Of a stretch of 64,000 bases of DNA, positions 1 to 64,000 are shown one piece after another (positions within the stretch are counted from its first letter, which is position 1; every line of letters starts with the position of its first letter). The DNA comes from an uncultured Pseudomonadales bacterium (GTDB taxonomy: Bacteria; Patescibacteriota; Microgenomatia; UBA1400). The translations under genes and the position numbers were made by a program. The stretch lies in contig CAZPUR010000003.1 of NCBI GenBank assembly GCA_964589815.1, positions 42,554 to 106,553 on the forward strand. The letters run 5' to 3'. The notes under the pieces are model-generated. The model did no database searches, was not told the DNA's origin, and saw nothing but the letters and a program-made list of their open reading frames with translations.

Positions 1-1708
1 CTTCTACGCCAGCCTCTTCATGTTCGGCTTCATAAGTTTTAAGTTTGTCAAAAAATTTGGCAATGTTGCCGGCCTGGACTTCTTCTTTTTGATTTTTAAC
101 CTCTGCTAATTTTTGGAGCAGACCGCTATCGTCAAGAAAGTAATAAAGGATTTGGCCAGCTGTTTCCTTAGGAATGAGTTTTAAATGGCGGTAGATCATT
201 TTAACAATTTTTTTTATTTTTTCCTTGCTTTTTTCTGAAATTAAAATCTTGTCAACCTGCTCTGCAGCCTCAAACAAAGAAAGATTTATTTTTTTAGCCA
301 GATTCCGCAAAGCAGCAATGTCCCGGGCAGAAATCTTAAAAATATCCAAAGACAAAATTCTGAAAAAAGCGACGTTATCTTCAAAATTATAAATGACTTT
401 AAGATAGGCGATGAGATCTTTAACTTCTTCCTGGCGAAGAAGTTTACCCGGGCCTAAAAATTGGAAAGGAATTCCTTGACGAATAAAGCTTCGGACAAAA
501 GCATCAGCATGATTATTAGCTCGAACCAAAATGGCGACATCTTTATATTGATAAGAGGCTTGCCCTGAATCGTGTTTGCTCTGGTTCAGGCTTAGTTTTT
601 TGATTTCTTGAGCGACTAAATCAGCCTCGTTTTCTACTCGGTCGGTTAAGAAAAACTTGATTTTTTCTCCCTGCCTGCCTGCCGGCAGGCTTTTAATTCT
701 TCTAACAGAGATGAGTTTTTTATCAATATTTTCTTTGATTTCCAAACGGTCAGGGTTATTATGCTGAATTAAATCATAAGCCCGATTTAAAATTTCCTGA
801 GTGGAACGGTAATTTTGGGTTAAAGTAATAATTTTGGCTTGAGGATAGGCTTTTTTGAATTGGAGAACATTGGAAATAGCCGCTCCCCGCCATTTATAAA
901 TAGATTGATCATCGTCGCAAACAACGGTGAGGTTGGCTTTTTTACCTGCCAAGAGTTTTACCAATTGATTCTGGGCAATATTAGTATCTTGGTATTCATC
1001 AACTAGGATATATTTAAATCTTTGACCGTATTGGCGCAAAACATTTTTTCTAGTTCTAAAAAGCTTTAAAGTGTTACTAATTAAATCCCCAAAATCCATC
1101 ACTCCTTCTTTAATTTTCAATTCTTCATATTTTTGATAAGCCTTAGCCAATTCCAAATTTTTCTTCATCTCTTCATTTTGCTCTTTTCGTTTTGCTCTTT
1201 GCTCTTGAGCCCAATGAAGGTAATCATTGGGCGATACGTCCTCGTCTTTCAACCGGCTAAAATGGTTTAATAAACCATTTAAAAATTTGGTGGGATTACC
1301 AGCCGGTCGAAAATAATCTAATTTAAAGTCAAACAAATGTTTTTTTAAAAAAAGCAAAGTTTCTGCCTCGGTCATTAAAACATAATGGGGATCAAGACCG
1401 ATGTGTAGAGCTTCATCTCTGAGAATTCGATCGCAAAAAGAATGAAAAGTAGAAATCCACATTTGGAAAAAGCCGTAGGGCATAATTTGATCAACTCTTT
1501 CTTCCATTTCCAGAGCCGCTTTTTCGGTAAAAGTTAAAGCCAGAATTTCTTGAGGTTTAGCCTGTTTAGAAGAGATAAGATACTTTATTCTTTCGGTGAC
1601 GACGGTCGTTTTTCCTGTTCCCGCGCCGGCAATAATTAAAAGCGGATCTTGACCAAATTTAATTGCCTGAAGTTGTTCTTTGTTTAATTTCTTTTTTTCC
1701 TTGTCCAT
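1..1708 (-). CDS. UvrD/PcrA-family ATP-dependent DNA helicase, N-terminal ~569 codons (C-terminus beyond window start)
   Basis: Absent from the ORF track because it is open to the window edge. Own minus-strand translation from ATG at 1708 gives MDKEKKKLNKEQLQAIKFGQDPLLIIAGAGTGKTTVVTERIKYL (Walker A). ILVDEYQDTN motif lies near 985-1012. Confidence 0.85.
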   Translation of the reverse strand, partial: MDKEKKKLNKEQLQAIKFGQDPLLIIAGAGTGKTTVVTERIKYLISSKQAKPQEILALTFTEKAALEMEERVDQIMPYGFFQMWISTFHSFCDRILRDEALHIGLDPHYVLMTEAETLLFLKKHLFDFKLDYFRPAGNPTKFLNGLLNHFSRLKDEDVSPNDYLHWAQEQRAKRKEQNEEMKKNLELAKAYQKYEELKIKEGVMDFGDLISNTLKLFRTRKNVLRQYGQRFKYILVDEYQDTNIAQNQLVKLLAGKKANLTVVCDDDQSIYKWRGAAISNVLQFKKAYPQAKIITLTQNYRSTQEILNRAYDLIQHNNPDRLEIKENIDKKLISVRRIKSLPAGRQGEKIKFFLTDRVENEADLVAQEIKKLSLNQSKHDSGQASYQYKDVAILVRANNHADAFVRSFIRQGIPFQFLGPGKLLRQEEVKDLIAYLKVIYNFEDNVAFFRILSLDIFKISARDIAALRNLAKKINLSLFEAAEQVDKILISEKSKEKIKKIVKMIYRHLKLIPKETAGQILYYFLDDSGLLQKLAEVKNQKEEVQAGNIAKFFDKLKTYEAEHEEAGVE

Positions 1709-1716
1709 TATAAATG

Positions 1717-2757
1717 CTAAACTTCTTTTTTAAGTTGTTTGGGTTTTTCTGTAGTTTCCTCAATGGTTTCTGAGAGAGCTTGAGTTGAAGAGAGTTTCTG
1801 GCCCAAAAGGGAAAAGCTTTGCAGGGCATTGGAAAACTGGTTATAAGCATTATTAATATGTCTACCTAGCACTTGAAGGACACCTTCTGTTTTTTCATAA
1901 TCTTTGTTAATGGCCCTTAACATTGTAAAGACTTGGCGGGAGCGGGCCTCAATTTTCTTACCCTCAAAAGATAAAAGTATCATTTGTAAATGAGCATAAA
2001 GGGTGGTCGGCGAGACCGGATAAACCCGATTTTGGCGGGCAAAATCAGTCAGATCAGGAATATTGGCAATTTCATAATAAACTGGTTCTGAAGGCACATA
2101 CATTAAAGCAAAATCCATCGTACCTTCTTCAGGTAAAATATATTTTTTAGAAATATCCCTAATATGTTTTTTAACATCAGCCGTAAAAGTCCTTTTTATT
2201 TTTATTCTTTCTGTTTTTGTTTCTGCTTTCACCATTCTTTGGAAATTCTCCATAGGAAATTTAGAGTCTATGGGTAAAAGGCCGGCATCGGTTTTTAAAG
2301 CCGCATCCACTTTTTCTCCTGATTTAAAAGAATATTGGAGATGAAAGCTATTCTTAGGAAACATTTGGGAGATCAGGTCCTTTAGCACTTCTTCACCAAT
2401 ATTGCCTCTAAGTTTGGGACTTTTTAGAAATTCTTGCAGGTCTTTCATCGAACGGCCAATTTCGCTCATTTGACCGACTTCTTTACTAACTTGGGCAATA
2501 AAGCGAGCGGCATTATCTAACCTTTCGTTTAAAGTTTTAGTAGATTGATGGAGGGTGTTAGAAATAGTTTTTGATTGATTCTGCAACCCTTTTTGTAGGT
2601 CTGAAGTGCCTTTTTGCAGGGTTTCAATGACTTTTAACAAATTTTCGTCAGATTTAACACTTTCACTTAAACGGCTTAATTTATGATTAATCAACCAGGC
2701 AATCAAACCTAAGCCGGCAATAATTAAAGCAGCGATCAGATATATTTCATTTGTCAT
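1717..2757 (-). CDS. rmuC: DNA recombination protein RmuC
   Basis: ORF-track protein has an N-terminal TM helix, a coiled-coil and a RmuC-like C-terminal nuclease-type domain (MYVPSEPVYYE, YPVSPTTLYAHLQ). ATG at 2757 preferred over the TTG at 2763. Confidence 0.8.
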   Translation of the reverse strand: MTNEIYLIAALIIAGLGLIAWLINHKLSRLSESVKSDENLLKVIETLQKGTSDLQKGLQNQSKTISNTLHQSTKTLNERLDNAARFIAQVSKEVGQMSEIGRSMKDLQEFLKSPKLRGNIGEEVLKDLISQMFPKNSFHLQYSFKSGEKVDAALKTDAGLLPIDSKFPMENFQRMVKAETKTERIKIKRTFTADVKKHIRDISKKYILPEEGTMDFALMYVPSEPVYYEIANIPDLTDFARQNRVYPVSPTTLYAHLQMILLSFEGKKIEARSRQVFTMLRAINKDYEKTEGVLQVLGRHINNAYNQFSNALQSFSLLGQKLSSTQALSETIEETTEKPKQLKKEV

Positions 2758-2783
2758 TAACAATATTATACAATGAGATTAAG

Positions 2784-3122
2784 ATGGTTAAAAGACGACG
2801 TAAAAATTTTTTCCCAGCCTTAATTCTGATATTTTTCTTTTGGACGACCCTAATTCTAATGATTTTTTTTGTTGAACCAAGTTTAGTAAAAGACATCTTA
2901 ATTCCCGGTTTTTATTTACCTTTTTTTCTTAACCTGTTTTTGGCTTTATTTTTTACTTTAGCCATAATTTTTGGTCATTCCAAAAAAGGTTTTTTATGGT
3001 CTTTGGGAGTAATAATTTTTCTAATTCTACGTTTGTTTGATTTGGGAAATATTTTAAATATTATCTTAATAGCCGGTTTAATTTTTGCCCTTGATTATCA
3101 CTTTACCCAACGCCATAGTTAG
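2784..3122 (+). CDS. small integral membrane protein, unknown function
   Basis: ORF 2751..3122 trimmed to the ATG at 2784 (MVKRRRKNFFPAL). Three to four hydrophobic segments. Confidence 0.5.
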   Translation: MVKRRRKNFFPALILIFFFWTTLILMIFFVEPSLVKDILIPGFYLPFFLNLFLALFFTLAIIFGHSKKGFLWSLGVIIFLILRLFDLGNILNIILIAGLIFALDYHFTQRHS

Positions 3123-3214
3123 GAATTGGGTTTTCATGGCTCCTTGATATATTAAGAATAATGTGATACTAATTTAATTGATTAAACCAACTTCTGCCCA
3201 GGAAAGGAATTTTA

Positions 3215-3577
3215 ATGCAAATCTCCAAAAATAGACTTAATCACCAGGTTAAGATACAAATTAGGAATATTTTTTGTCAGACTTTGGCAGATTTAAAAAG
3301 AAGAGGAGATGTAGAGATTTTTATCCGCGATTTTCTTAGTCCCACAGAACAGTCGGTGCTGACCAAACGGTTGGCCATTGCCATGTATTTAGAGAAGGGT
3401 CGTTCCTATGAGCAAATAAAGTCAACTTTGAAAGTTTCTTCAGCCACGATTGCCAATGTAGATAAGATGATGAATGAGAAAAGTGAAGGTTTTGTTTTAG
3501 CTTTACGCCGGATCGAAGCCGAAGAATGGGCCGACAAACTGACGAAAAGGATTACAGGTTTTCTTAAAAAGCCTTAA
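3215..3577 (+). CDS. TrpR-like YerC/YecD-family DNA-binding protein
   Basis: LSPTEQSVLTKRLAIAMYLEKGRSYEQIKSTLKVSSATIANV matches the YerC/YecD HTH pattern. Confidence 0.7.
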   Translation: MQISKNRLNHQVKIQIRNIFCQTLADLKRRGDVEIFIRDFLSPTEQSVLTKRLAIAMYLEKGRSYEQIKSTLKVSSATIANVDKMMNEKSEGFVLALRRIEAEEWADKLTKRITGFLKKP

Positions 3578-3604
3578 TTAGTTAAACTTCTTTTTTTTCT
3601 CCTC

Positions 3605-3631
3605 GTCATTCCGGATTTGGTCCGGAATGAC
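3605..3631. repeat. GTCATTCC-type hairpin repeat (GTCATTCCGGA-TTTGG-TCCGGAATGAC)
   Basis: Perfect 11-bp stem read directly. Related GTCATYC hairpins at 26893, 38718, 39795 and 45578. Confidence 0.8.
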
Positions 3632-3655
3632 AAAAGGTTTCTGTCTTGATAAAAT
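3627..3655 (+). promoter_or_regulatory. putative metG promoter (-35 ATGACA, 17 nt, extended -10 TGaTAAAAT)
   Basis: -35 lies in the 3' arm of the hairpin. -10 at 3650-3655, only 9 nt before the ATG at 3665 (very short leader). Confidence 0.5.
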
Positions 3656-3664
3656 ATCCTTACG

Positions 3665-5128
3665 ATGACTAAAAAATTTTATATTACTGCTGCTATTCCT
3701 TATGTTAATGCCGCGCCCCATATTGGACATACCTTAGAGTTTGTTCAGGCTGATGTGATGGCACGCTATCATGAATTATTGGGAGAAGAGGTAATTTTTT
3801 TATCTGGAGCTGATGAAAATGCTCAAAAGAATGTCCAAGCCGCTAAAGAAAACAATACTACTCCTAAAAAATGGTGTGATATTAATTCACAAAAATTTTT
3901 CAATCTTAAAGAGCTTCTTAATTTAACTAATAATTTTGTCTTTCAAAGAGCAACTGATAAGAAACATCACCACGCCTCACAAAAATTATGGCAACTTTGT
4001 AAAAAAGAAGATATCGAGCCTAGAAAATATAAAGGTCTATATTGTGTTGGTTGTGAAGAATTCAAAACAAACAAAGATTTAATTAAAGGCAGGTGTCCAG
4101 AACACCCGAATGAAAATCTTGAAAAAGTTGAAGAAGAAAACTATTTTTTTAAACTTACTCATTACCAAACTTTTTTAAAAGACTTAATCTGTAATGATAA
4201 ACTAGAGATTATTCCTGAGCAAAGAAAAAATGAGGTCTTGTCTTTTATAGAGCTTGGTTTAAAAGATTTTAGCATTTCCAGGTCAGCTAAGCGTATGGGT
4301 GGTTGGGGAATTCCTGTCCCTGGCGACCCCTCTCAAGTAATGTATGTTTGGTTTGACGCTCTCAATGTTTATCAATCTGGTGTTGGTTTTGGTTGGGATG
4401 AAAAGAAATACCAAAAATGGTGGCCAGCAGACGTTCACTGTATTGGTAAAGGGATTCTTCGCTTTCATGCTATCTATTGGCCAGCGATTTTAAAATCAGC
4501 CGGTCTAAAATTGCCAAAAAAGATTTTTGTCCATGGTTACTTAACCATTGAAGGCCAAAAAATTTCTAAAAGCCTAGGGAATGTGATTAATCCTGAAGAC
4601 GTAGTGGAAAAATATGGTACAGATGCTTTACGCTACTTTTTATTAAAAACAATTCATCCTTATCAGGATGGAGATTTTAGTTGGAAGCTTTTTAAAGAAG
4701 TTTACAATGCTGATTTGGCTAATGGGATTGGGAATTTAATACAACGAGTTGCTAAATTAGCAGAAAAAGTTGATTTAAGGAATTTTAAAAGAATAGCTTG
4801 GAAGGATTCTAGTTTAGGATTAGGGGTGCGTACTGTTATTAATCTTTTTGAGTTCCATACTGCCCTTGGTCTTATCTGGGAACAGATTACTAAATTAGAT
4901 AAATATATAGATACTACTAAACCGTGGGGAAAAGAAGGTAATGAATTGAAAAAGCTTTTACAAAAACCAATTGAGCAACTTTTGGAGATTGCTTATTTAT
5001 TAAAACCCTTTTTACCAGCCACAGCAGAGAAAATTGAAAAGATCTTTATCCCGCACCAAAAAGGTACGGGACAAGCTGCTAGCGAGATTAAAGCCCCTCA
5101 AAAACCCCTCTTTCCCCGTTTAAAATAA
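3665..5128 (+). CDS. metG: methionine--tRNA ligase
   Basis: N-terminus YITAAIPYVNAAPHIGH (HIGH motif) and KISKSLGN (KMSKS motif). Confidence 0.95.
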   Translation: MTKKFYITAAIPYVNAAPHIGHTLEFVQADVMARYHELLGEEVIFLSGADENAQKNVQAAKENNTTPKKWCDINSQKFFNLKELLNLTNNFVFQRATDKKHHHASQKLWQLCKKEDIEPRKYKGLYCVGCEEFKTNKDLIKGRCPEHPNENLEKVEEENYFFKLTHYQTFLKDLICNDKLEIIPEQRKNEVLSFIELGLKDFSISRSAKRMGGWGIPVPGDPSQVMYVWFDALNVYQSGVGFGWDEKKYQKWWPADVHCIGKGILRFHAIYWPAILKSAGLKLPKKIFVHGYLTIEGQKISKSLGNVINPEDVVEKYGTDALRYFLLKTIHPYQDGDFSWKLFKEVYNADLANGIGNLIQRVAKLAEKVDLRNFKRIAWKDSSLGLGVRTVINLFEFHTALGLIWEQITKLDKYIDTTKPWGKEGNELKKLLQKPIEQLLEIAYLLKPFLPATAEKIEKIFIPHQKGTGQAASEIKAPQKPLFPRLK

Positions 5129-5147
5129 AGTGAAATAATAAAAATTA

Positions 5148-5984
5148 ATGCTAGTTGATACTCATTGCCATCTTAATTTTCAGATTTTTAAGGGTAGAGT
5201 TAGAGAAGTTATTGAGGGGGCGAAAAAAGCGGGTGTGGAGAAAATGATTGTGCCAGGAACAGACTTGGAGACTAGTAAAAAAGCAGTAGAACTGGCTGAA
5301 AAATATCAAGAGGTTTATGCGGCCGTAGGCATTCATCCCCACCATGCTAGAATTAAGAATTTAGAATTAAGAATTAAGAATAAGTTAAAAGCATTAGCTA
5401 GAAATAAGTCTGTGGTGGCCATTGGAGAATGTGGTCTGGATTATTATCAATATCAGAAAACAAAATACAAAGATTATAAAATTAATGATCAGTTCAAACA
5501 AAAGCAAAAAGAAGTCTTCAAAATACAGATAGATTTAGCTAGGGAGCTAAAACTTCCTTTAATTATTCATAATCGTAAAGCTTCTGAGGACATTTTAGAA
5601 ATAATTGGAAATTGGAAACCTGCCCGTCCGGCAGGCGGGTTGGAAATTGGAAATTTTAATGGCGTTTTCCATTGTTTTGAAGGTGACGAGAAATTATTAA
5701 CCTGGGGACTAAAACACAATTTTTATTTTGGTATTACCGGGAATGTAACTTATAATGAAAAGATCAAGCAATCAATTAGAAAAATTCCTTTAAAGAATCT
5801 ATTAACCGAAACTGATACTCCTTATTTAGTTCCGGAACCTTTACATTCTCAAAAAATCTTTCCAAATGAACCTAAAAATGTTAAAATACTGGCCAAACGA
5901 ATCGCTGAGATAAAAGGCGATTCTTTTTTAAGAATAGAAGAACAAACAACCAAGAATGCAGTTCAATTATTTAAATTAGAATAA
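5148..5984 (+). CDS. tatD: TatD-family metal-dependent hydrolase/DNase
   Basis: MLVDTHCHLNF start, GECGLDYY and LIIHNR motifs. Confidence 0.9.
   Translation: MLVDTHCHLNFQIFKGRVREVIEGAKKAGVEKMIVPGTDLETSKKAVELAEKYQEVYAAVGIHPHHARIKNLELRIKNKLKALARNKSVVAIGECGLDYYQYQKTKYKDYKINDQFKQKQKEVFKIQIDLARELKLPLIIHNRKASEDILEIIGNWKPARPAGGLEIGNFNGVFHCFEGDEKLLTWGLKHNFYFGITGNVTYNEKIKQSIRKIPLKNLLTETDTPYLVPEPLHSQKIFPNEPKNVKILAKRIAEIKGDSFLRIEEQTTKNAVQLFKLE
5605..5653 (+). repeat. 21-nt GC palindrome (CCTGCCCGTCCGGCAGGCGGG) flanked by 14-nt perfect direct repeats TTGGAAATTGGAAA, inside tatD
   Basis: Read directly: left repeat 5605-5618, core 5619-5639, right repeat 5640-5653. The ORF stays open (KPARPAGGLEIGN). Confidence 0.85.
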
Positions 5985-5987
5985 ATT

Positions 5988-7475
5988 ATGATTAGAGCAT
6001 TTATTGAAAAGCACGAAAAAAAGGTTCATCGTCTTTTAGAAATTTTACCCGGAGTTTTCTCTTGGTCTTTAATTTTATTTCCTTTTTGGGGTTCTTTTGT
6101 GATCCCAGTAGTAGTCGCTTATTATATTATTGCCTTTGATGTTTATTGGTTTTACCGTTCGGCTTCGGTAATGTTTTTAGCCTTAGGATCATATTTTAAA
6201 ATTAGGGCTGCTCAAAGATATAATTGGATGAGCGATGTTAGAGATTTTGGTGACTGGGGTCGTGTTCATCATATCGTGGTGATTCCTACTTATCAAGAAC
6301 CCTTATACATTCTACGTCGGACTTTAACGGCTTTGAAAAATCAAACTTTTCCTACTAAAAAGATTTCTATTGTTTTGGGCTTTGAAAAAAGAGAAGGTCA
6401 GCCAGCAAGGAAAAAATCAAGAATTTTATCCCAAGAGTATAAAAATTTTTTTGCTAACCTTTTAACTACTTTTCATCCTGATATGCCAGGAGAAGTGAAA
6501 GGTAAATCTTCAAATATTGCCTATGCCGCCAAAATTGCCCAAAAAGAAATTGTTAATAGACAAAAGAAAAAGCTTGACTATATTTTAGTCACCTCAGCTG
6601 ATGCTGATGCTCGGTTCCACCAATCATATTTTGCCTGCTTGAGTTATAAGTTTTTAGATAATCCCCAACGTTATCATCTCATTTTTCAACCAGCAATTAT
6701 GTATTACAACAATATCTGGCGAGCACCTGCTCCGGTAAGGGTTTTTTCTAGTGCTTCAAGCCTGGTACAAACAGGTCTTTTAAATAGGAAAGATAGACTG
6801 ATTAATTTTTCTACTTACTCAACCAGTCTTAGGTTGGTTGAGGCGGTTGGTTATTGGGACGTCGACGTTATTCCTGAAGATTACCGCTTCTTTTTTAAAG
6901 CCTATTTTGCTTTAAAAGGCAAAGTAGAAGTAGAGCCAATATTCTTACCTGTTTATGCTGACGCGGTCCTTTCCACTTCTTTCTTAAAGACAATGAAGAA
7001 TCAATATGAACAAGTTAAACGTTGGGCCTGGGGAGTTTCTGATGACGCTTATATTATTAAAAAATGGTTAACTGTTCCCGGTTTGCCTTTCTGGGATAAA
7101 ACCTTAAGGGTTTTAAAAGTACTTGAGGATCATTTTTTGTGGCCGGTCAACTGGTTTGCCATCACCTTGGGAGCAACTTTGCCCCCCTTGTTAAACGAAG
7201 ATTTTGCCAGAACTATTATAGGTAAAAGATTACCTCAGACTGCTTCTTTAATCCTCAGTTTTTCTTTAATCGCTTTAATTATTGCTATTTATATTGATTT
7301 AAAACAACGACCCAAGATAGAAACATTGCCTTTCTGGCGTCGAATAGTGACACCCTTTGAATTTATTCTTTTACCAATAGTAGGGTTCTTTTTTACTGCT
7401 TTACCAGGATTAGATGCTCACACGAGGTTAATGTTGGGTAAGTATATTGAATATCGGGTGACAGAAAAAGTTTAG
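5988..7475 (+). CDS. membrane-bound family-2 glycosyltransferase, processive synthase type
   Basis: Multi-TM protein with GT2 core (VVIPTYQE, TSADADA) and Q-x-x-R-W-like motif QVKRWAWG. Confidence 0.75.
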   Translation: MIRAFIEKHEKKVHRLLEILPGVFSWSLILFPFWGSFVIPVVVAYYIIAFDVYWFYRSASVMFLALGSYFKIRAAQRYNWMSDVRDFGDWGRVHHIVVIPTYQEPLYILRRTLTALKNQTFPTKKISIVLGFEKREGQPARKKSRILSQEYKNFFANLLTTFHPDMPGEVKGKSSNIAYAAKIAQKEIVNRQKKKLDYILVTSADADARFHQSYFACLSYKFLDNPQRYHLIFQPAIMYYNNIWRAPAPVRVFSSASSLVQTGLLNRKDRLINFSTYSTSLRLVEAVGYWDVDVIPEDYRFFFKAYFALKGKVEVEPIFLPVYADAVLSTSFLKTMKNQYEQVKRWAWGVSDDAYIIKKWLTVPGLPFWDKTLRVLKVLEDHFLWPVNWFAITLGATLPPLLNEDFARTIIGKRLPQTASLILSFSLIALIIAIYIDLKQRPKIETLPFWRRIVTPFEFILLPIVGFFFTALPGLDAHTRLMLGKYIEYRVTEKV

Positions 7476-7492
7476 TTGGTTATAATGAGTTT

Positions 7493-8812
7493 ATGAACCA
7501 ACTGACCACTTCACTTTGGGGAGATGAAAGTTTTACCGCCGTCGCCGTGCAAGAAAACTTCTTCCGGATGCTGGAAATTGTCATCAAAGATACGGCCCCG
7601 CCTCTTTACTATATCCTTCTTTTCATTTGGACCAGGATTTTTGGCCATTCAGAAGTAGCCATCCGGAGTCTATCAGTTTTACTTTATTTAGGGACGGTTT
7701 TTTTAGTTTACTTAATTGCCAAACATATTTGGCATAAAAAAGCGGGTTTATTAGCGGTTTTACTTTGTTTGGCCAATCCTTTTTTATTTCCTTTTGCTTT
7801 TGAAGCTAGAATGTACGCTATTTTGGTTTTTACCGTCACCTTGTCTTTTTACTTTTTTATTAAAAATAATTTTTGGGGCTATGTGTTAGGTTCAACCGCG
7901 GCCATTTATTCACACCACTATGCTGTTTTACCTTTAATTTTTCAGTTTGGCTGGAGATTATTTACTACTAAAAAAATAAAGAAAAATTGGTTTAGGTTTT
8001 TAAAACCATATTTATTTATTGGCCTTTTTTATCTTCCCTGGCTTTATCCTCTATATAAACAGGTAACCATGGTATCTGGAGGCTTTTGGCTGGGCAAACC
8101 AAAATTAATAGATCTCTTTGGGCTTTTTGTTAAATATTTAATTGGAGGGAATATTGTTTTTCAATGGCAGAAATATCTGTTGGTTTTGGCTGTTTTAATT
8201 CTAGTTTTGAAAAAATGGAAATTTAAACTTAAAGAAAATTCAATTTTAATTGGCTGGGTATTGGCTCCTGTTTTATTAGCCTTTCTTTTATCTCAGGGGA
8301 AAACCTCGCTTTTTTATGATCGCTATTTGATTTTTATCATTCCCGGATTAATGTTGCTTTTAACTGGGGGCTTAAGAAAAATCTCTCTAGTTTTAATTTT
8401 ATTATTTTGCCTGCCCTTATTTTATGTTAATTTTTATTATTTTAATCACCCCACTAAAAGACCTTTTCGTCAGTTGGTGGCCTATATAAAAAAAGAAATT
8501 AAAAAGGATGATTTTTTAATTAATTTTAATGGTGGAGCTCATCACTTGTGGGAAACAAAATATTATGGTCTTGAGGCTCCTTTATACGTTCCCGAAGGCG
8601 ATTTGCCCTTTTATGTAGGTACGGCTCAAATGAGTGATGAGGATATAATTCGTCAGCTGCCTGATAAGGAAAGAATAGGAGTGATTAGCAGCGAAGAACC
8701 TGAATCTATGCAAATTAATGGTTTTGCGTTAAAATCTTATCAAGAATTCGGAGAGCTTTCTTTTTCTTGGTTTTCGCGCCAAATGAGACTTGAAAAAAAT
8801 GGACAAGAATAA
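7493..8812 (+). CDS. GT-C fold glycosyltransferase (family 39 / ArnT-PMT-like)
   Basis: Polytopic membrane protein with an N-terminal loop DE motif (LWGDESFTAV), as in ArnT/PMT enzymes. Confidence 0.65.
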   Translation: MNQLTTSLWGDESFTAVAVQENFFRMLEIVIKDTAPPLYYILLFIWTRIFGHSEVAIRSLSVLLYLGTVFLVYLIAKHIWHKKAGLLAVLLCLANPFLFPFAFEARMYAILVFTVTLSFYFFIKNNFWGYVLGSTAAIYSHHYAVLPLIFQFGWRLFTTKKIKKNWFRFLKPYLFIGLFYLPWLYPLYKQVTMVSGGFWLGKPKLIDLFGLFVKYLIGGNIVFQWQKYLLVLAVLILVLKKWKFKLKENSILIGWVLAPVLLAFLLSQGKTSLFYDRYLIFIIPGLMLLLTGGLRKISLVLILLFCLPLFYVNFYYFNHPTKRPFRQLVAYIKKEIKKDDFLINFNGGAHHLWETKYYGLEAPLYVPEGDLPFYVGTAQMSDEDIIRQLPDKERIGVISSEEPESMQINGFALKSYQEFGELSFSWFSRQMRLEKNGQE

Positions 8813-10274
8813 AAGAATAAATAAAACAAAATTTTTGCTGATTTTAGTCCTTATTTTAAATATTTTACTGCGTTTTCCTTCTCTTTTTGACCCTGTTTCT
8901 TATGGCGATGAGTGTATTTATTTAACCTTAGGTAATGCTTTAAAAAAAGGTTTAGTTTTTTATCGGGATATCCATGATAATAAACCACCTTTGCTTTATT
9001 TAATGGCGGCTTTAGCCGGAGGAAAACAATTTTGGCTGCGCTTGTTTATGACTTTATGGAATACAGTTAATGTCTGGTTGATCTATCAGGTAGTTAAGAA
9101 ATTACTGAAAGACGAACAATCAGGAGTTTTGGCAGCCTTTTTATTTGTTATTTTTGCTCTATTGCCTGAGGGTCGAATTGCTAATGGTGAGGTTTTTATG
9201 ATTATGCCCGCCACTTTAGGTTTACTTCTAACTTTGGTGGTTTTAGGAAGAGAGAGAAGAAAAAAACAAAAGGTCTTTTTATGGTTTTTGGCTGGTCTGA
9301 GTTTTAGCCTAGCCTTTTTATTTAAGGTGCCGGTGGTCTTTGACTTTTTAGGTTTGATTTTAGCTATTTTTGTTTTTGGGAAAAAGAAACTAAAAGAATC
9401 TTATCTAGTTTTAAAGGATAAGAGGTTTTATTTAACGATGCTTGGTTTTATTCTGCCTATTGGTTTAAGTATAATTTATTATGCTTCAAAAGGAACTTTT
9501 ACGCCCTACTTTCGTTCAGCTCTACTGCAAAATGTAGGCTATCTTTCTTCTTGGGGAAGGTCAGACCTCGGCCTTTATTATCGAGCTCTAATTTTATTCT
9601 TAGTTGCCGCTTTAATTTTCATTTGGCGGCAGAGACTTAAACCAGCTTTCTTTTTTCCTGCCTTACTAACTGCTTTTGGTCTATATGGTGTTTTTTTATC
9701 CCAAAGGCCTTATCCTCATTATTTGATAGAGATTACCCCTTGGGCGGCCATTTTAATCACAGTTTTCCTAAAACAAAGAAAAAAACTGCAGTTAGTTATT
9801 ATTCTCTTGTTGGTTTTTCTAGGATTGATTGGAGTGAATAAATATCAATATTGGTGGTATCCGCATTTGCCGTATTATAAAAATTTTTTGAGCTTTGCTT
9901 TCAAACAAATCAGTAAAAAAAGATTTTTTTCCTATTTTGGAAGCAAGGTTTTAAACGACTACGAGGTAGCTAAGTTCTTAAAAACCCATACCAAGGATGA
10001 TGAACGGGTTTTCATTTGGGGAGACGGAGCTTGTATTTATGCTTTATCAGAGAGGTTGCCGCCAGGCAGATATACAGTTAATTATCATATTTATGATTTT
10101 GATGGTTTTGAGGAAACATTGACAGCCATTGAAGAAAAACAACCGCCAATTATTGTGATGTTGGAGCCTGCTAAAAAAGACTTTCCTCAATTAGAAAGTT
10201 TACTCTCAACAGTTTTTATTAAAACTACTCAAATCGGAGAAGCGGAAATTTACCAGCGACTTAATATCAAATGA
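8799..10274 (+). CDS. GT-C fold glycosyltransferase (ArnT-like), second paralogue
   Basis: Polytopic membrane protein with YGDECIYLTLG loop motif. ATG at 8799 preferred over TTG at 8790. Confidence 0.6.
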   Translation: MDKNKRINKTKFLLILVLILNILLRFPSLFDPVSYGDECIYLTLGNALKKGLVFYRDIHDNKPPLLYLMAALAGGKQFWLRLFMTLWNTVNVWLIYQVVKKLLKDEQSGVLAAFLFVIFALLPEGRIANGEVFMIMPATLGLLLTLVVLGRERRKKQKVFLWFLAGLSFSLAFLFKVPVVFDFLGLILAIFVFGKKKLKESYLVLKDKRFYLTMLGFILPIGLSIIYYASKGTFTPYFRSALLQNVGYLSSWGRSDLGLYYRALILFLVAALIFIWRQRLKPAFFFPALLTAFGLYGVFLSQRPYPHYLIEITPWAAILITVFLKQRKKLQLVIILLLVFLGLIGVNKYQYWWYPHLPYYKNFLSFAFKQISKKRFFSYFGSKVLNDYEVAKFLKTHTKDDERVFIWGDGACIYALSERLPPGRYTVNYHIYDFDGFEETLTAIEEKQPPIIVMLEPAKKDFPQLESLLSTVFIKTTQIGEAEIYQRLNIK

Positions 10275-10630
10275 AAGAGATAGAACAATTTAAGATTCTT
10301 TTTAGCGATAAATATGTTCAAGGGGTAGTTTATTTAAGTTCTGCTTTTTTTATTTTGGTTTTAATTATGGTTTTGTTGAGTTGGACTAAATTGCCCCCTC
10401 AAGTGCCTTTTTTCTATTCCCGACCTTGGGGAGAAGAGCAGTTAGCTACTAAAACTTGGTTTTTATATCTGCTTTTAATCGGCTTTGGTTTAACGGTTTT
10501 TAATTTGAGGGTTAGTAGTATAATTTTTAAAAAAGAACCTTTTTTGGCAAAGATTTTGGTTTGGACTTCAGCCTTAGGCATATTTTTAGCCGGGACAACG
10601 ATTATAAAAGTTTTATGGCTTATAATTTAA
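10271..10630 (+). CDS. small membrane protein, unknown function
   Basis: Three predicted TM segments. ATGA overlap with the upstream gene. Confidence 0.5.
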   Translation: MKEIEQFKILFSDKYVQGVVYLSSAFFILVLIMVLLSWTKLPPQVPFFYSRPWGEEQLATKTWFLYLLLIGFGLTVFNLRVSSIIFKKEPFLAKILVWTSALGIFLAGTTIIKVLWLII

Positions 10631-10631
10631 G

Positions 10632-11729
10632 ATGGCATTTTTTCCTTTATTGAAAATTTTTCTTTTTACCGCCTTAGTTTCTTTTTTTACCACCCCTTTA
10701 GTTATTCGGCTTTATAGTCGTTTTCATTGGTTAGACGACCCTAAAATCACCAAGAGAAGAAAAAATACTCATACTTATCCTGTCCCTCGCGGAGGAGGAA
10801 TTTCTCTTTTTTTAGCTGTTTTTTTAGCCTCTTTGATTTTTCTAAATCTAGACAAGCATTTATTGGGTATTCTGGCGGGAGCTTTAGTGATTCTCGCCAT
10901 GGGAGTTTTAGATGATATTTTTGACCTTAATCCTTATTTAAGATTAATCGGTGGTTTTTTAGCCGCCTTATGTGTTGTGGGTGCAGGTATTGGTATTCCT
11001 TTTATTACCAACCCTTTTAACGGTATTGTCAAACTGAATCAACCGCAGATACCTATTTTTATATTAGGAAAATGGCGGACGATTTGGGTTTTAGCTGATT
11101 TATTTGCTCTTTTTTGGATTAACTGGTGTATGAATTTTGTTAATTGGTCTAAGGGGTTAGATGGCCAACTGCCGGGCATTGTCGTGGTGGCGGCTTTAAC
11201 TATTAGTATTTTAAGTTTGCGTTTTAGTGCTGATATTACTCAATGGCCGGTAATTATCCTGGCTTTAATCACGGCTGGAGCCTATTTTGGTTTTTTGCCT
11301 TGGAATTTTTATCCCCAAAAAATTATGCCTGGTTATGGTGGCGGCGCCTTAGCAGGATATTTATTAGCAGTTTTAACTATTCTTTCGACCACCAAGGTGG
11401 GCACGGCCATGATGGTTTTAGGCGTGCCTTTAATTGATGCCGTTTATGCCTTGCTCCGTCGGCTTAAAAAAGGTAAGTCGCCGGTCTGGGGAGACAGAGG
11501 TCATCTGCATCATAAATTACTTGATTTAGGCTGGGGTAAAAGAAGAGTGGCTGTTTTTTATTGGCTAATTACTGCTTTTCTGGGACTACTGGCTTTAAAA
11601 TTGAATGCTCAGGCCAAATTTTATACAATAATTCTACTGGCTGTTTGTTTTGCTGGAGTAGTTTTATGGCTCAATTACCTTTCCTTATTTTTAAATCCGC
11701 CCGGCCGACGCAGTGGATTAAAAACTTAA
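10632..11729 (+). CDS. MraY/WecA-family polyprenyl-phosphate sugar-1-phosphate transferase (GT4)
   Basis: GVLDDIFDLNP and NFVNWSKGLDGQ motifs in a polytopic protein. Confidence 0.8.
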   Translation: MAFFPLLKIFLFTALVSFFTTPLVIRLYSRFHWLDDPKITKRRKNTHTYPVPRGGGISLFLAVFLASLIFLNLDKHLLGILAGALVILAMGVLDDIFDLNPYLRLIGGFLAALCVVGAGIGIPFITNPFNGIVKLNQPQIPIFILGKWRTIWVLADLFALFWINWCMNFVNWSKGLDGQLPGIVVVAALTISILSLRFSADITQWPVIILALITAGAYFGFLPWNFYPQKIMPGYGGGALAGYLLAVLTILSTTKVGTAMMVLGVPLIDAVYALLRRLKKGKSPVWGDRGHLHHKLLDLGWGKRRVAVFYWLITAFLGLLALKLNAQAKFYTIILLAVCFAGVVLWLNYLSLFLNPPGRRSGLKT

Positions 11730-12598
11730 GTTTATTTACCGGCCTGGTTTTTACCGGTTGGGTTTTTTATCCTGGAAAATTTTTACGTGTGGTTTTAGCT
11801 TTTTTGGCCTTTTCTATTTTAAGTTCTGCCGTTTATATTTTTAATGATATCCTAGATGCCTCTTCTGATAGGATACATCCTTTAAAGAAAAAAAGACCTA
11901 TTGCTTCAGGGGCATTACCGATTCCCATCGCCCTATTTGTGGCCGTGACGGGCTTTGTGACGAGTTTGTTTTTTGCCATCAATCTTTCCTTCTTCTTTTT
12001 TTTACTTTGCCTTCTTTATTTATTGATTCATATTGTCTATACAGTTATCTTAAAGAAGATTCCTCTTTTAGATGTATTAACAATTGCTTCTGGTTTTATT
12101 ATCAGGGTCTGGGCCGGAGCGGTAGTGATTGACACCCATATTAATATTTGGCTTTTATTGTGTGTTATTTCTTTTTCTTTATTTTTGGCAGTGGGAAAGA
12201 GAAGGAGCGAATTAACTTTGCTCAAAGGTCTTTTAACTGATAAAAGCAGAGTGGTGCTTTTTTCTTACCCGGAAAAACTTTTGGATTTATATATTTCTAT
12301 GTTTGCCAACACTACTTGGTTGACCTATGCTTGGTTCACCTTTGTTCAACCAGTAGGTGAGTTAAGAGGAGTATTTTTAACTGTTATTACGGATTTACCT
12401 TTGGCCTTCAGAAGTAGGAAATGGTTGATGTTGACCATCCCCTTGGTAATTTATGGAGTGATGAGATATTTATGGTTGATTTATGAGAAAAACGAAGGTG
12501 AATCTCCAGCCAAAGTAATTATTTCTGACAAACCTCTTTTAATCGCCATTGTTTTATGGGGCTTAATGGTTATGGGAATTATTTATGGGTTAGGATAG
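11666..12598 (+). CDS. UbiA-family prenyltransferase, decaprenyl-phosphate phosphoribosyltransferase-like
   Basis: KSARPTQWIKN and NDILDASSDRIHPLKKKRPIASG match the DPPRT-type UbiA signature. ATG at 11666 chosen inside ORF 11561..12598. Confidence 0.7.
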   Translation: MAQLPFLIFKSARPTQWIKNLSLFTGLVFTGWVFYPGKFLRVVLAFLAFSILSSAVYIFNDILDASSDRIHPLKKKRPIASGALPIPIALFVAVTGFVTSLFFAINLSFFFFLLCLLYLLIHIVYTVILKKIPLLDVLTIASGFIIRVWAGAVVIDTHINIWLLLCVISFSLFLAVGKRRSELTLLKGLLTDKSRVVLFSYPEKLLDLYISMFANTTWLTYAWFTFVQPVGELRGVFLTVITDLPLAFRSRKWLMLTIPLVIYGVMRYLWLIYEKNEGESPAKVIISDKPLLIAIVLWGLMVMGIIYGLG

Positions 12599-12624
12599 AG
12601 AAGTAGTTTAGTAAAAAATAAAAA

Positions 12625-13575
12625 TTACTGATAGACGGTAGTATATTTGCCAGAGACCCAGCCTTGCTTGCCTTCTTCATATTCAATTTTATTCCAGCCA
12701 TTTTCATCTTGTTCTATAAATTTATAAACTTCGCCCGGATGAACTTCTGTAAGCACTGTTTTTTTGTCGCCGCTAGGAGAAGGTTCAGAGCGGACATTTA
12801 ACCATCCCCATTGGTTGTTATCTATTTTGACATAAGGCCTTTCCATTTCATCAGCGGCTTCAGTCGCTTCTTCATCTTCTTCTAATTCGGGAGAAGGAGA
12901 GGGTTTGGGAGAAGGTTTAGGAGAAGCTTTTGTTTCTTCTTCCTTGACTTCCTCTTTTTCTTCCTCTGTCTCTCCACCAGCTGGCGGATTTTCTTCTAAC
13001 TCTTTAGCCAGCTGGACATTGATCATTAACTTATGACCCTTAATAGTTTTAGCTTTAATAGTTTCTTCCTTAAACCCAGGAGAAGAGATAATCAGTAGAT
13101 GTTCGCCTTCTTCAATGCCTTCTAAGGTGAGTGGAGTAAAACCTTTAGGTTCGCCATTTAAAGAAACGACCACACTATCAGGGTTGCTAATAATAGAAAT
13201 TTTGGCTTCGTCTTTTTCAGTAATTGGTTCTAAACTAAGAACATAGCCGCTTGATTCTTCTTCCGTTGCTCCTAGGTTGCGGTTGACCACGGTTAAAATT
13301 CCTGAACTGAGCTTAACTATGCCTTGCCAAGAAATTATTTGGGATTCAGAAGAATCAGGGACGATTTTTAAAGTATATTCTCCTTCTTTTAAGTTTTCGT
13401 CAAAATAAGGGGTTTGACCAATATGGTCTTCGTTTAAAAAAACAGTGGCCTTAGGATTAGAAGTAACCTGCAAAGCCGCCTTCTTTCTACTGGAAATAAA
13501 AGGAAGGTTGCAAGCCGTAAGAATTAAAGCGGCAACCACGAGGCAGGAAAATGAAACAATTCTGAAGAGCTTCAT
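12625..13575 (-). CDS. lipoprotein with PEGA repeats and C-terminal SH3b-like domain
   Basis: Signal peptide plus Cys (LILTAC), two PEGA-like segments, acidic/Pro-rich linker, C-terminal WLNVRSEPS...GWVSGKY. Confidence 0.65.
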   Translation of the reverse strand: MKLFRIVSFSCLVVAALILTACNLPFISSRKKAALQVTSNPKATVFLNEDHIGQTPYFDENLKEGEYTLKIVPDSSESQIISWQGIVKLSSGILTVVNRNLGATEEESSGYVLSLEPITEKDEAKISIISNPDSVVVSLNGEPKGFTPLTLEGIEEGEHLLIISSPGFKEETIKAKTIKGHKLMINVQLAKELEENPPAGGETEEEKEEVKEEETKASPKPSPKPSPSPELEEDEEATEAADEMERPYVKIDNNQWGWLNVRSEPSPSGDKKTVLTEVHPGEVYKFIEQDENGWNKIEYEEGKQGWVSGKYTTVYQ

Positions 13576-13582
13576 TAAATTT

Positions 13583-13611
13583 AATATACCATATTAGAGG
13601 AAAATTAACAA
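13583..13611 (-). promoter_or_regulatory. putative promoter (-35 TTGTTA, 17 nt, TGgTATATT) giving a leaderless or near-leaderless mRNA
   Basis: The -10 ends 7 nt before the ATG at 13575. No SD. Confidence 0.5.
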
Positions 13612-13642
13612 GGAGACACTAATTTGATTTATTAAAGTAATT

Positions 13643-13651
13643 TGTTAAAAT
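13643..13651 (+). promoter_or_regulatory. extended -10 element TGTTAAAAT upstream of the GIY-YIG/tRNA-Cys unit
   Basis: Read directly. Ends 12 nt before the upstream copy of the tRNA 5' segment. Confidence 0.45.
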
Positions 13652-13733
13652 AAGGCTATTAAGTGGCCTAGTGGTCTGGCAAAGCCAGATCTGGCTCTTG
13701 CCAGACGAAGTGATCCTGTTAGAATTAATTTTA

Positions 13734-13985
13734 ATGTTTTATGTTTATGTTTTGAAAAGTCGCACTAATGGAGATATTTACGTTGGTTACTCAAGAGATT
13801 TAAGGACAAGGATTGATGCACACAACAAAGGTAAAGTAAAATCAACTAAAGCTTATAAACCCTGGATACTGGTTTATTATGAAGCTTATAAAGGTAAAAA
13901 AGACGCTACCAAACGAGAGAAAGAGTTAAAATTACACGCGGCGAAGAAATTGTTAATCGAACATCTAAAAGAAAGTCTTAAGTAA
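13734..13985 (+). CDS. small GIY-YIG nuclease-family protein (URI domain only)
   Basis: MFYVYVLKSRTNGDIYVGYSRDLRTRIDAHN has GIY..YIG-type motifs plus a conserved R and KREKELK. The caller's GTG at 13671 lies inside hairpins. Confidence 0.8.
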   Translation: MFYVYVLKSRTNGDIYVGYSRDLRTRIDAHNKGKVKSTKAYKPWILVYYEAYKGKKDATKREKELKLHAAKKLLIEHLKESLK

Positions 13986-13988
13986 CAT

Positions 13989-14061
13989 GGCCTAGTGGCG
14001 AAGAAGCTAACGCAGCTGTCTGCAAAACAGCTATACGCCGGTGCAACTCCGGCCTAGGCCT
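13989..14061 (+). tRNA. tRNA-Cys (anticodon GCA), atypical D- and T-loops
   Basis: Manual cloverleaf: acceptor GGCCTAG/CTAGGCC, anticodon stem GCTGT/ACAGC with loop CTGCAAA, T stem GCCGG/CCGGC. T-loop is TGCAACT (G where U55 is expected) and the D-loop lacks GG. Confidence 0.7.
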
Positions 14062-14104
14062 CTTTTTTATAACCTAAGATAGTGGATAGGATTGTGAATA
14101 GGAC

Positions 14105-14133
14105 TTGACAAAAAATTTTCAAAATGTTATAAA
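14105..14133 (+). promoter_or_regulatory. putative rpoBC promoter (TTGACA, 17 nt, TATAAA)
   Basis: Consensus -35 at 14105-14110 and -10 at 14128-14133. Confidence 0.6.
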
Positions 14134-14238
14134 GTCTTCAAGTCTAAAGAAAGTAGGCATACTTTTTGTATGTCTATTTTTGCAATCTTGAAAACTACCT
14201 TGATCAAGCAATTAATTAACCACTTAAAAAAATAAAAA

Positions 14239-14266
14239 TTCAGGCAAGAACCAGCCTGAATTTTTT
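14239..14266 (+). terminator. terminator-like hairpin in the rpoB leader (TTCAGGC-N8-GCCTGAA + T6)
   Basis: 7-bp stem followed by TTTTTT, 17 nt upstream of the rpoB ATG. A-run on the 5' side. Confidence 0.55.
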
Positions 14267-14283
14267 GTTAGATAAATTTTAAA

Positions 14284-17200
14284 ATGAGCCCTTATTTATC
14301 TGGTGCAAAAAGAACTTTCTTGGGTAAAAAATACAAAAAATTACCCGAACTTGATCTTTTGGAAGTTCAAAAAGAATCTTACCAACAGTTTTTGACTCAA
14401 GATATTAATAAATGCTTAGAAGAGATTTTCCCCATAGAAGATTTTACAGGTAAAAACTGGCTTTTAGAGTTTAAAGAATATTTTTTTGGCACCCCAAAAT
14501 ATAATCCCGAAGAGGCCAGAGAAAAAGGGCTTAACTTTGAGATTCCCCTCAAGATTAAAGTTACTCTTTTTAACAAACAGACCAAGGAAAAAGTCACAGA
14601 AGAAGTGTTTTTAGGCGATTTGCCGCAAATGACAGAAAATGGCACTTTTATTATTAATGGCATTGAAAGGGCAGTGGTTAATCAATTAGTGCGTAGTCCA
14701 GGAATTTTTTATTCGGGTGAACTTGACCCTTCTAGTAGCAGAATGTTTTATCGAGGTGAACTCCGTCCCCTTAATGGTTCTTGGTTAGAATTTGTGGTTT
14801 CTCATAATAACGTTTTGGTGGTGAAGATTGATCGCCGTAGAAAATTTGCCGCTACTACTTTTTTAAGAGCAGCAGGGATTTCAGAAGATGAAGAAATAAT
14901 TAATCTTTTCAAAGATGTAGATACCGATTCTAAGTATCAATATATTAAAACTACTTTGAGCAAAGATCCTTCCAAAAATACAGCAGAAGCTTTAGTAGAA
15001 ATTCACAAAAAAATGCGACCTTCGGAGCCAGCGGTGTTAGAGAATGCGCGGCAACTTTTTCGCAGTATGTTTTTCGACCCTCGCCGTTATAACTTAGGGA
15101 CAGTCGGACGTTTTAAACTCAATAAACGCTTGGATTTAAATATTGATGAAGATATAACTGTTTTAACTCAAGAAGACTTGGTGGCGGCTATTAAATATTT
15201 AATTAAGATTCAAAACAAAGAAGGCAGAGTTGATGATATCGACCATCTTTCAAACAGAAGAGTAAGAAGAGTAGGCGAGTTGGTTTTAGGCAATGCTTTT
15301 AGGATTGGATTAGTAAGGTTGGAGCGCTCTATCAGAGAAAAAATGAGCTTAGCTAAAATTGATTCTTTAGTAACCCCTTCAAGTCTTATTAATCCCCGAC
15401 CAATGATTGCCGTAATAAATGATTTTTTTAGAAGAAATAGACTTTCCACGATTTTAGACCAAACAAATTTACTTTCTGAATTAGACAATTTAAGGAGGTT
15501 TTCAGTAATGGGTCGAGGAGGAGTAACTAAAGAAAGAGCCTCCTTTTCTATGAGGGATATAAATTCTTCCCAGTATGCTCGGATTTGTCCAGTTAGGTCA
15601 CCGGAGGGGCCCAATATTGGTTTAGTTACTTATATGGCCCTTTATACCAGAGTAAATAAATATGGATTTTTAGAAGCTCCTTATCGTAAAGTAGAAAAAA
15701 ATAGTCGTAATGGCAAGACGAAAATGAAGGTGCTTAATGAAATTGTTTACCTTACAGCTGATGATGAGGAAAACTACTATATTACCCATGCAGAAGTAGA
15801 AATTGATAAAAATGGCTATATTATCGATGAATGGGTGCCAGTGAGATACAAAGGAGAATTTAAGGAGGCCCCCGTAACCCAGGTACAATTAATTGACTGT
15901 GTTTCTCGTCAAGTAGTGGGTACTTCTGCTTCTTTAATTCCTTTTTTAGCTCATGATGAAGCTAATCGTGCCTTAATGGGCACCCACATGCAATGTCAGG
16001 CAGTGCCATTAGTGAAGCCTGACTCTCCCATTATTGGTACTGGTATGGAAGAGGTTATTCCTCAAGCAATGAAGCGAGTAGTGAACTCTGATTTTGCGGG
16101 AAGAGTAGTTTATGTTGATGCTTCCAAAGTAATAATTAAGATTGACAAATCAGAGACAAAACGACTTAAGGAAAAACAAAATCAATTATCAAAATCAGTC
16201 AGTATTTATACTGATAAAGTAACATATAAAATTGAGAAATTTAGGCGCACTTCGCAAAGCACTTGTTATTCTCAAAGACCTATTGTTAGCGTAGGGCAAA
16301 GGATAAAAAGAAATCAAGTGATTATCGATGGACCTGCTTGTAAAGATGGTGAGCTAGCTTTAGGTCAAAATCTCTTGATTACCTATTCTTTTTTTGAAGG
16401 ATTAGGTTATGAAGACGCCATTATTATCTCGGACAGATTAGTCAAAGATGATAGCCTAACTTCTATTCATATTAATGAATACGAGGCAGCAGTTATGGAT
16501 ACTAAATTGGGCCCAGAAGAATTGACTCGTGATATTCCTAATATTGGTGAGGCAGATTTAGCTAACTTAGCTGAAGACGGAATTGTAGTTACTGGAAGTG
16601 AGGTCGGGCCTAATGATGTTTTAGTGGGGAAAATTGCCCCCAAAGGAGAAACGGAATTAAGTGCCGAAGAGAGACTCCTACGGGCTATTTTTGGGGAGAA
16701 AGCAAGAGAAGTAAGGGATACTTCTTTAAGAATGCCTCATGGAGAAAGAGGAATTGTTATTGACGTTCAAATTCTAGATAGAGAAAAAGATGATGAACTA
16801 GACCCAGGAGTTAATAAGTTAGTTAAAGTAAAAGTGGCTCAAATGAGAAAAGTAGTTGTGGGTGATAAGCTAGCTGGCAGACACGGGAATAAGGGAGTAA
16901 TTTCTAAGATTGTGCCCATGTCAGACATGCCCTATTTAAAAGATGGCACTCCAGTAGATATTATTATTTCTCCTCTTTCTGTTTTGGCCAGAATGAATCT
17001 AGGTCAGCTTTTAGAGGCTCACCTTGGTTGGGCAGCAGAAAGATTGGGTGAAAAACTAGCCCTACCAGTCTTTGAAAAATTTTCTGAAACAGAGATTAAG
17101 AAATATCTTAAAAAAGCTGGTTTGCCGACAGAAGGGAAGGTTCAACTTTATGATGGAAAGACAGGTGAGCCTTTCAAAGAAAAAACCGTGGTGGGGATTG

Positions 17201-17622
17201 GTTATATTCTAAAGCTTGTTCATATGGTTGAGGATAAGACTCATGCTCGTTCCACCGGGCCATACTCCCTTGTGACGCAACAACCATTAGGAGGTAAAGC
17301 CCAGCGCGGTGGTCAGAGATTAGGAGAAATGGAAGTTTGGGCCCTAGAAGCGCATAAGGCAGCTCATACTTTACAGGAAATGTTGACTATTAAGAGTGAT
17401 GATGTAGTGGGACGGGGAAAGGCCTTTGAAGCCATTGTTAAAGGCGTCGATATCCCCCATGCTACTGTTCCTGAATCATTTAAAGTCTTAGTTAAGGAGT
17501 TAAACAGTTTATGTTTGAATGTTATTCCTGGGGGAGTTGAAGAATTAAAAGCAAAAACAGAAAGTCCAACTTCAGAAGAAAAACAAAAGGATAAAAAAAC
17601 TATTAAAAAAACCAAAAAATGA
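14284..17622 (+). CDS. rpoB: DNA-directed RNA polymerase subunit beta
   Basis: 1112-aa ORF with beta-subunit motifs ([34 protein letters not shown]). Confidence 0.98.
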
Positions 17623-20600
17623 AGAACATTATGGATTTTAAAAGCCTAACTATTAAATTAGCTTCGCCAGAAGAAATTAAGAGCTGGTCCCATGGCGAAG
17701 TAACTAAGCCAGAAACGATTAATTATAGGACACTGAAACCTGAAAAAGATGGTCTTTTTTGCGAACGGACTTTTGGTCCTACTAAAGATTATGAATGTTA
17801 TTGTGGTAAATATAAAAGAATAAGATACAGAGGTATTATTTGCGATAAATGTGGTGTTGAAGTAACTCAATCTCGGGTAAGGAGAGAGAGGATGGGTCAT
17901 ATTACTCTTGCTTCTCCCGTGGCCCATGTTTGGTTTTTCAAAGGAGCGCCTTCAAAACTTTCATTATTATTAGATATTAGTCCTCGTAATTTAGGCGGCA
18001 TCATCTATTTCGCTCGCTATCTGGTTTTAGAAGTTGACGAAAATAAAAGAAAAGAAGTTCTAAAAAAGCTTAAACTTGATCTTAAGAAAACTAAAGACAA
18101 ATTAGAATTAGAGGCAAAAAAAGAAACAGATCAGATAGAAAAAGAAGGGGAGAAGGATATTAAGGAGATCAAACAAAAAATTAAAACCAAAGAACAACAA
18201 GATTTAGCCCTAGAAGAAGCCAGAATCAGAACGAAACAAAAAATAAACAATATTAGAGATAATCTTTTTTCAGAAAAGGAAACGGCAGAAGAAATTTATA
18301 AAACCATTATTGATATGGTAAGAAGGGTTAAAATAAAAAGTGTTTTATCAGAAGAGGAATATTTAAGGCTTTCTGATTATAAAGCCATTTCTTTTATTAA
18401 AACTGGCATGGGAGCAGAAAGCCTTTTGGATTTAATTAAAAGTCTTGATTTAGCTAAATTAACCGCTAGTTTAAGAAAAACAATTCACAAATCCAGTGGT
18501 CAAAAGAAGGTTAAAGCCATTAAAAGATTAAGAGTAGTTGAGGGGATGAATAAGGTTTCTATTAGCCCCAACTGGATGATTTTAAGGGTTTTACCCGTAA
18601 TTCCACCCGACCTGAGACCGATGGTGCAGCTTTCCGGCGGCCGCTTTGCCACTTCTGACCTTAATGATCTTTATCGTCGAGTAATTAATCGTAATAATCG
18701 TTTAAAACACCTGATTAATCTCGGCGCTCCGGAGATTATTTTACATAATGAAAAAAGAATGCTTCAGGAAGCGGTAGATACTTTAATTGATGCCTCTCAA
18801 TCTCGTCAATCAAGAAGAAGAGGAACTAAAGAACTTAAGTCTCTTTCTGATATGTTGAGGGGAAAACAAGGTCGTTTTCGACAGAATTTATTAGGAAAAA
18901 GAGTTGACTACTCAGGCAGAAGCGTTATCATCGTCGGGCCCGAGTTAAAACTTGATCAATGCGGTTTACCTAAGGAAATGGCTTTAGAGATGTTTAAACC
19001 TTATATTCTCCATGAAATTATTGCTACTGGTTTGGCTCCTAATGTTAAAAGTGCCAAACATGTTTTAGAACGGCGGCCAGAAGAAGTATTTGATATTTTA
19101 GAGAAAATTACCCGCGACCATCCGGTGTTGTTAAACCGAGCGCCGACCTTACACAAGCTCGGAATTCAGGCCTTTAAACCCGTGCTTATTGAAGGTGATG
19201 CGATTCAAATTCATCCTTGTGTCTGCGCTGGTTATAATGCTGATTTTGATGGCGACCAAATGGCCGTTCATGTGCCTTTAACTAAGGATGCTATCAAAGA
19301 ATGCTATGAGTTGATGACTCCGGTTCATAATTTACTTAAGCCTGCCGATGGTTCACCGATCACTTTGCCCAATAAGGAAATGGCTTTAGGTTGTTATTAT
19401 CTTACTAGCATTGATAGTCGTTTACAATTTAATGAAGAAAAAGTTTACGCTTCAGAAGAGGCAATTTTAGCTTTACAGCAGGGCAAAATTGAATTACGCC
19501 AAGCAATAAAAGTAAGAATTGATAAAAAGATTATTAAAACCACTTCTGGTAGAATTTTGTTCAACCAGGCCCTACCTGAAGAGTTTGGTTTTTTCAATAG
19601 GGCCATTGATGCCGGTGTTTTAAAAGAGATTATTAAGGAGGGTTTTGAAGAACTAGATCAAGAGAAAATTAGTAAAATAATTGACGACCTTAAGGACTTA
19701 GGTTTTAAAGCGGCCACGGTGGCGGGAATTTCTATTTCTACGACTGACTGTAAAATTATTCCGGAAAAAGAACAGATCATTAAGCAAGCCAATAAAAAGG
19801 CGGCTGAAATAGAAGAAAATTATTCTCAAGGCCTTTTGACTTCAGAAGAAAAGCAGCGGCTTTCTAATGAGTTATGGATGGATACCACGGAGATAATTGC
19901 TGAGAAAACTTGGGAAGCTTTTGGTTCGCAAAACGCAGTTAAACTTGTCATTAATTCTGGTGGCACCCGAGCTTCTAAAGATCAAGTGAAGCAACTTTCG
20001 GCTATGCGAGGCTTAGTGGTTGATCCCCTGGGAAAAATAGTAGAACTACCTACCAAATCCAATTTTAAGGAAGGTTTGTCAGTTTTTGAATATGTTTCTT
20101 CCAGTCGGGGCTCAAGAAAGGGTTTAACCGATTCAGCCATTAAGACTGCTGATGCAGGTTATTTGACTCGCCGTTTGGTGGATGTAGCCCATGAAGTGAT
20201 TATTAGAGAGAAAGATTGCGGTACTGACGAAGGCATTATGATTAAAAAAGAAGGTCTTAGAGCCAAATCCTTTTTCAGTCGCATTTTAGGTCGGGTTTTA
20301 CTTCAGGACATTAAAGATCCTAAAACCAAAAAGATAATTCTAAAAAAAGGAGAATTGGTTAAAGAAAAACATTTGGAATCTTTAAATAAGGCTAAAATTA
20401 CTCAAGTTAAAATTAGGTCGCCTTTAACCTGCAATACTAAACATGGTCTTTGCCAACAGTGTTATGGTTGGAATTTAGCCTACAAAAAATTGGTTGAACT
20501 AGGTGACCCAATAGGAGTAATGGCCGCCCAAAGTATTGGCGAGCCCGGGACACAATTAACCATGAGGGTGAAACATACAGGCGGGATTGTGGGTTTAGAC

Positions 20601-21383
20601 GTCACTCAAGGTTTACCAAGAGTGGAAGAACTATTTGAGGCCCGGATTCCTAAATTTTTATCACCTATCTCAGAAATTAATGGGAAAGTGAGCATTAAAC
20701 AAACACCTCAGGGTTATGAAGTCACGGTCAAAAGCGTGGCCATTAAACCCCAAGAAGAAAGAAGTTATTTAGTGCCTTTAACTAGTACCCTAAAAGTAAA
20801 AAATAATCAGCTAATTAATATTGGTACTCAACTTGCTTCTGGCAGTTTGGACCTTAAGGAGATTTTGAAAGTTAAAGGCTTAAGAGAAGTTCAATGTTAT
20901 CTAATTGAGGAAATCCAAAAAGTATATGAATCTCAGGGAATTCCGATTAATGATCGTCATTTTGAAGTTATTGTCAGAAAAATGTGTGATAAAGTAAAAC
21001 TTGACCATCCCGGCGATACCTCTTTGCTTCCGGGAGAATTGGTTCCCAGATACCATTTTGAGGAAGAAAACGCAGCTTGTCTGGCTAAAGGCGGGAGTCC
21101 GGCCACGGCCAAACTAGTGATTTTAGGCATTACTCGGGCCTCGCTCTATACTGAGTCTTGGCTATCCGCCGCTTCCTTCCAAGAAACATCGAATGTTTTA
21201 ACTGAGGCCTCGATACAAGCCCAAGAAGACCACCTTTTAGGTCTAAAGGAAAACGTGATTATTGGTAGATTGATTCCCACTATGGTAAAATCGGAGAAAC
21301 CTAAGGAGAAAAAAAAGGAGAAAGATGCCAACCATCAATCAACTAGTAAAAAAAGGCAGGAAAAAAAGAAAAAAGAGAATTAA
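17619..21383 (+). CDS. rpoC: DNA-directed RNA polymerase subunit beta'
   Basis: Zn-finger [20 protein letters not shown] and catalytic [16 protein letters not shown] overlap with rpoB. Confidence 0.98.
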
Positions 21384-21813
21384 AGCGACTGCCTTGCACC
21401 GTTCTTTTAACAGTATCAGGAGACAACACATTAAAACTGTTAATCCCCAAAAACGGGGGGTCTGTACTGTGGTCAAGACAGCGACACCTAAAAAACCCAA
21501 CTCGGCCTTAAGAAAAGTAGCCAGAGTTAGGCTTTCCAATAAACAGGAAGTGACTGCCTATATTCCGGGTGAAGGCCATAATTTAGCCGAACACTCCATT
21601 GTTTTAGTCCGGAGTGGTCGGGTTAAAGACCTACCCGGAGTTAAATATCATATTATTAGAGGAAAATATGATTGTTTAGGGGTGGAAGGTCGATTGAAAG
21701 GTCGATCTAAATATGGCACTAGGGCCGGCGGCAAAGTAGGCGTAGTGACGGGCACGGCTACTGTTGCTGCCAGTGACCAAGCAGCACCAACACCAGCCCA
21801 GAAAAGTGAATAA
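21325..21813 (+). CDS. rpsL: 30S ribosomal protein S12 (uS12), with C-terminal extension
   Basis: [14 protein letters not shown]-terminus and [10 protein letters not shown] motif. SD AAGGAGAAAG upstream. Confidence 0.95.
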
Positions 21814-21815
21814 TT

Positions 21816-22298
21816 ATGCCAAGATCAGGAAGAATTAGGAAACAATTATTGATTCCAGATCCGATTTACGGTAATCGCCAAATAATGCGTTTGGTTAATC
21901 GAGTGATGCAAGATGGCAAAAAACAAATTGCCTTTAAAGAGGTGTATCAGGCTTTAAAGATTGTTAAACAAAAGACTAAAACTGATGAGCCAGTAGAAGT
22001 TTTTCATCAAGCTTTGGAAAATATTAAACCCAATTTAGAGGTCAGGTCGCGAAGAGTTGGCGGGGCTGCCTATCAAGTCCCCATGCCTGTTAAAGGTGAT
22101 CGCCGAGAGGCTTTGGCCATCAGGTGGTTAATTTTTGCCGCTCGCAAAAGACCTAACAAGGAATATCATAGCTTTAGCGAAAAATTGGCAGCGGAAATGA
22201 TCGATGCTTCTAAAAATGAAGGTGGGGCGATTCAGAAAAAACAAGAAACCCAACGTATGGCCGATGCCAACAAAGCCTTCAGTCATTTCCGATGGTAA
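21816..22298 (+). CDS. rpsG: 30S ribosomal protein S7 (uS7)
   Basis: MPRSGRIRKQLLIPDPIYGN ... RVGGAAYQVP family pattern; str-operon position. Confidence 0.95.
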   Translation: MPRSGRIRKQLLIPDPIYGNRQIMRLVNRVMQDGKKQIAFKEVYQALKIVKQKTKTDEPVEVFHQALENIKPNLEVRSRRVGGAAYQVPMPVKGDRREALAIRWLIFAARKRPNKEYHSFSEKLAAEMIDASKNEGGAIQKKQETQRMADANKAFSHFRW

Positions 22299-22750
22299 AA
22301 ATAATCAAATTAATTTTTTCTATTTTTCTTTGCCAACTGGTAGGCTTAATTGGTTCTGTCTTTACCACCCCGGCCATTTCCAGTTGGTATGCTTATCTGA
22401 ATAAACCCAGTTTTAGTCCACCTAATTGGCTTTTCGGGCCAGTTTGGCTGAGTCTTTATACTTTAATGGGCATGAGTTTTTATTTAGTTTGGCAAAAGAA
22501 AAATAATCAAGTTGCCATTAAAGTTTTTCTTGCCCAGCTGGTCTTAAACAGTCTTTGGTCAATTATTTTCTTTGGCTTGCGTCAGCCCTTTTGGGCCTTG
22601 GTGGAAATTATTTTCCTTTGGTTTTTGATTTTACTCACGATTTTAAAATTTAAAAAAATTTCTCGATTAGCCAGCCTACTTCTGATTCCCTATCTTTTAT
22701 GGGTCAGTTTCGCCAGCCTTCTTAATTTTTATATTTTTAAGTTAAATTAA
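22292..22750 (+). CDS. tspO: TspO/MBR-family tryptophan-rich sensory membrane protein
   Basis: WYAYLNKPSFSPPNWLFGPVWLSLYTLMGMSFYLVW is the canonical TspO signature. Five TM segments. Confidence 0.85.
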   Translation: MVKIIKLIFSIFLCQLVGLIGSVFTTPAISSWYAYLNKPSFSPPNWLFGPVWLSLYTLMGMSFYLVWQKKNNQVAIKVFLAQLVLNSLWSIIFFGLRQPFWALVEIIFLWFLILLTILKFKKISRLASLLLIPYLLWVSFASLLNFYIFKLN

Positions 22751-22939
22751 TGAGAGTTTGGGATTTAAATCCAAGTCTGTATGGATTACGATCGGTGATT
22801 TATGCCAAACCTTCAGGAACTAGATGTGCAGAGGTTGGAGGGAAAGTAGAAAAAGATGCTTCTCGGGAGATGATGGTAAACAACTAGTTCTAACTTCCTC
22901 TCCACCAAAGGCGGACAGGTACTGCGGGGAGCAAAATCC

Positions 22940-22968
22940 TTGCCTTCTCAAGAGTTTTTTGTTACAAT
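22940..22968 (+). promoter_or_regulatory. putative fusA-tuf promoter (TTGCCT, 17 nt, extended -10 TGtTACAAT)
   Basis: Read directly in the 336-nt tspO-fusA gap. Confidence 0.45.
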
Positions 22969-23006
22969 ATCTTTTAGTTGTAATTCACTAAGTTAGAAGC
23001 CTATTG

Positions 23007-23059
23007 ATGCTTCCTTTAGGGGTCTTTGACCTTGAGCTTAGACCGAAAGGAAGCATTTT
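23007..23059 (+). terminator. long hairpin plus U-tract in the fusA leader (attenuator-like)
   Basis: ATGCTTCCTTT pairs with AAAGGAAGCAT (11 bp), inner GGTCT/AGACC, followed by TTTTGGTTG. Ends 27 nt before the fusA ATG. Confidence 0.5.
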
Positions 23060-23086
23060 GGTTGAAAAAAGGTTAAAATAAAAAAG

Positions 23087-25246
23087 ATGCCAGTACAACA
23101 AGACGACTATACCAAAACCAAAGACATCATCCCGATCGATCGGGTGCGTAACATTGGCATTATTGCCCATATTGATGCGGGTAAAACCACCACCACCGAA
23201 CGGATTCTGTATTACACTGGTAAAACATACAAGATAGGCGATATTGACGAGGGCACGACTCAGATGGACTGGATGGAACAGGAAAAGGAAAGAGGCATTA
23301 CTATTCAATCGGCCGCTACCACTTGCTTCTGGCCACCCGCAGACAAAGTGAAAGATAAAAACAAAATTCACCGGATTAACATTATTGATACTCCTGGCCA
23401 CGTTGATTTTACTGCTGAAGTAGAAAGGTCCTTGCGTGTTTTAGATGGTGGGATTGTGGTTTTTGATGCTGAAGAAGGAGTTCAATCCCAATCAGAAACA
23501 GTCTGGCGCCAGGCAGATAAATACAATGTTCCTCGAATTTGTTTTGTTAATAAAATGGACAAGCTGGGGGCGGATTTTATGATGACCATCGGCATGATTA
23601 AAGACAGATTGGGAGCCAATCCAGCCATTATGTCCTTGCCTATTGGGGCAGAGAAAGATTTTAAAGGGATGGTGTTACTTTTAGAAAAAAAAGCCCTTAT
23701 TTGGTTGGGCGATGAGACCGGAGCCAAATATCAAGAAAAAGAGATTCCTCAAGCAATGGAAAAAGAAGTAGAAAAATACCGCAGTTTATTAATCGAACAG
23801 ATTTGTGAACAGGCATCAGATGATAAACTTTTAGAACAATTTCTCGAAGGCAAGGAGCCCTCTTTAACAGAACTTAAAAAAGGTTTACGTCAGGCAACCA
23901 TTGTTTATAAATTGGTGCCTACTTTTTGCGGTTCTTCTTTGCGCAATAAAGGCGTTCAACCTTTACTTGATGCGGTGATAGATTATTTGCCTTCGCCGCT
24001 TGACATCCCGCCTGTTGCTGGCTATAATTCAAAACAGAAAGCGGAAGAAAAACGAGAAGCTAGAGCTGACCAGCCGCTGGCCGCTTTAGCGTTCAAAGTT
24101 CAAACCGACCCCCACGTGGGCCGTTTGACTTATATTCGGATTTATTCTGGCACTTTAACATCTGGCAGTTATGTTTATAATGCCACTAAAGAGAAACAAG
24201 AAAGAGTCGGCCGCCTCTTATTAATGCATGCTAACAAACGGGAAGAAATCAAAAAAGCGGAGGCTGGAGAAATTGTCGCCATTGTAGGCTTAAAAGATAC
24301 GGCTACAGGCGATACTCTGGCTCATGAGGCTAAACCAATTATTTTAGAGTCAATTAGTTTTCCCGAACCAGTGATTTCTTTAGCGATTGAACCCAAAACT
24401 AGGGCTGACCAAGAAAAATTAAGCTATTCTTTAAGAAAACTAGCTGAAGAAGACCCGACTTTTCGAATCAAAAGCGACCGGGAGACTGGTCAAACCGTGA
24501 TTTCCGGCATGGGAGAGCTTCACTTAGAAATTTTAGTTGACCGGATGAAGCGAGAATTTAAAGTTAGCGCCAATACCGGCCAACCCCAAGTAGCCTATAA
24601 AGAGACAATTACTAAGATAGCCGAAGGGGAAGGTAAATACATTCGTCAATCCGGCGGTCGGGGTCAATACGGTCACTGTCTCTTAAGAGTTGAACCTCAA
24701 GAGCGAGGGCAAGGTTATGAATTTATCAATGAGATTAAGGGGGCGGCTATTCCTAGAGAATTTATCCCCGCTATAGGAAAAGGGGTTAAAGAATCGATGG
24801 AAAATGGTGTTTTAGCTGGTTATCCTTTGGTGGACATGAAAGTAGCCGTTTATGACGGTAGTTATCATGAAGTTGATTCTTCAGAGATAGCCTTTAAAAT
24901 TGCTGGTTCTATCGCCCTACAAACAGCAGTAAAACTGGCTAACCTGGTTTTGTTAGAACCAATTATGAAGTTGGAGGTAACCACTCCTGAAGAACACCTG
25001 GGCGAAGTCATCGGCGATTTATCTAGTAAGAGGGCTAAAATTTTAGGCACAGAAACCAAGCATAAAACTAAAATTATTAGTGCTTTAGTCCCCCTAGCCG
25101 AAATGGCTCAATATGCCACCAGATTAAGGACTTTGACTGCCGGTAGAGCCTCATTTTATATGGAACCAAGCCATTATGAGGAAGTTCCGGCTAACATAAC
25201 TGAACAGATAATCAATAAAAATAAAGCTAAAGAAGAAAGTAAATAA
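23087..25246 (+). CDS. fusA: elongation factor G
   Basis: [19 protein letters not shown] and DTPGHVDF G-domain motifs; 719 aa. Confidence 0.97.
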
Positions 25247-25280
25247 AAATTAAATTATTTAGACATTTAGGAGGTCTATT

Positions 25281-26459
25281 ATGGCGACATTTCAACGCAC
25301 TAAGCCACATGTGAATATTGGTACCATTGGTCATGTTGACCATGGCAAAACTACCCTTTCGGCCGCTATTACTCAATTTTTAGCCAAGAAAGGCCAGGCA
25401 GAAGCTTTAAAGTTCGAAGACATTGATAAAGCTCCTGAAGAAAAGGAAAGGGGAATTACTATTTCCATTACTCATTTAGAGTACGAGACTGATAAAAGAC
25501 ACTACGCCCATATCGACTGTCCCGGCCACAAAGATTATATTAAAAATATGATTACGGGCGCCGCCCAGATGGATGGCGCCATTTTAGTCGTGGCCGCCAC
25601 TGATGGCCCTATGCCTCAAACTAGAGAGCATATTCTTTTAGCCCGCCAGGTTAATGTGCCGGCAGTGGTGGTTTTTCTTAATAAAGTTGATGCGGTTGAG
25701 GACAAAGAACTACTGGATTTGGTAGAGATGGAGATTAGAGAGCTTTTGAAAAAATATAAATTCCCCGGAGACAAGATTCCTATCATTAAAGGCTCGGCCC
25801 TAAAGGCCTTACAAGGAGATGAGGAAGCTCAAAAATCAATAGAAGAACTGCTTAAAGCCATAGACGATTATATTCCTACTCCCGAAAGGCCGATTGACAA
25901 ACCATTCTTAATGCCCATTGAAGACGTTTTCTCTATTAAAGGAAGAGGAACAGTAGTCACTGGCAGGATTGCCCGAGGAAAAGTCAAGGTAGGCGAGGAA
26001 GTAGAGATTGTGGGTATTAAAGATACCAAAAAAACTACCGTCACCGGCGTGGAAATGTTTAGAAAACAACTTGATGAAGGTCAGGCTGGTGATAATGTAG
26101 GGATTTTATTAAGAGGGGTTGATAAAAAGGACGTAGAAAGAGGTCAAGTTTTAGCCAAACCTGGAACGACCAAGCCTCATACTGAGTTTGAGTCAGAGGT
26201 TTACATTCTCACTAAGGAAGAGGGCGGTCGTCATACACCTTTCTTTACTGGTTACAAACCTCAATTCTATGTTGGCACTACTGATGTTACCGGCGAAGTG
26301 CAGCTACCTAAGGGAGTGGAGATGGTAATGCCTGGTGATAATGCCAAAATGACAGTTAAGTTAATTGTTCCTGTGGCCATGGAGGAAAGCCTGAGATTTG
26401 CTATCCGTGAGGGGGGCAAGACTGTGGGCGCTGGAGTTATCTCAAAAATTTTAAAATAA
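25281..26459 (+). CDS. tuf: elongation factor Tu
   Basis: [18 protein letters not shown] and NKVD motifs. SD AGGAGG upstream. Confidence 0.98.
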
Positions 26460-26470
26460 AATATCTAAAT

Positions 26471-26493
26471 CCCCCCGACGTAACATCGGGGGG
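26471..26493 (+). repeat. GC hairpin CCCCCCGA-CGTAACA-TCGGGGGG overlapping the rpsJ SD
   Basis: 8-bp stem. The 3' arm runs into GGAG, 9 nt before the ATG at 26505. Inverted relative at 32112-32129. Confidence 0.75.
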
Positions 26494-26504
26494 AGCACTT
26501 TCAA

Positions 26505-26813
26505 ATGGCAAAACAGAGGATTAGGGTCAAATTAAAAGCTTTTGATCACCGGATTATCGATGAATGTTGTCAGAAAATATTACAGACGGCTTTATCTACC
26601 GGAGCTAAAGTTATTGGGCCAGTGCCTTTACCCACAAGGAGAAAGACGATTACAGTGACCACTAGTCCACACACTGATAAAGATGCCCGAGAGCATTTTC
26701 AGATTCTAACTCATAAACGGTTGATTGATATTATCCAGCCGACGGATAAAACAATTGATAGTTTAATGCATTTGGAATTGCCGGCGGGAGTCGGGATTGA
26801 AATTAAGATGTGA
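26505..26813 (+). CDS. rpsJ: 30S ribosomal protein S10 (uS10)
   Basis: [17 protein letters not shown] ... [16 protein letters not shown] family pattern. Confidence 0.95.
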
Positions 26814-26833
26814 TAAATTAAACACTCAAAATT

Positions 26834-26859
26834 TGGCCCGGTTTAAGGGCCATTTTTTT
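26834..26859 (+). terminator. intrinsic-terminator-like hairpin between rpsJ and rplC (TGGCCC-N7-GGGCCA + T7)
   Basis: 6-bp GC stem followed directly by seven T. Confidence 0.55.
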
Positions 26860-26892
26860 AGAGAGTTTATAGTGTCGTTACGGAGCGAATTT

Positions 26893-26950
26893 GTCATTCT
26901 GGAGCGAAGCGATAGAATCCCTTGGGATCCTTTGCTGTGCTCAGGATGAT
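26893..26950 (+). repeat. head-to-head pair of GTCATYCTG-type repeats forming one long hairpin
   Basis: GTCATTCTGGAGCGAAGCGATAGAATCCC / GGGATCCTTTGCTGTGCTCAGGATGAT. Arm differences are mostly T-versus-C (G.U in the sense RNA). The 3' arm covers the ATG at 26946. Confidence 0.75.
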
Positions 26951-26960
26951 TAATCATTCC

Positions 26961-27521
26961 ATGATTAATCAATTTTATGGATTTAAGATAGACCAACAAC
27001 AAACCTTTAATAATGAGGACAAGCGGTTAGTGGTGACCAAAATTAAAGTAGAGCCTTTAGAAGTCAAGCGGGTGAAAAATGAGGCTAAAGATGGCTATTG
27101 GGCTTTACAAGTTAAGGTGGGTAAGTTTCTCAGAGAGTTAAGATTAAATGAAGAACTTAAAATCAAGCCAGGAGAAAAAATCAATCCTGGCTCGGTTTTT
27201 AAAAAAGCTGATCGAGTTCAAGTAAAAGGCATAACTAAAGGCAGAGGTTTTGCAGGCGTGGTTAAACGCTGGGGTTTTCATGGAGGACCTAAAACCCATG
27301 GACAGTCTGATAGAGCGAGAGCTCCGGGTTCAATTGGTCAAGGAACTAGCCCGGGTCGGGTTTGGAAAGGCAAAAAAATGCCCGGCCATATGGGGAATAA
27401 ACCTAAAACTATTAAAGGCCTTAAGGTTTTTAAAATAGATGAAGATAAAGGCGAACTTTGGTTGGCTGGAGTAGTTCCAGGCAATAAAGGAGGACTACTC
27501 AAAATTAGCAAAATAGGCTAA
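26961..27521 (+). CDS. rplC: 50S ribosomal protein L3 (uL3)
   Basis: KGRGFAGVVKRWGFHGGPKTHGQSDRARAPGSIG motif. Start set at ATG 26961 by alignment logic to L3 N-termini; 26946 is possible. The caller's TTG at 26922 lies in the hairpin. Confidence 0.9.
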   Translation: MINQFYGFKIDQQQTFNNEDKRLVVTKIKVEPLEVKRVKNEAKDGYWALQVKVGKFLRELRLNEELKIKPGEKINPGSVFKKADRVQVKGITKGRGFAGVVKRWGFHGGPKTHGQSDRARAPGSIGQGTSPGRVWKGKKMPGHMGNKPKTIKGLKVFKIDEDKGELWLAGVVPGNKGGLLKISKIG

Positions 27522-27626
27522 TTTTGAGTAATAGCCAAATAATCCAATAAACGAATACTCAAATACTCAAAAAAATAATTTGTTTATTGGAAATATTGGA
27601 AATATTAGTTTATTTGAGTATTAATT
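27522..27626 (+). repeat. rplC-rplD spacer module with reciprocal TTTGAGTA / TACTCAAA and CCAATAAAC / GTTTATTGG complements
   Basis: TTTGAGTA at 27523 and 27613; TACTCAAA at 27555 and 27564; 9-bp complement 27544-52 / 27581-89. TATTGGAAA x2. Confidence 0.65.
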
Positions 27627-28262
27627 ATGCAAATTGATGTTATTAGTATCAGCGGCAGAAAATTAAGCCAGATGACCATTCCGGCAGAGATTTTTAATGC
27701 CAAAATTAATAATGTCTTAATGGTTCAGGCGGCTCGTGTTTTTTCAAGCAATCAACGCCAAAGTCCAGCCAAGACCAAAAGACGGGGAGAAATTAATCTT
27801 TCTGGTAGAAAAATTTACCGCCAGAAAGGTACAGGTCGGGCCAGACACGGAGACAAAAAGCCCGGCATTTTTGTTAAAGGTGCTAAAGCCCATGGTCCGA
27901 CCGGCGAGCAGAATTTTAAACTCAAAATAAGCAAAAAAATGAGAAGATTAGCCTTATACAGCGCCTTAAGTTATAAATTTAAAGAGAAAGAAGTAATGGT
28001 GATGAGCGGATTAGATAAAATTGAACCTAAAACCAAACAAATGACTAAAGTTATTAATCATCTAATCAATAAATCCCGCAAATTCACTTTTGTATTGCCA
28101 TCTAAATTGGAAAATGTAATTCGGGCAGGAAGAAATATAGCCGGAGTAAATTTAATCCAGGCAAGACAGCTAAACGCTTATCAGGTTTTAAATGCTGGCC
28201 AATTAGTTTTTATGAAAGAAAGTATTGAAGTTTTAAAAGACACGTTTATTAAGAAAAGATGA
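27627..28262 (+). CDS. rplD: 50S ribosomal protein L4 (uL4)
   Basis: RQKGTGRARHG motif; operon position. Confidence 0.95.
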   Translation: MQIDVISISGRKLSQMTIPAEIFNAKINNVLMVQAARVFSSNQRQSPAKTKRRGEINLSGRKIYRQKGTGRARHGDKKPGIFVKGAKAHGPTGEQNFKLKISKKMRRLALYSALSYKFKEKEVMVMSGLDKIEPKTKQMTKVINHLINKSRKFTFVLPSKLENVIRAGRNIAGVNLIQARQLNAYQVLNAGQLVFMKESIEVLKDTFIKKR

Positions 28263-28609
28263 ATATCAATCAAGTTATTAAAAAACCACTAATTACAGAA
28301 AAAGCGATGGCGTTAGCTAAGGAGGGTAAGTATACTTTTATAGTTGATATCAAGGCTGATAAAAAAAAGGTTAAACAAGCCCTAGGAGTTTTATTTGGCG
28401 TTCAGGCAATTAAGGTTAATCTTTTAAAATATAAGGGAAAGAAAAAAAGAGCTTTTCGAATGCGCAAATTGATTAAAAAATCAGATTATAAAAAAGCAAT
28501 AGTGCAACTGAAAGAGGGTCAAAAAATAGAATTTTTTGAAGAAATTTCTGGAAAGAAGAAGGATAAATCCCGGCGCAAAGGCCGAGGATCGTCCTCTGGA
28601 CGAAAATGA
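28259..28609 (+). CDS. rplW: 50S ribosomal protein L23 (uL23)
   Basis: [11 protein letters not shown] start. ATGA overlaps on both sides. Confidence 0.93.
28587..28605 (+). repeat. GATCGTCCTCTGGACGAAA hairpin element forming the rplW tail and abutting the rplB ATG
   Basis: TCGTCC-TCT-GGACGA stem. Same core as 44211-44230 and 55047-55066. Confidence 0.7.
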
Positions 28610-29442
28610 AGGATTTTAAAATTTACAAACCAGTGACTGCCGGCAGAAGAAACCGGCTGGATCTTGTCAGTCGAGCCTTAAAAGTGAAGCCAGAGAAAAA
28701 ATTACTGGAAATTTTACCTAAAAGGTCAGGTCGAAACAATGCCGGTAAAATAACCGTTAGACATCAAGGTGGTCGGCAAAAAAGATTTTTGAGAAAAATT
28801 GATTTTAAACGCGAAAAACGTGGAATTTCCGCTAAAGTGTTCAGTATTGAATACGATCCTAACCGCTCAGCTAACATTGCCTTGATAGTTTATGAAGATG
28901 GAGAAAAAAGCTATATTCTGGCGCCTAAAGGACTAAAAATTGGAGCGAAAATTGAGACTGGTAAAAATGCTGATTTAAAGATAGGCAATGCCCTGCCTTT
29001 GAGAAAAATCCCTTTAGGAATGCCGATTCATAATTTGGAATTAAGCCCGGGTAAAGGGGCTCAGATAGTCAGAGGAGCCGGCACCGCCGCCCTGATCCAG
29101 TCAAAAGAAAAAAATTATGCCAGCGTCAAGCTACCTTCAGGAGAATTAAGGAAAATAAGCCTTGATTGTATGGCTACTTTGGGACAGATAGGCAATATTC
29201 ATGTTAAAGATGTATCTTTAGGTAAAGCTGGTAGAAAAAGACATCGAGGTATTAGACCATCAGTTCGGGGAGTAGCCATGCATCCTGGAGCTCATCCTCA
29301 TGGAGGCGGTGAAGGTCGGTCTGGTATAGGTATGCCCTCACCTAAGTCGCCTTGGGGTAAAAGGACTTTGGGAAAGAAAACCAGGAAAAAGAAGAAATAC
29401 TCTGATAAATATATTCTTAGAGACAGGAGAAAAAAATTATGA
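28606..29442 (+). CDS. rplB: 50S ribosomal protein L2 (uL2)
   Basis: [17 protein letters not shown] motif. Confidence 0.97.
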
Positions 29443-29723
29443 GCCGTTCATCTAAAAAAGGACCATATATTGACCAAAAACTTTTGAAAAAAGTTATGGC
29501 CCAGAAAAACTTAGCTAAAAAAGAACCGATTAAAACTTGGGCGAGAGCTTCTCAGATCCCACCTGAATTTGTTGGTCATAGTTTTAAAGTCCATAATGGC
29601 AGGACTTTTATCGAAGTTTTTATTAATGAAGCTATGGTTGGCCATCGTTTAGGAGAATTTGCTCCTACTCGAACCTTTAGGGGTCATGGTAAAGTGGTCA
29701 AAAGGGTAATAACTAAAACATAA
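29439..29723 (+). CDS. rpsS: 30S ribosomal protein S19 (uS19)
   Basis: [11 protein letters not shown] ... HNGRTF ... [11 protein letters not shown]. Confidence 0.96.
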
Positions 29724-29730
29724 AGGAGAA

Positions 29731-29834
29731 TTGTTACATTGTTACATTGTTACATTGTTGATAGTTTTTTGTAATACAAATCGGAAGGCTACTGTTAGCA
29801 ATGAAGCAATGAAGCAATGAAGCAATGAAGCAAT
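29731..29834 (+). repeat. foldback spacer: (TTGTTACA)x3 + TTGTTGAT on the 5' arm, (GCAATGAA)x4 on the 3' arm
   Basis: Units pair in register (per 8 nt: 6 Watson-Crick, 1 G.U, 1 A.A). Helix base at 29731/29833. Confidence 0.8.
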
Positions 29835-30221
29835 TTGTTAATTAAGGCGGAACAAAAATACGTTAGAATAAGCCCTCAAAAAATGAGGTTGGTGGCGACT
29901 GCGGTTAAAAACCTTGTTCCTGAAGAAGCTTTAGACAAATTAAAATTTTTAAATAAAAGAGCCGCCCAGCCTTTGGCTAAAGTTATTAAGCAGGCCTTGG
30001 CCAATGCAACCAATAATTTTAAATTAAAAAAAGAAAGCTTAAAATTTAAAAGTATTCAAATAAGAAAAGGATCAACTTATAAACGATGGAGATCAGTTTC
30101 TCGGGGTAGAGCCCATTCAATATTTAAAAGAACGAGTCATATCAGGGTGATATTGGAGAGCAAAGAGCGAAACGAAAAGAGCAAAGATGCAGATCAAATA
30201 TCAAAAAGAAAAGGCAAATAA
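29835..30221 (+). CDS. rplV: 50S ribosomal protein L22 (uL22), TTG start
   Basis: (M)LIKAEQKYVRISPQKMRLVA matches the L22 N-terminus. The TTG is the end of the last degenerate repeat unit. Confidence 0.92.
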   Translation: MLIKAEQKYVRISPQKMRLVATAVKNLVPEEALDKLKFLNKRAAQPLAKVIKQALANATNNFKLKKESLKFKSIQIRKGSTYKRWRSVSRGRAHSIFKRTSHIRVILESKERNEKSKDADQISKRKGK

Positions 30222-30222
30222 T

Positions 30223-30354
30223 GGAATTACAAATCACAAGCACCAAATATCAAATAAATTCAAAGCACCAAATTAAAAATTCTAAACGTTTTGAATTTAA
30301 AAATTTTAATTTGAATATTGTTTGGAGTTTGGAGTTTGGAGTTTGGAGTTTTCC
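30223..30354 (+). repeat. foldback spacer, ACCAAAT/ATTTGGT family copy C1, with (TTTGGAG)x4
   Basis: GGAATT..(A)GTTTTCC closing pairs, AAATTCAAA/TTTGAATTT core. Shares AATTACAAATCACAA (15 nt) with 33910-33924. Confidence 0.7.
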
Positions 30355-30371
30355 GACAGAAGGGAGGCAAT

Positions 30372-31028
30372 TTGGGTCAAAAAATTCACCCTTTCGGTTT
30401 TCGGTTGGGTAAACTTTACTCTTGGAAATCAAGATGGTTTGCCCAAAAACAGAATTACCAAAAGTTTTTATTAGAGGATTTTAATTTAAGAAAGTTTCTG
30501 GAAGACAAGCTCCAATTGGCGGGTTTGGTTAGAGCAGAAATTGAGCGTTCAATTAATACTATTAAGATTATTCTTTATGTTTCTCGTCCGGGAGTGGTTA
30601 TTGGTCGAGGCGGTTCCGGTCTGGAAACCTTGAAAAAAGAAATTAATAAAAAATTAAAAATTGATCCCAAAGACCCCAAGCAACTAAAAGTTGATTTGGA
30701 AGTCAGAGAGGTAAAAAATCCCGAGCTTTCAGCCCGATTAATAGCTCAAAGGATAGCCTTTCAGCTTAAAAAAAGGTATCCTCATCGTCGAGCGGTGGCT
30801 CAGGCAATGGAAAGAGTTATGGCCGCTGGTGCTAAAGGAGTAAAAATTGTTCTCGCTGGCCGAATCGCTGGCGCGGAAATTTCTAGAACAGAAAAGTATT
30901 CTAAAGGAAGGGTGCCTTTGCAAACCTTAAGAGCAGACATTGATTATGCTCAAATGCCAAGCCTGACCAAATCTGGCTATATTGGCATAAAAATTTGGAT
31001 TTATAAAGGAGAAGAAGAAGTTAAGTAA
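30372..31028 (+). CDS. rpsC: 30S ribosomal protein S3 (uS3), TTG start
   Basis: (M)GQKIHPFGFRLG is the canonical S3 N-terminus. SD GGGAGG sits 5 nt upstream. The caller's upstream extension is repeat-encoded. Confidence 0.93.
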   Translation: MGQKIHPFGFRLGKLYSWKSRWFAQKQNYQKFLLEDFNLRKFLEDKLQLAGLVRAEIERSINTIKIILYVSRPGVVIGRGGSGLETLKKEINKKLKIDPKDPKQLKVDLEVREVKNPELSARLIAQRIAFQLKKRYPHRRAVAQAMERVMAAGAKGVKIVLAGRIAGAEISRTEKYSKGRVPLQTLRADIDYAQMPSLTKSGYIGIKIWIYKGEEEVK

Positions 31029-31068
31029 AAGTTGACTATCAATAAACAACTTAATCAACTAAAAAACA
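31029..31068 (+). repeat. short copy (3' part) of the TTAAGTAGTTGATTA...CTATCAATAAACAACTTAATCAACTAAAAAACA family
   Basis: 31035-31068 is identical over 34 nt to 33058-33091 and ends at the rplP ATG. Confidence 0.8.
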
Positions 31069-31479
31069 ATGTTACAGCCAAAAAAATTAAAATACCGAAA
31101 GCATTTTCGTGGCACTAGAGCAGGAATAGCCACGGCCGGTAACGCTTTAGAGTTTGGTGAATATGGACTTAAAAGCTTAGGTAGGGGCTGGTTGAAAAGT
31201 GCTCAAATTGAGGCGGCTAGGAAAACAATAGCTCATTATACCAAAAGACAGGCTAAGCTTTGGATTAGAGTTTTTCCTGACAAAACTTATACCCAGAAAT
31301 CAGCTGGGAGCAGAATGGGGCAAGGAAAAGGCGATTTGCAGGGTTATGTAGCCGTAGTCAAACCAGGCCGGATTATTTTTGAGTTGGCAGGGGTAGAAAA
31401 AGAAATTGCCCAGGAAGCCATTAGACGGGCTGGTGCCAAATTACCTTTTAAAACGCGGTTTATAGAAAGAGAGCAGTAG
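31069..31479 (+). CDS. rplP: 50S ribosomal protein L16 (uL16)
   Basis: [15 protein letters not shown] start. Confidence 0.96.
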
Positions 31480-31502
31480 ACAAACGTTATTGAATATAAA
31501 AT

Positions 31503-31718
31503 ATGGCTAAAAAATCAAAAGCAGATAACAAGCTTGAATTACAAAAGCTCTCAATTCCCGAGCTTAACAAGTTGTTAAGACAAAGTCAGACAGAATGGCT
31601 AAAGCTAAAATTGGAACTGAAAACAGGTAAATTAAAAAACCTTCATCAGTCCAGACAAAAAAGAAAAGAGATTGCTCGGATTAAAACAATTATTAGAGAA
31701 AAGGAATTAGTAAAATAG
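31503..31718 (+). CDS. rpmC: 50S ribosomal protein L29 (uL29)
   Basis: Size, position and the [20 protein letters not shown] pattern. Confidence 0.88.
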
Positions 31719-31797
31719 AAATAAGTTCAAAAGTTCATTAAGTTCATAGAGTTAATAGTAAAAAATTACTCATAACTTGTTGAGCTCATAACTAATT
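31719..31797 (+). repeat. foldback spacer, GTTCATTAAGTTCAT family copy A1
   Basis: Alignable to 34454-34547 and 41368-41463. Ends ...ATAACTAATT directly at the rpsQ GTG. Confidence 0.75.
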
Positions 31798-32025
31798 GTG
31801 AAACAATTAACCGGTACAGTTGTCAGCATTAAGATGCAAAAAAGTGCGGTGGTCAAAGTTGACAGAACCTACCGTCATCCTTTATATAAAAAAACCATTA
31901 AAAAAAGTAAAAAATATTTAGTTGATAATCAACTTAAGGTTAAAAAAGGAGATAAAGTGATTATTCAAGAGTGCCGGCCAATAAGTAAGAGTAAGAGGTT
32001 TAGAATCATTAGAGTTATTAAGTAG
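31798..32025 (+). CDS. rpsQ: 30S ribosomal protein S17 (uS17), GTG start
   Basis: LTGTVVSIKMQKSAVVKVDRTYRHPLYKK pattern. Confidence 0.93.
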   Translation: MKQLTGTVVSIKMQKSAVVKVDRTYRHPLYKKTIKKSKKYLVDNQLKVKKGDKVIIQECRPISKSKRFRIIRVIK

Positions 32026-32173
32026 TGTATTAAGTAGTTGATTAGGTCCGACGCGATGGTCGGACCGTTAACTGATAGTTAACTGATAGTTTCTACCCAG
32101 TCAACGCGAGTCCTGACGTTACGTCGGGGCGAGCTAGTTAACCATAAATTAACTACTTAATTGACTATAAACG
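32026..32173 (+). repeat. foldback spacer, TTAAGTAGTTGATTA family copy with nested GC hairpins
   Basis: ATTAAGTAGTT (32030-40) is complementary to AACTACTTAAT near 32147-57. Nested GGTCCGAC-N6-GTCGGACC (32045-66) and CCTGACGTTACGTCGGGG (32112-29). (TTAACTGATAG)x2. Confidence 0.7.
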
Positions 32174-32548
32174 ATGATCCAATTACACACCATTTTAAAA
32201 CCAGCAGATAATTCTGGCGCCAAACGTTTAAGGGTGATTCATATCCATGGCGGCTCAACCCGCCCTTTTGGTTCTATTGGTGATATTACTACTTGTGCGG
32301 TTGACCAGGCTGATCCGCAGGGAATAGTTAAAGACTCACAATTGGTTAAAGTGGTTATCGTTAGAACCAAAAAAGAGATTAGAAGACCAGATGGTTCTTA
32401 TATTCGTTTTGATGATAATGCGGGTGTGGTGATCGAGAGTTTAAAAAATAAAGTGCCGGTGGGAACAAGAATTTTTGGTCCTATTGCCAGAGAGATAAAA
32501 GATTTAGGTTATAGCAAGATTGTTTCTATGGCATCGGAGGTGTTGTGA
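32174..32548 (+). CDS. rplN: 50S ribosomal protein L14 (uL14)
   Basis: [19 protein letters not shown] start. Confidence 0.96.
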
Positions 32549-32567
32549 TTCAAAGAATCACAACACC
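32539..32567 (+). repeat. perfect 13-bp hairpin (GGTGTTGTGATTC-AAA-GAATCACAACACC) containing the rplN stop codon
   Basis: Read directly. TGA at 32546-48 lies in the 5' arm. Confidence 0.8.
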
Positions 32568-32601
32568 CTGACCCCGTATTTATGCGGGAGAAGGATCTCA
32601 A

Positions 32602-32940
32602 ATGAAAAAGAATAAGCCAATTAGATTGAAAATGAAAATCCGCAAAGGAAATACTGTTAAAGTTATGGCTGGAAAAGATAAAGGTAAAACCGGCAAGGTG
32701 GAAAAAGTTTTACCTAAAGTTGCTGCAGTCTTAGTAGAAGGAGTTAATAAGTATAAAAAACATCTTAAACCCCAGGGTGAAGGTAAACCTGGTGGTATTG
32801 TAGAGATAAGTAAACCTTTACCTGTGGCTAATGTGGTTTTGCTCTGTCCCAAGTGCCAAAAACCAACCCGTGTGGGTTACCAAACAGACAGGAGTAATAA
32901 AAAATATAGAATTTGTAAAAAATGCAAGGAGGCAATATAA
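32602..32940 (+). CDS. rplX: 50S ribosomal protein L24 (uL24), with C-terminal CxxC..CxxC zinc-ribbon-like tail
   Basis: KGNTVKVMAGKDKGKTGKV KOW motif. Tail CPKCQKPTRVGYQTDRSNKKYRICKKC. Confidence 0.92.
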   Translation: MKKNKPIRLKMKIRKGNTVKVMAGKDKGKTGKVEKVLPKVAAVLVEGVNKYKKHLKPQGEGKPGGIVEISKPLPVANVVLLCPKCQKPTRVGYQTDRSNKKYRICKKCKEAI

Positions 32941-33091
32941 GTGTTAATTAAGTAGTTGATTAACTCGTTAACGCTCGTGTTAATTAGGTAGTTAATTAAC
33001 TAGTTTAATATAGTCCTATCAATCAACATGATCCGCCAGCTGGCGGAGAATAAATTAACTATCAATAAACAACTTAATCAACTAAAAAACA
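32941..33091 (+). repeat. foldback spacer, TTAAGTAGTTGATTA family, full copy
   Basis: 33015-33089 is identical over 75 nt to 41177-41251. TAGTTGATTA (32952-61) pairs with TAATCAACTA (33075-84). Carries palindrome TCCGCCAGCTGGCGGA (33032-47). Confidence 0.85.
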
Positions 33092-33646
33092 ATGAGTCGT
33101 TTACAACAAAAATACCAAAAAGAAATTGTTCCGGAGTTAAAAAAGGAATTTAAGATTAAAAATGATCTGGCTGTGCCTAAGGTAGCAAAAGTGGTACTTA
33201 ATGTGGGGATTGGCGAAATCGCTCATGATAAACAGGCTTTGGAAAAAGCCAAAAATACTTTAGCGGCCATTACCGGTCAGAAACCTTTAATTCGTCCGGC
33301 CAAAAAAGCAATTGCTGATTTTAAGATTAGAAAAGGCAATTCAGTCGGTCTTAAAGTAACTTTAAGAAGGAAAAGAATGTATGATTTTTTAGATAAACTA
33401 TTCTCTTTGGTTTTACCCTTGGTGCGTGATTTTCAGGGAGCTAAGCAGAATGCCTTTGATCAAGATGCCAATTATACCTTAGGCTTAAAAGAGCAGGTTA
33501 TTTTTCCTGAGGTGGACTATGATAAAATTGACAAGGTTCGAGGGATGGAGATTAGTATTGTTATCTCGACTAAAGACAAGAAAAAAGCAGCTAGATTGTT
33601 AGAATTAATGGGAATGCCGTTTACTAAGGAGGAATTAGGAAATTAG
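33092..33646 (+). CDS. rplE: 50S ribosomal protein L5 (uL5)
   Basis: SRLQQKYQKEIVPELKKEF start and the NVGIGE region. Confidence 0.95.
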   Translation: MSRLQQKYQKEIVPELKKEFKIKNDLAVPKVAKVVLNVGIGEIAHDKQALEKAKNTLAAITGQKPLIRPAKKAIADFKIRKGNSVGLKVTLRRKRMYDFLDKLFSLVLPLVRDFQGAKQNAFDQDANYTLGLKEQVIFPEVDYDKIDKVRGMEISIVISTKDKKKAARLLELMGMPFTKEELGN

Positions 33647-33653
33647 GATAAAA

Positions 33654-33705
33654 GTGATTAGTCAAAAAAAGACTAATCACTAATCACTAATCACTAATCA
33701 CTAAA
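33654..33705 (+). repeat. 10-bp perfect hairpin (GTGATTAGTC-A7-GACTAATCAC) followed by (TAATCAC)x4
   Basis: The heptamer array 33674-33701 places TAA in all three frames just before the S14 start position. Confidence 0.8.
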
Positions 33706-33891
33706 ATCGCTAAAGTTTCTAAATTTGCTAAACAGCAAAAAAAACCAAAATTTTCTAGCCGGAAGCACAACCGCTGTAAAATTTGCGGTCGACCCAGGGC
33801 CTATATTAGGCTTTTTGGCCTTTGCCGTTTATGTTTTCGTCAAATGGCCCATAAAGGAGAATTACCAGGGGTAACTAAAGCCAGCTGGTAA
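33706..33891 (+). CDS. rpsZ: 30S ribosomal protein S14 type Z (uS14), apparent ATC start
   Basis: Absent from the ORF track. Own translation: (I)[60 protein letters not shown]. 61 codons, CxxC..CxxC, collinear with Zn-type S14. No ATG/GTG/TTG in frame after the stop at 33688-90. Confidence 0.85.
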
Positions 33892-34034
33892 GCTTTAAAG
33901 AAATGACCAAATTACAAATCACAAATTCCAAACAATATCAAAACACCAAATTCAAAATCCAAAACTGTTTTGAATTTGAATATTTGAATTTAGGATTTAT
34001 TTGTCATTTGGTATTTGGTGCTTGGAATTTAAGC
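33892..34034 (+). repeat. foldback spacer, ACCAAAT/ATTTGGT family copy C2
   Basis: Base pairs GCTT/AAGC (33892-95 / 34031-34), ACCAAAT/ATTTGGT (33906-12 / 34013-19), and further pairing along the arms by manual tracing. Confidence 0.75.
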
Positions 34035-34054
34035 ATTAGTGAACGGAGTGAACA

Positions 34055-34453
34055 ATGCTGACAGATCCTATTGCTGATATGTTAATCAGAATCAAAAATG
34101 CCTGCTTGGCTAAGAAAAACCAGGCAGTACTGCCTTATTCTAAAATCAAAGAAAAAATCGCTAAAATTTTTCTTAGTCAAGGCTATCTTAATCAGGTTAA
34201 AAAAGAAAGCTTAAAGAATAAACAAGGAGAGGTTTTGATTTGTGACTTAAAGTATGAAAAAAACAGTTCAGTTATAAGAAACATACAAAGGGTTTCCAAA
34301 CCAGGGATGAGGGTTTATTTATCTTGGAAAAAATTACCCAGGCCTAGTTTTGGTATGGGGATAAGTATTATTTCTACCTCTAAAGGGTTAATGACCAATG
34401 CTGAGGCAATTAAGAAGAGACTAGGAGGAGAAGTAGTCTGTAAAATTTGGTAA
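34055..34453 (+). CDS. rpsH: 30S ribosomal protein S8 (uS8)
   Basis: MLTDPIADMLIRIKNA start. Confidence 0.96.
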   Translation: MLTDPIADMLIRIKNACLAKKNQAVLPYSKIKEKIAKIFLSQGYLNQVKKESLKNKQGEVLICDLKYEKNSSVIRNIQRVSKPGMRVYLSWKKLPRPSFGMGISIISTSKGLMTNAEAIKKRLGGEVVCKIW

Positions 34454-34547
34454 ATAAAGAGAAATAAGAAAAGAGTTCATTAAGTTCATGGAGTTAATAG
34501 TAAAAAAAATTACTCATAACTCATAACTTGTTGAACTAATAACTAAT
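34454..34547 (+). repeat. foldback spacer, GTTCATTAAGTTCAT family copy A2
   Basis: GAGTTAAT/ATTACTC top stem and GTTCAT units opposite ATAAC units. Ends ...ATAACTAATT at the rplF TTG. Confidence 0.75.
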
Positions 34548-35102
34548 TTGTCTAAAGTTGGAAAGCAACCTATTAAAATACCCGAAGGAGTAACGGTTGA
34601 GATTAAACCTAGTCAAGTGATCGTTAGTGGTCCCAGGGGAAGTTTGACTCAGGAAATCAGGTCGGAGATAAAAGTTGAAAAAAAGGAAAACCAGATTTTA
34701 GTTCAACCAAACTCGCAAAGTAAACTGGTTAAGTCTTTACACGGTTTACTAAGAAGCCTGATTGCCAACATGATTCAGGGAGTGACTAAAGGTTTTGAAA
34801 AAACTTTAGAACTACAGGGAGTCGGCTACCGCGTCAATTTAGAACAGGAAAATTTAACCTTAGCTTTAGGTTTTTCTCATCCGGTAGTAGTTAAACCACC
34901 TGAAGGAATTAAATTTCAGGTAGAAGGCAATAATTTGATTAGAGTTTTAGGTATTGATAAACAATTAGTTGGTCAGATAGCCGCTGGAATTAGAAGGATT
35001 AGACCGCCGGACAGCTACAAAGGCAAAGGCATAAGATACGAGGGTGAAGTGATTAAGTTAAAGCCTGGCAAGGCGGCCAAGACAGAAGCAGCCGCAACAT
35101 AA
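34548..35102 (+). CDS. rplF: 50S ribosomal protein L6 (uL6), TTG start
   Basis: (M)SKVGKQPIKIPEGV is the canonical L6 N-terminus. Confidence 0.95.
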   Translation: MSKVGKQPIKIPEGVTVEIKPSQVIVSGPRGSLTQEIRSEIKVEKKENQILVQPNSQSKLVKSLHGLLRSLIANMIQGVTKGFEKTLELQGVGYRVNLEQENLTLALGFSHPVVVKPPEGIKFQVEGNNLIRVLGIDKQLVGQIAAGIRRIRPPDSYKGKGIRYEGEVIKLKPGKAAKTEAAAT

Positions 35103-35114
35103 GGAGTCTAAATA

Positions 35115-35528
35115 ATGATTAAACGTTACAAGCATAAAACGCTTAAAAGAAAAATCAAGATCAGGGCCAAACTTTTGAAAATAGGTCGAAGACCCAGGTT
35201 ATCTGTTTTTCGTTCTAATAAATATATTTATGCCCAGATTATTGATGACCAAAAAGGAAAAACACTGGCGGCGGCTAGTGAAAAAGACATAAAAGAAAAC
35301 TCCAATCCGCCAGCTGGCGGACCAAAACTCCCCCGACCTCGCCTCGGCTCGGCCGAGGGCGGGCAAAACTCCAAGATTAACAGAGCGTTTCAGGTGGGTC
35401 AAATCTTGGCCAAGAAAGCCTTAAAAATAAAGATTAAAAAAGTATATTTTGACCGCGGCGGCTATAAATATCATGGCCTGATTAAAGCCTTAGCTGAGGG
35501 TGCCAGAAAAGGAGGACTGGAGTTCTAA
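35115..35528 (+). CDS. rplR: 50S ribosomal protein L18 (uL18) with a 23-codon GC-rich insertion
   Basis: RLSVFRSNKYIYAQIIDD and GGYKYHG motifs. Insertion NPPAGGPKLPRPRLGSAEGGQNS. Confidence 0.93.
   Translation: MIKRYKHKTLKRKIKIRAKLLKIGRRPRLSVFRSNKYIYAQIIDDQKGKTLAAASEKDIKENSNPPAGGPKLPRPRLGSAEGGQNSKINRAFQVGQILAKKALKIKIKKVYFDRGGYKYHGLIKALAEGARKGGLEF
35295..35371 (+). repeat. two adjacent GC palindromes, each bounded by the 8-nt direct repeat AAAACTCC (three copies)
   Basis: AAAACTCC at 35295, 35323 and 35364. Cores TCCGCCAGCTGGCGGA (35305-20) and CCCGACCTCGCCTCGGCTCGGCCGAGGGCGGG. Periods 28 + 41 = 69 nt. Confidence 0.85.
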
Positions 35529-35582
35529 TCCGCCAGCCTCGCTGAGCGGGGCCAGCTGGCAGACTAATTCCTAATTTCTAAA

Positions 35583-36071
35583 ATGCAAAGACAGAGACAG
35601 AGAGAATTTGATAATAAGCAATTCTGGGGCAAGAAGGAATTTGAAGAAAAGGTAGTTCAAGTTAAAAGAGTTTCAAAGAAAACTAAAGGCGGTAATCAAA
35701 TTAGATTTACAGCTTTGGTAGTAGCAGGGAATAAAAAGGGGAAGGTAGGCGTGGGCTTAGGTAAAGCCCCAGATGTTCTATCAGCCATTCAAAAAGGCAC
35801 CCGTTTAGCCAAAAAAAATCTGATTAATGTTCCTATACAAGCAGGAACCATCAGCCATGATGTTTATGTTAAAAGGGGGGCGGCTAAAGTTTTATTAAGG
35901 TCTGCGCCCGAGGGTACGGGTGTGATTGCTGGCGGGCCGGTAAGATATGTAGTTGAGGCAGCTGGAGTGAGGAATATTGTTTCTAAAATTTTAGGCACCA
36001 AAAATAAAGCTAGCAATATTTATGCCACTATAGAGGCATTGAAGCAGTTAAAGAGGAGAAAGGATAAATGA
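35583..36071 (+). CDS. rpsE: 30S ribosomal protein S5 (uS5)
   Basis: VVQVKRVSKKTKGGNQIRFTALVVAGN pattern. Confidence 0.95.
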   Translation: MQRQRQREFDNKQFWGKKEFEEKVVQVKRVSKKTKGGNQIRFTALVVAGNKKGKVGVGLGKAPDVLSAIQKGTRLAKKNLINVPIQAGTISHDVYVKRGAAKVLLRSAPEGTGVIAGGPVRYVVEAAGVRNIVSKILGTKNKASNIYATIEALKQLKRRKDK

Positions 36072-36700
36072 AACTCAACAAACTATCCCAAACAACCAAA
36101 ACAACCAAAAAAAGAGTTGGCCGCGGTTATGGTTCAGGCAAGGGCGGTCATACAGCTGGTCGAGGCCAGAAAGGCCAAAAATCACGAAGTAAAGTAGGCT
36201 TGCTTTTTGAAGGCACGAAAATGCGCAAGTCTTTAATCAGGCGTCTACCAATGCAGAGAGGCAAAGGTAAATTTAAGTCTTTTAAAAGCAAACCAATTAT
36301 TTTGAATGTTAAATATTTGAATCTTTTGAAAAGTGGGACTAAAGTAGATGTGGAAGTTTTAATTAAAGAAGGTTTGGTGGCCAAAGAAGCCTTAACCTTA
36401 GGAATGAAAATTCTAGGTGATGGGGTTTTAGAGAAGAAACTGACAGTAGTTTTGCCAGTTTCTCAGGGAGCCAAGAAAAAAATCGAAAAAGCTGGAGGCA
36501 AGGTGATAAACGCGAAAGACGCTAAAAAAAGAGAGGCGAAAAAACCTAAAATTCGTAAGCAGATTAAAAAATCACAAAAATCCTCAAAGACCAAAGAAAC
36601 CAGAACTACCCGAAAAAAACCAACCACAAAAACTAAAATAAAAAGAGGCAGTCCCGCCTTGACTCAGACTCGGCGAGGCAGGCAAAAAAAAACTAAATGA
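36068..36700 (+). CDS. rplO: 50S ribosomal protein L15 (uL15) with a long Lys-rich C-terminal extension
   Basis: [28 protein letters not shown] motif. Overlaps rpsE by 4 nt, so no rpmD between them. Confidence 0.93.
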
Positions 36701-37986
36701 ATCGCATTCTTCAGCCCATTATCAACGCCTTTAAGGTTTCCGAACTGAGAAAGAAAATTGTTTTTACCTTGCTAATGTTCATTGTTTTCAGGTTGACAGC
36801 CCATATTCCCGTTCCTGGAGTTGACCTGGAAGCTTTAAAAATGCTTTTTTCCCGTAATCAATTTTTAGGCCTTTTAGATATTTTCTCTGGCGGTACTTTA
36901 ACCAATTTTTCCATTATTGCCATCGGCCTTTCTCCCTATATTAACGCTTCCATTATTTTACAGCTTTTAACTATGGTTTTCCCCAAATTAGAAGAATTAA
37001 GTAAAGAGGGTGAATTAGGAAGAGAAAGAATTAATCAATACACTCGTTTTTTAACCATTCCTTTAGCTATTTTTCAGTCCGTGGGAATGATGGCGATTTT
37101 AAAAAAGCAGCAGATTTTTACCAGCTTAAATTTTCTCAATCTGGGTTTAATTGTGGTAACCATGACCAGCGGTTGTTTATTTTTAATGTGGTTAGGAGAA
37201 CTGATTACCCGTTATGGAATTGGTAACGGTATTTCTTTATTGATTTTTGGTGGGATTGTGGGTCGTCTACCGGTTTCTTTAGCGCAAACAGTTTCTTTAG
37301 TGGAAACAGTTAGTTTTTTTAATCTCTTGGTTTTTGTGGTTATGGCGATTGGGGTTATCGCCGCCATTTGTTTTGTCAATGAAGCCCAAAGGCAAATTAC
37401 AGTTTCTTATGCCCGCAGGGTTCAGGGCCGAAAGATGTATGGCGGTTCCAGTACTCATCTGCCTTTAAGAGTAAATCAAGCAGGAGTTATTCCTATTATT
37501 TTTGCTGTTTCTTTGGTCTTGATTCCCAATATGCTGGCCACTTGGTTGCAGACCTTGCCTAATCAAAAACTGGCCAATTTGGCCGTTTTTATGGCTCGGC
37601 TTTTTGATCCTCAAAGCCTTTTTTATAATCTTTTTTACTTTCTACTGGTAATTGCTTTTACTTATTTTTATACCGCCGTCACTTTTAATCCTGAAAAAAT
37701 CGCCGAAGAAATTAAAAAACATGGCGGTTTTATTCCAGGCATTAGACCCGGCAAACCTACGGCCGAGTACCTGAATTATATTTTAACCCGGATCACTTTG
37801 GCTGGCGCAGTTTTTTTAGGTCTGGTGGCGATTTTACCTTCTCTAGCCCGAGTTTTAACCGGCGTCACCACCATGATGATTGGCGGCACTGGTATTTTAA
37901 TCGTGGTTTCAGTCATTTTAGAAACCAGCAAATCTTTGGAAGCTCAACTTTTAATGAGAAATTATGATGGATTTTTAAAGGAGTAA
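36697..37986 (+). CDS. secY: preprotein translocase subunit SecY
   Basis: 429-aa polytopic protein with SecY motifs ([23 protein letters not shown]). Confidence 0.96.
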
Positions 37987-38136
37987 ATTTTCAATTTTCA
38001 AATCCCAATTTTCATTGAATTTTCAAATCCCAATTTTCAAACTGCATTTAAAAAGATCAAAAAAGTTTGAGAATTAAAAAATTGTAAATTAATTATTCAT
38101 TGTAAATTGAAAATTGTTAAATTGAAAATTAAAATT
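37986..38136 (+). repeat. foldback spacer between secY and adk with (ATTTTCAAATCCCAATTTTCA)x2
   Basis: 37986-38001 pairs with 38122-38136 (15 bp, one bulged C at 37992) by manual pairing. The helix base joins the last nt of the secY TAA to nt -1 of the adk ATG. Confidence 0.75.
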
Positions 38137-38727
38137 ATGTACATAATTTTCTACGGTCCTGAAGGTTCAGGTAAAACCACCCAGGCCAAATTGCTGGCCG
38201 AAAAATTAAACCTGCCTTATTTAGGTTCAGGCGATTTAGTCCGCCATTATGCTGCCCGGGATAAAGGCATTATGGGTGATGTTTGCCGCGAAGCCTTATC
38301 CATCGGCCATTATGTGCCTGATTCAGAAATGTTTGTTTTATGGAAACAGCGTTTAAAAGAGTCGGATGTCCAAAGTGGTTGGATTTTAGATGGTTTCCCG
38401 CGCAACGACACTCAAGCAGATTTTTTAGATGATAAATTAGATAAATATGGAAAAAAAGTAGATGCGGTTTTTTATATCAAAGTTAAGGAGAGTACTTCGA
38501 TTAAACGTCTGACCAAACGCGGCCGCCGCAATCCGGATGGCAGTTTACATGATGATCCTAAAAAAGTCCGGGAGAGACTGCGGATTTATAAAAAGGGCGA
38601 AAAGGGTGTTTTAGATTTATATAAGAAAAGAGGCGTCTTGTATGCTATTGATGGCGAGCCCAGCATTGAGCAGATTCACAAAGAGGTTTTACAGAGGGTA
38701 GAAAAACTGACTCTGGCGTCATCCTGA
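38137..38727 (+). CDS. adk: adenylate kinase
   Basis: MYIIFYGPEGSGKTTQAKLLAEKL P-loop start. The caller's TTG at 38107 lies in the repeat arm. Confidence 0.92.
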   Translation: MYIIFYGPEGSGKTTQAKLLAEKLNLPYLGSGDLVRHYAARDKGIMGDVCREALSIGHYVPDSEMFVLWKQRLKESDVQSGWILDGFPRNDTQADFLDDKLDKYGKKVDAVFYIKVKESTSIKRLTKRGRRNPDGSLHDDPKKVRERLRIYKKGEKGVLDLYKKRGVLYAIDGEPSIEQIHKEVLQRVEKLTLASS

Positions 38728-38743
38728 GCGCAGCGTAGGATCT
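38718..38743. repeat. GTCATCCTGAGCGCAGCGTAGGATCT repeat overlapping the adk stop codon
   Basis: The adk TGA (38725-27) is the TGA inside the GTCATCCTGA motif. Confidence 0.75.
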
Positions 38744-38745
38744 AT

Positions 38746-39444
38746 ATGAAAATTCTTAAAAAAAACTTACAAATCGCTATTGATGGATTAGTTGGCGCCG
38801 GCAAAAGTGTCGGCGCTCATCGTTTGGCCCAACGTTTAGGGATTTTGTATGTTTATACTGGCGCCATGTATCGGGCGACTGCTCTTTTAGGCATTCAAAA
38901 CAACACTGATCTTAAAGACGAAGCCAAACTTATAGCTTTGTTAAAAAAAAGCACCATTAAACTAATGCCTGCTTCCAAAAAAAGCCGGGTTTGCGATGTT
39001 TTTATTGACGCTAAGGACGTGACCGATGAACTCTTTTCTTCTCAAGTGAATTGGGGATCTTCAGTCGTAGGTCTTTTGCCCAGGGTAAGAAAATATTTGG
39101 TTAAACTTCAGCAGGAAATTGCTAAAGGTCAGGCAGTGGTCATGGAGGGCAGAGATATTACCACCGTAGTTTTGCCCCAAGCTGACCTCAAAATTTTTCT
39201 GACAGCTGAGCTTAAAATTAGAGCCAAAAGAAGACTTAAAGACTTGCGCCAAAGAGGAGAAAAAAAGACCTTAGAACAAGTGATTGAGGAAACAGTTAAA
39301 AGAGATTACCAAGATTCGCACCGTCAAGCTGATCCCCTAAGAATTGTCAAAGGCGCTTGGGTTTTAGACACTAGCAACCTTACCATTGATCAAGAAGTAG
39401 ATCTGATGATCAAACGCCTAAAAGCCAAGAAACTAGTTAGTTAG
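38746..39444 (+). CDS. cmk: cytidylate kinase
   Basis: IAIDGLVGAGKSVGAHRLAQRLG and GRDITTVV motifs. Confidence 0.9.
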   Translation: MKILKKNLQIAIDGLVGAGKSVGAHRLAQRLGILYVYTGAMYRATALLGIQNNTDLKDEAKLIALLKKSTIKLMPASKKSRVCDVFIDAKDVTDELFSSQVNWGSSVVGLLPRVRKYLVKLQQEIAKGQAVVMEGRDITTVVLPQADLKIFLTAELKIRAKRRLKDLRQRGEKKTLEQVIEETVKRDYQDSHRQADPLRIVKGAWVLDTSNLTIDQEVDLMIKRLKAKKLVS

Positions 39445-39445
39445 C

Positions 39446-40246
39446 ATGAAAATTCCTATAAAAACTCCTCAGCAAATTCAAATTATGAAGCAAGGTGGCT
39501 ATAAGCTGGGTCGGATTTTAGGTCAGCTAGTTAAAATGGCCCAGCCTGGAGTTAACCTTTTAGATATTGAAAAAAAAGCGATGGTTTTAATTAAAAAAAC
39601 TGGAGGAGAAGCTGGATTTGCCCGGGTACCTAATTATCATTGGGCCACTTGCCTTAATATTAATGAGGAAATTGTTCATGGTGTTCCTAAAGATTATTTA
39701 CTTAAAAGCGGTGATGTTTTAAATATAGACATTGGTTTATATTACCGAGGCTTTAATACAGATATGAGCAGTACCATTTATATAAAAAATCCTCGTCATC
39801 CTGAACTCGTTTCAAGATCTATAAAAAAATTCCTTTCTACTGGTAAAAAAGCTCTCCAAGAAGCTATCAAACAAGCTCAACCTGGCAATCGGGTCGGTCA
39901 TATTTCCCAAAAAATTCAAGAGATTATAGAAGGAGCTGGTTATTCTTGCGCCCGTACTCTTACTGGCCATGGAATTGGCAAACAATTGCATCAGCCGCCT
40001 TCGATTCCCTGTTTTCTTAGGGATTCAATAGAAGAAACGCCCATTTTAAAAGAAAAAATGGCTCTGGCAATTGAGGTGATTTATTGTCTGGGAAAACCAG
40101 AGTTAGTGATTGATCCTCAAGATAGATGGACAATTAGAACCAAAGATGGTCGGTTAACGGCAGTTTTTGAAAAAACTATCGCTGTAACTGAAAAAGGGCC
40201 AGTAATTATCACTCCGTTTGAGGGAAAAGAGTCCCATAATATTTAA
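39446..40246 (+). CDS. map: type I methionine aminopeptidase with a 13-codon repeat-derived insertion
   Basis: VHGVP, DIGLYYRGFNTDMS, GHGIG and AIEV metal-site motifs. Confidence 0.94.
   Translation: MKIPIKTPQQIQIMKQGGYKLGRILGQLVKMAQPGVNLLDIEKKAMVLIKKTGGEAGFARVPNYHWATCLNINEEIVHGVPKDYLLKSGDVLNIDIGLYYRGFNTDMSSTIYIKNPRHPELVSRSIKKFLSTGKKALQEAIKQAQPGNRVGHISQKIQEIIEGAGYSCARTLTGHGIGKQLHQPPSIPCFLRDSIEETPILKEKMALAIEVIYCLGKPELVIDPQDRWTIRTKDGRLTAVFEKTIAVTEKGPVIITPFEGKESHNI
39781..39830 (+). repeat. GTCATCCTGAACTCGTTTCAAGATC element flanked by the direct repeat TATAAAAAA, in-frame in map
   Basis: Direct repeats at 39781-89 and 39820-28, period 39 nt. Encodes NPRHPELVSRSIK. Confidence 0.85.
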
Positions 40247-40283
40247 CAGAAGGTAGAGTTGGGATATAATATATTTTATTATT

Positions 40284-40454
40284 ATGGAAGAAAAGATAAA
40301 AATAAGGAGTTCCCTTACTCTTCATGCTCCAGAAGGTAACGTAAAAACAGTTCCTATAAGAGAAGGGGGTTTAAAATGGTTGGCCCAAGCAGCTGATAAG
40401 AGGATGCAAAGATTGCGTGATGAGGGGGCAACTCCTGAAAGCAATCCTTTTTAG
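40284..40454 (+). CDS. hypothetical 56-aa protein (possibly the 5' part of a frameshifted gene)
   Basis: Own translation MEEKIKIRSSLTLHAPEGNVKTVPIREGGLKWLAQAADKRMQRLRDEGATPESNPF. TATAAT at 40265-70 upstream. Below the ORF-track size cutoff. Confidence 0.4.
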   Translation: MEEKIKIRSSLTLHAPEGNVKTVPIREGGLKWLAQAADKRMQRLRDEGATPESNPF

Positions 40455-40498
40455 AAGATTTAAATAGCCTTATACATGTAAGTGGGCAGCCGTTTCCT

Positions 40499-40753
40499 TT
40501 GGAACCACTTGAACCCTCAGGGGAAGAGATATTTGTAGAGAAAGCAGTAAATATTGTTGGTGAAGTAATGGCAGTAATAGAATCAGTTGATGATTCAACT
40601 CTTCCTAAATGGCAAAGAGCGCTTTTAAAAACACCAGAAGGAGAAGAGCAACTTCGAGACTTAAAAATTCAGGCTTTTGACCAGATGGCTAGTTTAATTA
40701 GAGAGGGTCTTGGGCTTAGTGAAGGAGAGAGTATTTTGGAGCTGTTGGATTAA
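40499..40753 (+). CDS. hypothetical acidic 84-aa protein (frame is open upstream to 40443)
   Basis: ORF-track entry with a TTG start and no SD. Its frame is the -1 frame of ORF 40284..40454 and opens 12 nt before that ORF's stop. Confidence 0.4.
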   Translation: MEPLEPSGEEIFVEKAVNIVGEVMAVIESVDDSTLPKWQRALLKTPEGEEQLRDLKIQAFDQMASLIREGLGLSEGESILELLD

Positions 40754-40860
40754 GACTAATTATATTCAAGCTATCAGGCTAGACAATTAGAGCCACTTCT
40801 GATAAAATAACCCTGTTATTATAAACCATCGCTATTATGGTGATGGTTGTTTAGTTTTGC

Positions 40861-40889
40861 TTGTTAACAGGCTAATTTTTTGCTAAAAT
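40861..40889 (+). promoter_or_regulatory. putative infA promoter (TTGTTA, 17 nt, extended -10 TGcTAAAAT)
   Basis: The -10 ends 11 nt before the ATG at 40901. Confidence 0.5.
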
Positions 40890-40900
40890 AGTTTCAATTT

Positions 40901-41119
40901 ATGTCACAACCCAAAGGAGAAGTAGTTGAAGGCGAAGTTTTAGAAGCTTTGCCTAATGCTATGTTTCGGGTTAAAACGACCGAAGGACAATTGTTGCTTT
41001 GTACTTTATCAGGCAAAATGAGAATTAATCGGATTCGGGTTTTGCCTGGAGATCAAGTCAAGCTGGAAACTACTCCTTATGATGAAACTAGGGGTAGAAT
41101 TGTTTATAGAACCAAGTAA
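40901..41119 (+). CDS. infA: translation initiation factor IF-1
   Basis: [33 protein letters not shown]...[12 protein letters not shown] (S1-like IF-1 pattern). Confidence 0.96.
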
Positions 41120-41253
41120 ATATAGTTATTAAGTGGTTGATTAGCTCGCAACGCTCGCGTTAATTAGGTAGTTAATCCTATCAATCAACATGATCCGCCA
41201 GCTGGCGGAGAATAAATTAACTATCAATAAACAACTTAATCAACTAAAAAATC
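41120..41253 (+). repeat. foldback spacer, TTAAGTAGTTGATTA family, second full copy
   Basis: 41177-41251 is identical to 33015-33089. Lacks ~18 nt present in the other copy. Ends at the rpmJ ATG. Confidence 0.85.
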
Positions 41254-41367
41254 ATGAAAGTCAAAGCCTCAGTTAAAAAACGATGTAAAAAATGTAAGGT
41301 AGTAAAGCGCCGCGGCCGCATTTATATTGTTTGTAGTAATAAGCGCCATAAGCAAAGACAAGGATAA
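41254..41367 (+). CDS. rpmJ: 50S ribosomal protein L36 (bL36)
   Basis: Absent from the ORF track (37 aa). Own translation [37 protein letters not shown]. Confidence 0.95.
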
Positions 41368-41463
41368 AAAAGAGAAATAAGAAATAAGTTCATTAAGTTA
41401 TTAAGTTAATAGTAAAAGAAAAAAATTACTAATAACCAATAACCTGTTGAACCAATAACTAAT
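41368..41463 (+). repeat. foldback spacer, GTTCATTAAGTTCAT family copy A3
   Basis: GTTATTA pairs perfectly with TAATAAC where copy A2 has GTTCAT/ATAAC with a bulged C. Ends ...ATAACTAATT at the rpsM TTG. Confidence 0.75.
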
Positions 41464-41883
41464 TTGCCTAGAATATCCGGGGTTAACTTACCAGAACAGA
41501 AAAAAATAAAAATTGCTTTACAAAGCATTTATGGTATTGGTAAAAAAAATAGTTTTTTAGTTCTTAATCAAGCCCAAATAGACCCGGAGAAAAGAACTGA
41601 AGATTTAAATGATCAAGATATGGTGAGATTGCAAAAAGCGGTCGAAGCCATTCCTATGGAGGGAGCTTTAAGGAAAGTGGTCATGGAGAATATTAAACGG
41701 CTTAAACAAATAAATACTTATCGAGGTTTAAGACATGTGGCCAACCTGCCGGTTCGAGGACAAAGGACTCGTGTTAACGCTAGAACCAAAAGGGGCAAAA
41801 GAGTTACTGTGGGAGCGATGAAAAAAGAATTAGCCCAAAAACTAGAAGGAGCCCGGAAAATTAAAGGCCAGGAGGAGAAATAA
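41464..41883 (+). CDS. rpsM: 30S ribosomal protein S13 (uS13), TTG start
   Basis: (M)[25 protein letters not shown] is the canonical N-terminus. Confidence 0.95.
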
Positions 41884-42245
41884 TGGAAAGAAAAGCTAGA
41901 ATTGAGAAAGGCAGAATTTATATCAATGCTACTTTTAACAACACTTTAATCACGGTGACTGATGATAAAGGGAATACCATTGTTTGGGGTTCAGCAGGAA
42001 CGGCTGGTTTTAAAGGAGCGAGAAAATCAACTCCTTTTGCCGCCATTAGTGCCATAGAAAAAGTTATCAAAAAAGCCACCAGCGCTGGTCTAAATCAAGC
42101 CCAGTGCTTTATTAAAGGGCCAGGTTCGGGAAGAGATGCAGCCTTAAGGGTTTTAAGAGGCAGCGGTATCAGAATTTCTATGATTGCCGATGTTACTCCT
42201 ATTCCTCATAATGGCTGCCGACCTAAGAAAAGGAGAAGGGTCTAA
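41883..42245 (+). CDS. rpsK: 30S ribosomal protein S11 (uS11)
   Basis: [18 protein letters not shown] and [13 protein letters not shown] motifs. Confidence 0.96.
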
Positions 42246-42865
42246 TGGCTAAATATACAGACGCAAAATGTAGACTTTGTCGCCGCGAAGGCGAAAAATT
42301 GTTCTTAAAAGGCGAACGTTGTTATTCTACCAAGTGCCCGATTGAAAAAAAAGGAGCGGTATCCCCAGGAGTTCACGGTCCTAGAAGAAGGGGTAAAGTT
42401 TCAGAATACGGTCTTCAATTAAGAGAAAAACAGAAGGCCAAAAGAACTTATGGGATTTTAGAAAGACAATTTAAAAATTATTTTAAAAAATCCTCTACTC
42501 AGAAAAAAGATACTGGTTTGAGATTACTACAGCTGTTGGAGACTAGGTTGGATAATGTGGTGTTTCGGGGCGGGTTGCTTTTTTCTCGCTCTTCGGCTCG
42601 GCAGGTAATCCGTCATGGTTTTTGTTTGGTAGATGGTAAAAAAGTAGATATACCTAGTTTCTCAGCTAAGCCAAGCCAGATAGTTAGCTTGAACTCCAAA
42701 GGATTAAAAATTAAAGAGGTCAAAAGCGCTTTGGCCGCTAAAATTGATATTCCTAAATGGTTAAAAAGAAAAGCCGCTCTGGTTAAAGTTGAGCGCCTGC
42801 CAGAAAGAGAAGAAATGGAAAAAAATATTAATGAACAATTAATTATTGAGTTTTATTCTCGATAA
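42245..42865 (+). CDS. rpsD: 30S ribosomal protein S4 (uS4)
   Basis: AKYTDAKCRLCRREGEKLFLKGERC start. S4 RNA-binding domain. Confidence 0.96.
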   Translation: MAKYTDAKCRLCRREGEKLFLKGERCYSTKCPIEKKGAVSPGVHGPRRRGKVSEYGLQLREKQKAKRTYGILERQFKNYFKKSSTQKKDTGLRLLQLLETRLDNVVFRGGLLFSRSSARQVIRHGFCLVDGKKVDIPSFSAKPSQIVSLNSKGLKIKEVKSALAAKIDIPKWLKRKAALVKVERLPEREEMEKNINEQLIIEFYSR

Positions 42866-42881
42866 AAAGAAGGAGGTTTAA

Positions 42882-43799
42882 ATGTTAAAACCCACTTTTA
42901 AAATTACTGCTCTCAAAAAAAAGAAAGATTACGGCAAGTTTGTTTTGGAACCCTTGCCTCAAGGTTATGGTGATACCCTCGGCAATTCTTTACGTCGTTG
43001 TCTTTTAGGTAGTTTGCCCGGAGCCGCCATTACTCGAGTTAAAATCGATGGTATCCGTCACCAGTTTTCCACCTTGCCTGGTTTGAAAGAAGACATGGTG
43101 GAGTTGATTTTAAACTTAAAACAGGTGAAGGTAATTTATCAAGGCAAGAAAGAAGTTAAAGCCATCCTCGAAACCAAAGGTTCAAAGGTAATTAAGGCTG
43201 GCGATATTAAAGCTCCGCCTGAGGTAGAAATTATCAATAAAGACCTATATTTAGCTACTTTAACAGACAGCAAGTCAAAATTAAAAATAAGCCTATGGGT
43301 TAGTTCTGGATTTGGTTATTCACCGGCGGAGGAAAGAAAATCAAGCACTTTAGGGATTATTCCGGTTGATGCCAGTTTTTCCCCGGTTTTGAGGGTTAAT
43401 TACAATGTTAAACCGACTCGTCTTGGCCGCCGGACTGACCTTGATAAGCTAATTTTTGAAATCTGGACTGACAGCAGCGCTAAACCAAAAGAAATTTTAG
43501 AATACGGCGCTAAAGTTTTGGTTAAGTTCTTTAGGCAGATTTACAAACCAGTATTTGCCGCCAAAGAGAAAAAGAAAGAAGTTAAAGATGAAAATAATGA
43601 ACTGATGAATTTGACGGTGGAAGAATTAGATTTGCCTACCAGAATTGCCAACGCTTTGCGTCGGGGTGGTTTTGGCACAGTTAAGGGTTTAGTCAAAGTG
43701 AAAAAGGATGACATTGCCAAAGTTAAAAACTTAGGTAAAAAATCCATTGATATCATTTATCAGAAGTTGGCTAAAAAAGGAGTAGGGGTTAAATTATGA
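42882..43799 (+). CDS. rpoA: DNA-directed RNA polymerase subunit alpha
   Basis: GKFVLEPLPQGYGDTLGNSLRRCLL and C-terminal LDLPTRIANALRR. Confidence 0.95.
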   Translation: MLKPTFKITALKKKKDYGKFVLEPLPQGYGDTLGNSLRRCLLGSLPGAAITRVKIDGIRHQFSTLPGLKEDMVELILNLKQVKVIYQGKKEVKAILETKGSKVIKAGDIKAPPEVEIINKDLYLATLTDSKSKLKISLWVSSGFGYSPAEERKSSTLGIIPVDASFSPVLRVNYNVKPTRLGRRTDLDKLIFEIWTDSSAKPKEILEYGAKVLVKFFRQIYKPVFAAKEKKKEVKDENNELMNLTVEELDLPTRIANALRRGGFGTVKGLVKVKKDDIAKVKNLGKKSIDIIYQKLAKKGVGVKL

Positions 43800-44197
43800 G
43801 ACATCGGAAAAAGATGAAAAAATTAAATCGTAATACTAAGCAAAGAAAAGCCTTATTCAAAAACTTAATTAGGGCTTTAGTTATCCATGAAGAAATCAAG
43901 ACCACTTTACCTAAAGCTAAAGCAGTTAAAAGGCTAGTTGATAAGCTGGTCACTAGGGCCAAAGCAGGTAGCTTGCATGCCAGAAGGCAAATTATGGCTT
44001 TTTTACCGGATAAAAAAGCAGTTAATAAATTATTTGATGAAATCACCTTGCGTTTTAAAAAAAGAAGCAGCGGTTTTACCCGTTTTGTTCGTTTGGGCAA
44101 AAGACGAGGTGATGATGCCATGATGGTGAAATTGTCCTGGGTGGAAAAAAATAAAGTAGGAGAGATAGAGAAGGTAGAGAAAAGTAGAAAAGGGTAG
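43796..44197 (+). CDS. rplQ: 50S ribosomal protein L17 (bL17)
   Basis: MRHRKKMKKLNRNTKQRKALFKNL start. Confidence 0.95.
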   Translation: MRHRKKMKKLNRNTKQRKALFKNLIRALVIHEEIKTTLPKAKAVKRLVDKLVTRAKAGSLHARRQIMAFLPDKKAVNKLFDEITLRFKKRSSGFTRFVRLGKRRGDDAMMVKLSWVEKNKVGEIEKVEKSRKG

Positions 44198-44200
44198 AAT

Positions 44201-44230
44201 CAGCCAGAGGCTGATCGTCCTTTGGACGAA
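44201..44230 (+). repeat. double-hairpin element CAGCCAGAGGCTGATCGTCCTTTGGACGAA abutting the rplM ATG
   Basis: CAGCC-AGAG-GCTG and TCGTCC-TTTG-GACGA. Near-identical copy at 55036-55066. Confidence 0.8.
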
Positions 44231-44644
44231 ATGAAAACAAAAATTACCAGAGCCAAAGACATCAAAAGAAGTTGGCACTTAGTTGATCTTGAAGGTCAAA
44301 TTTTAGGCAGGCAGGCCAGTAAAATAGCTCAACTTTTGATGGGTAAAAACAAAGTTTATTATACGGCTGCTTTGGATTGCGGTGACTATGTGGTAGCTAT
44401 TAACGCCGCCAAGATCCAAGTCACTGGTAGAAAAAACCAGCAGAAAATGTATTTCCGCCATTCAGGTTATCCTGGGGGTTTGAAAAAATTGACTTTTAGC
44501 CAGCTTTTAAAGAAAGATCCCAGAAAAATTATTGAATTGGCGGTCAAAAATATGCTGTCCAAAAATAAACTGCGGGACCCGCGTTTAGCTCGGCTCAAAG
44601 TTTTTCCTGGCCCAGAACATGATTATAAGGATAAATTTAAATAA
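44231..44644 (+). CDS. rplM: 50S ribosomal protein L13 (uL13)
   Basis: MKTKITRAKDIKRSWHLVD start. The caller's TTG at 44222 lies in the repeat. Confidence 0.94.
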   Translation: MKTKITRAKDIKRSWHLVDLEGQILGRQASKIAQLLMGKNKVYYTAALDCGDYVVAINAAKIQVTGRKNQQKMYFRHSGYPGGLKKLTFSQLLKKDPRKIIELAVKNMLSKNKLRDPRLARLKVFPGPEHDYKDKFK

Positions 44645-44647
44645 ATT

Positions 44648-45148
44648 ATGCCAACTAAATCAAAAAAAACCACTAAAAAAACTGCAAAGACCACCAAAAA
44701 GACTAAGTTAAAAAAGTCAACCAAAAAATCTCAATTGAAAAAAACTTTAAAAGCCAAGTTCATCCGGGCCATTGGCCGCCGCCGCACCGCCGTTGCTCGG
44801 GTTCGGCTTTATCCTCATAAAAAAGGCGACCTCGAAGTTAATGGTCAAAGCATTGAAAAATATTTTCCCGGAAAGGTCTATGAACAAATATATTTAGCTC
44901 CCTTAAAAACCTGCAATGTTCTTGGCAACTATTTAATTACCATTAAAGTCCAAGGTTCAGGATTAAAGGGGCAATTGGATGCAGTGGTCCATGGCCTAGC
45001 TCGAGTTTTAGAAAAACTCAATCAGGAAAAATTCAGACCAATTTTGAAAAAAAGAGGTTTTTTAACCCGTGATTCTCGTAAAAGAGAACCTCGCAAAGCC
45101 GGCATGGGCGGTAAAGCAAGACGAAAGAGACAATCGCCTCGGCGATAG
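44648..45148 (+). CDS. rpsI: 30S ribosomal protein S9 (uS9) with a Lys-rich N-terminal extension
   Basis: GRRRTAVARVRLYP ... GGKARRKRQSPRR. Confidence 0.94.
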   Translation: MPTKSKKTTKKTAKTTKKTKLKKSTKKSQLKKTLKAKFIRAIGRRRTAVARVRLYPHKKGDLEVNGQSIEKYFPGKVYEQIYLAPLKTCNVLGNYLITIKVQGSGLKGQLDAVVHGLARVLEKLNQEKFRPILKKRGFLTRDSRKREPRKAGMGGKARRKRQSPRR

Positions 45149-45304
45149 TTTCTTGAGCTGCAGTCCTGAACTTGACATGTCTGTAAGTAGAGGCTGTAAG
45201 CCCTTTTACAGGCAGGAATAGTTTAGGGCAAAACAAATAAGGCAGGCTCCAAGGAGATAAAGATTAGCTTTTTCCGACGCAGTCCCTCTTAAATTCCCAT
45301 TTTT

Positions 45305-45565
45305 TTATCTTCCAATATTCTGGAGTAAATCATTAAACATATCTTCTTGCTGTTTACTGGTTTCCGAAACCGAAGAAACATTTTCCAAAATTTGCTGCGT
45401 ATTTTCCAGTTGTTTTTTCAAAGCCGGCAACACTTGGACATAAAAACCCCAAACACTGATGATAATGCTCAGAAAAATTAAAATTTTAAAAACCACGGCC
45501 AAGCGATACTGCCAGATTTGAATCTTCAACCACTTTTGCAGTAATTCCTCAGTTTCCAGCTCCAT
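45305..45565 (-). CDS. small membrane-anchored hypothetical protein
   Basis: ATG at 45565 is preceded by GAGGAGG. One TM segment plus a coiled region. The caller's extra 8 codons are repeat-encoded. Confidence 0.5.
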   Translation of the reverse strand: MELETEELLQKWLKIQIWQYRLAVVFKILIFLSIIISVWGFYVQVLPALKKQLENTQQILENVSSVSETSKQQEDMFNDLLQNIGR

Positions 45566-45577
45566 TTTTCCTCCTCT

Positions 45578-45602
45578 GTCATTCCGCACCTGATGCGGAA
45601 TC
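45578..45602. repeat. GTCATTCCGCA-CCTGA-TGCGGAATC hairpin repeat
   Basis: 8-bp stem; GTCATTCC family. Confidence 0.75.
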
Positions 45603-45648
45603 TATACAAATAAAATCCTCTAATAATAAAATAACCACTACCATTATT

Positions 45649-45657
45649 TGATATAAT
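45649..45657 (+). promoter_or_regulatory. extended -10 element TGATATAAT upstream of the GIY-YIG/tRNA-Pro unit
   Basis: Read directly. Confidence 0.45.
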
Positions 45658-45719
45658 AGAAGTATTGTCAATATTTTCGGGCGCCGCCCAGAGGGCTCTG
45701 CCCGGCGGGGCGTGCAAAT

Positions 45720-46001
45720 ATGGCATTTGTTTATTTATCAAAAAGCTTAAAAGATAATAAGAAATATATTGGTTCAACAAATAATTTACAAAGACGTATA
45801 AAAGAACATCAAAATGGTTTAGTAAGGTCAACAAAATATAGACGGCCGTTAATTTTACTAGGTTATCAGATTTGCAACGATGTTAAAGAAGCAGCTTTTT
45901 TGGAAAGAAAATATAAAAGAAGCCATAATGTTCTTGGGAGAGCAATACAAAGAGGGAGTTTTAGATTAGTTCATTCGGGGCGTGGTGCAGTGGTAGCATA
46001 G
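45720..46001 (+). CDS. small GIY-YIG nuclease-family protein; 3' end of the ORF runs into tRNA-Pro
   Basis: MAFVYLSKSLKDNKKYIGSTNNLQRRIKEHQNG... GIY-YIG-like core. The last ~9 codons overlap the tRNA, so the true stop and length are uncertain. Confidence 0.7.
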   Translation: MAFVYLSKSLKDNKKYIGSTNNLQRRIKEHQNGLVRSTKYRRPLILLGYQICNDVKEAAFLERKYKRSHNVLGRAIQRGSFRLVHSGRGAVVA

Positions 46002-46046
46002 GCGCATGGGGTGCGTCTGGCCCCGGTTCAATCCCGGGCGCCCCGA
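45976..46046 (+). tRNA. tRNA-Pro (anticodon GGG)
   Basis: Manual cloverleaf: acceptor CGGGGCG/CGCCCCG, D-loop AGTGGTA, anticodon stem GGCGC/GCGTC with loop ATGGGGT, T arm CCCGG-TTCAATC-CCGGG, discriminator A. Confidence 0.85.
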
Positions 46047-46052
46047 CAAAGA

Positions 46053-46529
46053 TTATATTATACCTAGAATAGGTAATTTAAACTTCTTCTTTTTCCACCT
46101 CAAATAAAGTTGAATCGTTTCCCAATGGTCAAAGGCCACTTTTTCTTTAGAAGGAATTTTATCCAAGTCAAACCACTTCACTTCACTTACTTCTTTATCT
46201 GGTTGACCTATCTTTTTAATAGCCTTGACTAAGTAGACGAAATCCACATTTTGCCAATCTTCTCCTTCTCTATAAGGCGTGTCCACGATTCTAAATAATT
46301 TGATTATTTTACCGCTATAACCGCTTTCTTCTAGGAACTCCCTCAAAACCCCTTCTTTTATTGTTTCATTTTGTTCTAAAAAACCACCGGGAAAAGCGTA
46401 TTTTCCGCCTTCTCTTAAATGATTAGCTCTTTTAATTAACAGCAGCTTATTATTGTTGACACAAAGAGCGTCAAAAACCACATGTCTTAGATGTGCCTTT
46501 GTTCCTGATTCAAACTGACAAGTAATCAT
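46053..46529 (-). CDS. NUDIX-family hydrolase
   Basis: Nudix box GGFLEQNETIKEGVLREFLEESGY. Confidence 0.85.
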   Translation of the reverse strand: MITCQFESGTKAHLRHVVFDALCVNNNKLLLIKRANHLREGGKYAFPGGFLEQNETIKEGVLREFLEESGYSGKIIKLFRIVDTPYREGEDWQNVDFVYLVKAIKKIGQPDKEVSEVKWFDLDKIPSKEKVAFDHWETIQLYLRWKKKKFKLPILGII

Positions 46530-46852
46530 ATTTTCCCAACCAAAGGATAAATATCAATCGCTGGTTCTTCGTAAGCATGGACTTTCTTAATCGCTTTGAT
46601 TACCTTTTTCAAATCCTTTCTAAAACAAACTGCTTCGATTCTTTCTTCTTTAACTTTTTCCAATCTGTTGATTTGGCCAATGGCCGGTTTGGCTCCTTGA
46701 AGCGGTCTGAATCTGCCCATACCTTTAACCGAAAAACTGCAAAAATCATAATGACCCATTTTACCTGCCCCTGCTTCTCCCAAGGCTTGCCGGATTTTAT
46801 CCGCCTCTTTTTCCGGGGTAAAAACAACTATTTTGACCAATTCGTTTTTCAT
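46526..46852 (-). CDS. Nif3-associated PII-like small protein (YqfO C-terminal-domain-like)
   Basis: VKIVVFTPEKEADKIRQALGEAGAGKMGHYDFCSF... pattern recalled from COG3323-type proteins. Confidence 0.55.
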   Translation of the reverse strand: MKNELVKIVVFTPEKEADKIRQALGEAGAGKMGHYDFCSFSVKGMGRFRPLQGAKPAIGQINRLEKVKEERIEAVCFRKDLKKVIKAIKKVHAYEEPAIDIYPLVGKI

Positions 46853-46951
46853 TTATAACTGTTATTATATAATGAACCTATGAAGAAATTCCTGCTCAAA
46901 AAATTCATTTTACCTGGTTTTGTACCGAGGCCGAAGCTCAGGAGGCTGGTT

Positions 46952-47149
46952 TTACTCGGGCCAAGAATTGTCCAAAACCATAGTTTCTTTTAATTGCTCT
47001 AAAACGGTTTTTCTTCCACCGGTTAATTCTTCTAGCCTTTCCATTACCGTTTTTTTTCCTATAATTGCCTCTAAAATCTCCAGAGTTGTTTCTCCTGGTT
47101 GGCGCGGCAGATAGAGAACTGGATTAGGAGTAGTATGTTTTTTTTCCAT
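46952..47149 (-). CDS. hypothetical 65-aa protein
   Basis: ORF only; no recognisable motif. Confidence 0.35.
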   Translation of the reverse strand: MEKKHTTPNPVLYLPRQPGETTLEILEAIIGKKTVMERLEELTGGRKTVLEQLKETMVLDNSWPE

Positions 47150-47261
47150 CGTGGCTTTTGTTTATGTACACCCCCTGTAGAATTATTTTATCAAATTTTT
47201 TTATAATTTTATGATATTTATAATTTTTCGCCCTAAATTTCGCGTTTTTAGTGTCAACCAT

Positions 47262-47290
47262 TTGCCTTTATTTTTTATTTTCAGTAGAAT
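47262..47290 (+). promoter_or_regulatory. putative promoter (TTGCCT, 17 nt, TAGAAT)
   Basis: Read directly upstream of ORF 47341/47365. Confidence 0.45.
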
Positions 47291-47364
47291 TGAGGTAGTA
47301 AAATTTAGAAGCCACACTTCTCCCGCCAAATTGGCGGGATATGGCGAGGCAAAGGAAGGAAAAT

Positions 47365-47964
47365 ATGCCCAATAATCAACCAGCAACCACCCAAACTACC
47401 CCAGTTTCTCCAAATTCAACCAAAGCAAAAAGCAGTGGGGTTAATAAATTTTTAGTTATCGTTCTTTTTATGATGACGGCTTTACTGTTTTTTGTAGTAG
47501 GCGCTTTTGCTTTATGGTTTTTCCAGGATAAGTTGCCTGACAAACTTAGATTTTCACCCAGCCCCAGTCCTTTAGTCCAGGCTAGCGCCGAACCAGAAGT
47601 TTCTCCAGAAGAGATGGTCCCTTCTCCCCAGGTTTCCGCTGCGCCCCAAGCCTCACCCGAGATTCCGGCCAAATCAGATCTTGAATTACTCAGAGAAGCT
47701 TTTGCCACAAAATATAGTCATACTCTGGCCGAAACCGAGGTCAATATTGGCAAACAAGCAGGTCCTTATGTTTCTGGTGGCATTCATTTTAGCGGAGAAA
47801 TGGGGGGCGGCTGGTTTTTGGCTTATAAAGGAGCTGATGGCTGGATTATTGTGGCTGACGGCAATGGTACTGTTCCTTGTGAGGCGATTGAACCCTATGA
47901 TTTTCCGGTTGATATGGTGCCGGAATGCTGGGATGACAGCACCAGCACCTTAATTACCAGATAG
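47365..47964 (+). CDS. membrane-anchored hypothetical protein with a Pro/Ser-rich linker
   Basis: ATG at 47365 has an AAGGAAGGA SD; 47341 is an alternative. One TM segment, then SPSPSPLVQASAEPEVSPEE. Confidence 0.55.
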   Translation: MPNNQPATTQTTPVSPNSTKAKSSGVNKFLVIVLFMMTALLFFVVGAFALWFFQDKLPDKLRFSPSPSPLVQASAEPEVSPEEMVPSPQVSAAPQASPEIPAKSDLELLREAFATKYSHTLAETEVNIGKQAGPYVSGGIHFSGEMGGGWFLAYKGADGWIIVADGNGTVPCEAIEPYDFPVDMVPECWDDSTSTLITR

Positions 47965-47995
47965 AAAATAATAAAAGAAAGAGAGGTGATGGGAA

Positions 47996-48040
47996 ATGGA
48001 TTGTGGCAGTTGTGGTGGCGGTGATGATGACGATAAGTAA
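47996..48040 (+). CDS. 14-aa micro-ORF MDCGSCGGGDDDDK
   Basis: SD GAGAGGTGA sits 7 nt upstream. Lies 27 nt before the arsR-like gene. Confidence 0.35.
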   Translation: MDCGSCGGGDDDDK

Positions 48041-48067
48041 TCACCAAGATTAACTATTTAATGAAAA

Positions 48068-48331
48068 ATGAAAACTACTTATTTAAAATGTAATTGTTGT
48101 GGTTGTTTTCGAACCATGGCTTGTCCTTCCAGATTTAAGATTTTTAATCATCTTAAAAAAAAGGGCAGAGTTACAGTTTCTTCTTTGGTGAAATTTTTAG
48201 GTCTGCGTCAACCGACCGTGAGTTTCCATATTAATAAACTAAGGAAACAAGGCTTACTGAAAAAAGTGAAGATCGGTCGGGAAGTCTATTGTCAGCTTCA
48301 TAAAAAATGCGACCCCTGCCCCTTGTTTTAA
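48068..48331 (+). CDS. ArsR/SmtB-family metalloregulator, Cys-rich termini
   Basis: ACPSRFKIFNHL...VSSLVKFLGLRQPTVSFHINKLRKQGLLKKVKIGREVYCQL (wHTH). N-terminal CNCCGC and C-terminal CQLHKKCDPCP. Confidence 0.8.
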   Translation: MKTTYLKCNCCGCFRTMACPSRFKIFNHLKKKGRVTVSSLVKFLGLRQPTVSFHINKLRKQGLLKKVKIGREVYCQLHKKCDPCPLF

Positions 48332-48524
48332 TCCGCCTTCGCGAAAATCCGAGGGCTAATAGGCCTCGGCTGGATAGCATTTATAAAGTTTTATGATTTT
48401 CGCTTCGGCAGGATTTCAGCTATAATTCAAGATTAAGGTTGACAAATCAGAGGAAGAATCCGAGGCTTTTTAAGCCTCGGAGCTTCAATTTCCTTTTTGT
48501 CCTTGAAAATTTTCTCTTTGGGGC

Positions 48525-48553
48525 TTGACATAAATACTCTTACATAGTATTAT
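48525..48553 (+). promoter_or_regulatory. near-consensus promoter (TTGACA, 17 nt, TATTAT) for the Cys-rich peptide gene
   Basis: Read directly. Confidence 0.65.
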
Positions 48554-48559
48554 ATAGAC

Positions 48560-48591
48560 AGTTATCTATACAATAACCAGTATAGATAACT
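48560..48591 (+). promoter_or_regulatory. perfect 12-8-12 inverted repeat AGTTATCTATAC-N8-GTATAGATAACT (candidate ArsR operator)
   Basis: Starts 7 nt after the -10, so it overlaps the predicted transcription start. Confidence 0.6.
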
Positions 48592-48634
48592 ATAAAAATT
48601 CAATTAAGGTAAAACAAGCAAGGAGGTGAGCAAA

Positions 48635-48697
48635 ATGTGCGGATGCGGCAGTAAAGACAAAGACAGCTGTAGCTGTTTACATTGCGGTTGTCAATAA
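48635..48697 (+). CDS. 20-aa Cys-rich peptide MCGCGSKDKDSCSCLHCGCQ (metallothionein-like candidate)
   Basis: SD AGGAGGTGA sits 5 nt upstream. 7 Cys plus 1 His in 20 residues. Own promoter and operator upstream, hairpin downstream. Confidence 0.6.
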   Translation: MCGCGSKDKDSCSCLHCGCQ

Positions 48698-48709
48698 TCA
48701 GCTTTAAAA

Positions 48710-48748
48710 AAAGACTTGCTCAGCTGAGTCCCAGCTCGGCAAGTCTTT
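48710..48748 (+). terminator. terminator-like hairpin (AAAGACTTGC ... GCAAGTCTTT)
   Basis: 10-bp outer stem, inner palindrome CTCAGCTGAG, weak U-tail TTTATT. Confidence 0.45.
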
Positions 48749-48775
48749 ATTGGAAAAAATGATAAAATAAGGAAA

Positions 48776-49654
48776 ATGACTAAGGTTAGTTTAGTGAGAC
48801 ACCAACAATCATATGAGGGGACTTTAAAAGTTTTAAAACCTTTAGAAAATGATTTGAAGAAAAAAATTATCTCTCTGGATAAGTTAGTAATTAAGATTAA
48901 TTTTGTCACCACTTTAAACCGGTTGGCCACCACCCCTCTAACTAGCGTTAAAGGCTTTATTGATTTTATTAAGCCTTTTTATCAAGGCAAAATTATTATT
49001 GCTGAAGAAGCCAGTATGGGCAGTACTGACAAAGGCTTTAAACGTTATGGATTCAAAAAATTGGCAGATCAAGACCCTCAAACAGAGATTTTTGATTCCA
49101 GTGAAGATAGACCTCAATTGGTCAAAATTAAATATCCTGGTGGTAGAATTTACCTACCTTTGGCCAAAATTTATACCGGATCCGACTTTATCGTTTCCAT
49201 TACTCGAGCCAAAACCCATGATGCGGTCGTGGTCACCCTAGGTATTAAAAATCTTTTAATTGGTGCCATTCAAGGTGGTTTAAATGAACGAATGAAAATC
49301 CCTCATGACAAAAATCTTCATTGGATTATGACAGGGATCGCCCAAAATGCTTATCCTGATTTTGTTTTAATTGATGCCACCGAAGCAATGGAAGGTAGAG
49401 GTCCAGACAAAGGCGTCGCCATTAAAGCCAATTTTTTGGCCGCCGGCTTTGATGCTTTGGCCGTTGATTCTCTGGTTACTTATTTGATGGGTTTTGATAT
49501 TAAAGACGTCGGTTACCTGAATTTATTGCGCCAAAAAAAATTTGGTCGGCTTTATCCTCAAGATAAAATCCAAATTATTGGCTCTGATCCAAAAAGATTA
49601 GTTATTCCTTTTAAACCTCATCCTACTTTTGAATATCAGCGTCAGTGGCATTAA
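48776..49654 (+). CDS. DUF362-like protein
   Basis: Overall pattern (KINFVT..., SITRAKTHD, GIKNLLIG, IDATEAMEGRGP) recalled from DUF362 proteins; not verified by search. Confidence 0.5.
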   Translation: MTKVSLVRHQQSYEGTLKVLKPLENDLKKKIISLDKLVIKINFVTTLNRLATTPLTSVKGFIDFIKPFYQGKIIIAEEASMGSTDKGFKRYGFKKLADQDPQTEIFDSSEDRPQLVKIKYPGGRIYLPLAKIYTGSDFIVSITRAKTHDAVVVTLGIKNLLIGAIQGGLNERMKIPHDKNLHWIMTGIAQNAYPDFVLIDATEAMEGRGPDKGVAIKANFLAAGFDALAVDSLVTYLMGFDIKDVGYLNLLRQKKFGRLYPQDKIQIIGSDPKRLVIPFKPHPTFEYQRQWH

Positions 49655-50040
49655 TGATGATGTTCTTCTTTCTCAGCCTTCATTGCTTCAGCTAAAGTTT
49701 TATGAATGGTGCCATCCGGATGGTTGGGGGGAGAATAAATGGTATAGAGTTTCAAATCTTCAGTTTGGGAGCTGTTAATCACATTATGTTGGGCTCCGGC
49801 CGGGACAATCACCGCATCGCCGTCTTTAGCCATAAACTCTTGACCGTCAATCACAAATTTGGCTTCACCCTGATCCAAGCGGAAAAACTGGTCTACGGTT
49901 TTATGGACTTCTGTACCGATTTCTTCACCCGACTTTAGACTCATCAAGACTAGTTGGCAGTATTTACCGGTCCAAAGCACCTGGCGAAAATATGAATTTT
50001 TCAGAGTTAATTCTTCAATATGACCAAAATATGGTTTCAT
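49651..50040 (-). CDS. cupin-domain protein
   Basis: GEEIGTEVHKTVDQFF...GDAVIVPAGAQHNV cupin motifs. His-rich C-terminus. Confidence 0.75.
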   Translation of the reverse strand: MKPYFGHIEELTLKNSYFRQVLWTGKYCQLVLMSLKSGEEIGTEVHKTVDQFFRLDQGEAKFVIDGQEFMAKDGDAVIVPAGAQHNVINSSQTEDLKLYTIYSPPNHPDGTIHKTLAEAMKAEKEEHHH

Positions 50041-50058
50041 TTTTTATCACCTCCTTTA

Positions 50059-50538
50059 TTAAGTCAACATTTTTTCTTCTTTTTTTATCCAATCCTTGTA
50101 TTTTTCTTCGATTATCTCTTTTTCTTTTTCAATTCTTTGATGCTTTTCTTGCAAATCTTCAGGGATTTTTCTTTTGTTTTTGCTTAAATAATCATAAATG
50201 GCTTCTGCTAAAGCATCACTGGCCAAAACAGAACAATGGATTTTAACCGGCGGTAAACCGCCCAAACTTTTGACCACTTTATCCTTGTTTATATTTAAAG
50301 CCTTAGTTAGTGTTTTTCCTTTGGCTAAATCAGTGATAATACTGCTGGTCGCCAGAGCGGCGACACAACCAAAAGTTTGGAATTTTATATCCTTGATTTT
50401 GTCTTTTTCTACTTTAATATAAAGATGCATCACGTCACCGCAGACAATATTGCCCGCTTTGCCTACGCCGTCCGGGTTTTTCATTTTGCCAAAATTATGC
50501 GGCTTTTGAAAATGTTTTAAAACTTTTTGATTATACAT
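50059..50538 (-). CDS. nifU: Fe-S cluster scaffold protein, NifU/IscU N-terminal type
   Basis: GKAGNIVCGDVMHLYI, FQTFGCVAALATSS and KIHCSVLA (three conserved Cys). Confidence 0.9.
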   Translation of the reverse strand: MYNQKVLKHFQKPHNFGKMKNPDGVGKAGNIVCGDVMHLYIKVEKDKIKDIKFQTFGCVAALATSSIITDLAKGKTLTKALNINKDKVVKSLGGLPPVKIHCSVLASDALAEAIYDYLSKNKRKIPEDLQEKHQRIEKEKEIIEEKYKDWIKKEEKMLT

Positions 50539-51685
50539 AGGGTGAAATCCTCCTCAAATCTTTAATCACTTTGGGTAAAACCTTCAAGACATAGTCTATT
50601 TCTTCTTCTTTAGTCCATCTGCCCAAACTAAACCTGATTGAACCCTGAATTTCTTCTGGTCTAAGACCCATAGCCAAAAGGACATGGGATGGCTCTAAAC
50701 TTTGTGAAGAGCAAGCAGAACCAGTCGAAACCGCGATTCCCAGTTGATTTAATTTTAGCATGATGGCTTCGCCCTCAATATAAGAGAATCTAAGATTGGC
50801 ATTATTAGCCAATCTTTTTTCAGGATGACCATTTAAATATGAATCCGGAATTTTATCTAAAATTCCTTTAATTAACTTATTTCTTAGTTTAGTTAATCGG
50901 ATTGTTTCTTGGGACATTTCTTTTTGGCAAATTTCCACTGCCTTAGCCAAGCCAGCAATAACAGGAACATTAACAGTTGAAGACCGAAAACCGGATTCAT
51001 GGCCGCCGCCGTGAAGCAGGGGCTCAATTTTTACTCCTTTTCTGAGGTATAAAAGAGCCACCCCTTTTGGTCCGTAGATTTTATGAGAAGAGGCGGTTAG
51101 AAAATCAATTTTCATTTTTTTAACATTAATCGGGATTTTACCAAAGGATTGAGAAGCATCAGTATGGAAAGGGACATTTTTCTGTTTGCAGATGCGAGCT
51201 AATTCTTCAATTGGCTGAATGGTGCCGACTTCATTATTAGCCTGCATCATGGAAACTAAAATAGTTTTTTTACTGACGGCTTTTTTTAGATTTTGAGGGC
51301 TAATCAATCCATATTTATCCACCGCAAGTTTGATGATCTCAAAACCTTGCTTTTCCAGCCATTGGCTGCTTTTAAGAACACAATCATGCTCAATTGAAGA
51401 GACGATGATTTGGTTGCCTTTATGTTTATTAGCCCAAGCCACTCCTTTTAAAACCGTGTTATTACTTTCTGTAGCTGAAGAAGTAAAAATAATTTCTTCG
51501 GGATTGGCCTTTAAAGCTTGAGCCACGATTTGCCTGCTTTTTTCCACCACCGCCTGAGCCTCTTGACCAAAAGAGTGCAGAGAGGAAGAATTGGCAAAAG
51601 TAGTTTTTAAATGTTGGTTAACTACTTTTAAAACCCGAGGGTCGATTGGGGTAGAAGCAGCATAGTCTAAATATACTTTTTTCAT
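50531..51685 (-). CDS. nifS: cysteine desulfurase (NifS/IscS type)
   Basis: YLDYAASTP, SSHKIYGPKG (PLP Lys) and STGSACSS active-site loop. Confidence 0.92.
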   Translation of the reverse strand: MKKVYLDYAASTPIDPRVLKVVNQHLKTTFANSSSLHSFGQEAQAVVEKSRQIVAQALKANPEEIIFTSSATESNNTVLKGVAWANKHKGNQIIVSSIEHDCVLKSSQWLEKQGFEIIKLAVDKYGLISPQNLKKAVSKKTILVSMMQANNEVGTIQPIEELARICKQKNVPFHTDASQSFGKIPINVKKMKIDFLTASSHKIYGPKGVALLYLRKGVKIEPLLHGGGHESGFRSSTVNVPVIAGLAKAVEICQKEMSQETIRLTKLRNKLIKGILDKIPDSYLNGHPEKRLANNANLRFSYIEGEAIMLKLNQLGIAVSTGSACSSQSLEPSHVLLAMGLRPEEIQGSIRFSLGRWTKEEEIDYVLKVLPKVIKDLRRISPYV

Positions 51686-52074
51686 AGCAAGCCACTTAAC
51701 TTAATTTTTTCCAATTCTTGATTTAAGATCTTTTGTAATTTGAGCCAGATTTTTTTATGAAAACATTTTTTTTCCATTGGGCATTGGCCGCTGATGCAGG
51801 AAACCAGACCTTTTTCTCCCTCCACCGCCTTAATAATCATGCATAAACTAATTTCTTTTGGCTTTTTCTTGAGCTGATAGCCGCCGCCAACCCCTTCTTT
51901 GCTTTTAACAATACCGGCCTTTTTTAAATCCAAAACAATTCGGGAAAGAAATTTATAGGGCAGGCCGGTTTTACCGGTAATATTTTTTAATTTAACCGGT
52001 TGATCTTCCTGGTTCTTGGCTAAATGGGCTAAGAACAAGATACCATACTCGCTTGCCTTAGAAATCTTAAACAT
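51682..52074 (-). CDS. Rrf2-family transcriptional regulator (IscR-like)
   Basis: SKASEYGILFLAHLA... wHTH and a Cys cluster CISGQCPMEKKC. Confidence 0.85.
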   Translation of the reverse strand: MFKISKASEYGILFLAHLAKNQEDQPVKLKNITGKTGLPYKFLSRIVLDLKKAGIVKSKEGVGGGYQLKKKPKEISLCMIIKAVEGEKGLVSCISGQCPMEKKCFHKKIWLKLQKILNQELEKIKLSGLL

Positions 52075-52081
52075 AGTTTAC

Positions 52082-52137
52082 AGTGAATCCTGCGTGGTTC
52101 ACTAAGAAATTCTACCTTTTATGTAGAAGTTTGTCAA
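52082..52137 (-). promoter_or_regulatory. promoter (TTGACA, 17 nt, TAGAAT) plus inverted repeat AGTGAA-N10-TTCACT in the leader of the rrf2-nifS-nifU operon
   Basis: -35 at 52132-37, -10 at 52109-14, inverted repeat 52082-87 / 52098-103 (plus-strand coordinates). Confidence 0.55.
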
Positions 52138-53216
52138 GAAGCTGAAATTTTTCCTCCCCCCAAACATAGCTTACCATCATAAAAAACGGCAAATTGGCCT
52201 GGAGTAATAGCTCTTTGAGGTTGATTAAAAACAAGCTTGAGTTGTTTATTTTGGGGAGGGTAAAGAACAGCTGGTTGTTCTTGGTGACCATACCTGATTT
52301 TTGCCCTTACTTTAATTGTTTTTATGGGTGTTTTTCCAGAGATAAAATTAAAAGGCGAAAGCTCTATTTCTTTTTGAAGCAAATCTTTTTCATTTTGAGT
52401 CACAATAACTTGGTTGTTTCGAGAATCCAGTTGTTTAACAAAATATGGTCCTCCGGAAAGACCAATTCTTTTTCTTTGACCAATAGTATAAAAATGTAAA
52501 CCCTGATGTTTACCCAAAACATTACCTTGAGTATTAATGATTTTTCCTGGTTTTTGACCCAGCCTTGTTTTCAAAAACTCAGTAATTTTTTTGCTCGGAC
52601 AATAACAAAAATCCTGACTTGACTTTACTATAATTGAACTGCGCCTGCCTGCCGGCAAGGCAGGGCCGCTATTAAATAATAGTAATTTTCTAGCCATTTT
52701 TATTACTTGTTTTTTAGTATATTCTCCTAAAGGGAAAACAATATGTTTTAATTGTTCCCGGGTTAAAAAAGAAAGATAATAGGTTTGATCCTTGGCTCTA
52801 TCCTTGGCTTTCAAGAGTTGATAGCTTTTAGCTTTTAGCTTTAAGCTTTCAGCTATTCTCGCGTAGTGTCCTGTTGCCACATAATTTATTTTTCTTTTTT
52901 TAGCCAATTCCAAAAGCTTTTTAAATTTAAGTTGGGGATTACAGATAATACAAGGATTGGGTGTCCGGCCATTTTTATATTCATTAATAAAATAATCCAC
53001 TACCTTTTGTTTAAATTCTTTTTTAACATCCAAAATATAATGGGGAATTTTTAACATTTGGCAGACTTTTTTTGCACTTGCGAAAGATCTTTTGTTTTGC
53101 CAGGCAGGGATATCTAAAGAAACGCCAATCGGCTCCCAACCGTGTTTTTTCAAAAAAAAAGCGGCCATGGAAGAATCAACTCCGCCAGATAGTCCCACAA
53201 TAATTTTTTCCTTCAT
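52134..53216 (-). CDS. mnmA: tRNA 2-thiouridine(34) synthase MnmA, with a GC-palindrome insertion
   Basis: VGLSGGVDSS PP-loop and NPCIICN motifs. Insertion GPALPAGRRSS at 52641-52669. Confidence 0.93.
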   Translation of the reverse strand: MKEKIIVGLSGGVDSSMAAFFLKKHGWEPIGVSLDIPAWQNKRSFASAKKVCQMLKIPHYILDVKKEFKQKVVDYFINEYKNGRTPNPCIICNPQLKFKKLLELAKKRKINYVATGHYARIAESLKLKAKSYQLLKAKDRAKDQTYYLSFLTREQLKHIVFPLGEYTKKQVIKMARKLLLFNSGPALPAGRRSSIIVKSSQDFCYCPSKKITEFLKTRLGQKPGKIINTQGNVLGKHQGLHFYTIGQRKRIGLSGGPYFVKQLDSRNNQVIVTQNEKDLLQKEIELSPFNFISGKTPIKTIKVRAKIRYGHQEQPAVLYPPQNKQLKLVFNQPQRAITPGQFAVFYDGKLCLGGGKISAS

Positions 53217-53298
53217 CTTTTATATTTTACCTTATACCCTCTATAGCTCCTATACTCTCCATTATTATTTCTGCTAAAATGTTTTAAAGGAGGTTCTT

Positions 53299-53685
53299 AT
53301 GACTCAATTAAATCAAATTTATAGATGTAATGTTTGCGGCAATATTGTTGAAGTTTTACATACTGGTGTTGGTGAACTGGTTTGTTGTGGTCAGCCGATG
53401 GAATTACTGCAGGCAAAGACCGAGGATGAGGGTTTAGAAAAGCATGTGCCGGTTATAGAAAAGACCGACAAAGGTTTTAAGGTCAAAGTCGGCTCTGTGC
53501 CTCATCCCATGGAAGAAAAGCACTATATTGAATGGGTTAGTGTCGAAATAGCTGGCAGGCAGGGAAGGAAGTTTTTTAAGCCCGGAGAACCTCCTGAGGC
53601 CGAGTTTTTCTACCCTATCAATGAGATTACTGAAGTCAAAGCCAGAGAATACTGCAATGTTCATGGCTTATGGAGATCAGCATGA
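53299..53685 (+). CDS. dfx: desulfoferrodoxin (2Fe superoxide reductase)
   Basis: N-terminal [12 protein letters not shown]...VCCGQPM desulforedoxin-like site. [20 protein letters not shown] and CNVHGLW SOR site. Confidence 0.9.
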
Positions 53686-54209
53686 AAAATCAGAGCTCAC
53701 CCATAGCCTTAGATAATAAGGCGATGTTATTAACTTTTACTCTTGTTAGTTTTTTGGCCTTTACTCTTCCTTTTTCTTTAGGCCATCCTCAGTTATTAGT
53801 AGGAACAATTGTTAATGCCTGTTTGTTTTTAGGCGCCAGTTTTTTTCCCAAAAAGCTTATTTATCCTTTAATCTTCTTTCCTAGCCTAGGGGTTTTAACG
53901 AGGGGCGTTATTTTTGGGCCCCTAACCCCCTTTTTGTTTTTAATGATTCCTTTTATTTGGATGGCTAATTGGCTTTTAGTTTTTGGCTTTAGAATGATGT
54001 TTAATAAGCTCAAGAGCGGGGTTTTAAGTTTAATCGCAGCCGCGATTTTAAAAGCGGGGTTTTTATTTGGCTGTGCTTTTGTTTTAGTTAATCTAAAAAT
54101 ACTGCCCAAGGTTTTTTTAACCAGCATGGGTATAATTCAACTTTGGACTGCTCTTTTAGGCGGAAGCCTAAGTTTATTGGGAAGAAAGATTTATGCTAGA
54201 AACAACTGA
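53682..54209 (+). CDS. polytopic membrane protein, unknown function
   Basis: Five to six TM segments. ATGA overlap with dfx. Confidence 0.5.
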
Positions 54210-54993
54210 AATTAAACAACTGCTTTCACTTTTAGAGCAGAAAGTTCCTTTAACCGCCATGCTGGCTCCTTCCTTTCCCATTGATTTTTCTTATCCGGAA
54301 ATAGTAGGCCAGTTAAAAAGGGTCGGTTTTAAATATGTAGTTGAAGTGGCGCGAGGAGCAGTAGAAACCAATCGTCAGGTAGTTGAGGATTTAAAAAATA
54401 ACCCTCAAAAAAGAGTCATTACCAGCCCTTGTCCTAGTTGCGTTGGTTATATTAAAACTCAACGGCCTGCATTGACGTCTTTTTTAAGCCAAGCGGATTC
54501 GCCCATGACCGCCACCGCCAAATTGGTCAGACAAATGTTTCCTGGTAGCCAACCTCTTTTTATTGGTCCCTGTTTGACCAAAAAACTTGAAGCTAAAGAT
54601 TATCCTGAACTTAATATTTTAGCCATTACTTTTAAGGAATTAAGCCAGCTTTTTACTGCTTTAAAGATAGAAGATTCTACTGAAGACTTAAACGCTCGTT
54701 TCGATCTTTTAGGTCCGCAGACCCGGCTTTATCCTATTTCCGGAGGTTTATGTCAAACAGCTGGGATTGATGAACTTTTAACTGATGAAGAATGGCGGAT
54801 GGTTTCCGGCCTGAAAAACTTAAACGAGGCCCTGGGTGAATTTGTCCAAGATAAAAAGATCAGGCTCTTGGATATTTTGTTTTGTGATGGTGGCTGTATT
54901 AATGGTCCAGGCTTAATTTCCCAAGCAAGCATCAAAGAAAAAAGACATCAGGTGATTAAATTTTGGTCGACCCATCTACCACAGGAAAAATAA
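54193..54993 (+). CDS. [FeFe]-hydrogenase H-cluster-domain-like protein (short, no ferredoxin domain)
   Basis: ITSPCPSCV, IGPCLTKKLEA and LFCDGGCINGPG resemble H-cluster motifs L1-L3, but L1 deviates from TSCCP. Confidence 0.55.
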   Translation: MLETTEIKQLLSLLEQKVPLTAMLAPSFPIDFSYPEIVGQLKRVGFKYVVEVARGAVETNRQVVEDLKNNPQKRVITSPCPSCVGYIKTQRPALTSFLSQADSPMTATAKLVRQMFPGSQPLFIGPCLTKKLEAKDYPELNILAITFKELSQLFTALKIEDSTEDLNARFDLLGPQTRLYPISGGLCQTAGIDELLTDEEWRMVSGLKNLNEALGEFVQDKKIRLLDILFCDGGCINGPGLISQASIKEKRHQVIKFWSTHLPQEK

Positions 54994-55035
54994 CTTGTAA
55001 TTTTTCCTTCTTTATGTTTCAATTTAATTAATTAT

Positions 55036-55066
55036 CAGCCAAAGGCTGATCGTCCTTTGGACGAAA
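55036..55066 (+). repeat. double-hairpin element CAGCCAAAGGCTGATCGTCCTTTGGACGAAAT upstream of recA
   Basis: Differs from 44201-44230 at one position in the first loop. Confidence 0.8.
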
Positions 55067-55092
55067 TTCTCCTGCCCAAGGAAAGGACTTTT

Positions 55093-56130
55093 ATGAAAGT
55101 AGATTCCCAAAAAGCCCAAGCCATTAAAATTGCTATGGATCAAATTGAAAAACAATATGGTAAGGGTGCAATTATGAGGCTTGGCGAAAGCGGTCAGAGT
55201 TTAAAAGTTGATGTTATTCCCACTGGTTCCATTGCTTTGGATTTAGCTTTGGGAGTCGGTGGTCTGCCGCGCGGTCGGATTAGCGAAATTTATGGTCCTG
55301 AAGCTTCAGGCAAAACCACCATTGGTCTTCATGTCATTGCCGAAGCGCAGAAACACGGCGGCACCGCCGCTTTTATTGACGCTGAACACGCTCTCGATCC
55401 GATGAGGGCGGAATCAATTGGAGTTAATTTAGATGATTTGATTATTTCCCAGCCGGATACCGGAGAACAGGCTTTAGAGATTTGTGAGACCTTAATTCGT
55501 TCCGGAGCCATTGATGTTATTTGTGTTGATTCTGTAGCCGCTTTGGTGCCCAAGGCCGAGATCGAAGGCGAAATGGGCGACGCCATGATTGGGGTTCAGG
55601 CTCGGTTAATGAGTCAGGCGATGAGGAAGCTAGCCGGCGCCATTGCTAAATCTAAGACCGTAATGATTTTTACCAATCAGATTAGAATGAAGATCGGCGT
55701 TATGTTCGGTAATCCGGAGACAACTGCTGGCGGTCAGGCTTTAAAGTTTTATTCTTCGGTTAGATTGGATACGCGCCGGATTGGTAAAATCCAAGACGGA
55801 GAAAAAGTAATTGGTTCCCGCCACCGGGTGAAAGTAGTTAAAAATAAAATCGCTCCACCTTTTCGGGTGGCGGAGTTTGACATTATGAACGTCGGCGGCA
55901 TTTCCCGGACTGGTGGACTTTTGGACGTAGGCGTTGAATTAGATGTGATTGAGAAATCCGGTTCGTTTTTCAAATATAAGGGTGAAGTTTTAGGCCAAGG
56001 CAGAGAAGGCGTAAAAATTACCTTAGAGGAAAAAGAAAAACTGGGTAAGGAAATTGAAGCCGCCATTTGGAAAAGTGTTAAAGCCAGCAAACATCCACCT
56101 AAAGAAATGGGTGAACAAAAAGAAGAATAA
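55093..56130 (+). CDS. recA: recombinase RecA
   Basis: [14 protein letters not shown] and [12 protein letters not shown] (Walker A). ATG at 55093 with an AAGGAAAGGA SD. The caller's TTG at 55057 lies in the repeat. Confidence 0.97.
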
Positions 56131-56773
56131 GTTGCCAATTATTACTAAGCTTAAAAGTCAGAAGAATAGAAACAGGGTTAATTTATACTTAGATCATAAA
56201 TTTGCTTTTGGTCTAAGTTTAAATCAAGTAGTCAAATTAGGCCTAAAAACTGGTCAAGAATTGAACCAGGGTGAGGTAGAAAAACTTCTTTTCTCCAGTC
56301 AAGCAGAAAAGCTTTACCAGAAAACTTTAAATTTTCTTTCTTACCGCCCTCGGAGTGAAAAAGAAATAAAAGATTATTTAAGAAAAAATCTTAATAAATC
56401 GCCTCAATTATTAAGAAAAATCCAAACCAAAATCATTAAAAAACTTAAAAAACTTAACTTAGTTAATGATAAAGAATTTGCCCTCTGGTGGATAGAACAA
56501 AGGCTGAGTTTCAAACCTCGAGGCAAAAGAGGGTTAAAAGCGGAACTTTTCCAAAAAGGTGTAGACAGAGACATTATTGATTCTCAGATCAGCCAAATCA
56601 GCCAAATCAGCCAAATAAATTCTGCCAAAAAAATTATTACTAAAAAGAAGAAATTCTATCAAAATTTAGCTCCTCAAAAAATGAAACAGCGTCTTTTTGC
56701 CTTACTGGCTCGTCGGGGTTTTGACTTCGATACGATTAAAAGAGCGATTGACGAAGAAACAAAAAAAGAATAA
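56111..56773 (+). CDS. recX: recombination regulator RecX
   Basis: [20 protein letters not shown] and [12 protein letters not shown] repeat architecture. Start uncertain (GTG 56111 versus TTG 56054). Confidence 0.8.
56588..56614 (+). repeat. 3 x 9-nt perfect tandem repeat ATCAGCCAA inside recX (QISQISQIS)
   Basis: Read directly. Confidence 0.9.
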
Positions 56774-56896
56774 AATACCTTTAAGTAATAACTGAAGTTA
56801 TAAATTTAAATGGATTGTCAAATCAATTTCTTTTCTATCTTAATCAACGCCCCTAAAGGGGTTTAACTTCTTTTATCACTTCATTGGAGGTTTATC

Positions 56897-58435
56897 ATGT
56901 CCTTTTTAACTAATTTGCAAAAAATGTTTCAAGCTCCTTCTGTGGCTAAAAAGCCTAGAAGAAAGCAAGTAACAAAACCTAGTAGGCGAAAGCCTGGTAA
57001 AGTTTACTCTGCCAAACAAGTTTTATTAAACCAGCAAGAAATTGAGAAAGCTCAAACCAGAGCTAGAGAAATTATTCTGGAAGCCAGAGACGAAGCTTTT
57101 AAAATAAAATCCGATGCCTCAGAACAAGCCAGAAAAACAGAACAACAGGCACAGGTCTTAAAAGACAGAATTTCTCAGAAAGAGTTAGAAACCAGAGAAA
57201 AAAGCGCCGCCCTTCAGGAAAGAGAAAAGCTTTTAATAGAAAGAAATAAGGATTTAAATCAGAGATTAGAAGAAGTGGAGAAAATAAAAAAACAGCAGTT
57301 GGAAAAACTAGAGAGAGCCGCTAGTCTTACTCGTGAAGAAGCAAAAAAATTAATCCTGGTGGCCGTAGAGAAAAAGCTGACTCCGGAGATTGCTAGAAAA
57401 ATAAAAGAAAGCGAAGAAAAAGCCAGGGAGGAATCGGAAAAGAAAGGAAGGGAAATTTTAGTTGAAGCGATGCATCAAGGTGCCACTGATTATGTCCCGG
57501 AATATACTGTTTCCAGTGTCAAGATTACCGATGAAGATATGAAAGGTCGGGTGATTGGTCGCGAAGGTAGAAATATTAGAACTTTTGAAAAAACCACCGG
57601 CGTTGATGTGGACTTAGATGAAGAAGGGATGATTAGACTTTCTTCTTTTGATTCTGTCCGTCGGGAAATTGCCCGGGTAGCTTTGGAAAAACTAATTGCT
57701 GATGGTCGGATTCAACCTTCTAGGATCGAGGAAATAGTTGACAAGACGAAGAAAGATATTGAAAGACTGATGTATCAAGCAGGCGAGGATTTATGCCATC
57801 GGCTTAAGGTTTATAACTTGCCTCGGGAAGTAGTGGCCATGTTGGGCCGTTTTAAATACCGTTTTTCTTATGGCCAAAATATGATTGCCCATACTTTAGA
57901 GGAAACAAAAATAGGAGTTAAATTGGCCTATGAAGTAGGCGCCGATGTTAATATTGTTCGTTTGGGTTGTTTGCTCCATGATATTGGTAAAGTCATTACT
58001 GAAGAAGAAGGTACCCATGTTCAGGTAGGGGTGAACTTTTTACGTAAATATAATATGCCTCAGCCAGTTTTGGATTGTGTCGCTCAACATCATGAGGATG
58101 AAGCTTTTTCTTCCAGTGAAGCGGTTCTGGTTTATATTGCCGATGCTATTTCCGGCTCTCGACCAGGAGCCAGATACGAGGATTATGAAGAATACGTTTC
58201 CCGCATGGACAAACTGGAAAAATTAGCTAAGTCTTTTAAAGGGGTTAAGAATACTTATGCCATCCAGGCAGGCAGAGAAGTGAGAGTGATTGTTAATCCA
58301 GATAAACTAGACGATGCCGCTATAATTAAACTGGCCAGCGACCTGCGTGATAAAATTAAAAAAGAAATGACCTATCCTGGTCAGGTTAAAGTGACAGTGA
58401 TTCGGGAAAAAAGAGCAGAAAAGATAGCCAAGTAA
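56897..58435 (+). CDS. rny: ribonuclease Y
   Basis: N-terminal coiled coil, KH domain (GRVIGREGRNIRTFE) and HD domain (LHDIGK). Confidence 0.94.
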   Translation: MSFLTNLQKMFQAPSVAKKPRRKQVTKPSRRKPGKVYSAKQVLLNQQEIEKAQTRAREIILEARDEAFKIKSDASEQARKTEQQAQVLKDRISQKELETREKSAALQEREKLLIERNKDLNQRLEEVEKIKKQQLEKLERAASLTREEAKKLILVAVEKKLTPEIARKIKESEEKAREESEKKGREILVEAMHQGATDYVPEYTVSSVKITDEDMKGRVIGREGRNIRTFEKTTGVDVDLDEEGMIRLSSFDSVRREIARVALEKLIADGRIQPSRIEEIVDKTKKDIERLMYQAGEDLCHRLKVYNLPREVVAMLGRFKYRFSYGQNMIAHTLEETKIGVKLAYEVGADVNIVRLGCLLHDIGKVITEEEGTHVQVGVNFLRKYNMPQPVLDCVAQHHEDEAFSSSEAVLVYIADAISGSRPGARYEDYEEYVSRMDKLEKLAKSFKGVKNTYAIQAGREVRVIVNPDKLDDAAIIKLASDLRDKIKKEMTYPGQVKVTVIREKRAEKIAK

Positions 58436-58453
58436 CGATAAAATCGTTACCTG

Positions 58454-58491
58454 GCTATCCCGAATCCGCCTTTAGCGGAGATCGGGATAGC
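58454..58491 (+). repeat. nested hairpin GCTATCCCGA-A-TCCGC-CTTTA-GCGGA-GA-TCGGGATAGC after rny
   Basis: 10-bp outer plus 5-bp inner stem. No clear U-tract. Confidence 0.7.
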
Positions 58492-58504
58492 TAAATAATT
58501 TCTA

Positions 58505-58516
58505 CCTGCCGGCAGG
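58505..58516. repeat. intergenic copy of the palindrome CCTGCCGGCAGG
   Basis: Same core as 677-690, 5619-39 and 52641-69. Confidence 0.85.
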
Positions 58517-58619
58517 CAGGTTTCGCGTCTAAAAGTTTAGCGCTATTTAGTGTTAATTTTTAGTGTTATTTCGTGTTTAGAAATTTAGCGTATTTCGTGT
58601 CTAGGAGGTGAGATAATTA

Positions 58620-58895
58620 GTGAAAAAATCCAACTTAGTCGAAGTAGTAGCTAAAAAAGCCCATCTGACCAAAAATGCGGCCAAAGAAGCGATGGATGTT
58701 TTTTTAGATGAACTTAAGAGACTCTTACAAAAAGGAGAAAAAATAACTTTGTCCGGCTTTGGCACTTTCAAGGTTAAAAAAGTTGCCAATAAAACAGGTA
58801 GGAAAAGCCCTAAAGACCCGACGCCAATGGTGCACAAGTCTCATCGAGTAGTTCGTTTTATTGTCAGCAAAACCCTCCGCAAGTCCGTTAAATAA
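58620..58895 (+). CDS. hup: HU/IHF-family DNA-binding protein, GTG start
   Basis: KSNLVEVVAKKAHLTKNAAKEAMDVFLDELK...LSGFGTFKVKK. SD AGGAGGTGA. Confidence 0.92.
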   Translation: MKKSNLVEVVAKKAHLTKNAAKEAMDVFLDELKRLLQKGEKITLSGFGTFKVKKVANKTGRKSPKDPTPMVHKSHRVVRFIVSKTLRKSVK

Positions 58896-58961
58896 TAAAA
58901 TATTTTTCGTGTCTTTTGCGCCAGTGTGTTCGTATCTTTCGGGCTTAGAATTGAAGAAGTT

Positions 58962-59945
58962 ATGAGCGTTATTTCAGTAAAAAACTTAAAAAAATACTAC
59001 CAAGTTCATCAAAAAGAACCAGGGCTTAAGGGTTCAATCAAATCTTTATTCAAAAGAAAATATGAGGATGTTAAAGCCGTTAACAACATTTCTTTTGAGA
59101 TTGACGAAGGCGAACTGGTTGGTTTTATCGGCCCCAACGGCGCCGGTAAAACTACGACTTTAAAATGTCTTTCCGGCCTGTTATATCCCACTTCCGGCCA
59201 GATTGAGGTTTTAGGTTTTAACCCTTGGGACAGAAAACACGAATTTCTTAAACAGATATCCTTGGTTATGGGGCAGAAAAACCAGCTTTGGTGGGATTTG
59301 CCGGCCATGGAAACCTTTATTTTAAACAAAGAGATTTATGAAATTCCAGAGGCTCAATACGCGAAAACTTTAAATGACTTGGTTGATTTATTACAAGTTC
59401 AAGATATCCTTAAGATCCAAGTCCGCAAGCTTTCTTTAGGCCAAAGAATGAAATGCGAACTTATTGCCGCCTTGCTTCATTCACCCCAAATTTTATTTTT
59501 AGACGAACCGACCATAGGTTTAGACGTGGTGATGCAGAAAAAAATGAGGGATTTTATCAAAGTTTATAATCAAAAATACCAGGCTTCGATTATTTTAACC
59601 TCTCATTATATGGGTGACGTCCAACAACTTTGTCAAAGGGTGATTATTATTGATAAAGGTAAAATTTTGTTTGACGGTCAATTATCCCAGATTGTTAAAA
59701 AATACGCTGACCACAAATTGATTAAAGTTGTTTTTGATAAAGACATTGACCCCAAAAAACTGGAAAAAATTGGTAAGGTCAAAGAATATGATTTTCCCAA
59801 GGCGGTTTTAACTGTTAAAAGAGGCGTTTCCAACGCCGCCGCCGCAGAATTACTTAAAAACTTTCCCATCGGAGACCTCAACATCGAAGAACCTTCTATT
59901 GAAGATATTATCCGCGAAGTTTTTACCGGTAAAGACGTAGCCTAG
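58962..59945 (+). CDS. ABC transporter ATP-binding protein (COG4586-like)
   Basis: GPNGAGKTTT Walker A, LSLGQRMK signature and LFLDEPT Walker B. Confidence 0.9.
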   Translation: MSVISVKNLKKYYQVHQKEPGLKGSIKSLFKRKYEDVKAVNNISFEIDEGELVGFIGPNGAGKTTTLKCLSGLLYPTSGQIEVLGFNPWDRKHEFLKQISLVMGQKNQLWWDLPAMETFILNKEIYEIPEAQYAKTLNDLVDLLQVQDILKIQVRKLSLGQRMKCELIAALLHSPQILFLDEPTIGLDVVMQKKMRDFIKVYNQKYQASIILTSHYMGDVQQLCQRVIIIDKGKILFDGQLSQIVKKYADHKLIKVVFDKDIDPKKLEKIGKVKEYDFPKAVLTVKRGVSNAAAAELLKNFPIGDLNIEEPSIEDIIREVFTGKDVA

Positions 59946-59968
59946 GAAGATTTTTGAAGGGATTAAAA

Positions 59969-59997
59969 TTGACTTCTTCCTTAAATTGTATTACTAT
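59969..59997 (+). promoter_or_regulatory. internal promoter (TTGACT, 17 nt, TACTAT) 9 nt before the ATG at 60007
   Basis: Read directly. Confidence 0.5.
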
Positions 59998-60006
59998 CTT
60001 AATACA

Positions 60007-60261
60007 ATGGATTCATTAGATGGCTACTTACCCAATCTTTTAACTCCTAAAGAAGTCAAGGTTTTTCAAAAAAGATATAGAATTGTTCAATTATTAAAAA
60101 CCAATTTAACTTACCGGAAAATTGCTCGGCAAATGGGTATCAGTACTACCACTGTTGTCCGCTTAAATCAAAGATTAAAAATCAGAACCCGCCAAAAGCA
60201 CCAAGTGCATTTAGGCGGACAAGAGAAAAAAAATAAAAAACTGCCTTGGAAGTTCGGCTAA
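60007..60261 (+). CDS. second TrpR-like YerC/YecD-family protein
   Basis: LTPKEVKVFQKRYRIVQLLKTNLTYRKIARQMGISTTTVVRLNQ. Confidence 0.65.
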   Translation: MDSLDGYLPNLLTPKEVKVFQKRYRIVQLLKTNLTYRKIARQMGISTTTVVRLNQRLKIRTRQKHQVHLGGQEKKNKKLPWKFG

Positions 60262-60266
60262 AATCT

Positions 60267-61076
60267 ATGTTCAAATTAAAAAAATATCTTCAAATCAGCA
60301 AAATGTCTTGGCAGACCAATTTTATCTATCGATTAAATTTTCTGATGTGGCGCATCCGCACCGTTATTTTGCTTCTGAGCACTTATTTTTTCTGGTATGC
60401 CGTTTATCGTTTTAATTCCCAAGTCGGTCCTTATGATGAAAAAATGATGCTGACCTATATTTTACTTAGTTCTGTTTTGCATTCCTTGGTTTTAGCTTCC
60501 CAGAGTTTTCAAATTGCCCAGGATATTGCCACCGGCAAATTAAACCGTCGTTTGGTTAAACCCATCAATTATTTAAAGACAATGATGGCTTTGGATTTTG
60601 GCGATAAAGCCTCCAATTTATTTTTTCTTTTTTTTGAGCTTTTATTGATTTTTATCATTCTGAGACCGCCATTTTTTATTCAAACCAATCCTTTTTACCT
60701 CTTCAGCTTTTTGGCGGTTTCGCTTTTAAGCCTTTTTATTTATTTTTATTTAAGTCTTTTGGTAAGTTTAGTCACTTTTTGGTATCCGGAAGATTATGGC
60801 TGGCCAGCCAGATTTTTGTTTATGGTGGTTAATAATTTTTTGTCCGGTGCCTTGTTGCCTTTAGACATTTTTCCTAGCGTTATTTTCCATTTTTTACGTC
60901 TCTTGCCGCCAGCTTATTTTATTTTCTTTCCCCTTCAAGTTTATTTGGGGAAAATCAACCACGTTCAGGTTTGGCAAGGTGTTTTAGTGATGGTGTTTTG
61001 GGTTTTTATTTTAAAGATTTTAAGCCGTTTTTTTTGGCAAAAAGGGCTTAAAAATTATAATGCCGTCGGCATATGA
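60267..61076 (+). CDS. ABC-2-type transporter permease
   Basis: Six TM segments; operon with the ATPase at 58962. Confidence 0.7.
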   Translation: MFKLKKYLQISKMSWQTNFIYRLNFLMWRIRTVILLLSTYFFWYAVYRFNSQVGPYDEKMMLTYILLSSVLHSLVLASQSFQIAQDIATGKLNRRLVKPINYLKTMMALDFGDKASNLFFLFFELLLIFIILRPPFFIQTNPFYLFSFLAVSLLSLFIYFYLSLLVSLVTFWYPEDYGWPARFLFMVVNNFLSGALLPLDIFPSVIFHFLRLLPPAYFIFFPLQVYLGKINHVQVWQGVLVMVFWVFILKILSRFFWQKGLKNYNAVGI

Positions 61077-61852
61077 ATTTTAAAAAATATTTTTCCGTCT
61101 GGCGCCAGACGACCATTTTATCTTTAGAATCAAAGCTTTCCCGTCGTTTCAGCTCGCTTATTTTTATTTTGGGCAAGTTTATCCGCTTTGGTTTTTATAT
61201 TTTTTCCCTGATAGTAATTTTAGGCAAGACCGATAAAATAGCTGGTTTTAACATCACTCAAATGATCAACTTCTTTTTGATTTTTAATTTATTTGATTTG
61301 GTAGGCCAATTTTTTTTCCGCGGTATTTACTGGCTTAAAGGCAAAATTGTTAGTGGCACCTTTGATTTGACCTTGCTCAAGCCGGCCAGTCCTCTTTTTC
61401 AAACCCTGATTACTGACACTGATCTTCTGGATTTTCCCTTGCTTTTTATGGTGGTGGTGATGTTGATTAAACAAAATCTCAATATTTCCTTAATCAACTT
61501 GCTTTTATTTTTACTTCTTTTTCTGGTAGCTTTCTCCATTATTACCTCAATCCATATTTTAATTGCTTCTTTAGGCGTGATTACCACCGAAGTCGATAAC
61601 ACCATTTGGATTTACCGCGATTTAACTTTACTGGCCCGGGTACCGGTTGATATTTATATGGATTCGGTTCGGGCTTTTCTCACTTTTGTTTTGCCCATTG
61701 CCGTGGTTTTTACTTTTCCGGCCAAAGCTCTGATGGGTCTTTTATCCTGGTCGTGGATTTTTTATTCCTTAATTTTTGCCCTTTTATTTTTTATTTTTGC
61801 TCTTAAAGTCTGGCGCTTCGCTCTGACCAAATATTCCAGTGCTTCTTCTTAA
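61073..61852 (+). CDS. ABC-2-type transporter permease, second subunit
   Basis: Polytopic protein; ATGA overlap. Confidence 0.7.
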   Translation: MNFKKYFSVWRQTTILSLESKLSRRFSSLIFILGKFIRFGFYIFSLIVILGKTDKIAGFNITQMINFFLIFNLFDLVGQFFFRGIYWLKGKIVSGTFDLTLLKPASPLFQTLITDTDLLDFPLLFMVVVMLIKQNLNISLINLLLFLLLFLVAFSIITSIHILIASLGVITTEVDNTIWIYRDLTLLARVPVDIYMDSVRAFLTFVLPIAVVFTFPAKALMGLLSWSWIFYSLIFALLFFIFALKVWRFALTKYSSASS

Positions 61853-61893
61853 AAATGACCAAATCTCAAATGGTTCTTGGTGCTTGGAATTTA
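61853..61893 (+). repeat. minimal copy C3 of the ACCAAAT/ATTTGGT foldback family (termini only)
   Basis: 61853-64 is identical to 33901-12 (12 nt). 61877-93 is identical to 34015-31 (17 nt). The ~100-nt interior is absent. Confidence 0.75.
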
Positions 61894-61950
61894 TTTAGAT
61901 TAATTAGGTTAATTAGAAATTAGATTAATTTTCTTATATAATTCATTAAT

Positions 61951-62202
61951 ATGATGGTAAAAAAATCTAAATCCTCTCCAATTTGGCTTATTGTTTTGCT
62001 TTGCGCCATTATTCTGCTTTTGTATGCGATTATCACTTCAGTTAAACATCAGAGCGCGGTTGATAGCCTTAATCAACAAATTCAAACATTAAGAGAAGAA
62101 GTTGAGGAGCAAAGAAAAGTAAAAATTGCTCCTTTACCTGAACCTGAGGTTACTCCCGAAGCTACTAGTTCGGCCAGTCTGGCTCCCAAAACATCACCTT
62201 AA
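61951..62202 (+). CDS. small membrane-anchored hypothetical protein
   Basis: One TM segment, a coiled segment and a Pro/Glu-rich tail. Confidence 0.45.
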   Translation: MMVKKSKSSPIWLIVLLCAIILLLYAIITSVKHQSAVDSLNQQIQTLREEVEEQRKVKIAPLPEPEVTPEATSSASLAPKTSP

Positions 62203-62205
62203 AAT

Positions 62206-62991
62206 TTACTCCAGTCTAGCCAGCCCTTTTTCTTTACTTTTTTTAAAACACCATTTAAAAAAGAAATAAGCAAGGGCAATATAAATTAAATTAAGTAAAA
62301 AACTTGCCGTTAAATTGATATAAGAAATTTGCCCTTTTTGGACTACCTCTCTCATGCCTTCAAAAATATAAGAAGAAGGAATAATTTGGGCAATTTTTTG
62401 GGCCCAACTAGGTAGTGAGCTGACCGGATAGTAAATGGCCGAAAAAGGCGCCAGTAAAAATACTCCTGACCAGGCAATTGTCTCAATTCTCTGACCAAAC
62501 CTTAATAAAAGACCGCCCACGATTAACCCAGCCCACCAGCCTACGATTAAAAGACTGATAAAAAAGGGAATCAACAACCAGCCAAAGGTAAACAGATTGA
62601 CTGAATATAAAAGCCAAACCAGCAAGATGGAAAAACCTATGGCGCCAATCATTTTAATCACTCCCAATAAAATCAGGGCCATTATCCATTCATTTACAGT
62701 CAAAGGCGTAGAAAAAAGATTAACTAAATTTCGATTCCATAGCTCGTCCAACAAATTAACACTAATCTCATACTGCCCTCGCCATATTATTTGCCAAAAA
62801 ACCAAACCTGAAAGCAAAACTAAAATAAGATTACTGACTTCTCCGCCGGCCTTTTGGATATATTGACTGGTTAGACCCCACAAAATAATATCCATGGCCG
62901 GCCAGTAAAAACTATCCGAAAGACGGTTTAAATTATGTTTAAAAGTATAAAAATGCCTGACAATCACTGCCAGGACCCGATTAAAATTCAT
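62206..62991 (-). CDS. ABC-2-type transporter permease
   Basis: Six TM segments; overlaps the ATPase gene. Confidence 0.75.
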   Translation of the reverse strand: MNFNRVLAVIVRHFYTFKHNLNRLSDSFYWPAMDIILWGLTSQYIQKAGGEVSNLILVLLSGLVFWQIIWRGQYEISVNLLDELWNRNLVNLFSTPLTVNEWIMALILLGVIKMIGAIGFSILLVWLLYSVNLFTFGWLLIPFFISLLIVGWWAGLIVGGLLLRFGQRIETIAWSGVFLLAPFSAIYYPVSSLPSWAQKIAQIIPSSYIFEGMREVVQKGQISYINLTASFLLNLIYIALAYFFFKWCFKKSKEKGLARLE

Positions 62992-63896
62992 GTTTTTTTT
63001 ACGATTTCTAAAAAGAAATCTTCTAAAGTTGGTCTTAGAATCTCGATTTCTTCATAACGGACTTTTTGGTCAGAGAGTTGATAAAGAACTTTGGGAATAA
63101 TTTTTTCATCTAAACTAAAAAAAACTTTTCCTTTTTTCCAGCTAAATTCAATTTTTCTGTCCTTTAAATATTTTTCCAAAACCTCTTTTCCTTGGCTAAT
63201 TATCATTTCAATCTTAGCCTTTTTAAGTTTTCTAATTAAACCCAAAGGGGTATCATGGGCAATGATTTTTCCTTTATTCAAGAATATGATTCGGTCGCAG
63301 AGTCCTTGAACCTCCATTAGATTATGAGAGGTAAAAAGCATGGCTACTTCATATTCTTTTTGCTGTTTAACTAAAAACTGCCTGACTTTAACGGCAATCT
63401 CCGGGTCTAAAGAAGCTGTAGGTTCGTCCAAAATCAGCAAACGAGGATAATTGATAAAGGCTTTGGTTAACAAAACACGGGTTTTTTGTCCAGCCGATAA
63501 TTTACTCATCGCCTTTTTTCTTAAGTGCCAAACTTCAAATTCTTGCAAAAGTTTTTTTATTCTTTTGTCCCTGTTTTTCACTTCATAAAGGCGAGCATAA
63601 ATATTTAAATTCTCCTTAACGGTTAATAACCAAGGAAGGTCAATATAAGCAGAAGAAAAATTGACTTTATGCAAAATTTCTCTGTTTTTATCACTGAATT
63701 TTTCTCCAAAATAAAAAATCTCTCCCGCCGTAGGCGTCAGCGTGCCTAAAAGCATCTGCGAGGTAGTGGTTTTACCAGCGCCATTCGGACCCAACAAACC
63801 GACAATTTCTCCTTTATTAATTTCAAAAGAAATATCATCAACGGCTTTAGTTTTACCAAAATATTTTTTTAGATTTTTTACCTGCAAAACTGCCAT
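62988..63896 (-). CDS. ABC transporter ATP-binding protein (DrrA-like)
   Basis: GPNGAGKTTT, LSAGQKTRV and LILDEPT motifs. Confidence 0.9.
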   Translation of the reverse strand: MAVLQVKNLKKYFGKTKAVDDISFEINKGEIVGLLGPNGAGKTTTSQMLLGTLTPTAGEIFYFGEKFSDKNREILHKVNFSSAYIDLPWLLTVKENLNIYARLYEVKNRDKRIKKLLQEFEVWHLRKKAMSKLSAGQKTRVLLTKAFINYPRLLILDEPTASLDPEIAVKVRQFLVKQQKEYEVAMLFTSHNLMEVQGLCDRIIFLNKGKIIAHDTPLGLIRKLKKAKIEMIISQGKEVLEKYLKDRKIEFSWKKGKVFFSLDEKIIPKVLYQLSDQKVRYEEIEILRPTLEDFFLEIVKKT

Positions 63897-63902
63897 AAAT
63901 CT

Positions 63903-63911
63903 ATTCTAGCA
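63903..63911 (-). promoter_or_regulatory. extended -10 TGCTAGAAT ending 6 nt before the ATG at 63896 (leaderless candidate)
   Basis: Read on the minus strand. Confidence 0.45.
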
Positions 63912-64000
63912 GGTATTTTTTCTTTTTGAAGTCAGAAAGAAGGATTAATTCACCCTTTTTAAGGCCGCCGAAATAATTTTTACCAATAATTTGTCATAAT

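What the first reader, a model, noticed from the sequence alone, without database searches (positions are those of the whole stretch)
677..690. GC-rich palindromes sit in-frame in five unrelated proteins and are always read as Pro-Ala-Gly
Seen: cores CCTGCCGGCAGG / CCGCCAGCTGGCGG occur in the UvrD-like gene 677-690 (LPAGRQ), tatD 5619-5639 (PARPAGG), the PEGA lipoprotein 12974-12987 (PPAGG, imperfect copy), rplR 35305-35320 (PPAGG) and mnmA 52641-52669 (LPAGRR). Intergenic copies lie at 33032-47, 41194-209 and 58505-16, with a related CCCGCC..GGCGGG at 47322-38. They are sharp GC islands in an AT-rich sequence. A palindrome offers only three reading frames. All five coding copies use the frame giving P-A-G, and none uses the Trp/Cys/Arg-rich frames. 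Established: Rickettsia palindromic elements (RPEs) insert in-frame into protein genes. Inference: this is an RPE-like selfish palindrome family, filtered by selection for a tolerated loop peptide.
Basis: partly seen in the sequence, partly recalled or inferred. Interest (0 to 1): 0.7.

Follow-up and report, generated by a model that had tools for sequence, protein, structure and literature searches.

The report
Tiny mobile GC hairpins inside genes
This AT-rich candidate-phyla-radiation bacterium carries 16-21-base GC-rich hairpin sequences inserted precisely into protein loops and gene spacers; the same 20- and 21-base sequences turn up in unrelated genes of other such bacteria and in many phage contigs, so they look like some of the smallest mobile DNA elements, and their "Pro-Ala-Gly" reading is mostly a by-product of the sequence.

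Summary
The palindromes are real, sit at the stated coordinates and are far above chance. Two families exist: A, built on CCTGCCTGCC|GGCAGGCAGG, and B, TCCGCCAGCTGGCGGA. In uL18, TatD, MnmA and the AddA/UvrD-like helicase they are insertions absent from orthologues. The PEGA copy is not a length insertion.

The same exact 21-mers recur in different genes of different genomes: CCTGCCTTGCCGGCAGGCAGG in window mnmA, L020 helicase, L269 TatD and L283 uL18; CCTGCCCGTCCGGCAGGCGGG in window TatD and L282 MnmA. The 20-mer occurs at 39 or more sites in phage contigs of 38-71% GC, including inside tRNA-Met genes.

Insertion is precise, with no obligatory target duplication. It prefers tandem 7-bp arrays and hairpin tips. 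All six A copies sized against an orthologue are 21 nt, which keeps the frame.

"Always Pro-Ala-Gly" fails outside the window. Family A gives PAG in two of three frames, and relatives use the third (PACRQGR, LPVRQAG). Family B mostly reads PPAGG (5 of 6), with one SASWR.

Best reading: an RPE-like idea, but the closest match is the cyanobacterial "small dispersed repeats". The copying mechanism is unknown.

The parts
671..691 (-). Family A, 21-bp in-frame insert in the AddA/UvrD-like helicase. Coding strand AGCCTGCCGGCAGGCAGGCAG reads SLPAGRQ.
   Evidence: Exact 7-aa gap in both orthologues L019 and L020. Palindrome GCCTGCCGGCAGGC at 677-690. Translation.
5619..5639 (+). Family A variant A-21b, CCTGCCCGTCCGGCAGGCGGG, a 21-bp in-frame insert in TatD read PARPAGG.
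   Evidence: Absent from PDB orthologues and 21 relatives. Removing exactly 21 bp restores a gapless alignment. The identical 21-mer is in L282 MnmA and viral L083. AF2 pLDDT is below 50 only at residues 159-168.
5603..5655 (+). Heptamer array (TTGGAAA)2 | insert | (TTGGAAA)2 surrounding the TatD insert.
   Evidence: TRF reports period 7 at 100% identity on both sides. The two halves are read in different frames, so they cannot be a duplication made by the insertion. Relatives carry IENWRLRIENL at this position.
5346..5381 (+). Uninterrupted heptamer array (AGAATTA)~5 encoding ARIKNLELRIKNKL. This is the empty orthologous site of the TatD inserts in L019 (family B) and L020 (family A).
12974..12987 (-). 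Imperfect family B copy, CCACCAGCTGGCGG, in the Glu/Lys/Pro-rich linker of the PEGA-SH3 lipoprotein, read PPAGG.
   Evidence: One mismatch to the 14-mer. No length difference from the L020 orthologue, so its status as an insertion is unproven.
33032..33047 (.). Family B 16-mer TCCGCCAGCTGGCGGA in the leader upstream of rplE.
   Evidence: It is part of the 85-nt repeat 33011-33095. It was not called as a terminator because no T-run follows.
35306..35374 (+). 69-bp (23-codon) composite insert in the uL18 loop. It holds the family B 16-mer (35306-35321) and a second hairpin CCTCGGC-TCG-GCCGAGG (35342-35358), separated and flanked by AAAACTCC repeats.
   Evidence: A gap of about 20 aa against PDB uL18. 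Gaps of 11-22 aa against all relatives in syntenic loci. Sequence. Fold energy -28.5 kcal/mol.
35549..35558 (.). Degenerate family B core GCCAGCTGGC in the rplR-rpsE spacer.
   Evidence: three mismatches to the 14-mer. Membership is uncertain.
41194..41209 (.). Family B 16-mer in the leader upstream of rpmJ. It is a duplicate of the 33011-33095 leader.
47321..47339 (.). Related hairpin TCCCGCC-AAATT-GGCGGGA just upstream of ORF 47341. The same CCCGCC..GGCGGG stem hosts a nested family B copy in L281 MnmA.
   Evidence: Family membership is tentative.
52641..52676 (-). The 12-aa insert FNSGPALPAGRR in MnmA. Its core is the 21-mer A-21a, CCTGCCTTGCCGGCAGGCAGG (52644-52664, minus strand).
   Evidence: 12-aa gap against PDB MnmA. 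Present only in the closest relative P0122/L280, where it is CCTGCCTGTCCGGCAGGCAGG, and absent from the other 118 of the 120 listed homologues (43 shown aligned). The same 21-mer is in L020 helicase, L269 TatD, L283 uL18 and five viral loci.
58505..58520 (.). Family A copy CCTGCCGGCAGGCAGG between the RNase Y gene and the HU gene, followed directly by a 24-bp tandem repeat.

Best explanation
These are very small (16-21 nt) GC-rich, hairpin-forming dispersed repeats. They are copied as exact units and inserted precisely at new sites. They behave like RPEs or organelle GC clusters, but in anatomy they are closest to the "small dispersed repeats" (SDR) of Nostoc.

Shown:
(i) The copies in uL18, TatD, MnmA and the helicase are lineage-specific insertions.
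(ii) Identical 20- and 21-mers occupy unrelated genes in different CPR genomes and in phage contigs of 38-71% GC.
(iii) Removing the unit restores the uninterrupted host sequence, whether a heptamer array, a tRNA or a protein alignment, so no target duplication is required.
(iv) Sites are enriched for tandem 7-bp arrays, for the tips of other hairpins (nesting) and for R|Y steps.
(v) All six family-A copies whose insert could be sized against an orthologue are 21 nt, while the 20-mer was seen in spacers, tRNA genes and hairpin tips. The frames of the viral copies were not assessed.
(vi) Once inserted, a copy can be inherited vertically (the MnmA copy shared with L280) and then decays.

Inferred: only copies that keep the frame and fall in tolerant surface loops or hypervariable expansion segments survive. 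The PAG-type peptides are a by-product of CCNGCC/GGCNGG arms.

Inferred, weakly: the unit moves as a single-stranded hairpin (ssDNA at a fork, or RNA). Either host replication and repair (template switching at slippage-prone heptamer arrays) or an unidentified trans-acting enzyme does the copying. No dedicated element-encoded protein is involved.
For: Significance.

Insertion status:
- uL18.
- TatD: and the disordered loop.
- MnmA.
- Helicase.

Empty syntenic loci: the nearest relatives L001-L003 have none in 60 kb.

Independent insertions of the same units at other positions or genes:
- L019 TatD, exact family B.
- L020 TatD and helicase.
- L269 and L224 TatD.
- L281 and L282 MnmA.
- L283 and L284 uL18.
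- Exact 21-mers are tabulated.

Cross-phylum spread: more than 120 viral stretches matched the pattern, with 71 distinct 16-mer sites of which 39 are the full 20-mer.

tRNA-Met genes: one copy in the D-loop and one in the variable loop. Deleting the copy from the D-loop of L181 lets ARAGORN call a tRNA-Met that it otherwise misses; L163 is called as tRNA-Met with or without it.

Heptamer context: lag-7 autocorrelation is 0.355 and 0.394 against 0.268 in controls, and 7 is the only elevated lag. In-phase arrays are seen.

Nesting: L157, L281, uL18.

Flank bias: 30 of 37 left purine and 28 of 37 right pyrimidine.

Hairpin stability: -10 to -14 kcal/mol.

Independent assemblers and sources (JGI, MEGAHIT, SPAdes, NCBI, Logan) argue against an artefact.
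Against: - No enzyme or donor intermediate was identified. Pfam scans of 25 of the 97 ORFs of 80 aa or more found no transposase, RAYT or reverse transcriptase, but the window is only about 64 kb of the genome.
- No filled-versus-empty polymorphism was seen within one species. The nearest relatives are only 64-76% identical in protein (TatD 68%, MnmA 71%, uL18 64-66%, SecY 72-76%), so recent mobility is not shown directly.
- The PEGA copy is not a length insertion.
- Only about 40% of sites have a clear heptamer context.
- In several related phages the 20-mer sits at the same place, just after the major capsid gene. This could mean conservation for a function rather than repeated insertion.
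- The comparison with SDRs rests partly on my memory of a paper that is not held.
Confidence: 0.72

Rival explanations
1. The hairpins are functional structural signals, such as transcription terminators or attenuators, RNA-stability or processing sites, or binding sites for a conserved protein. On this view they are kept or convergently selected for that function, and the coding copies are incidental.
For: - The intergenic copies lie in leaders or spacers of highly expressed operons (33032, 41194, 58505).
- In related phages the 20-mer lies just downstream of the major capsid gene while the flanks diverge.
- The stems are very stable.
Against: - Half of the window copies are translated parts of essential proteins.
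- The B copies have no T-run and were not called as terminators.
- The same unit is found in tRNA D- and variable loops.
- It is nested inside other hairpins and occurs in any orientation and frame.
- The nearest relatives lack all copies in the syntenic ribosomal operon.
Confidence: 0.1
2. They are REP/REPIN-type elements or minimal MITEs, mobilised by a cognate genome-encoded transposase (a RAYT or IS200/IS605 TnpA, or a DDE enzyme recognising the two arms as terminal inverted repeats).
For: - Size and hairpin form resemble REPs.
- Insertion without target duplication fits HUH/Y1 transposases that act on single-stranded hairpins.
- A minority of viral copies have immediate direct repeats of 7-14 bp (L104, L151, L087).
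- Two L157 copies are preceded by GTAG.
Against: - There is no conserved GTAG or CGTC tag, and none in the window.
- Copies are not extragenic.
- Copies are mostly single rather than doublets.
- No transposase or RAYT was found in the 25 window ORFs scanned.
- REPs co-evolve with their RAYT and are species-specific (PMC3116915, PMC3733652), whereas the same 20- and 21-mers occur from 32% to 71% GC hosts.
- The direct repeats are explained by pre-existing in-phase heptamer arrays.
Confidence: 0.12
3. Each palindrome arose locally and de novo, by fold-back template switching or slippage at a GC-rich half-site or by biased repair. Nothing was copied from elsewhere. The similarity reflects a mutational attractor, as proposed for HIP1-type iterated palindromes.
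For: - The palindromes sit in slippage-prone tandem arrays.
- The arms are (CCTG)n/(CAGG)n repeats.
- Elhai 2015 (PMC4390886) proposes that iterated palindromes such as HIP1 arise in connection with DNA methyltransferases, an origin that needs no copying from elsewhere.
Against: - Relatives have no GC-rich half-site at the empty sites.
- The events are net insertions of 21-69 bp.
- Asymmetric 21-mers such as CCTGCCTTGCCGGCAGGCAGG and CCTGCCCGTCCGGCAGGCGGG recur exactly in unrelated genes and genomes, which local fold-back cannot produce.
Confidence: 0.04
4. The P-A-G segments are ancestral or functionally selected protein motifs, and the DNA palindromy is secondary.
For: All five window copies read PAG. 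Family B reads PPAGG or LPAGG in 5 of 6 events.
Against: - The segments are absent from orthologues.
- The same DNA is translated as PACRQGR, LPVRQAG, SCLAGRQ, LPAGKAG and SASWR elsewhere.
- The same units are found in non-coding DNA and in tRNA genes.
Confidence: 0.02

Closest known systems
Small dispersed repeats (SDR1-8) of Nostoc punctiforme and relatives (Elhai et al. 2008, Genome Res 18:1484). The paper is not held. Its details come from my memory and from citing papers PMC5861425, PMC4390886 and bioRxiv 10.64898/2026.06.24.733823.
   Same: - Size: SDR5 is 21 nt according to the 2026 bioRxiv paper, and the families span 21-27 nt from memory.
- Hairpin-forming.
[quoted passage not shown]
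- Often embedded in tandem heptameric repeats, and nested within other copies (from memory). Both features are seen here.
- No associated transposase, and an unknown mechanism.
   Different: - SDRs were reported as confined to Nostocaceae (PMC5861425). Here the hosts are CPR/Microgenomates and phage contigs of 38-71% GC.
- The units here are nearly perfect GC-rich palindromes of 16-21 nt.
- Many copies are translated inside essential genes.
- The same exact sequence crosses phyla.
- Sequence relatedness to SDR1-8 could not be tested. A 50-kb piece of a Nostoc plasmid showed heptamer arrays but neither these cores nor an evident SDR5.
   Same: Palindromic selfish repeats inserted in-frame into unrelated protein genes and also into RNA genes and spacers. 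They are tolerated in surface segments and occur in a reduced, AT-rich genome.
   Different: From my own knowledge, RPEs are about 100-150 bp and restricted to Rickettsia. They are not linked to heptamer arrays and are not shared with phages or other phyla. The units here are 5-10 times shorter.
REP/REPIN elements with RAYT transposases (PMC3116915, PMC3733652)
   Same: GC-rich hairpins of about 20-40 nt that are highly repeated. They are thought to move as single-stranded hairpins without target duplication.
   Different: REPs are extragenic, carry a GTAG or CGTC tag, usually act as doublets, are species-specific and are accompanied by a RAYT gene. None of this was seen here.
Mobile GC clusters and hairpin elements of organelle genomes: yeast mitochondrial GC clusters, Allomyces double-hairpin elements, Volvox palindromic repeats (PMC2670323) and Nematomorpha coding palindromes (PMC6649704)
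   Same: Short GC-rich palindromes that spread through AT-rich genomes and are sometimes found inside coding and rRNA genes in frame.
   Different: Those are organellar, lineage-specific and usually 30-100 nt or longer. No heptamer-array context is known to me.

Membership tests
Rickettsia palindromic elements (RPE) | Element length of roughly 100-150 bp encoding 30-50 aa | tested here: not met
   Units are 16-21 nt. The largest composite insert is 69 bp.
Rickettsia palindromic elements (RPE) | In-frame insertion into unrelated protein-coding genes, absent from orthologues | tested here: met
   uL18, TatD, MnmA and the helicase.
Rickettsia palindromic elements (RPE) | Insert lies on the protein surface or in a tolerant loop | tested here: met
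   In the TatD AF2 model the only segment with pLDDT below 50 is residues 159-168, which has no secondary structure. The uL18 site is a hypervariable loop of 21-63 aa across relatives. MnmA and the helicase were not modelled.
Rickettsia palindromic elements (RPE) | Sequence homology to RPE families and Rickettsia host range | tested here: not met
   The host is a Microgenomates-type CPR bacterium. No sequence comparison with RPE consensus was possible, but the length alone excludes homology.
Small dispersed repeats (SDR; Elhai 2008) | Very small unit (21-27 nt) able to form a hairpin | tested here: met
   21-mers A-21a and A-21b, the 20-mer and the 16-mer fold at -10 to -14 kcal/mol. The 16- and 20-nt units are slightly below the published range.
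Small dispersed repeats (SDR; Elhai 2008) | Often embedded within tandem heptameric repeats | tested here: met
   Lag 7 is the only elevated autocorrelation, at 0.355 and 0.394 against 0.268. About 40% of sites exceed the control 95th percentile.
Small dispersed repeats (SDR; Elhai 2008) | Precise insertion, including into other palindromes or copies (nesting) | tested here: met
   L157 hairpin tips carry either the A 20-mer or TCCGCCGCGGCGGA. In L281, B sits inside CCCGCC..GGCGGG. tRNA genes are restored by deleting the unit.
Small dispersed repeats (SDR; Elhai 2008) | Sequence identity to SDR1-8 and restriction to Nostocaceae | not testable with these tools
   The paper and its consensus sequences are not held. 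Host range clearly differs. A 50-kb Nostoc plasmid sample has no A or B cores.
REP/REPIN-RAYT | Conserved GTAG or CGTC tag at one end of the stem | tested here: not met
   No tag on any window copy. Only two L157 copies are preceded by GTAG. Flanks show only an R|Y bias.
REP/REPIN-RAYT | Extragenic location | tested here: not met
   Five of nine window copies are translated.
REP/REPIN-RAYT | Cognate RAYT (Y1 transposase) gene in the genome | tested here: inconclusive
   None was found among the 25 window ORFs scanned or the called genes of related loci. Only fragments of each genome were seen.
MITE | Terminal inverted repeats around an internal segment, fixed-length target-site duplication, 50-500 bp | tested here: not met
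   There is no internal segment. Flanking repeats are absent or are in-phase parts of pre-existing arrays of varying length. The TatD flanks are read in different frames, so they cannot be a duplication.
Intrinsic transcription terminator | GC-rich stem followed by a T-run at the end of a transcription unit | tested here: not met
   The scan of 30000-49000 did not call 33032 or 41194. 58505 is followed only by TTT. The coding copies are irrelevant to this test.

The most novel reading that the evidence does not exclude
The 20-mer CCTGCCTGCCGGCAGGCAGG and its 21-nt derivatives are a host-independent, protein-less mobile element, the smallest known. The idea is that a stable hairpin gets itself copied by the replisome or repair machinery (template switching or hairpin capture) at slippage-prone heptamer arrays and exposed loops. 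This would let it cross phyla through phages. Its 21-nt (3 x 7) variants would be length-adapted to colonise coding DNA in gene-dense CPR genomes.
Probability: 0.25. Interest if true: 0.9.

Novelty: new variant of a known kind. Interest (0 to 1): 0.7.

Why it matters
Cyanobacterial SDRs showed in 2008 that sequences of about 21 nt can behave as mobile DNA. They were thought to be confined to one family, and their mechanism has remained unknown.

The same anatomy is found here: a tiny hairpin, heptamer arrays, nesting and precise insertion. It occurs in CPR bacteria and in phage contigs of very different base composition, with exactly shared 20- and 21-mers. This suggests a general and possibly enzyme-independent way of spreading. 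It also offers many independent insertion events on which to test the mechanism.

The finding explains part of the unusual loop expansions in CPR ribosomal and housekeeping proteins. It warns annotators that "PAGR/PPAGG" loops, long tRNA variable arms and split tRNA D-loops can be element insertions. It also gives a sequence marker for tracing exchange between phages and CPR hosts.

Tried and rejected
1. Rfam at gathering threshold on the window gave no hit.
2. Target-site duplication was attractive at first: 14-bp repeats around the TatD copy and 8-13-bp repeats elsewhere. I rejected it as a general feature. The TatD repeats are read in different frames and exist in relatives without the insert. 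The arrays are in phase once the unit is removed. Only 3-5 of the 36 viral sites tested have immediate repeats.
3. Literature searches for the core sequences returned only unrelated zebrafish papers for CCTGCCGGCAGG and nothing for CCGCCAGCTGGCGG.
4. BLAST of the 20-mer against the annotated phage collection found no match, probably because of low-complexity masking.
It was still useful as background, with five A or B copies in 716 kb, all in loci of 38-43% GC.
6. Exact look-ups of the window's own TatD and RmuC-like proteins were not on record. The window could therefore be extended by only about 4 kb (L021).
7. A search for a shared enzyme gene among multi-copy viral contigs found only shared head-module genes: portal, capsid and protease.
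8. The Nostoc plasmid sample showed heptamer arrays but no recognisable SDR for direct comparison.
9. I considered a link to restriction sites, since the centres are CAGCTG and GCCGGC. I dropped it because A-21b lacks GCCGGC and other family members have other centres.
10. A sequencing or assembly artefact was rejected. The inserts are in-frame. The orthologous copy in L280 shows substitutions. The same units were recovered by five independent sources and assemblers.
Full report
**1. The observation**

The window is 37.4% GC. A systematic search for GC-rich hairpins recovers them.

They fall into two families.
- Family A is built on CCTGCC..GGCAGG, at 677, 5619, 52644 and 58505.
- Family B is TCCGCCAGCTGGCGGA, at 33032, 35306 and 41194, with an imperfect copy at 12974.

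Both are far above chance. Family A gives 8 matches against 0.64 expected and family B gives 5 against 0.56. None of 100 dinucleotide-preserving shuffles reached either count.

The five coding copies lie in the real reading frames of five genes:
- an AddA/UvrD-like helicase;
- TatD;
- a PEGA-SH3 lipoprotein;
- uL18;
- MnmA.

They read LPAGRQ, PARPAGG, PPAGG, PPAGG and ALPAGRR.

Two corrections matter. First, family A yields P-A-G in two of its three frames (CCT GCC GGC AGG, and C CTG CCG GCA GG). The "all five in one frame" pattern therefore has a chance probability of about 0.03 rather than something tiny. Second, the two intergenic B copies belong to one duplicated leader of 85-125 bp.

**2. 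The organism and its relatives**

SecY-centred loci from GTDB species representatives place the window in the CPR/Patescibacteria, among Beckwithbacteria/Shapirobacteria-like Microgenomates. The best SecY identity is 72-76%.

The three nearest syntenic ribosomal-operon loci are L001-L003, at 33-35% GC and 60 kb in total. They contain none of these palindromes.

**3. Insertions, not ancestral residues**

- **uL18.** It aligns to solved uL18 chains in two blocks, leaving about 20 extra residues. All relatives show gaps of 11-22 aa at that point. The DNA is a 69-bp block (35306-35374). It holds the B 16-mer and a second hairpin, CCTCGGC-TCG-GCCGAGG, punctuated by three AAAACTCC repeats.
- **TatD.** The segment PARPAGG is missing from the S. 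aureus and Thermotoga structures and from 21 relatives. An AlphaFold model built on that alignment (pTM 0.84) has a single segment with pLDDT below 50, residues 159-168. This is the insert, lying between a helix and a strand.
- **MnmA.** It has 12 extra residues relative to solved structures. Among 120 homologues only the closest (P0122, 71% identity) shares the insert.
- **Helicase.** It has an exact 7-aa (21-bp) insert, SLPAGRQ, relative to both orthologues available.
- **PEGA.** This copy is the exception. It sits in an acidic linker with no length difference from its orthologue.

**4. The same units elsewhere**

TatD relatives carry the units at a different place in the protein. L019 (68% identity) has the exact B 16-mer, read HPPAGG. 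L020 (57% identity) has CCTGCCTCGCCGGCAGGCAGG, read SCLAGRQ. L020 also has a family A copy in its helicase at a different position from the window's.

L269 and L224 carry A and B copies in TatD. L281 and L282 carry B and A copies at a second MnmA site. L283 and L284 carry A and B copies in the uL18 loop.

Asymmetric 21-mers recur exactly:
- CCTGCCTTGCCGGCAGGCAGG (A-21a) is in window mnmA, L020 helicase, L269 TatD, L283 uL18 and five viral loci.
- CCTGCCCGTCCGGCAGGCGGG (A-21b) is in window TatD, L282 MnmA and viral L083.

The window's mnmA copy and that of L280 differ by a TG/GT swap at the orthologous site. This shows vertical inheritance after insertion.

These loci come from JGI, ENA (MEGAHIT and SPAdes), NCBI and Logan assemblies. 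An assembly artefact is therefore excluded.

**5. Beyond the CPR**

There are 71 distinct 16-mer sites, and 39 of them are the perfect 20-bp palindrome CCTGCCTGCCGGCAGGCAGG. The contigs range from 38% to 71% GC, and several hold 2-6 copies.

By my rough estimate a given 20-mer should occur less than once by chance in a collection of that size. This figure is an inference, because the size of the collection is not given.

Two tRNA-Met genes carry the unit.
- In L163 it forms a long variable arm, and ARAGORN still calls the tRNA.
- In L181 it sits in the D-loop, and deleting it lets ARAGORN call a tRNA-Met that it otherwise misses.

In L157 a longer repeat, GTGCCCCATCCTTG..CAAGGGTGGGTC, carries one of three things at its tip: a short loop, the A 20-mer, or TCCGCCGCGGCGGA, which is B-like. 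A and B thus behave as alternative payloads of one process, and they nest in other hairpins. The B 16-mer gave 55 viral hits. About 20 of these are in contigs below 51% GC, where the flanks extend the palindrome. Most of the rest look like chance IRQLAE codons in GC-rich DNA.

**6. Insertion-site anatomy**

At first the flanking direct repeats looked like target-site duplications. They are TTGGAAATTGGAAA around the TatD copy, TCAAAAATCA in L019, GAAATCCGAAA in L020 and TCTCGTCTCTCGCT in L104. They are not duplications, for three reasons.
- The two TatD repeats are read in different frames.
- Relatives without the insert have the same periodic peptide (IENWRLRIENL).
- Removing exactly the unit restores an in-phase tandem array of 7-bp units.

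Examples of such arrays:
- window TatD, (TTGGAAA)4;
- L283, (AAAAACT)5;
- L162, (GGTGAAA)n;
- L079, with two palindromes after the GG of successive GGTGAGA units;
- L104 and L151.

These are shown.

Quantitatively, lag 7 is the only elevated autocorrelation in the 28-bp flanks. It is 0.355 at 37 viral sites and 0.394 at 14 CPR-type sites, against 0.268 (sd 0.071) at 2040 random positions. About 40% of sites lie above the control 95th percentile.

Flanks favour a purine on the left and a pyrimidine on the right (30 of 37 and 28 of 37).

The window itself is rich in perfect 7- and 8-bp arrays, none of which is expected by chance. One of them, (AGAATTA)~5 at 5346-5381, encodes ARIKNLELRIKNKL. It is the empty orthologous site of the L019 and L020 TatD insertions.

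The uL18 loop is a hypervariable expansion segment across the clade, 21-63 aa long. It often shows heptad-periodic peptides such as KSKIKNQKSKIKN.

**7. Length and frame**

Six family-A copies could be sized against an orthologue, and all six are 21 nt. Five are the 20-mer plus one base or a 21-nt derivative of it:
- window TatD (A-21b);
- window mnmA;
- the orthologous mnmA copy in L280;
- L020 TatD;
- L283 uL18.

The sixth, the window helicase insert, is (CCTG)3CCGGCAGGC and is not a simple +1 derivative.

The same 21-mers in L020 helicase, L269 TatD and L282 MnmA are core units; their insert lengths were not measured. L020 helicase shows a gap of about 11 aa.

The 20-mer was seen in spacers, tRNA genes and hairpin tips. 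The frames of the viral copies were not assessed.

Because identical 21-mers recur, they seem to propagate as 21-mers rather than arising each time by compensation.

Frame use is not restricted. Family A events are in phase 0 three times, phase 1 twice and phase 2 three times. A-21a alone is read as PALPAGR, PCLAGRQ, LPAGKAG and PACRQGR. Family B reads PPAGG or LPAGG in 5 of 6 events and SASWR once. This bias is suggestive (p about 0.02 by my own arithmetic). The window and L284 uL18 copies may not be independent.

**8. What it is and how it probably works**

*Shown.* A family of 16-21-nt GC-rich hairpin units is copied exactly and inserted precisely. No target duplication is required. Insertion goes preferentially into heptamer arrays, hairpin tips and exposed RNA-gene loops. 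Copies persist where the host tolerates them: surface loops, linkers and spacers.

*Inferred.* Selection removes out-of-frame or structurally harmful copies. The PAG peptides are a consequence of CCNGCC/GGCNGG arms.

*Weakly inferred.* The moving form is a single-stranded hairpin. The catalyst is either host replication and repair, or an unidentified trans-acting enzyme. [quoted passage not shown] 2007). Pfam scans of 25 window ORFs found no transposase, RAYT or reverse transcriptase. Multi-copy phage contigs share only head-module genes.

**9. Comparison with known systems**

It fails on membership, in size, host range and context.

REP/REPIN elements fail on the tag, the extragenic location, species specificity and the RAYT (PMC3116915, PMC3733652). 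MITEs fail on terminal inverted repeats, target duplications and size. Terminators fail on the T-run.

The closest match is the small dispersed repeats of Nostocaceae (Elhai et al. 2008). The papers I could read state three things.
- SDR5 is a 21-nt unit (bioRxiv 10.64898/2026.06.24.733823).
- It is inserted precisely between the third and fourth bases of the HIP1 palindrome (PMC4390886).
- No SDR-like repeat was found outside Nostocaceae (PMC5861425).

From memory of the 2008 abstract, SDRs are hairpins of 21-27 nt, "often embedded within tandem heptameric repeats" and nested within copies of themselves. They were thought to move through RNA intermediates. I could not read that paper or compare sequences. 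A 50-kb Nostoc plasmid sample showed heptamer arrays but none of these cores.

**10. Verdict**

The selfish-palindrome interpretation is right in kind. The "Pro-Ala-Gly filter" is largely an artefact of the sequence and the small sample.

The finding is best filed as a new variant of a known but obscure kind: SDR-like micro-elements, here in CPR bacteria and phages, with codon-compatible 21-nt forms inside essential genes. The cross-phylum identity of the units and their heptamer-array targeting are the unexpected parts, and they make the unresolved SDR mechanism testable.

Noticed in passing
window 33011-33095, 41173-41257, 31035-31071: A long AT-rich leader is repeated at 96% identity upstream of rplE and rpmJ. 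Its last 37 nt (ACTATCAATAAACAACTTAATCAACTAAAAAACAATG) also precede the rplP start codon. It looks like a conserved leader without a Shine-Dalgarno sequence in the ribosomal operons.
   Followed up: partly
window 44199-44232 and 55034-55067: A 34-nt double-hairpin repeat, ATCAGCCAGAGGCTGATCGTCCTTTGGACGAAAT, occurs at 97% identity immediately upstream of rplM and of recA. It may be a shared regulatory or processing element.
   Followed up: no
window 29730-29759, 29797-29834, 30320-30351, 33672-33704, 52822-52842: Perfect tandem arrays of 7- or 8-bp units with 3-4.8 copies. Some lie in coding DNA and some form imperfect inverted pairs in the rpsS-rplV spacer. None is expected in Markov-1 shuffles. 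The same heptamer-array habit is seen in a Nostoc plasmid.
   Followed up: partly
window 5346-5381 (TatD aa 67-78), with alignment A1: Each TatD lineage has its own tripeptide repeated at 7-aa spacing (IKN..IKN, ITN..ITN, IMN..IMN, VQS..VQS). The segment length matches that of distant orthologues. This suggests that the heptamer array is homogenised independently in each lineage, a form of concerted evolution inside a coding segment.
   Followed up: partly
window 45676-45716: A 41-nt island of about 80% GC lies in a non-coding stretch upstream of tRNA-Pro (45976-46047). It has no Rfam hit at gathering threshold. It could be an unannotated small RNA.
   Followed up: no
window 58521-58604: A 24-bp tandem repeat of 3.5 copies follows palindrome 58505-58520 directly and precedes the HU gene. 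A nested terminator-like hairpin at 58454-58492 follows the RNase Y gene.
   Followed up: no
uL18 homologues P0241-P0360 (loop equivalent to window 35292-35370): The loop between AAASEKD and (A/R)xxVG is a hypervariable expansion segment in Microgenomates. It is 21-63 aa long against 23-25 typical, and is often Lys-rich and heptad-periodic. One protein (P0272) has a large internal duplication.
   Followed up: partly
L157 8900-10560 (IMG/VR contig 3300037242_000417): A REP-like long imperfect hairpin, GTGCCCCATCCTTG..CAAGGGTGGGTC, with G-T pairs on one strand only, occurs at least six times in both orientations between small genes. It carries different apical inserts.
   Followed up: partly
L079 10600-10670 and 11200-11330; L162 520-940: Phage spacers downstream of the major capsid gene are built from heptamer arrays in inverted orientation, (GGTGAGA)n ... 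(TCTAACC)n or (TCTCACC)n, with palindromes inserted. They are followed by small lipoprotein genes.
   Followed up: no
L198 455-560 and L083 8560-8660: The 20-mer also sits inside partial tRNA-like sequences: a D-arm fragment in L198 and an anticodon arm without a T-arm in L083. ARAGORN does not call these even after the unit is removed. They may be tRNA-derived attachment sites or pseudogenes.
   Followed up: partly

Follow-up and report, generated by a model that had tools for sequence, protein, structure and literature searches.

Results

A GC-rich palindrome between two direct repeats in tatD

The window, by which we mean the whole 64,000-nt stretch of DNA analyzed here, contains a tatD/ycfH-type metal-dependent hydrolase gene at positions 5148..5984 (+). 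An earlier note on this DNA had described an intact reading frame interrupted by a palindrome between repeats, and its description of the sequence, including the 14-nt perfect repeats, the 21-nt block and all coordinates, is confirmed here: the ORF is intact and encodes 278 aa. Two perfect copies of TTGGAAATTGGAAA occupy 5605-5618 and 5640-5653 and are, as the note had stated, spaced 35 nt apart. Between them lies CCTGCCCGTCCGGCAGGCGGG (5619..5639, +), a GC-rich imperfect palindrome of exactly 7 codons that is read as PARPAGG (residues 158-164). The reading frame across the site is ATT GGA AAT TGG AAA / CCT GCC CGT CCG GCA GGC GGG / TTG GAA ATT GGA AAT, and the two repeat copies are indeed read in different frames, the left one as (I)GNWK and the right one as LEIGN. 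The G+C content of the block is 86% (18/21), compared with 33% for the tatD gene and 37.4% for the window. The GC palindrome of the earlier note therefore stands as a 21-nt GC-rich block but not as a perfectly symmetrical one, since its stem is imperfect and 6 bp long; the best pairing, CCTGCC/GGCAGG with a 5-nt loop, reaches -10.0 kcal/mol when CCTGCCCGTCCGGCAGGCGGG is folded alone. Folded in its 71-nt context, the block does no better than shuffles (z = -0.28).

Within the window, CCTGCCCGTCCGGCAGGCGGG is single-copy even when up to 3 mismatches are allowed, and 100 shuffles contained 0 matches to it. Direct repeats of at least 14 nt with a spacing of 15-60 nt number 6 per 64 kb, against 0.14 expected from third-order Markov controls; five of these six are plain tandem arrays, and only the one in tatD encloses unrelated sequence. 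The repeat-palindrome-repeat structure in tatD is far from chance. The site was also compared with an independent Logan assembly, SRR9706179; the two are identical over 4.8 kb, which rules out an assembly artefact.

Several candidate functions for the tatD hairpin were considered and rejected. An intrinsic terminator or attenuator is contradicted by the lack of a T-run, and the site was not called terminator-like. As a structured RNA, the hairpin fails on its shuffle-like local fold, and no Rfam match was found in the window. For -1 frameshifting, an X XXY YYZ site upstream of 5619 is lacking, and as for translational bypass, a ribosome that jumped the 35 nt from one repeat to the other would be out of frame and meet a TAA at 5657-5659.

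Comparison of the tatD site with orthologues

The tatD product belongs to PF01026, which was precomputed on all tatD homologues, and it matches the solved TatD/YcfH structures 2gzx and 6l25 with E about 1e-44. The TatD alignment shows no variation at the catalytic residues H6, H8, E94, H141, H175 and D223. The gene order TrpR-like/MetRS/TatD/GT2/PMT_2 is kept in L002, L004 and L106, and this conserved neighborhood indicates that the compared genes are true orthologues.

Alignment with TatD orthologues and structures over the residues preceding GVFHCF, the comparison that the earlier note had proposed, places exactly 7 extra codons in the window. The 21-nt block is absent from ~36 aligned TatD orthologues and from the 8 compared at the DNA level. 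In P0004, P0006, P0008 and P0013, the residues before GVFHCF read I/L-E-N-[FCW]-[KR]-L-[KR]-I-E-N-L, and the corresponding segment of the window, I-G-N-W-K^L-E-I-G-N-F without the 7 extra residues, is equal to it in length. The same correspondence is found in the DNA. The left flank (5604..5618, +), which consists of (ATTGGAA)x2 plus A and is read I-G-N-W-K, is homologous to the first five codons of the L002 sequence ATT GAA AAT TGG AGA TTG AGA ATT GAA AAT TTA, with equivalent codons in L107, L108 and L110. The right flank (5640..5656, +), which consists of (TTGGAAA)x2 plus TTT and is read L-E-I-G-N-F, is homologous to the remaining six. When exactly 21 nt are removed from the window, four orthologues align to it gaplessly, with 25-27 of 33 positions identical.

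These comparisons bear directly on the origin proposed in the earlier note, namely a palindromic-element insertion with target duplication that ended frame-neutral, and 42 nt (14 codons) gained overall if the ancestor had a single TTGGAAA. The insertion of a palindromic element and its frame-neutral outcome are both borne out, the former because the block has no counterpart in the orthologues and lies close to the consensus of a dispersed family (see below), the latter by the gapless alignments. The duplication is not. Palindrome-free orthologues already have both flank copies, which contradicts a target duplication at tatD, and the gain comes to 21 nt, or 7 codons. The four orthologues P0004, P0006, P0008 and P0013 have an equal-length segment with a duplicated IEN and no palindrome, the kind of orthologue that the note itself had named as contrary to its reading. 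The length of the helix-to-strand connector agrees with this outcome. It is 21 residues in the window and 14 in close orthologues, and the S. aureus and T. maritima enzymes of known structure have 12; a single-TTGGAAA ancestor would imply a connector of 7 residues.

By parsimony, the block was probably gained in the lineage of the window and not lost repeatedly elsewhere. No empty-site allele from a near-identical strain was found, the nearest TatD being 68% identical; neither TatD nor L18 has another member in its 90% cluster, and a metagenome scan yielded only relatives with at most 60% identity. Taken together, the lineage-specific inserts in tatD genes have a G+C content of 0.44, only modestly higher than the 0.375 of their genes; not every such insert is a palindrome.

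The AlphaFold2 model of TatD has a mean pLDDT of 87.6 and comprises, around the site, a helix at 146-154, a coil at 155-171 and a strand at 172-175. The pLDDT falls below 50 at residues 161-167, and the insert, at residues 158-164, is thus predicted to lie in a loop modeled with low confidence, ahead of the strand with the catalytic His175. From general TIM-barrel geometry, this alpha-to-beta connector would be expected on the face opposite the catalytic strand ends. The zero frame reads through the insert and matches orthologues on both sides. PARPAGG is probably translated. The most likely effect on TatD is a tolerated loop extension, and the insert is probably near-neutral for the protein.

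Heptanucleotide arrays in coding and intergenic DNA

When joined, the two tatD flanks amount to (ATTGGAA)x4, a heptanucleotide array in the reading frame, and palindrome-free orthologues carry an uninterrupted in-frame (ATTGRAA)x4 that encodes I-E-N-x-K-L-K-I-E-N. A lag of 7 is the strongest periodicity in 7 of the 8 orthologues (p <= 0.0004 each). The repeated unit differs between lineages, being ATTGRAA in the closest group to the window, ATACTAA in P0016 and ATCAAAC in P0002, although the length of the array at this loop is conserved. From these alignments, the tatD array is ancestral and evolves in concert, and the 14-nt direct repeats are the two halves of this older array, not a transposition footprint. 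The comparison with orthologues establishes, at the level of sequence, a lineage-specific in-frame insertion of 21 nt, made with no target duplication in mid-array at a unit boundary.

A second in-frame heptamer array in tatD, (AGAATTA)x4.7 at 5349..5383 (+), is read RIKNLELRIKNK and contains no palindrome in the window; orthologues P0016 and P0002 have GC palindromes at its loop. Overall, 4 period-7 arrays are observed in the window against 0.4 expected. Spacers of the ribosomal-protein operon are filled by perfect 7-8-nt arrays of about 4.7 copies, and perfect arrays are common in intergenic spacers with no palindrome nearby. The flanks are perfect in inserted alleles and imperfect in uninserted orthologues, a pattern that a recent duplication would also yield. 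We attribute the perfect flanks to lineage-wide homogenization of the arrays, because the array at 5349..5383 and the intergenic arrays are near-perfect and have no palindromes.

Heptamer arrays enclose a palindrome in at least 6 cases. In 364 kb of low-GC loci, 3 of 48 palindromic GC islands have flanking direct repeats of at least 10 nt, against 0.1% in a null of random genome positions. As an alternative to a mechanistic link between arrays and palindromes, permissive loops may collect repeats and inserts independently.

Related palindromes at other sites

The tatD 21-mer lies 3 edits from CCTGCC(TGCC)GGCAGG(CAGG), the consensus of a dispersed group of palindromes that we call family A, and none of 5000 composition-matched random 21-mers came nearer to that consensus than 5 edits. 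A near-twin, CCTGCCTCGCCGTCAGGCGGG (PASPSGG), which agrees with it in ends, length and frame, is found in the helicase gene of L106, the closest relative, and the two share a G-U-compatible outer stem, CCTGCC/GGCGGG. The small distance to the consensus and the near-twin together argue against a de novo origin, and the tatD block is instead a diverged copy of the dispersed family. In relatives, the core CCTGCC…GGCAGG is found at two other tatD positions and, in L014, in the same tatD loop.

The exact 21-mer CCTGCCTGCCGGCAAGGCAGG (A21) occurs at 4 non-homologous sites in 4 Microgenomates genomes (455 kb of AT-rich DNA), for which arithmetic from base composition gives a chance expectation of about 5e-9. 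In the window it lies in-frame in mnmA (…FNSGPALPAGRRSS…) at 52644..52664 (-), and it is also present in L004, L091 and L112. Another member of family A, 21 nt long and read in-frame as SLPAGRQ, is located at 671..691 (-) in a UvrD/PDDEXK-type helicase gene that extends past the window start. Here the window reads RRIK[SLPAGRQ]GEKIK, compared with RRLK/GKKIK in L106 and RQFT/GEKIE in L004, a gap of exactly 7 residues. An intergenic member, CCTGCCGGCAGGCAGG (58505..58520), is found upstream of hup, where it adjoins a 24-nt x3.5 array. A second family, B, is represented by the exact 16-mer TCCGCCAGCTGGCGGA, with 5 occurrences in 3 genomes. The window has it in both copies of a 76-nt exact intergenic repeat, at 33032..33047 in the copy upstream of rplE (33014-33089) and at 41194..41209 in the copy upstream of rpmJ (41176-41251). 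Altogether, the window holds 5 in-frame palindromes in 4 genes and about 5 intergenic ones; no inverted palindrome doublets were found in AT-rich loci. Exact A21 and B17 words match viral contigs only where these are high in GC (0.48-0.70), mostly in an IRQLAD/E coding context; such matches are expected from composition and hence uninformative.

A longer insert lies in rplR, which encodes ribosomal protein L18. It spans 57 nt in-frame (35307..35363, +), and its removal leaves a gapless alignment with the uninserted P0126/L111. Three parts make it up: CCGCCAGCTGGCGG (35307-35320), which is a palindrome of family B; ACCAAAACTC, a spacer that copies the flank; and a GC palindrome of 33 nt. AAAACTCC flanks the insert at 35296-35303 and 35365-35372; the L18 gene of the window has three copies of AAAACTCC alternating with two palindromes. 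Both flank copies are already there, in imperfect form, in the uninserted L18 of P0126. A further L18 insert is seen in P0123, where KKLKTK[PACRQGR]NEKLKTK has 21 nt more than KKRKTK/NKKLKTK in P0127, and N-PPAGG-K occurs in the same L18 loop of four divergent orthologues. The inserts in the window helicase and in P0123 L18 are exactly 7 codons long and lie between pre-existing repeat copies with no duplication, and the same placement is found for the 57 nt of the window L18 when compared with P0126.

Discussion

Origin of the tatD insert

We consider it highly likely that a family A copy was inserted in-frame into an old heptamer array of tatD with no duplication; the insert is probably translated and near-neutral. 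The copy landed at a unit boundary, in the exact middle of (ATTGGAA)x4. Because GC-rich palindromes of this kind have no stop codons in any frame, only length and position would decide whether they survive: the length would have to be divisible by 3 and the site a loop that tolerates inserts, here on the non-catalytic face of the barrel. Arrival by a copy-and-paste process is the less certain step. A hairpin-recognizing single-strand DNA enzyme, with a logic like that of REP/RAYT or IS200/IS605, is one candidate route, and template switching in replication or repair is another. Slippage-prone heptamer arrays might be favored as landing sites if they stall forks and expose single strands.

The reading in the earlier note, with an element entering a single TTGGAAA or 14-mer and the 49-nt structure as its transposition footprint (net 42 nt), is very improbable. 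It would account for the perfect 14-nt direct repeats that abut the palindrome, for the similar repeat-palindrome-repeat layout in L004 tatD, L106 tatD and the L18 gene of the window, and for flanks that repeat each other more faithfully in alleles with an insert than in those without. However, palindrome-free orthologues have both copies at equal length, a gain of 35 nt (14-nt duplication plus 21-nt element) would break the frame, an ancestor with one heptamer would have a connector of 7 residues where relatives and solved structures have 12-14, and the L18 and helicase comparisons likewise contradict it. In a more elaborate version, palindromes would have entered time and again, duplicating a short target, and left again; the arrays would be their scars, those of uninserted orthologues would be the empty sites of earlier elements, and the window would have retained or re-acquired one palindrome. 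This version we regard as improbable, if slightly less so. The lineage-specific units ATTGGAA, ATACTAA and ATCAAAC at conserved length do imply ongoing turnover, palindromes and arrays co-occur, and the alternation of three AAAACTCC copies with two palindromes in the window L18 would fit such a history. Against it, gain of a single 7-nt unit in a coding region is a frameshift, many perfect intergenic arrays have no palindrome nearby, array length is conserved and not growing, and no excision intermediates were seen. Least probable of all is an adaptive or regulatory role, whether of the hairpin at the RNA or DNA level in tatD (as terminator or attenuator, RNase site, protein-binding site or recoding signal) or of PARPAGG in protein function. 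The high conservation of the family sequence across genomes and the outer stem common to the tatD copy and its L106 twin are what such a role would predict, yet the stem lacks the T-run and terminator call, the better-than-shuffled fold, the Rfam match, the upstream slippery site and the in-frame hop that its various forms would call for; moreover, the same family occurs in unrelated genes and spacers, and the insert sits in a low-confidence surface loop.

A further question concerns the machinery by which a family A copy would have reached tatD. It is possible, if unlikely, that no dedicated mobile-element machinery was involved and that a break or stalled fork in the array was filled by template switching from another palindrome copy. 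Such enzyme-free repair is consistent with the lack of a target duplication, with insertion at a repeat-unit boundary and with the clear slippage activity of the arrays, and the 64-kb window, with its 72 ORFs, yielded neither a transposase nor a RAYT, a 104-aa GIY-YIG protein being its only nuclease without a clear role. However, capture of random filler would not favor the same few palindromes, and exact words of 16 to 21 nt are shared by genomes with only 50-70% identity between their housekeeping proteins, which favors sequence-specific recognition or selection. Whether an as yet hypothetical hairpin-recognizing enzyme moves the elements seems to us an evenly balanced question. We put forward only tentatively, and as more doubtful than that, the broader proposal that Microgenomates/Patescibacteria harbor a new class of 16-21 nt GC-rich palindromic mobile elements that make no target duplication, prefer AT-rich heptanucleotide microsatellites and, with concerted array turnover, would continuously remodel surface loops of the essential proteins TatD, L18, MnmA and the UvrD-like helicase as well as ribosomal-protein operon spacers.

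Relation to known palindromic repeats

In size and behavior, intragenic REPs are the closest known system. REPs are GC-rich imperfect palindromes of 20-40 bp with a GTAG/CGTC tetranucleotide at one end of the stem-loop, and some are translated as parts of ORFs, with the repair and replication genes uvrA and recBCD as notable hosts (PMC3733652, Di Nocera et al. 2013); in the REPIN/RAYT system, the genome has a cognate RAYT gene for a Y1/HUH transposase (PMC3116915). The tatD element resembles them in its 21 nt, 86% GC, 6-bp stem and -10 kcal/mol, and its families are likewise dispersed, with several copies per genome, some of them intragenic (here in a UvrD-like helicase), and with no target duplication, as expected for HUH/Y1 enzymes. 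In contrast to REPs, the tatD element begins CCTG… and ends …CGGG with no GTAG/CGTC tag at its ends; A21 and B16 have neither GTAG nor CGTC, and the CGTC of the tatD copy is internal, in the loop (5625-5628). REPs are mostly extragenic and often form inverted doublets, whereas about half of the copies here are intragenic and none form doublets. The 64-kb window has no RAYT, the host genome is that of an AT-rich Patescibacteria member and not of one of the REP-rich Proteobacteria, and an association with heptamer arrays is not described for REPs.

Rickettsia palindromic elements, of about 100-150 bp, encode a conserved peptide of 30-50 aa (PMC10969869). They too are palindromes placed in-frame in unrelated housekeeping genes of a reduced genome and tolerated at fold-compatible positions, but they are five to seven times longer than the 16-21 nt (5-7 aa) found here. 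The GC clusters of yeast mitochondria are about 30-60 nt long, with AG/TAG terminal repeats that are read as target duplications, and in-frame var1 insertions and the Magnusiomyces 'byp' elements belong with them (PMC8811140). Like the palindromes described here, which contrast in composition with their surroundings (86% vs 33-37% GC), they are short, GC-rich, spread across an AT-rich genome, mostly intergenic but occasionally in-frame, and regarded as mobile. They differ in that the flanking repeats here are ancestral with no terminal duplication, the insert is frame-neutral with no sign of translational bypassing, the host is bacterial and not organellar, and the sequences are unrelated.

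With regard to the heptamer arrays, cyanobacterial small dispersed repeats (SDRs) may be the best parallel. As reportedly described by Elhai and colleagues in 2008, these are near-identical, hairpin-capable sequences of 21-27 nt, proposed to be mobile, that are said to interrupt sequence which is otherwise homologous, to be embedded in tandem heptanucleotide repeats (STRR) and occasionally to lie in genes. They come from another phylum and have other sequences, and the elements here are GC-rich in an AT-rich background. MITEs are non-autonomous elements of 50-500 bp that create target duplications. The two arms of the tatD palindrome could be read as their terminal inverted repeats, but the direct repeat is not single-copy at uninserted sites, and a duplication is not found here.

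Palindromic repeats in-frame within genes are known from Rickettsia, some REP-rich Proteobacteria and yeast mitochondria. Our search of the literature on Patescibacteria/CPR found no relevant report of palindromic in-frame insertions; as far as we found, such inserts are unreported in the candidate phyla radiation, as is a length of 5-7 codons. The tatD insert alone is a modest curiosity, and as part of a genome-wide, apparently undescribed CPR pattern it deserves follow-up. Should the families prove to be genuinely mobile, they would rank with the smallest known mobile DNAs and would generate steady variation in loop length, even in ribosomal proteins of ultra-reduced genomes. Inserts rich in P, A, G and R can mislead the alignment of CPR proteins as well as their phylogenies and structure prediction, and the narrower lesson of tatD is that its flanking repeat is not a transposition footprint. 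The coding heptamer arrays are unusual in their own right, with position and length conserved, a lineage-specific unit and a unit length that is not a multiple of three.

Heptamers and palindromes at a second tatD hotspot

A second hotspot in tatD lies in the loop that follows its HPHH motif (5349–5383 in the window; 10187–10273 and 6187–6285 in L004 and L106, respectively, two loci of relatives). In the window, this loop carries (AGAATTA)x4.7 at 5349–5383. The orthologue P0016 has a 24-nt palindrome of the dispersed GC-rich family A at this position with EIRN on both sides (EIRN…EIRN), and in the orthologue P0002, ATCAAAA heptamers enclose a palindrome of the second GC-rich family, family B. 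The flanking copies co-vary within each lineage, being read as IKN/IKN, IMN/IMN, or IRN/IRN.

Further tatD orthologues contain different in-frame GC-hairpin families (L031, 2075–2094; L033, with three copies; L015; L049; L016; and L060), so several unrelated palindrome families are involved. Among these hairpins are GGACAGGTCGCGACCTGTCC, a perfect 20-nt palindrome read as VGTGRDL, the CATTCCCGCGGAGGCGGGAATC type, read as IPAEAGI or IPAKAGI, and CCCCGCGCCTTCGGCGGGG.

Palindromes and tandem arrays in other genes

Two GC palindromes compose a 57-nt in-frame insert in the window's rplR, encoding ribosomal protein L18 (gene, 35115–35528; insert region, 35296–35372), with AAAACTCC present three times, flanking both palindromes and standing between them. 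Family A or B palindromes occupy the same position in L18 of several relatives, and the length of this loop differs among relatives (proteins of 110–179 aa).

In mnmA, an in-frame (TAGCTTT)x4.7 array (52822–52854) is separated from a family A palindrome by 178 nt, so one gene can hold both elements non-adjacently. At 58505–58604, a family A palindrome is directly followed by a 24-nt x3.5 tandem array, and the gene for HU (hup) starts just downstream, at 58620.

Ribosomal-protein operon spacers and an intergenic repeat

The ribosomal-protein operon of the window has unusually long spacers (29724–29834, 30320–30351, and 33672–33704), packed with perfect 7–8-nt tandem arrays of ≈4–5 copies, the unit being different in each: (ATTGTTAC)x3.8, (AGCAATGA)x4.8, (GTTTGGA)x4.6, and (ACTAATC)x4.7. 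The upstream extension of the Zn-type S14 frame (rpsN, ≈33690–33889, ending GVTKASW*) enters the (ACTAATC)x4.7 array and reaches a TAA there, and from this TAA to the conserved S14 region the frame contains no ATG, GTG, or TTG. Either a non-canonical start codon, perhaps ATC, is in use, or the N terminus has been overwritten by the array.

An exact 76-nt repeat containing a family B palindrome occurs before rplE (33014–33089) and before rpmJ (41176–41251), whose start codons come just after the repeat ends; upstream of it, similarity between the copies continues more weakly. The repeat could be a leader or promoter common to the two genes; alternatively, it could be a small mobile unit.

The only nuclease-like gene without a clear role in the window is a stand-alone GIY-YIG ORF of 104 aa (13671–13985), directly followed by tRNA-Cys (13989–14062).

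Follow-up and report, generated by a model that had tools for sequence, protein, structure and literature searches.

How does the gene of a GIY-YIG nuclease come to lie between a tRNA-Cys gene and its apparent promoter, and how is the tRNA still expressed? The 64-kb window, by which we mean the whole stretch of DNA that was analysed, contains exactly two tRNAs according to ARAGORN and exactly two GIY-YIG ORFs according to a six-frame phmmer scan, and the same scans found no further tRNA or GIY-YIG ORF in it. Both ORFs adjoin a tRNA on the same strand, with a gap of 3 nt at locus 1 (tRNA-Cys) and an overlap at locus 2 (tRNA-Pro). The tRNAs originally proposed at both loci are detected by ARAGORN and by the Rfam tRNA model in local scans (58 and 52 bits); the Rfam scan of the whole window at the gathering threshold returned no matches and missed both, which we read as a filter effect.

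Layout of the two loci

The predicted original promoter of the tRNA-Cys gene (13624..13651, plus strand, as are all features below) was located with a consensus scan and consists of the -35 box TTGATT at 13624, a 16-nt spacer, and the extended -10 element TGTTAAAAT (13643-13651). The same block stands directly 5' of the tRNA in a cassette-free (empty) allele of a relative (L083). The extended -10 stops 12 nt upstream of the first copy of the 11-nt repeat TGGCCTAGTGG, as the original prediction had stated, and the -35 box can now be added to it. The repeat itself, which had been described as a duplication of the tRNA 5' end, occurs in only two copies in the window, at 13664 and 13988, and none of 200 shuffles matched it (0/200). 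Its first copy forms a tRNA-Cys 5' stump (13664..13674, tRNA positions -1 to 10), identical to 13988-13998, and takes the place where the tRNA starts in the empty allele.

Two GC hairpins and an 83-codon GIY-YIG ORF lie between the copies, again in agreement with the original prediction. The hairpin pair (13675..13705) is inserted between positions 10 and 11 of the stump and is composed of a 15-nt unit (TCTGGC-AAA-GCCAGA, 13675-13689) and a 16-nt unit (TCTGGC-TCTT-GCCAGA, 13690-13705) with near-complementary loops. Reading on after the hairpins, the stump continues with CGAAG (13706..13710, tRNA positions 11-15), and the leader 3' of it may be decayed tRNA sequence, judging from the comparison with the closest relatives, L102 and L103. 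A second promoter-like site (13698..13725; TTGCCA, 16 nt, TAGAAT with TG; 10/12 consensus matches) stops 8 nt 5' of the ATG and could give rise to a nearly leaderless nuclease mRNA. The nuclease gene (13734..13985, 83 codons plus stop, Pfam GIY-YIG E 1.4e-17) is extended by gene callers to a GTG at 13671, giving 104 aa; we take 13734 to be the real start because every homologue begins with MFYVY. The stop codon is separated by 3 nt from the intact tRNA-Cys(GCA) (13989..14062; ARAGORN; Rfam tRNA E 7e-12). The cassette thus delimited spans 13675-13998, that is, 324 bp with a single 83-aa ORF.

The promoter scan showed no promoter-like site close 5' of the tRNA-Cys; at this locus it reported two sites around the beginning of the ORF and a weak one in its middle (13813-13842, 9/12 matches). 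Given the 3-nt gap and the lack of a close upstream promoter-like site, co-transcription of the tRNA with the nuclease mRNA, as already proposed, is the parsimonious reading, and the tRNA-Cys would then be released by RNase P. The predicted RNA fold of the locus 1 transcript is no better than that of shuffles (z = -1.28), and it illustrates that the stump is able to compete for the acceptor 3' strand.

At locus 2, the predicted original tRNA-Pro promoter block (45643..45677, with TATAAT at 45652-45657) is conserved in an empty allele of a relative (L109), and sequence comparison of the two gives the common block TTATTTGATATAATAGA[A/G]GTATTGTCAATA. We rejected a reading of the upstream region as a decayed D arm, since the empty allele shows it to be conserved promoter. 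The block is followed by short tRNA-Pro-like fragments around a GC hairpin (45678..45714), namely CGGGCG (45678-45683) and CGGGGCGTG (45706-45714). The hairpin core (45682-45708) is also present in the relative L091. The second nuclease gene (45720..46001, 93 aa, Pfam E 2.5e-14) reads 26 nt into the intact tRNA-Pro(GGG) (45976..46047; ARAGORN; Rfam 52.4 bits), placing its stop codon inside the tRNA, and the ORF of L091 likewise reads into its tRNA-Pro.

The original prediction assigned the same architecture to both loci, which holds for the ORF, the tRNA, and the presence of an upstream repeat. The repeat itself is weaker evidence here: CGGGGCGTG occurs in the window only at 45706 and 45976, but as a 9-mer it is matched in 1.5% of shuffles, and part of it falls in the hairpin flank conserved in L091. 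The 9-mer is probably no counterpart of the 11-nt repeat at locus 1, and whether CGGGCG or CGGGGCGTG represents the true stump is ambiguous. The two nucleases belong to different lineages (phmmer E 2e-9 between them).

A bare GIY-YIG catalytic domain

Both proteins match PF01541 above the gathering score. The structure predicted for the 83-aa protein (pLDDT 90.6) shows a beta-beta-alpha-beta-alpha order, and residues Y5, Y16, R26, H30, and E62 are invariant among 35 sequences; E62 is presumably the metal-binding, catalytic glutamate, as placed by alignment to SLX1. The locus 2 protein has a Gln at the YYE position, which we considered as a sign of a dead active site and dropped, the equivalent of E62 being present.

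The nearest PDB sequences are the UPF0213 proteins 1zg2 (E 1.3e-13) and 1ywl (1.7e-10), followed by SLX1 (1.8e-5), with I-TevI reaching only 8e-4. Foldseek gives a similar order, with 1zg2 first, followed by the SLX1 nuclease domain (TM 0.66) and I-TevI (TM 0.44). The match to TIGR01453 covers profile positions 4-39 only and stays under the cut-off. Beyond the catalytic domain the chain adds a single helix and stops, with no SLX1-type C-terminal zinc-finger domain and no separate DNA-binding domain, as the catalytic fold covers the whole chain. Sequence and predicted fold place the protein in the UPF0213/SLX1 type, reduced to a bare catalytic domain, and it is not a classical homing endonuclease. 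Comparison of the locus 1 ORF with those of L102 and L103 yields dN/dS values of 0.11-0.17 at a dS of about 1, a signature of purifying selection on the nuclease.

PADLOC defence-system models gave no significant match (best E-value 0.0015, over a short stretch), and phage-family libraries returned nothing useful for the cassette. Viral contigs gave only four matches, two of them beside a tRNA.

Cassettes, empty alleles, and hairpins in relatives

Across other candidate-phyla-radiation (CPR) bacteria, dozens of tRNA genes show the same layout. Among 86 related ORFs, 35 are followed on the same strand by a tRNA or tmRNA starting within 160 nt downstream, against less than 1% that we roughly estimate for chance. 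The nuclease family is large (8008 clusters at 50% identity, E<=1e-10), and in its wider membership ORFs lie inside or beside RNase P RNA, tmRNA, and 16S rRNA genes; in one relative (L035) the ORF lies inside the 16S rRNA, enclosed by a 21-nt stem.

Uninterrupted alleles, with the promoter joined directly to the tRNA at the syntenic position, exist for both tRNA-Cys (L083/L084) and tRNA-Pro (L109). Once 13675-13998 is removed, the window and the empty allele of the relative align colinearly over the stretch that runs from the PEGA gene to rpoB, and the homologous promoter of the empty tRNA-Cys allele abuts the tRNA exactly where the 5' stump begins in the window. These comparisons rest on pairwise and reconstruction alignments; a three-way MAFFT alignment, which had placed the empty-allele promoter against the ORF 3' end, was discarded. 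By alignment, the cassettes are insertions relative to the empty alleles, bearing out the proposed insertion into a tRNA gene at both loci. Presence and absence alone do not prove gain, because precise deletion between direct repeats could also make empty alleles. Cassettes within one genome are mutually distant, and they are closer to cassettes that other genomes carry at the same tRNA or a similar one, a pattern that fits spread from allele to allele and not bursts within one genome.

A copy of the tRNA 5' end upstream of the ORF is general, being present in 20 of the 35 loci tested. These stumps begin at tRNA positions -4 to +2 and match exactly over 9-36 nt, while gapped alignments extend to positions 38-50. 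Junctions are located either within the D arm (9-24) or from the anticodon loop onwards (34-50): the closest relatives, L102 and L103, retain stumps of 24 and 34 nt plus 35-40, with the ATG just past position ~40, and other lineages break at 12/13 or at 34/35. The fixed target at position ~10 that had been proposed is therefore only the site of the hairpin pair in locus 1. A target-site duplication of constant length is likewise rejected, as the repeats vary from 9-36 nt in exact matches to about 50 nt when gapped.

The tRNA was thought to be regenerated by duplication of its 5' end, and the 5' repeat fits this, but eight well-preserved relatives (L002, L003, L006, L008, L009, L012, L029, and L049) additionally carry 3' tRNA stumps behind the intact tRNA, and in some of them a whole tRNA has been replaced. 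In L006 and L009, the acceptor halves of the stumps pair with each other at 7/7 positions and with the intact tRNA at only 4-5 of 7, which shows, at the level of sequence, that a complete foreign tRNA allele took the place of the resident one in these relatives. At the syntenic locus of L001 and L002, the tRNA-Cys type represented by the L006 stumps is found intact. In L089, the stump comes from one tRNA-Cys type, the intact tRNA behind it from another, and no ORF is present, an arrangement indicating that the ORF was lost after the tRNA had been replaced. In L002 and L003, stumps and intact tRNA are identical.

The unusual tRNA-Cys of locus 1, with the T-loop TGCAACT and a D-loop without GG (an A18/G55 variant), was noticed from the outset and is real. 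The cassette-free alleles L083 and L088 carry the same variant, and the covariation among tRNA-Cys genes is perfect: those with G at position 55 have no GG (5/5), and GG is present in all of the TTC type. The variant is thus a lineage feature of the tRNA-Cys and is not caused by the insertion.

The window contains 10 hairpin modules against 0.32 expected, including three adjacent pairs; pairs that stand alone lie at 44200 and 55035. Hairpins of the types TCTGGC, TCTCGC, TCCTGC, and TCCCGC recur beside the ORF with the locus 1 cassette lineage in many genomes, and the solo hairpins of the window are of other types; judging from this recurrence, the 15-nt GC hairpins are modules travelling with the cassette. 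Compared with intact tRNAs, the hairpins of relatives are inserted precisely, as units of 15 or 30 nt, into the D loop, anticodon loop, or T loop, and they lack a target duplication. Five relatives (L003, L006, L008, L009, and L012) have hairpin pairs at both junctions with the split resident tRNA, while the loci of the window have hairpins upstream only and nothing at the tRNA side. The complementary loops of a pair mark it as two units in inverted orientation. Inverted repeats of 13-30 nt that share a conserved motif flank most of the distant relatives, and those of another lineage read ACCCCCACAC.../...GTGTGGGGGT. A further candidate pair, TCTGGC at 24146 and 24161, was rejected as coding sequence without hairpins, probably of EF-G from its operon position.

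Origin of the cassettes and their meaning

We consider it likely that each locus is a selfish cassette of about 300 bp in the 5' part of a tRNA gene, an intron-less, homing-like element of stable-RNA genes. Its cargo would be a minimal GIY-YIG nuclease only, with GC hairpin modules at the upstream edge. On insertion, the resident promoter would have stayed upstream together with a non-functional stump, the initial 10-15 nt of the tRNA. Transcription of the complete tRNA 3' of the nuclease stop would have to pass through the nuclease gene, with RNase P excising the tRNA. We infer that the nuclease makes the break, that its cut site lies in a tRNA gene without the cassette, and that the break is repaired by gene conversion from a cassette-bearing copy, the tRNA-derived flanks of the cassette serving as homology arms, so that the cassette would be copied in, often together with its intact tRNA; the foreign-allele replacement in L006 and L009 lends such copying indirect support. 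Since a tRNA does not tolerate an insert that is not spliced out, survival would be limited to events after which one intact tRNA copy is present, whether left in place or brought along, and this would account for the stumps. Point decay and deletions between the repeated tRNA segments would afterwards shorten the stumps, and the copies in the window may be such eroded forms.

Several observations speak against simple homing. A nuclease recognising the tRNA sequence would cut its own copy in L002 and L003, where intact tRNA and stumps are the same; the protein has no DNA-binding module, and its nearest kin are the structure-selective SLX1 and the uncharacterised UPF0213 proteins and not sequence-specific homing enzymes; and neither variable junctions nor recurring junction hairpins are required by such a process. 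An alternative would be a hairpin-ended, transposon-like element, which we regard as rather unlikely, whose hairpins or inverted repeats are cis-acting ends cut as DNA structures by the SLX1-like nuclease, whose solo hairpin pairs are non-autonomous derivatives or footprints, and whose targets are the loop-coding parts of stable-RNA genes. The hairpin pairs at both junctions of five relatives, their inverted units, the inverted repeats around most of the distant relatives, the precise loop insertions of 15 or 30 nt, and the recurrence of ORF-adjacent hairpin types distinct from the solo ones of the window would all suit it, as would the kinship with SLX1. The upstream-only hairpins of the window loci do not, and duplications of 9 to ~50 nt are unlike a transposase footprint. 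Moreover, the copies within a genome are too diverged to give any sign of recent intragenomic transposition, and no transposase with a lone GIY-YIG domain is known.

That the arrangement is a host-beneficial operon, with the nuclease as a cellular RNA- or DNA-processing factor co-expressed with tRNAs and the stump and hairpins as a regulatory or processing leader, seems very improbable to us. The strong purifying selection, the long-lived tie to tRNA-Cys, kept at a syntenic locus in genomes that diverged deeply, and the fact that UPF0213/YhbQ homologues are single-copy genes in many ordinary bacteria would agree with a cellular role. Against this, the cassette is absent from the same site in close relatives, a genome holds several diverged copies, which adjoin a wide range of tRNAs and also lie within 16S rRNA and RNase P RNA genes, the stumps are decayed to an extent that varies by locus, and resident tRNA alleles are disrupted and replaced. 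We give still less credence to a remnant of an ORF-bearing group I intron or of another tRNA-targeting element, such as an integrase-type island. Many hairpins are inserted at 34/35 or 35/36, and the tRNA anticodon loops of Patescibacteria often contain group I introns, mainly at position 35/36 (PMC13011429); however, 13500-14200 and 45550-46150 have no Intron_gpI match at E-values up to 10, the non-coding part of the cassette is shorter than 100 nt, and a complete tRNA stands downstream in place of a 3' exon. An integrase-type element would moreover need an integrase, which is missing, and the duplicated part is the 5' end of the tRNA, not the 3' end.

The homing-like reading has parallels in known systems. 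The T4 enzyme SegB is far longer than 83 aa, and a part of its own serves DNA binding. This GIY-YIG nuclease targets a conserved tRNA-gene motif and is spread along with neighbouring tRNA genes, resembling our loci in being encoded among tRNA genes and in intron-less homing by break repair (PMC2330249), although it belongs to a phage, lies between complete tRNA genes, and comes with no tRNA stumps or hairpin modules, whereas the present loci are in a cellular genome. The presence or absence of the cassette at one site (L083/L084 and L109) is also typical of classical GIY-YIG homing endonucleases (I-TevI, Seg), but I-TevI-type catalytic domains are only distant matches to the 83-aa protein. In Allomyces atp6, a mobile mitochondrial endonuclease ORF reportedly brings a replacement copy of part of the invaded gene. 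Truncated extra gene copies are described in fungal mtDNA (PMC4162613). These mitochondrial cases share with our loci the tolerance of an unspliced insert through a supplied intact copy, the displaced piece becoming a pseudogene fragment; they differ in affecting organelle protein genes with the 3' end replaced, where here bacterial stable-RNA genes carry 5' stumps or stumps on both sides.

The small nucleases of the UPF0213/YhbQ/YazA/SLX1 group are the best matches in sequence and fold. SLX1 itself has a C-terminal zinc-finger domain and needs SLX4, and the role of the bacterial UPF0213/YhbQ members, a family named in PMC7017083, is uncharacterised. The genes described here differ from them in being multi-copy, polymorphic, and tied to stable-RNA genes. 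The closest case in phylum and protein kind is that of GIY-YIG ORFs in non-intron insertion sequences of CPR rRNA genes (PMC11270868), which also occupy a stable-RNA gene without a ribozyme, as in L035; the tRNA loci additionally give evidence of replacement and of presence and absence. For the hairpins, the double-hairpin elements of Allomyces mtDNA, as portrayed in papers citing Paquin et al. 2000 (PMC2800124, PMC3787672), appear similar in being paired, short, GC-rich, dispersed, free of target-site duplication, and also present in RNA genes. They come from another kingdom, so the likeness is one of kind and sequence relatedness is not expected, and in our case a subset travels with the nuclease cassette and marks its junctions.

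A search of the literature on GIY-YIG, tRNA, and Patescibacteria/CPR found no description of this nuclease-cassette and tRNA arrangement. More speculatively, and we hold this only as a tentative idea, the hairpin modules and the SLX1-like nuclease may together form an unrecognised structure-guided mobile element that recognises hairpins or cruciforms, inserts into loop-coding positions, leaves solo pairs as offspring, and addicts its host through the tRNA. It would then target tRNA, tmRNA, RNase P RNA, and rRNA genes at such positions, and it would be retained by disabling the resident tRNA and supplying the sole working copy, a form of genetic addiction.

Selfish endonuclease genes in essential genes are usually tolerated through intron or intein removal. 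The cassettes point to another route, in which an unspliced insert survives in a tRNA gene while an intact tRNA copy stays attached to it, and essential tRNAs of highly reduced genomes would consequently depend on transcription through a selfish gene. The annotation of tRNA genes in CPR genomes is affected by stumps, over-long ORF calls, and hybrid alleles. The cassette loci offer a testable substrate for the UPF0213/YhbQ nucleases, and the cassette family may drive the horizontal replacement of tRNA alleles.

Two nuclease cassettes and their empty alleles

The window is AT-rich (37% GC), and its best matches are Patescibacteria (CPR) metagenome bins, the nearest named relatives being Candidatus Beckwithbacteria. 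ARAGORN finds only two tRNAs in the 64 kb, tRNA-Cys(GCA) at 13989-14062 and tRNA-Pro(GGG) at 45976-46047, both on the forward strand, with Rfam tRNA scores of 58 and 52 bits, respectively. An Rfam scan of the entire window at the gathering threshold reported no family, and local scans put both tRNAs above the gathering score. A six-frame phmmer scan yields only two GIY-YIG ORFs, at 13734-13985 (locus 1) and 45720-46001 (locus 2), both on the forward strand and directly 5' of one of the tRNAs. The elements named in the original prediction are all present at the positions given there: an 11-mer pair at 13664 and 13988, two hairpins at 13675-13705, a 9-mer pair at 45706 and 45976, and at locus 1 an extended -10 that ends 12 nt 5' of the first repeat copy, with a -35 at 13624.

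The locus 1 stop codon lies 3 nt from the tRNA, and the locus 2 ORF overlaps its tRNA. The old tRNA promoter is conserved upstream of the stump, the partial tRNA copy 5' of the ORF, and a second promoter-like site matching the consensus ends 8 nt before the ATG of the locus 1 ORF. Most simply, the tRNA would be made from a transcript including the ORF and be released by RNase P.

The gene of a PEGA-domain protein with many homologues (12625-13575, minus strand) adjoins locus 1. In one relative (L083/L084), whose PEGA protein is 62% identical, the order PEGA, tRNA-Cys, rpoB is the same as in the window, without the ORF. Its promoter block, a homologue of window 13628-13663, touches the tRNA exactly at the position of the window's 5' stump; deleting 13675-13998 from the window gives a colinear alignment with this allele over the entire intergenic region. 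L085 to L088 are empty at this position, too. For locus 2, the counterpart is L109, flanked by a NUDIX gene (77% identity) on one side and by rpsI and rplM on the other; there, the same promoter block is joined straight to tRNA-Pro(GGG). With empty alleles known for both loci, both cassettes are very probably insertions. The other flank of the same tRNA-Pro in L109 is taken by a different nuclease family, with the gene of a 244-aa HNH_repeat protein (about 2276-3010, minus strand of that locus) beginning a few nucleotides past the tRNA on the same strand.

In all five tRNA-Cys genes that have G rather than U at T-loop position 55 (window 13989-14062, L002, L083, L088, and L102), the D-loop GG is missing, and all TTC-type tRNA-Cys genes have the GG. 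The pattern suggests that the partners of the G18/U55 tertiary contact covary; the variant is independent of the cassette.

The nuclease and its stable-RNA partners

The locus 1 protein (83 aa) is catalytic domain throughout, and its AlphaFold model has a pLDDT of 90.6. The closest solved proteins are UPF0213 BH0048 and EF2693, followed by the SLX1 nuclease domain, with I-TevI being distant. Residues Y5, Y16, R26, H30, and E62 are invariant in 35 sequences. Compared with its relatives in L102 and L103, the protein has a dN/dS of 0.11 to 0.17 at a dS of about 1, so it is under selection. The family comprises 8008 clusters at an E value of ≤1e-10 in a 50%-identity library, mostly 80 to 130 aa long. 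The two window proteins come from different lineages (mutual E value 2e-9), and a cassette generally has its closer kin in other genomes, not among the cassettes of its own. In 15 of 40 cases, a cassette and its nearest neighbour have the same tRNA partner; switches include Cys to Ile and Val to Ala.

The search for relatives used one genome per species, and the best 80 loci of >597 hits hold 86 ORFs, and for 35 of these a tRNA or tmRNA begins at most 160 nt past the ORF on the same strand, the gap usually being 3 to 30 nt. Among the matches listed, nearly all the closest relatives of the locus 1 protein lie 5' of tRNA-Cys, and the partners of other lineages are Leu, Ile, Val, Ala, Glu, Ser, Tyr, Asp, Met, Lys, Gly, and Pro. 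An exact repeat of 9 to 36 nt, starting at tRNA position -4 to +2, is found upstream of the ORF in 20 of the 35 loci; shuffles seldom or never match these lengths. Because of this association and these repeats, the original prediction withstands all three refutations it had proposed for itself.

Among relatives that lack a tRNA, Rfam puts the L016 ORF directly 5' of RNase P RNA and the L035 ORF (2501-2755) within a 16S rRNA gene; the L055 ORF is 5' of tmRNA, and those of L056, L079, and L080 adjoin or lie inside RNase P RNA, as assigned from the GGAGGAAAGTCCG motif. The association of the family is thus with stable-RNA genes as a class. Inverted repeats of 13 to 30 nt with a conserved ACCCCCACAC/GTGTGGGGGT motif bracket most of these ORFs. 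The stems are perfect and up to 30 nt long (13-nt exact runs in L016); in the manner of intervening sequences, they would be substrates of the RNase III type, and the one in RNase P RNA looks like an extended P3 helix. The same second architecture, ACCCCCACAC...ORF...GTGTGGGGGT, is seen in L018, L024, L025, L031, L037, L046, L048, L053 to L056, L066, L068, L071, L073, L080, and others; its right arm, on the GTGTGGGGGT side, is often just 5' of the next gene's ATG and could act as a ribosome-binding site. Two relatives of the locus 2 protein, in L092 (1000-1400) and in L093 (500-830), lie between CCCCGCACTTT/AAAGTGCGGGG inverted repeats. They apparently interrupt a protein-coding gene, the downstream part of which reads as a tyrosine recombinase C-terminus.

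Full-text searches found no description of GIY-YIG cassettes at the tRNA genes of CPR bacteria. One paper on insertions in CPR rRNA genes reports that some without an intron hold GIY-YIG ORFs, is sceptical of homing, and nowhere mentions tRNA (PMC11270868), and a study of Patescibacteria tRNA introns deals with group I introns (PMC13011429).

Stumps, hairpin modules, and tRNA replacement

Gapped alignments of the relatives show that the upstream tRNA copy often extends to tRNA position 38 to 50 and is interrupted precisely, in the D loop or the anticodon (34/35), by one or two 15-nt GC hairpins (TCNNGC-loop-GCNNGA). Two loci are the nearest informative relatives of locus 1. L102, whose protein is 81% identical to that of locus 1, has stump positions 1-24, hairpins, CAAAAC (positions 35-40), and the ATG; in L103, stump positions 1-34 are followed by a hairpin pair, hairpin-CAAAAC repeats, and the ATG. 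In the locus 1 lineage, the ORF starts just past the anticodon arm of the disrupted copy, and the window copy, with 10 nt of stump, the hairpin pair, CGAAG, and a diverged leader, is probably an eroded version of such an arrangement. Position ~10, proposed as the target, is the hairpin site in the window copy and no general target. In five loci of a separate Val/Ala lineage, the stump comprises positions 1-12 (GGGGCNGTTAGC) exactly.

The window holds 10 GC hairpin modules against 0.32 expected. Among them are modules of the 15-nt design with other stem types (TCAGCC, TCGTCC) and no nuclease gene near, comprising two adjacent pairs (44200-44229 and 55035-55064) and a single unit (28589-28603); they precede an apparent rplM, an apparent rplB, and one further gene, the distance to the start codon being 1 to 2 nt for those at 28589 and 44200 and about 28 nt for the pair at 55035. 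A perfect 16-nt palindrome, TCCGCCAGCTGGCGGA, occurs at 33032-33047, 35306-35321, and 41194-41209, with two copies in near-identical leaders of about 100 nt 5' of two ribosomal-protein-region genes and one within an ORF; it is also found at several unrelated CPR loci, e.g., directly 3' of tmRNA in L055. Short tandem arrays of tRNA fragments and hairpin modules in L004 (2826-2960; three repeats, a hairpin replacing the T arm), L103 (1400-1500; the hairpin-CAAAAC unit), and L005 (2930-3090) suggest slippage or repeated recombination at the junctions.

Eight relatives (L002, L003, L006, L008, L009, L012, L029 [Glu], and L049 [Met]) also carry a 3' stump, a second copy of the tRNA from about position 35 onwards. 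It lies 3' of the intact tRNA, beyond a spacer and a hairpin pair, and in L002 is identical to the intact tRNA at 42/42 positions. The two stumps of L006, like those of L009, match each other perfectly as an acceptor stem (7/7 pairs) and fit the halves of the intact tRNA badly (4-5/7); the T-stem differences are compensatory as well. The L006 stumps are of the tRNA-Cys type found intact at the syntenic UbiA-PEGA locus of L001 and L002. The stumps are therefore what is left of a resident gene that was once functional and was split near the anticodon, and the working tRNA adjoining the ORF came from elsewhere. The proposed duplication of the tRNA 5' end agrees with the upstream repeats, but is incomplete in view of the 3' stumps and whole-tRNA replacement. 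At the locus 1 position, L089 and L090 (about 2300-2440, reverse-complement view) hold a promoter, a 15-nt stump of one tRNA-Cys type, the hairpin CCCCGACATTCGTCGGGG, a pseudo anticodon arm, and an intact tRNA-Cys of another type; the ORF is absent, the tRNA apparently having been replaced and the nuclease gene lost afterwards.

A probable homing-like element and its rival

T4 SegB provides a precedent, being a GIY-YIG enzyme directed at tRNA genes with co-conversion of neighbours (PMC2330249). Several features do not agree fully with homing: the nuclease has no DNA-binding domain, the stumps equal the intact tRNA in some loci, which poses a self-cleavage problem, and the junctions vary in position and carry hairpin modules. 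The main rival is a hairpin-ended element guided by structure. We consider this rival unlikely, at perhaps one chance in a handful. The hairpin modules resemble mitochondrial double-hairpin elements, which insert without target duplication, too (PMC2800124, PMC3787672).

The original interpretation stands in outline, without position ~10 and 5'-end duplication alone. The data fit an intron-less, homing-like element whose homology arms would be the tRNA-derived flanks and whose insertion would be tolerated owing to the intact tRNA attached to it. It is probably a free-standing homing-type endonuclease element with an unusual way of surviving in tRNA genes.
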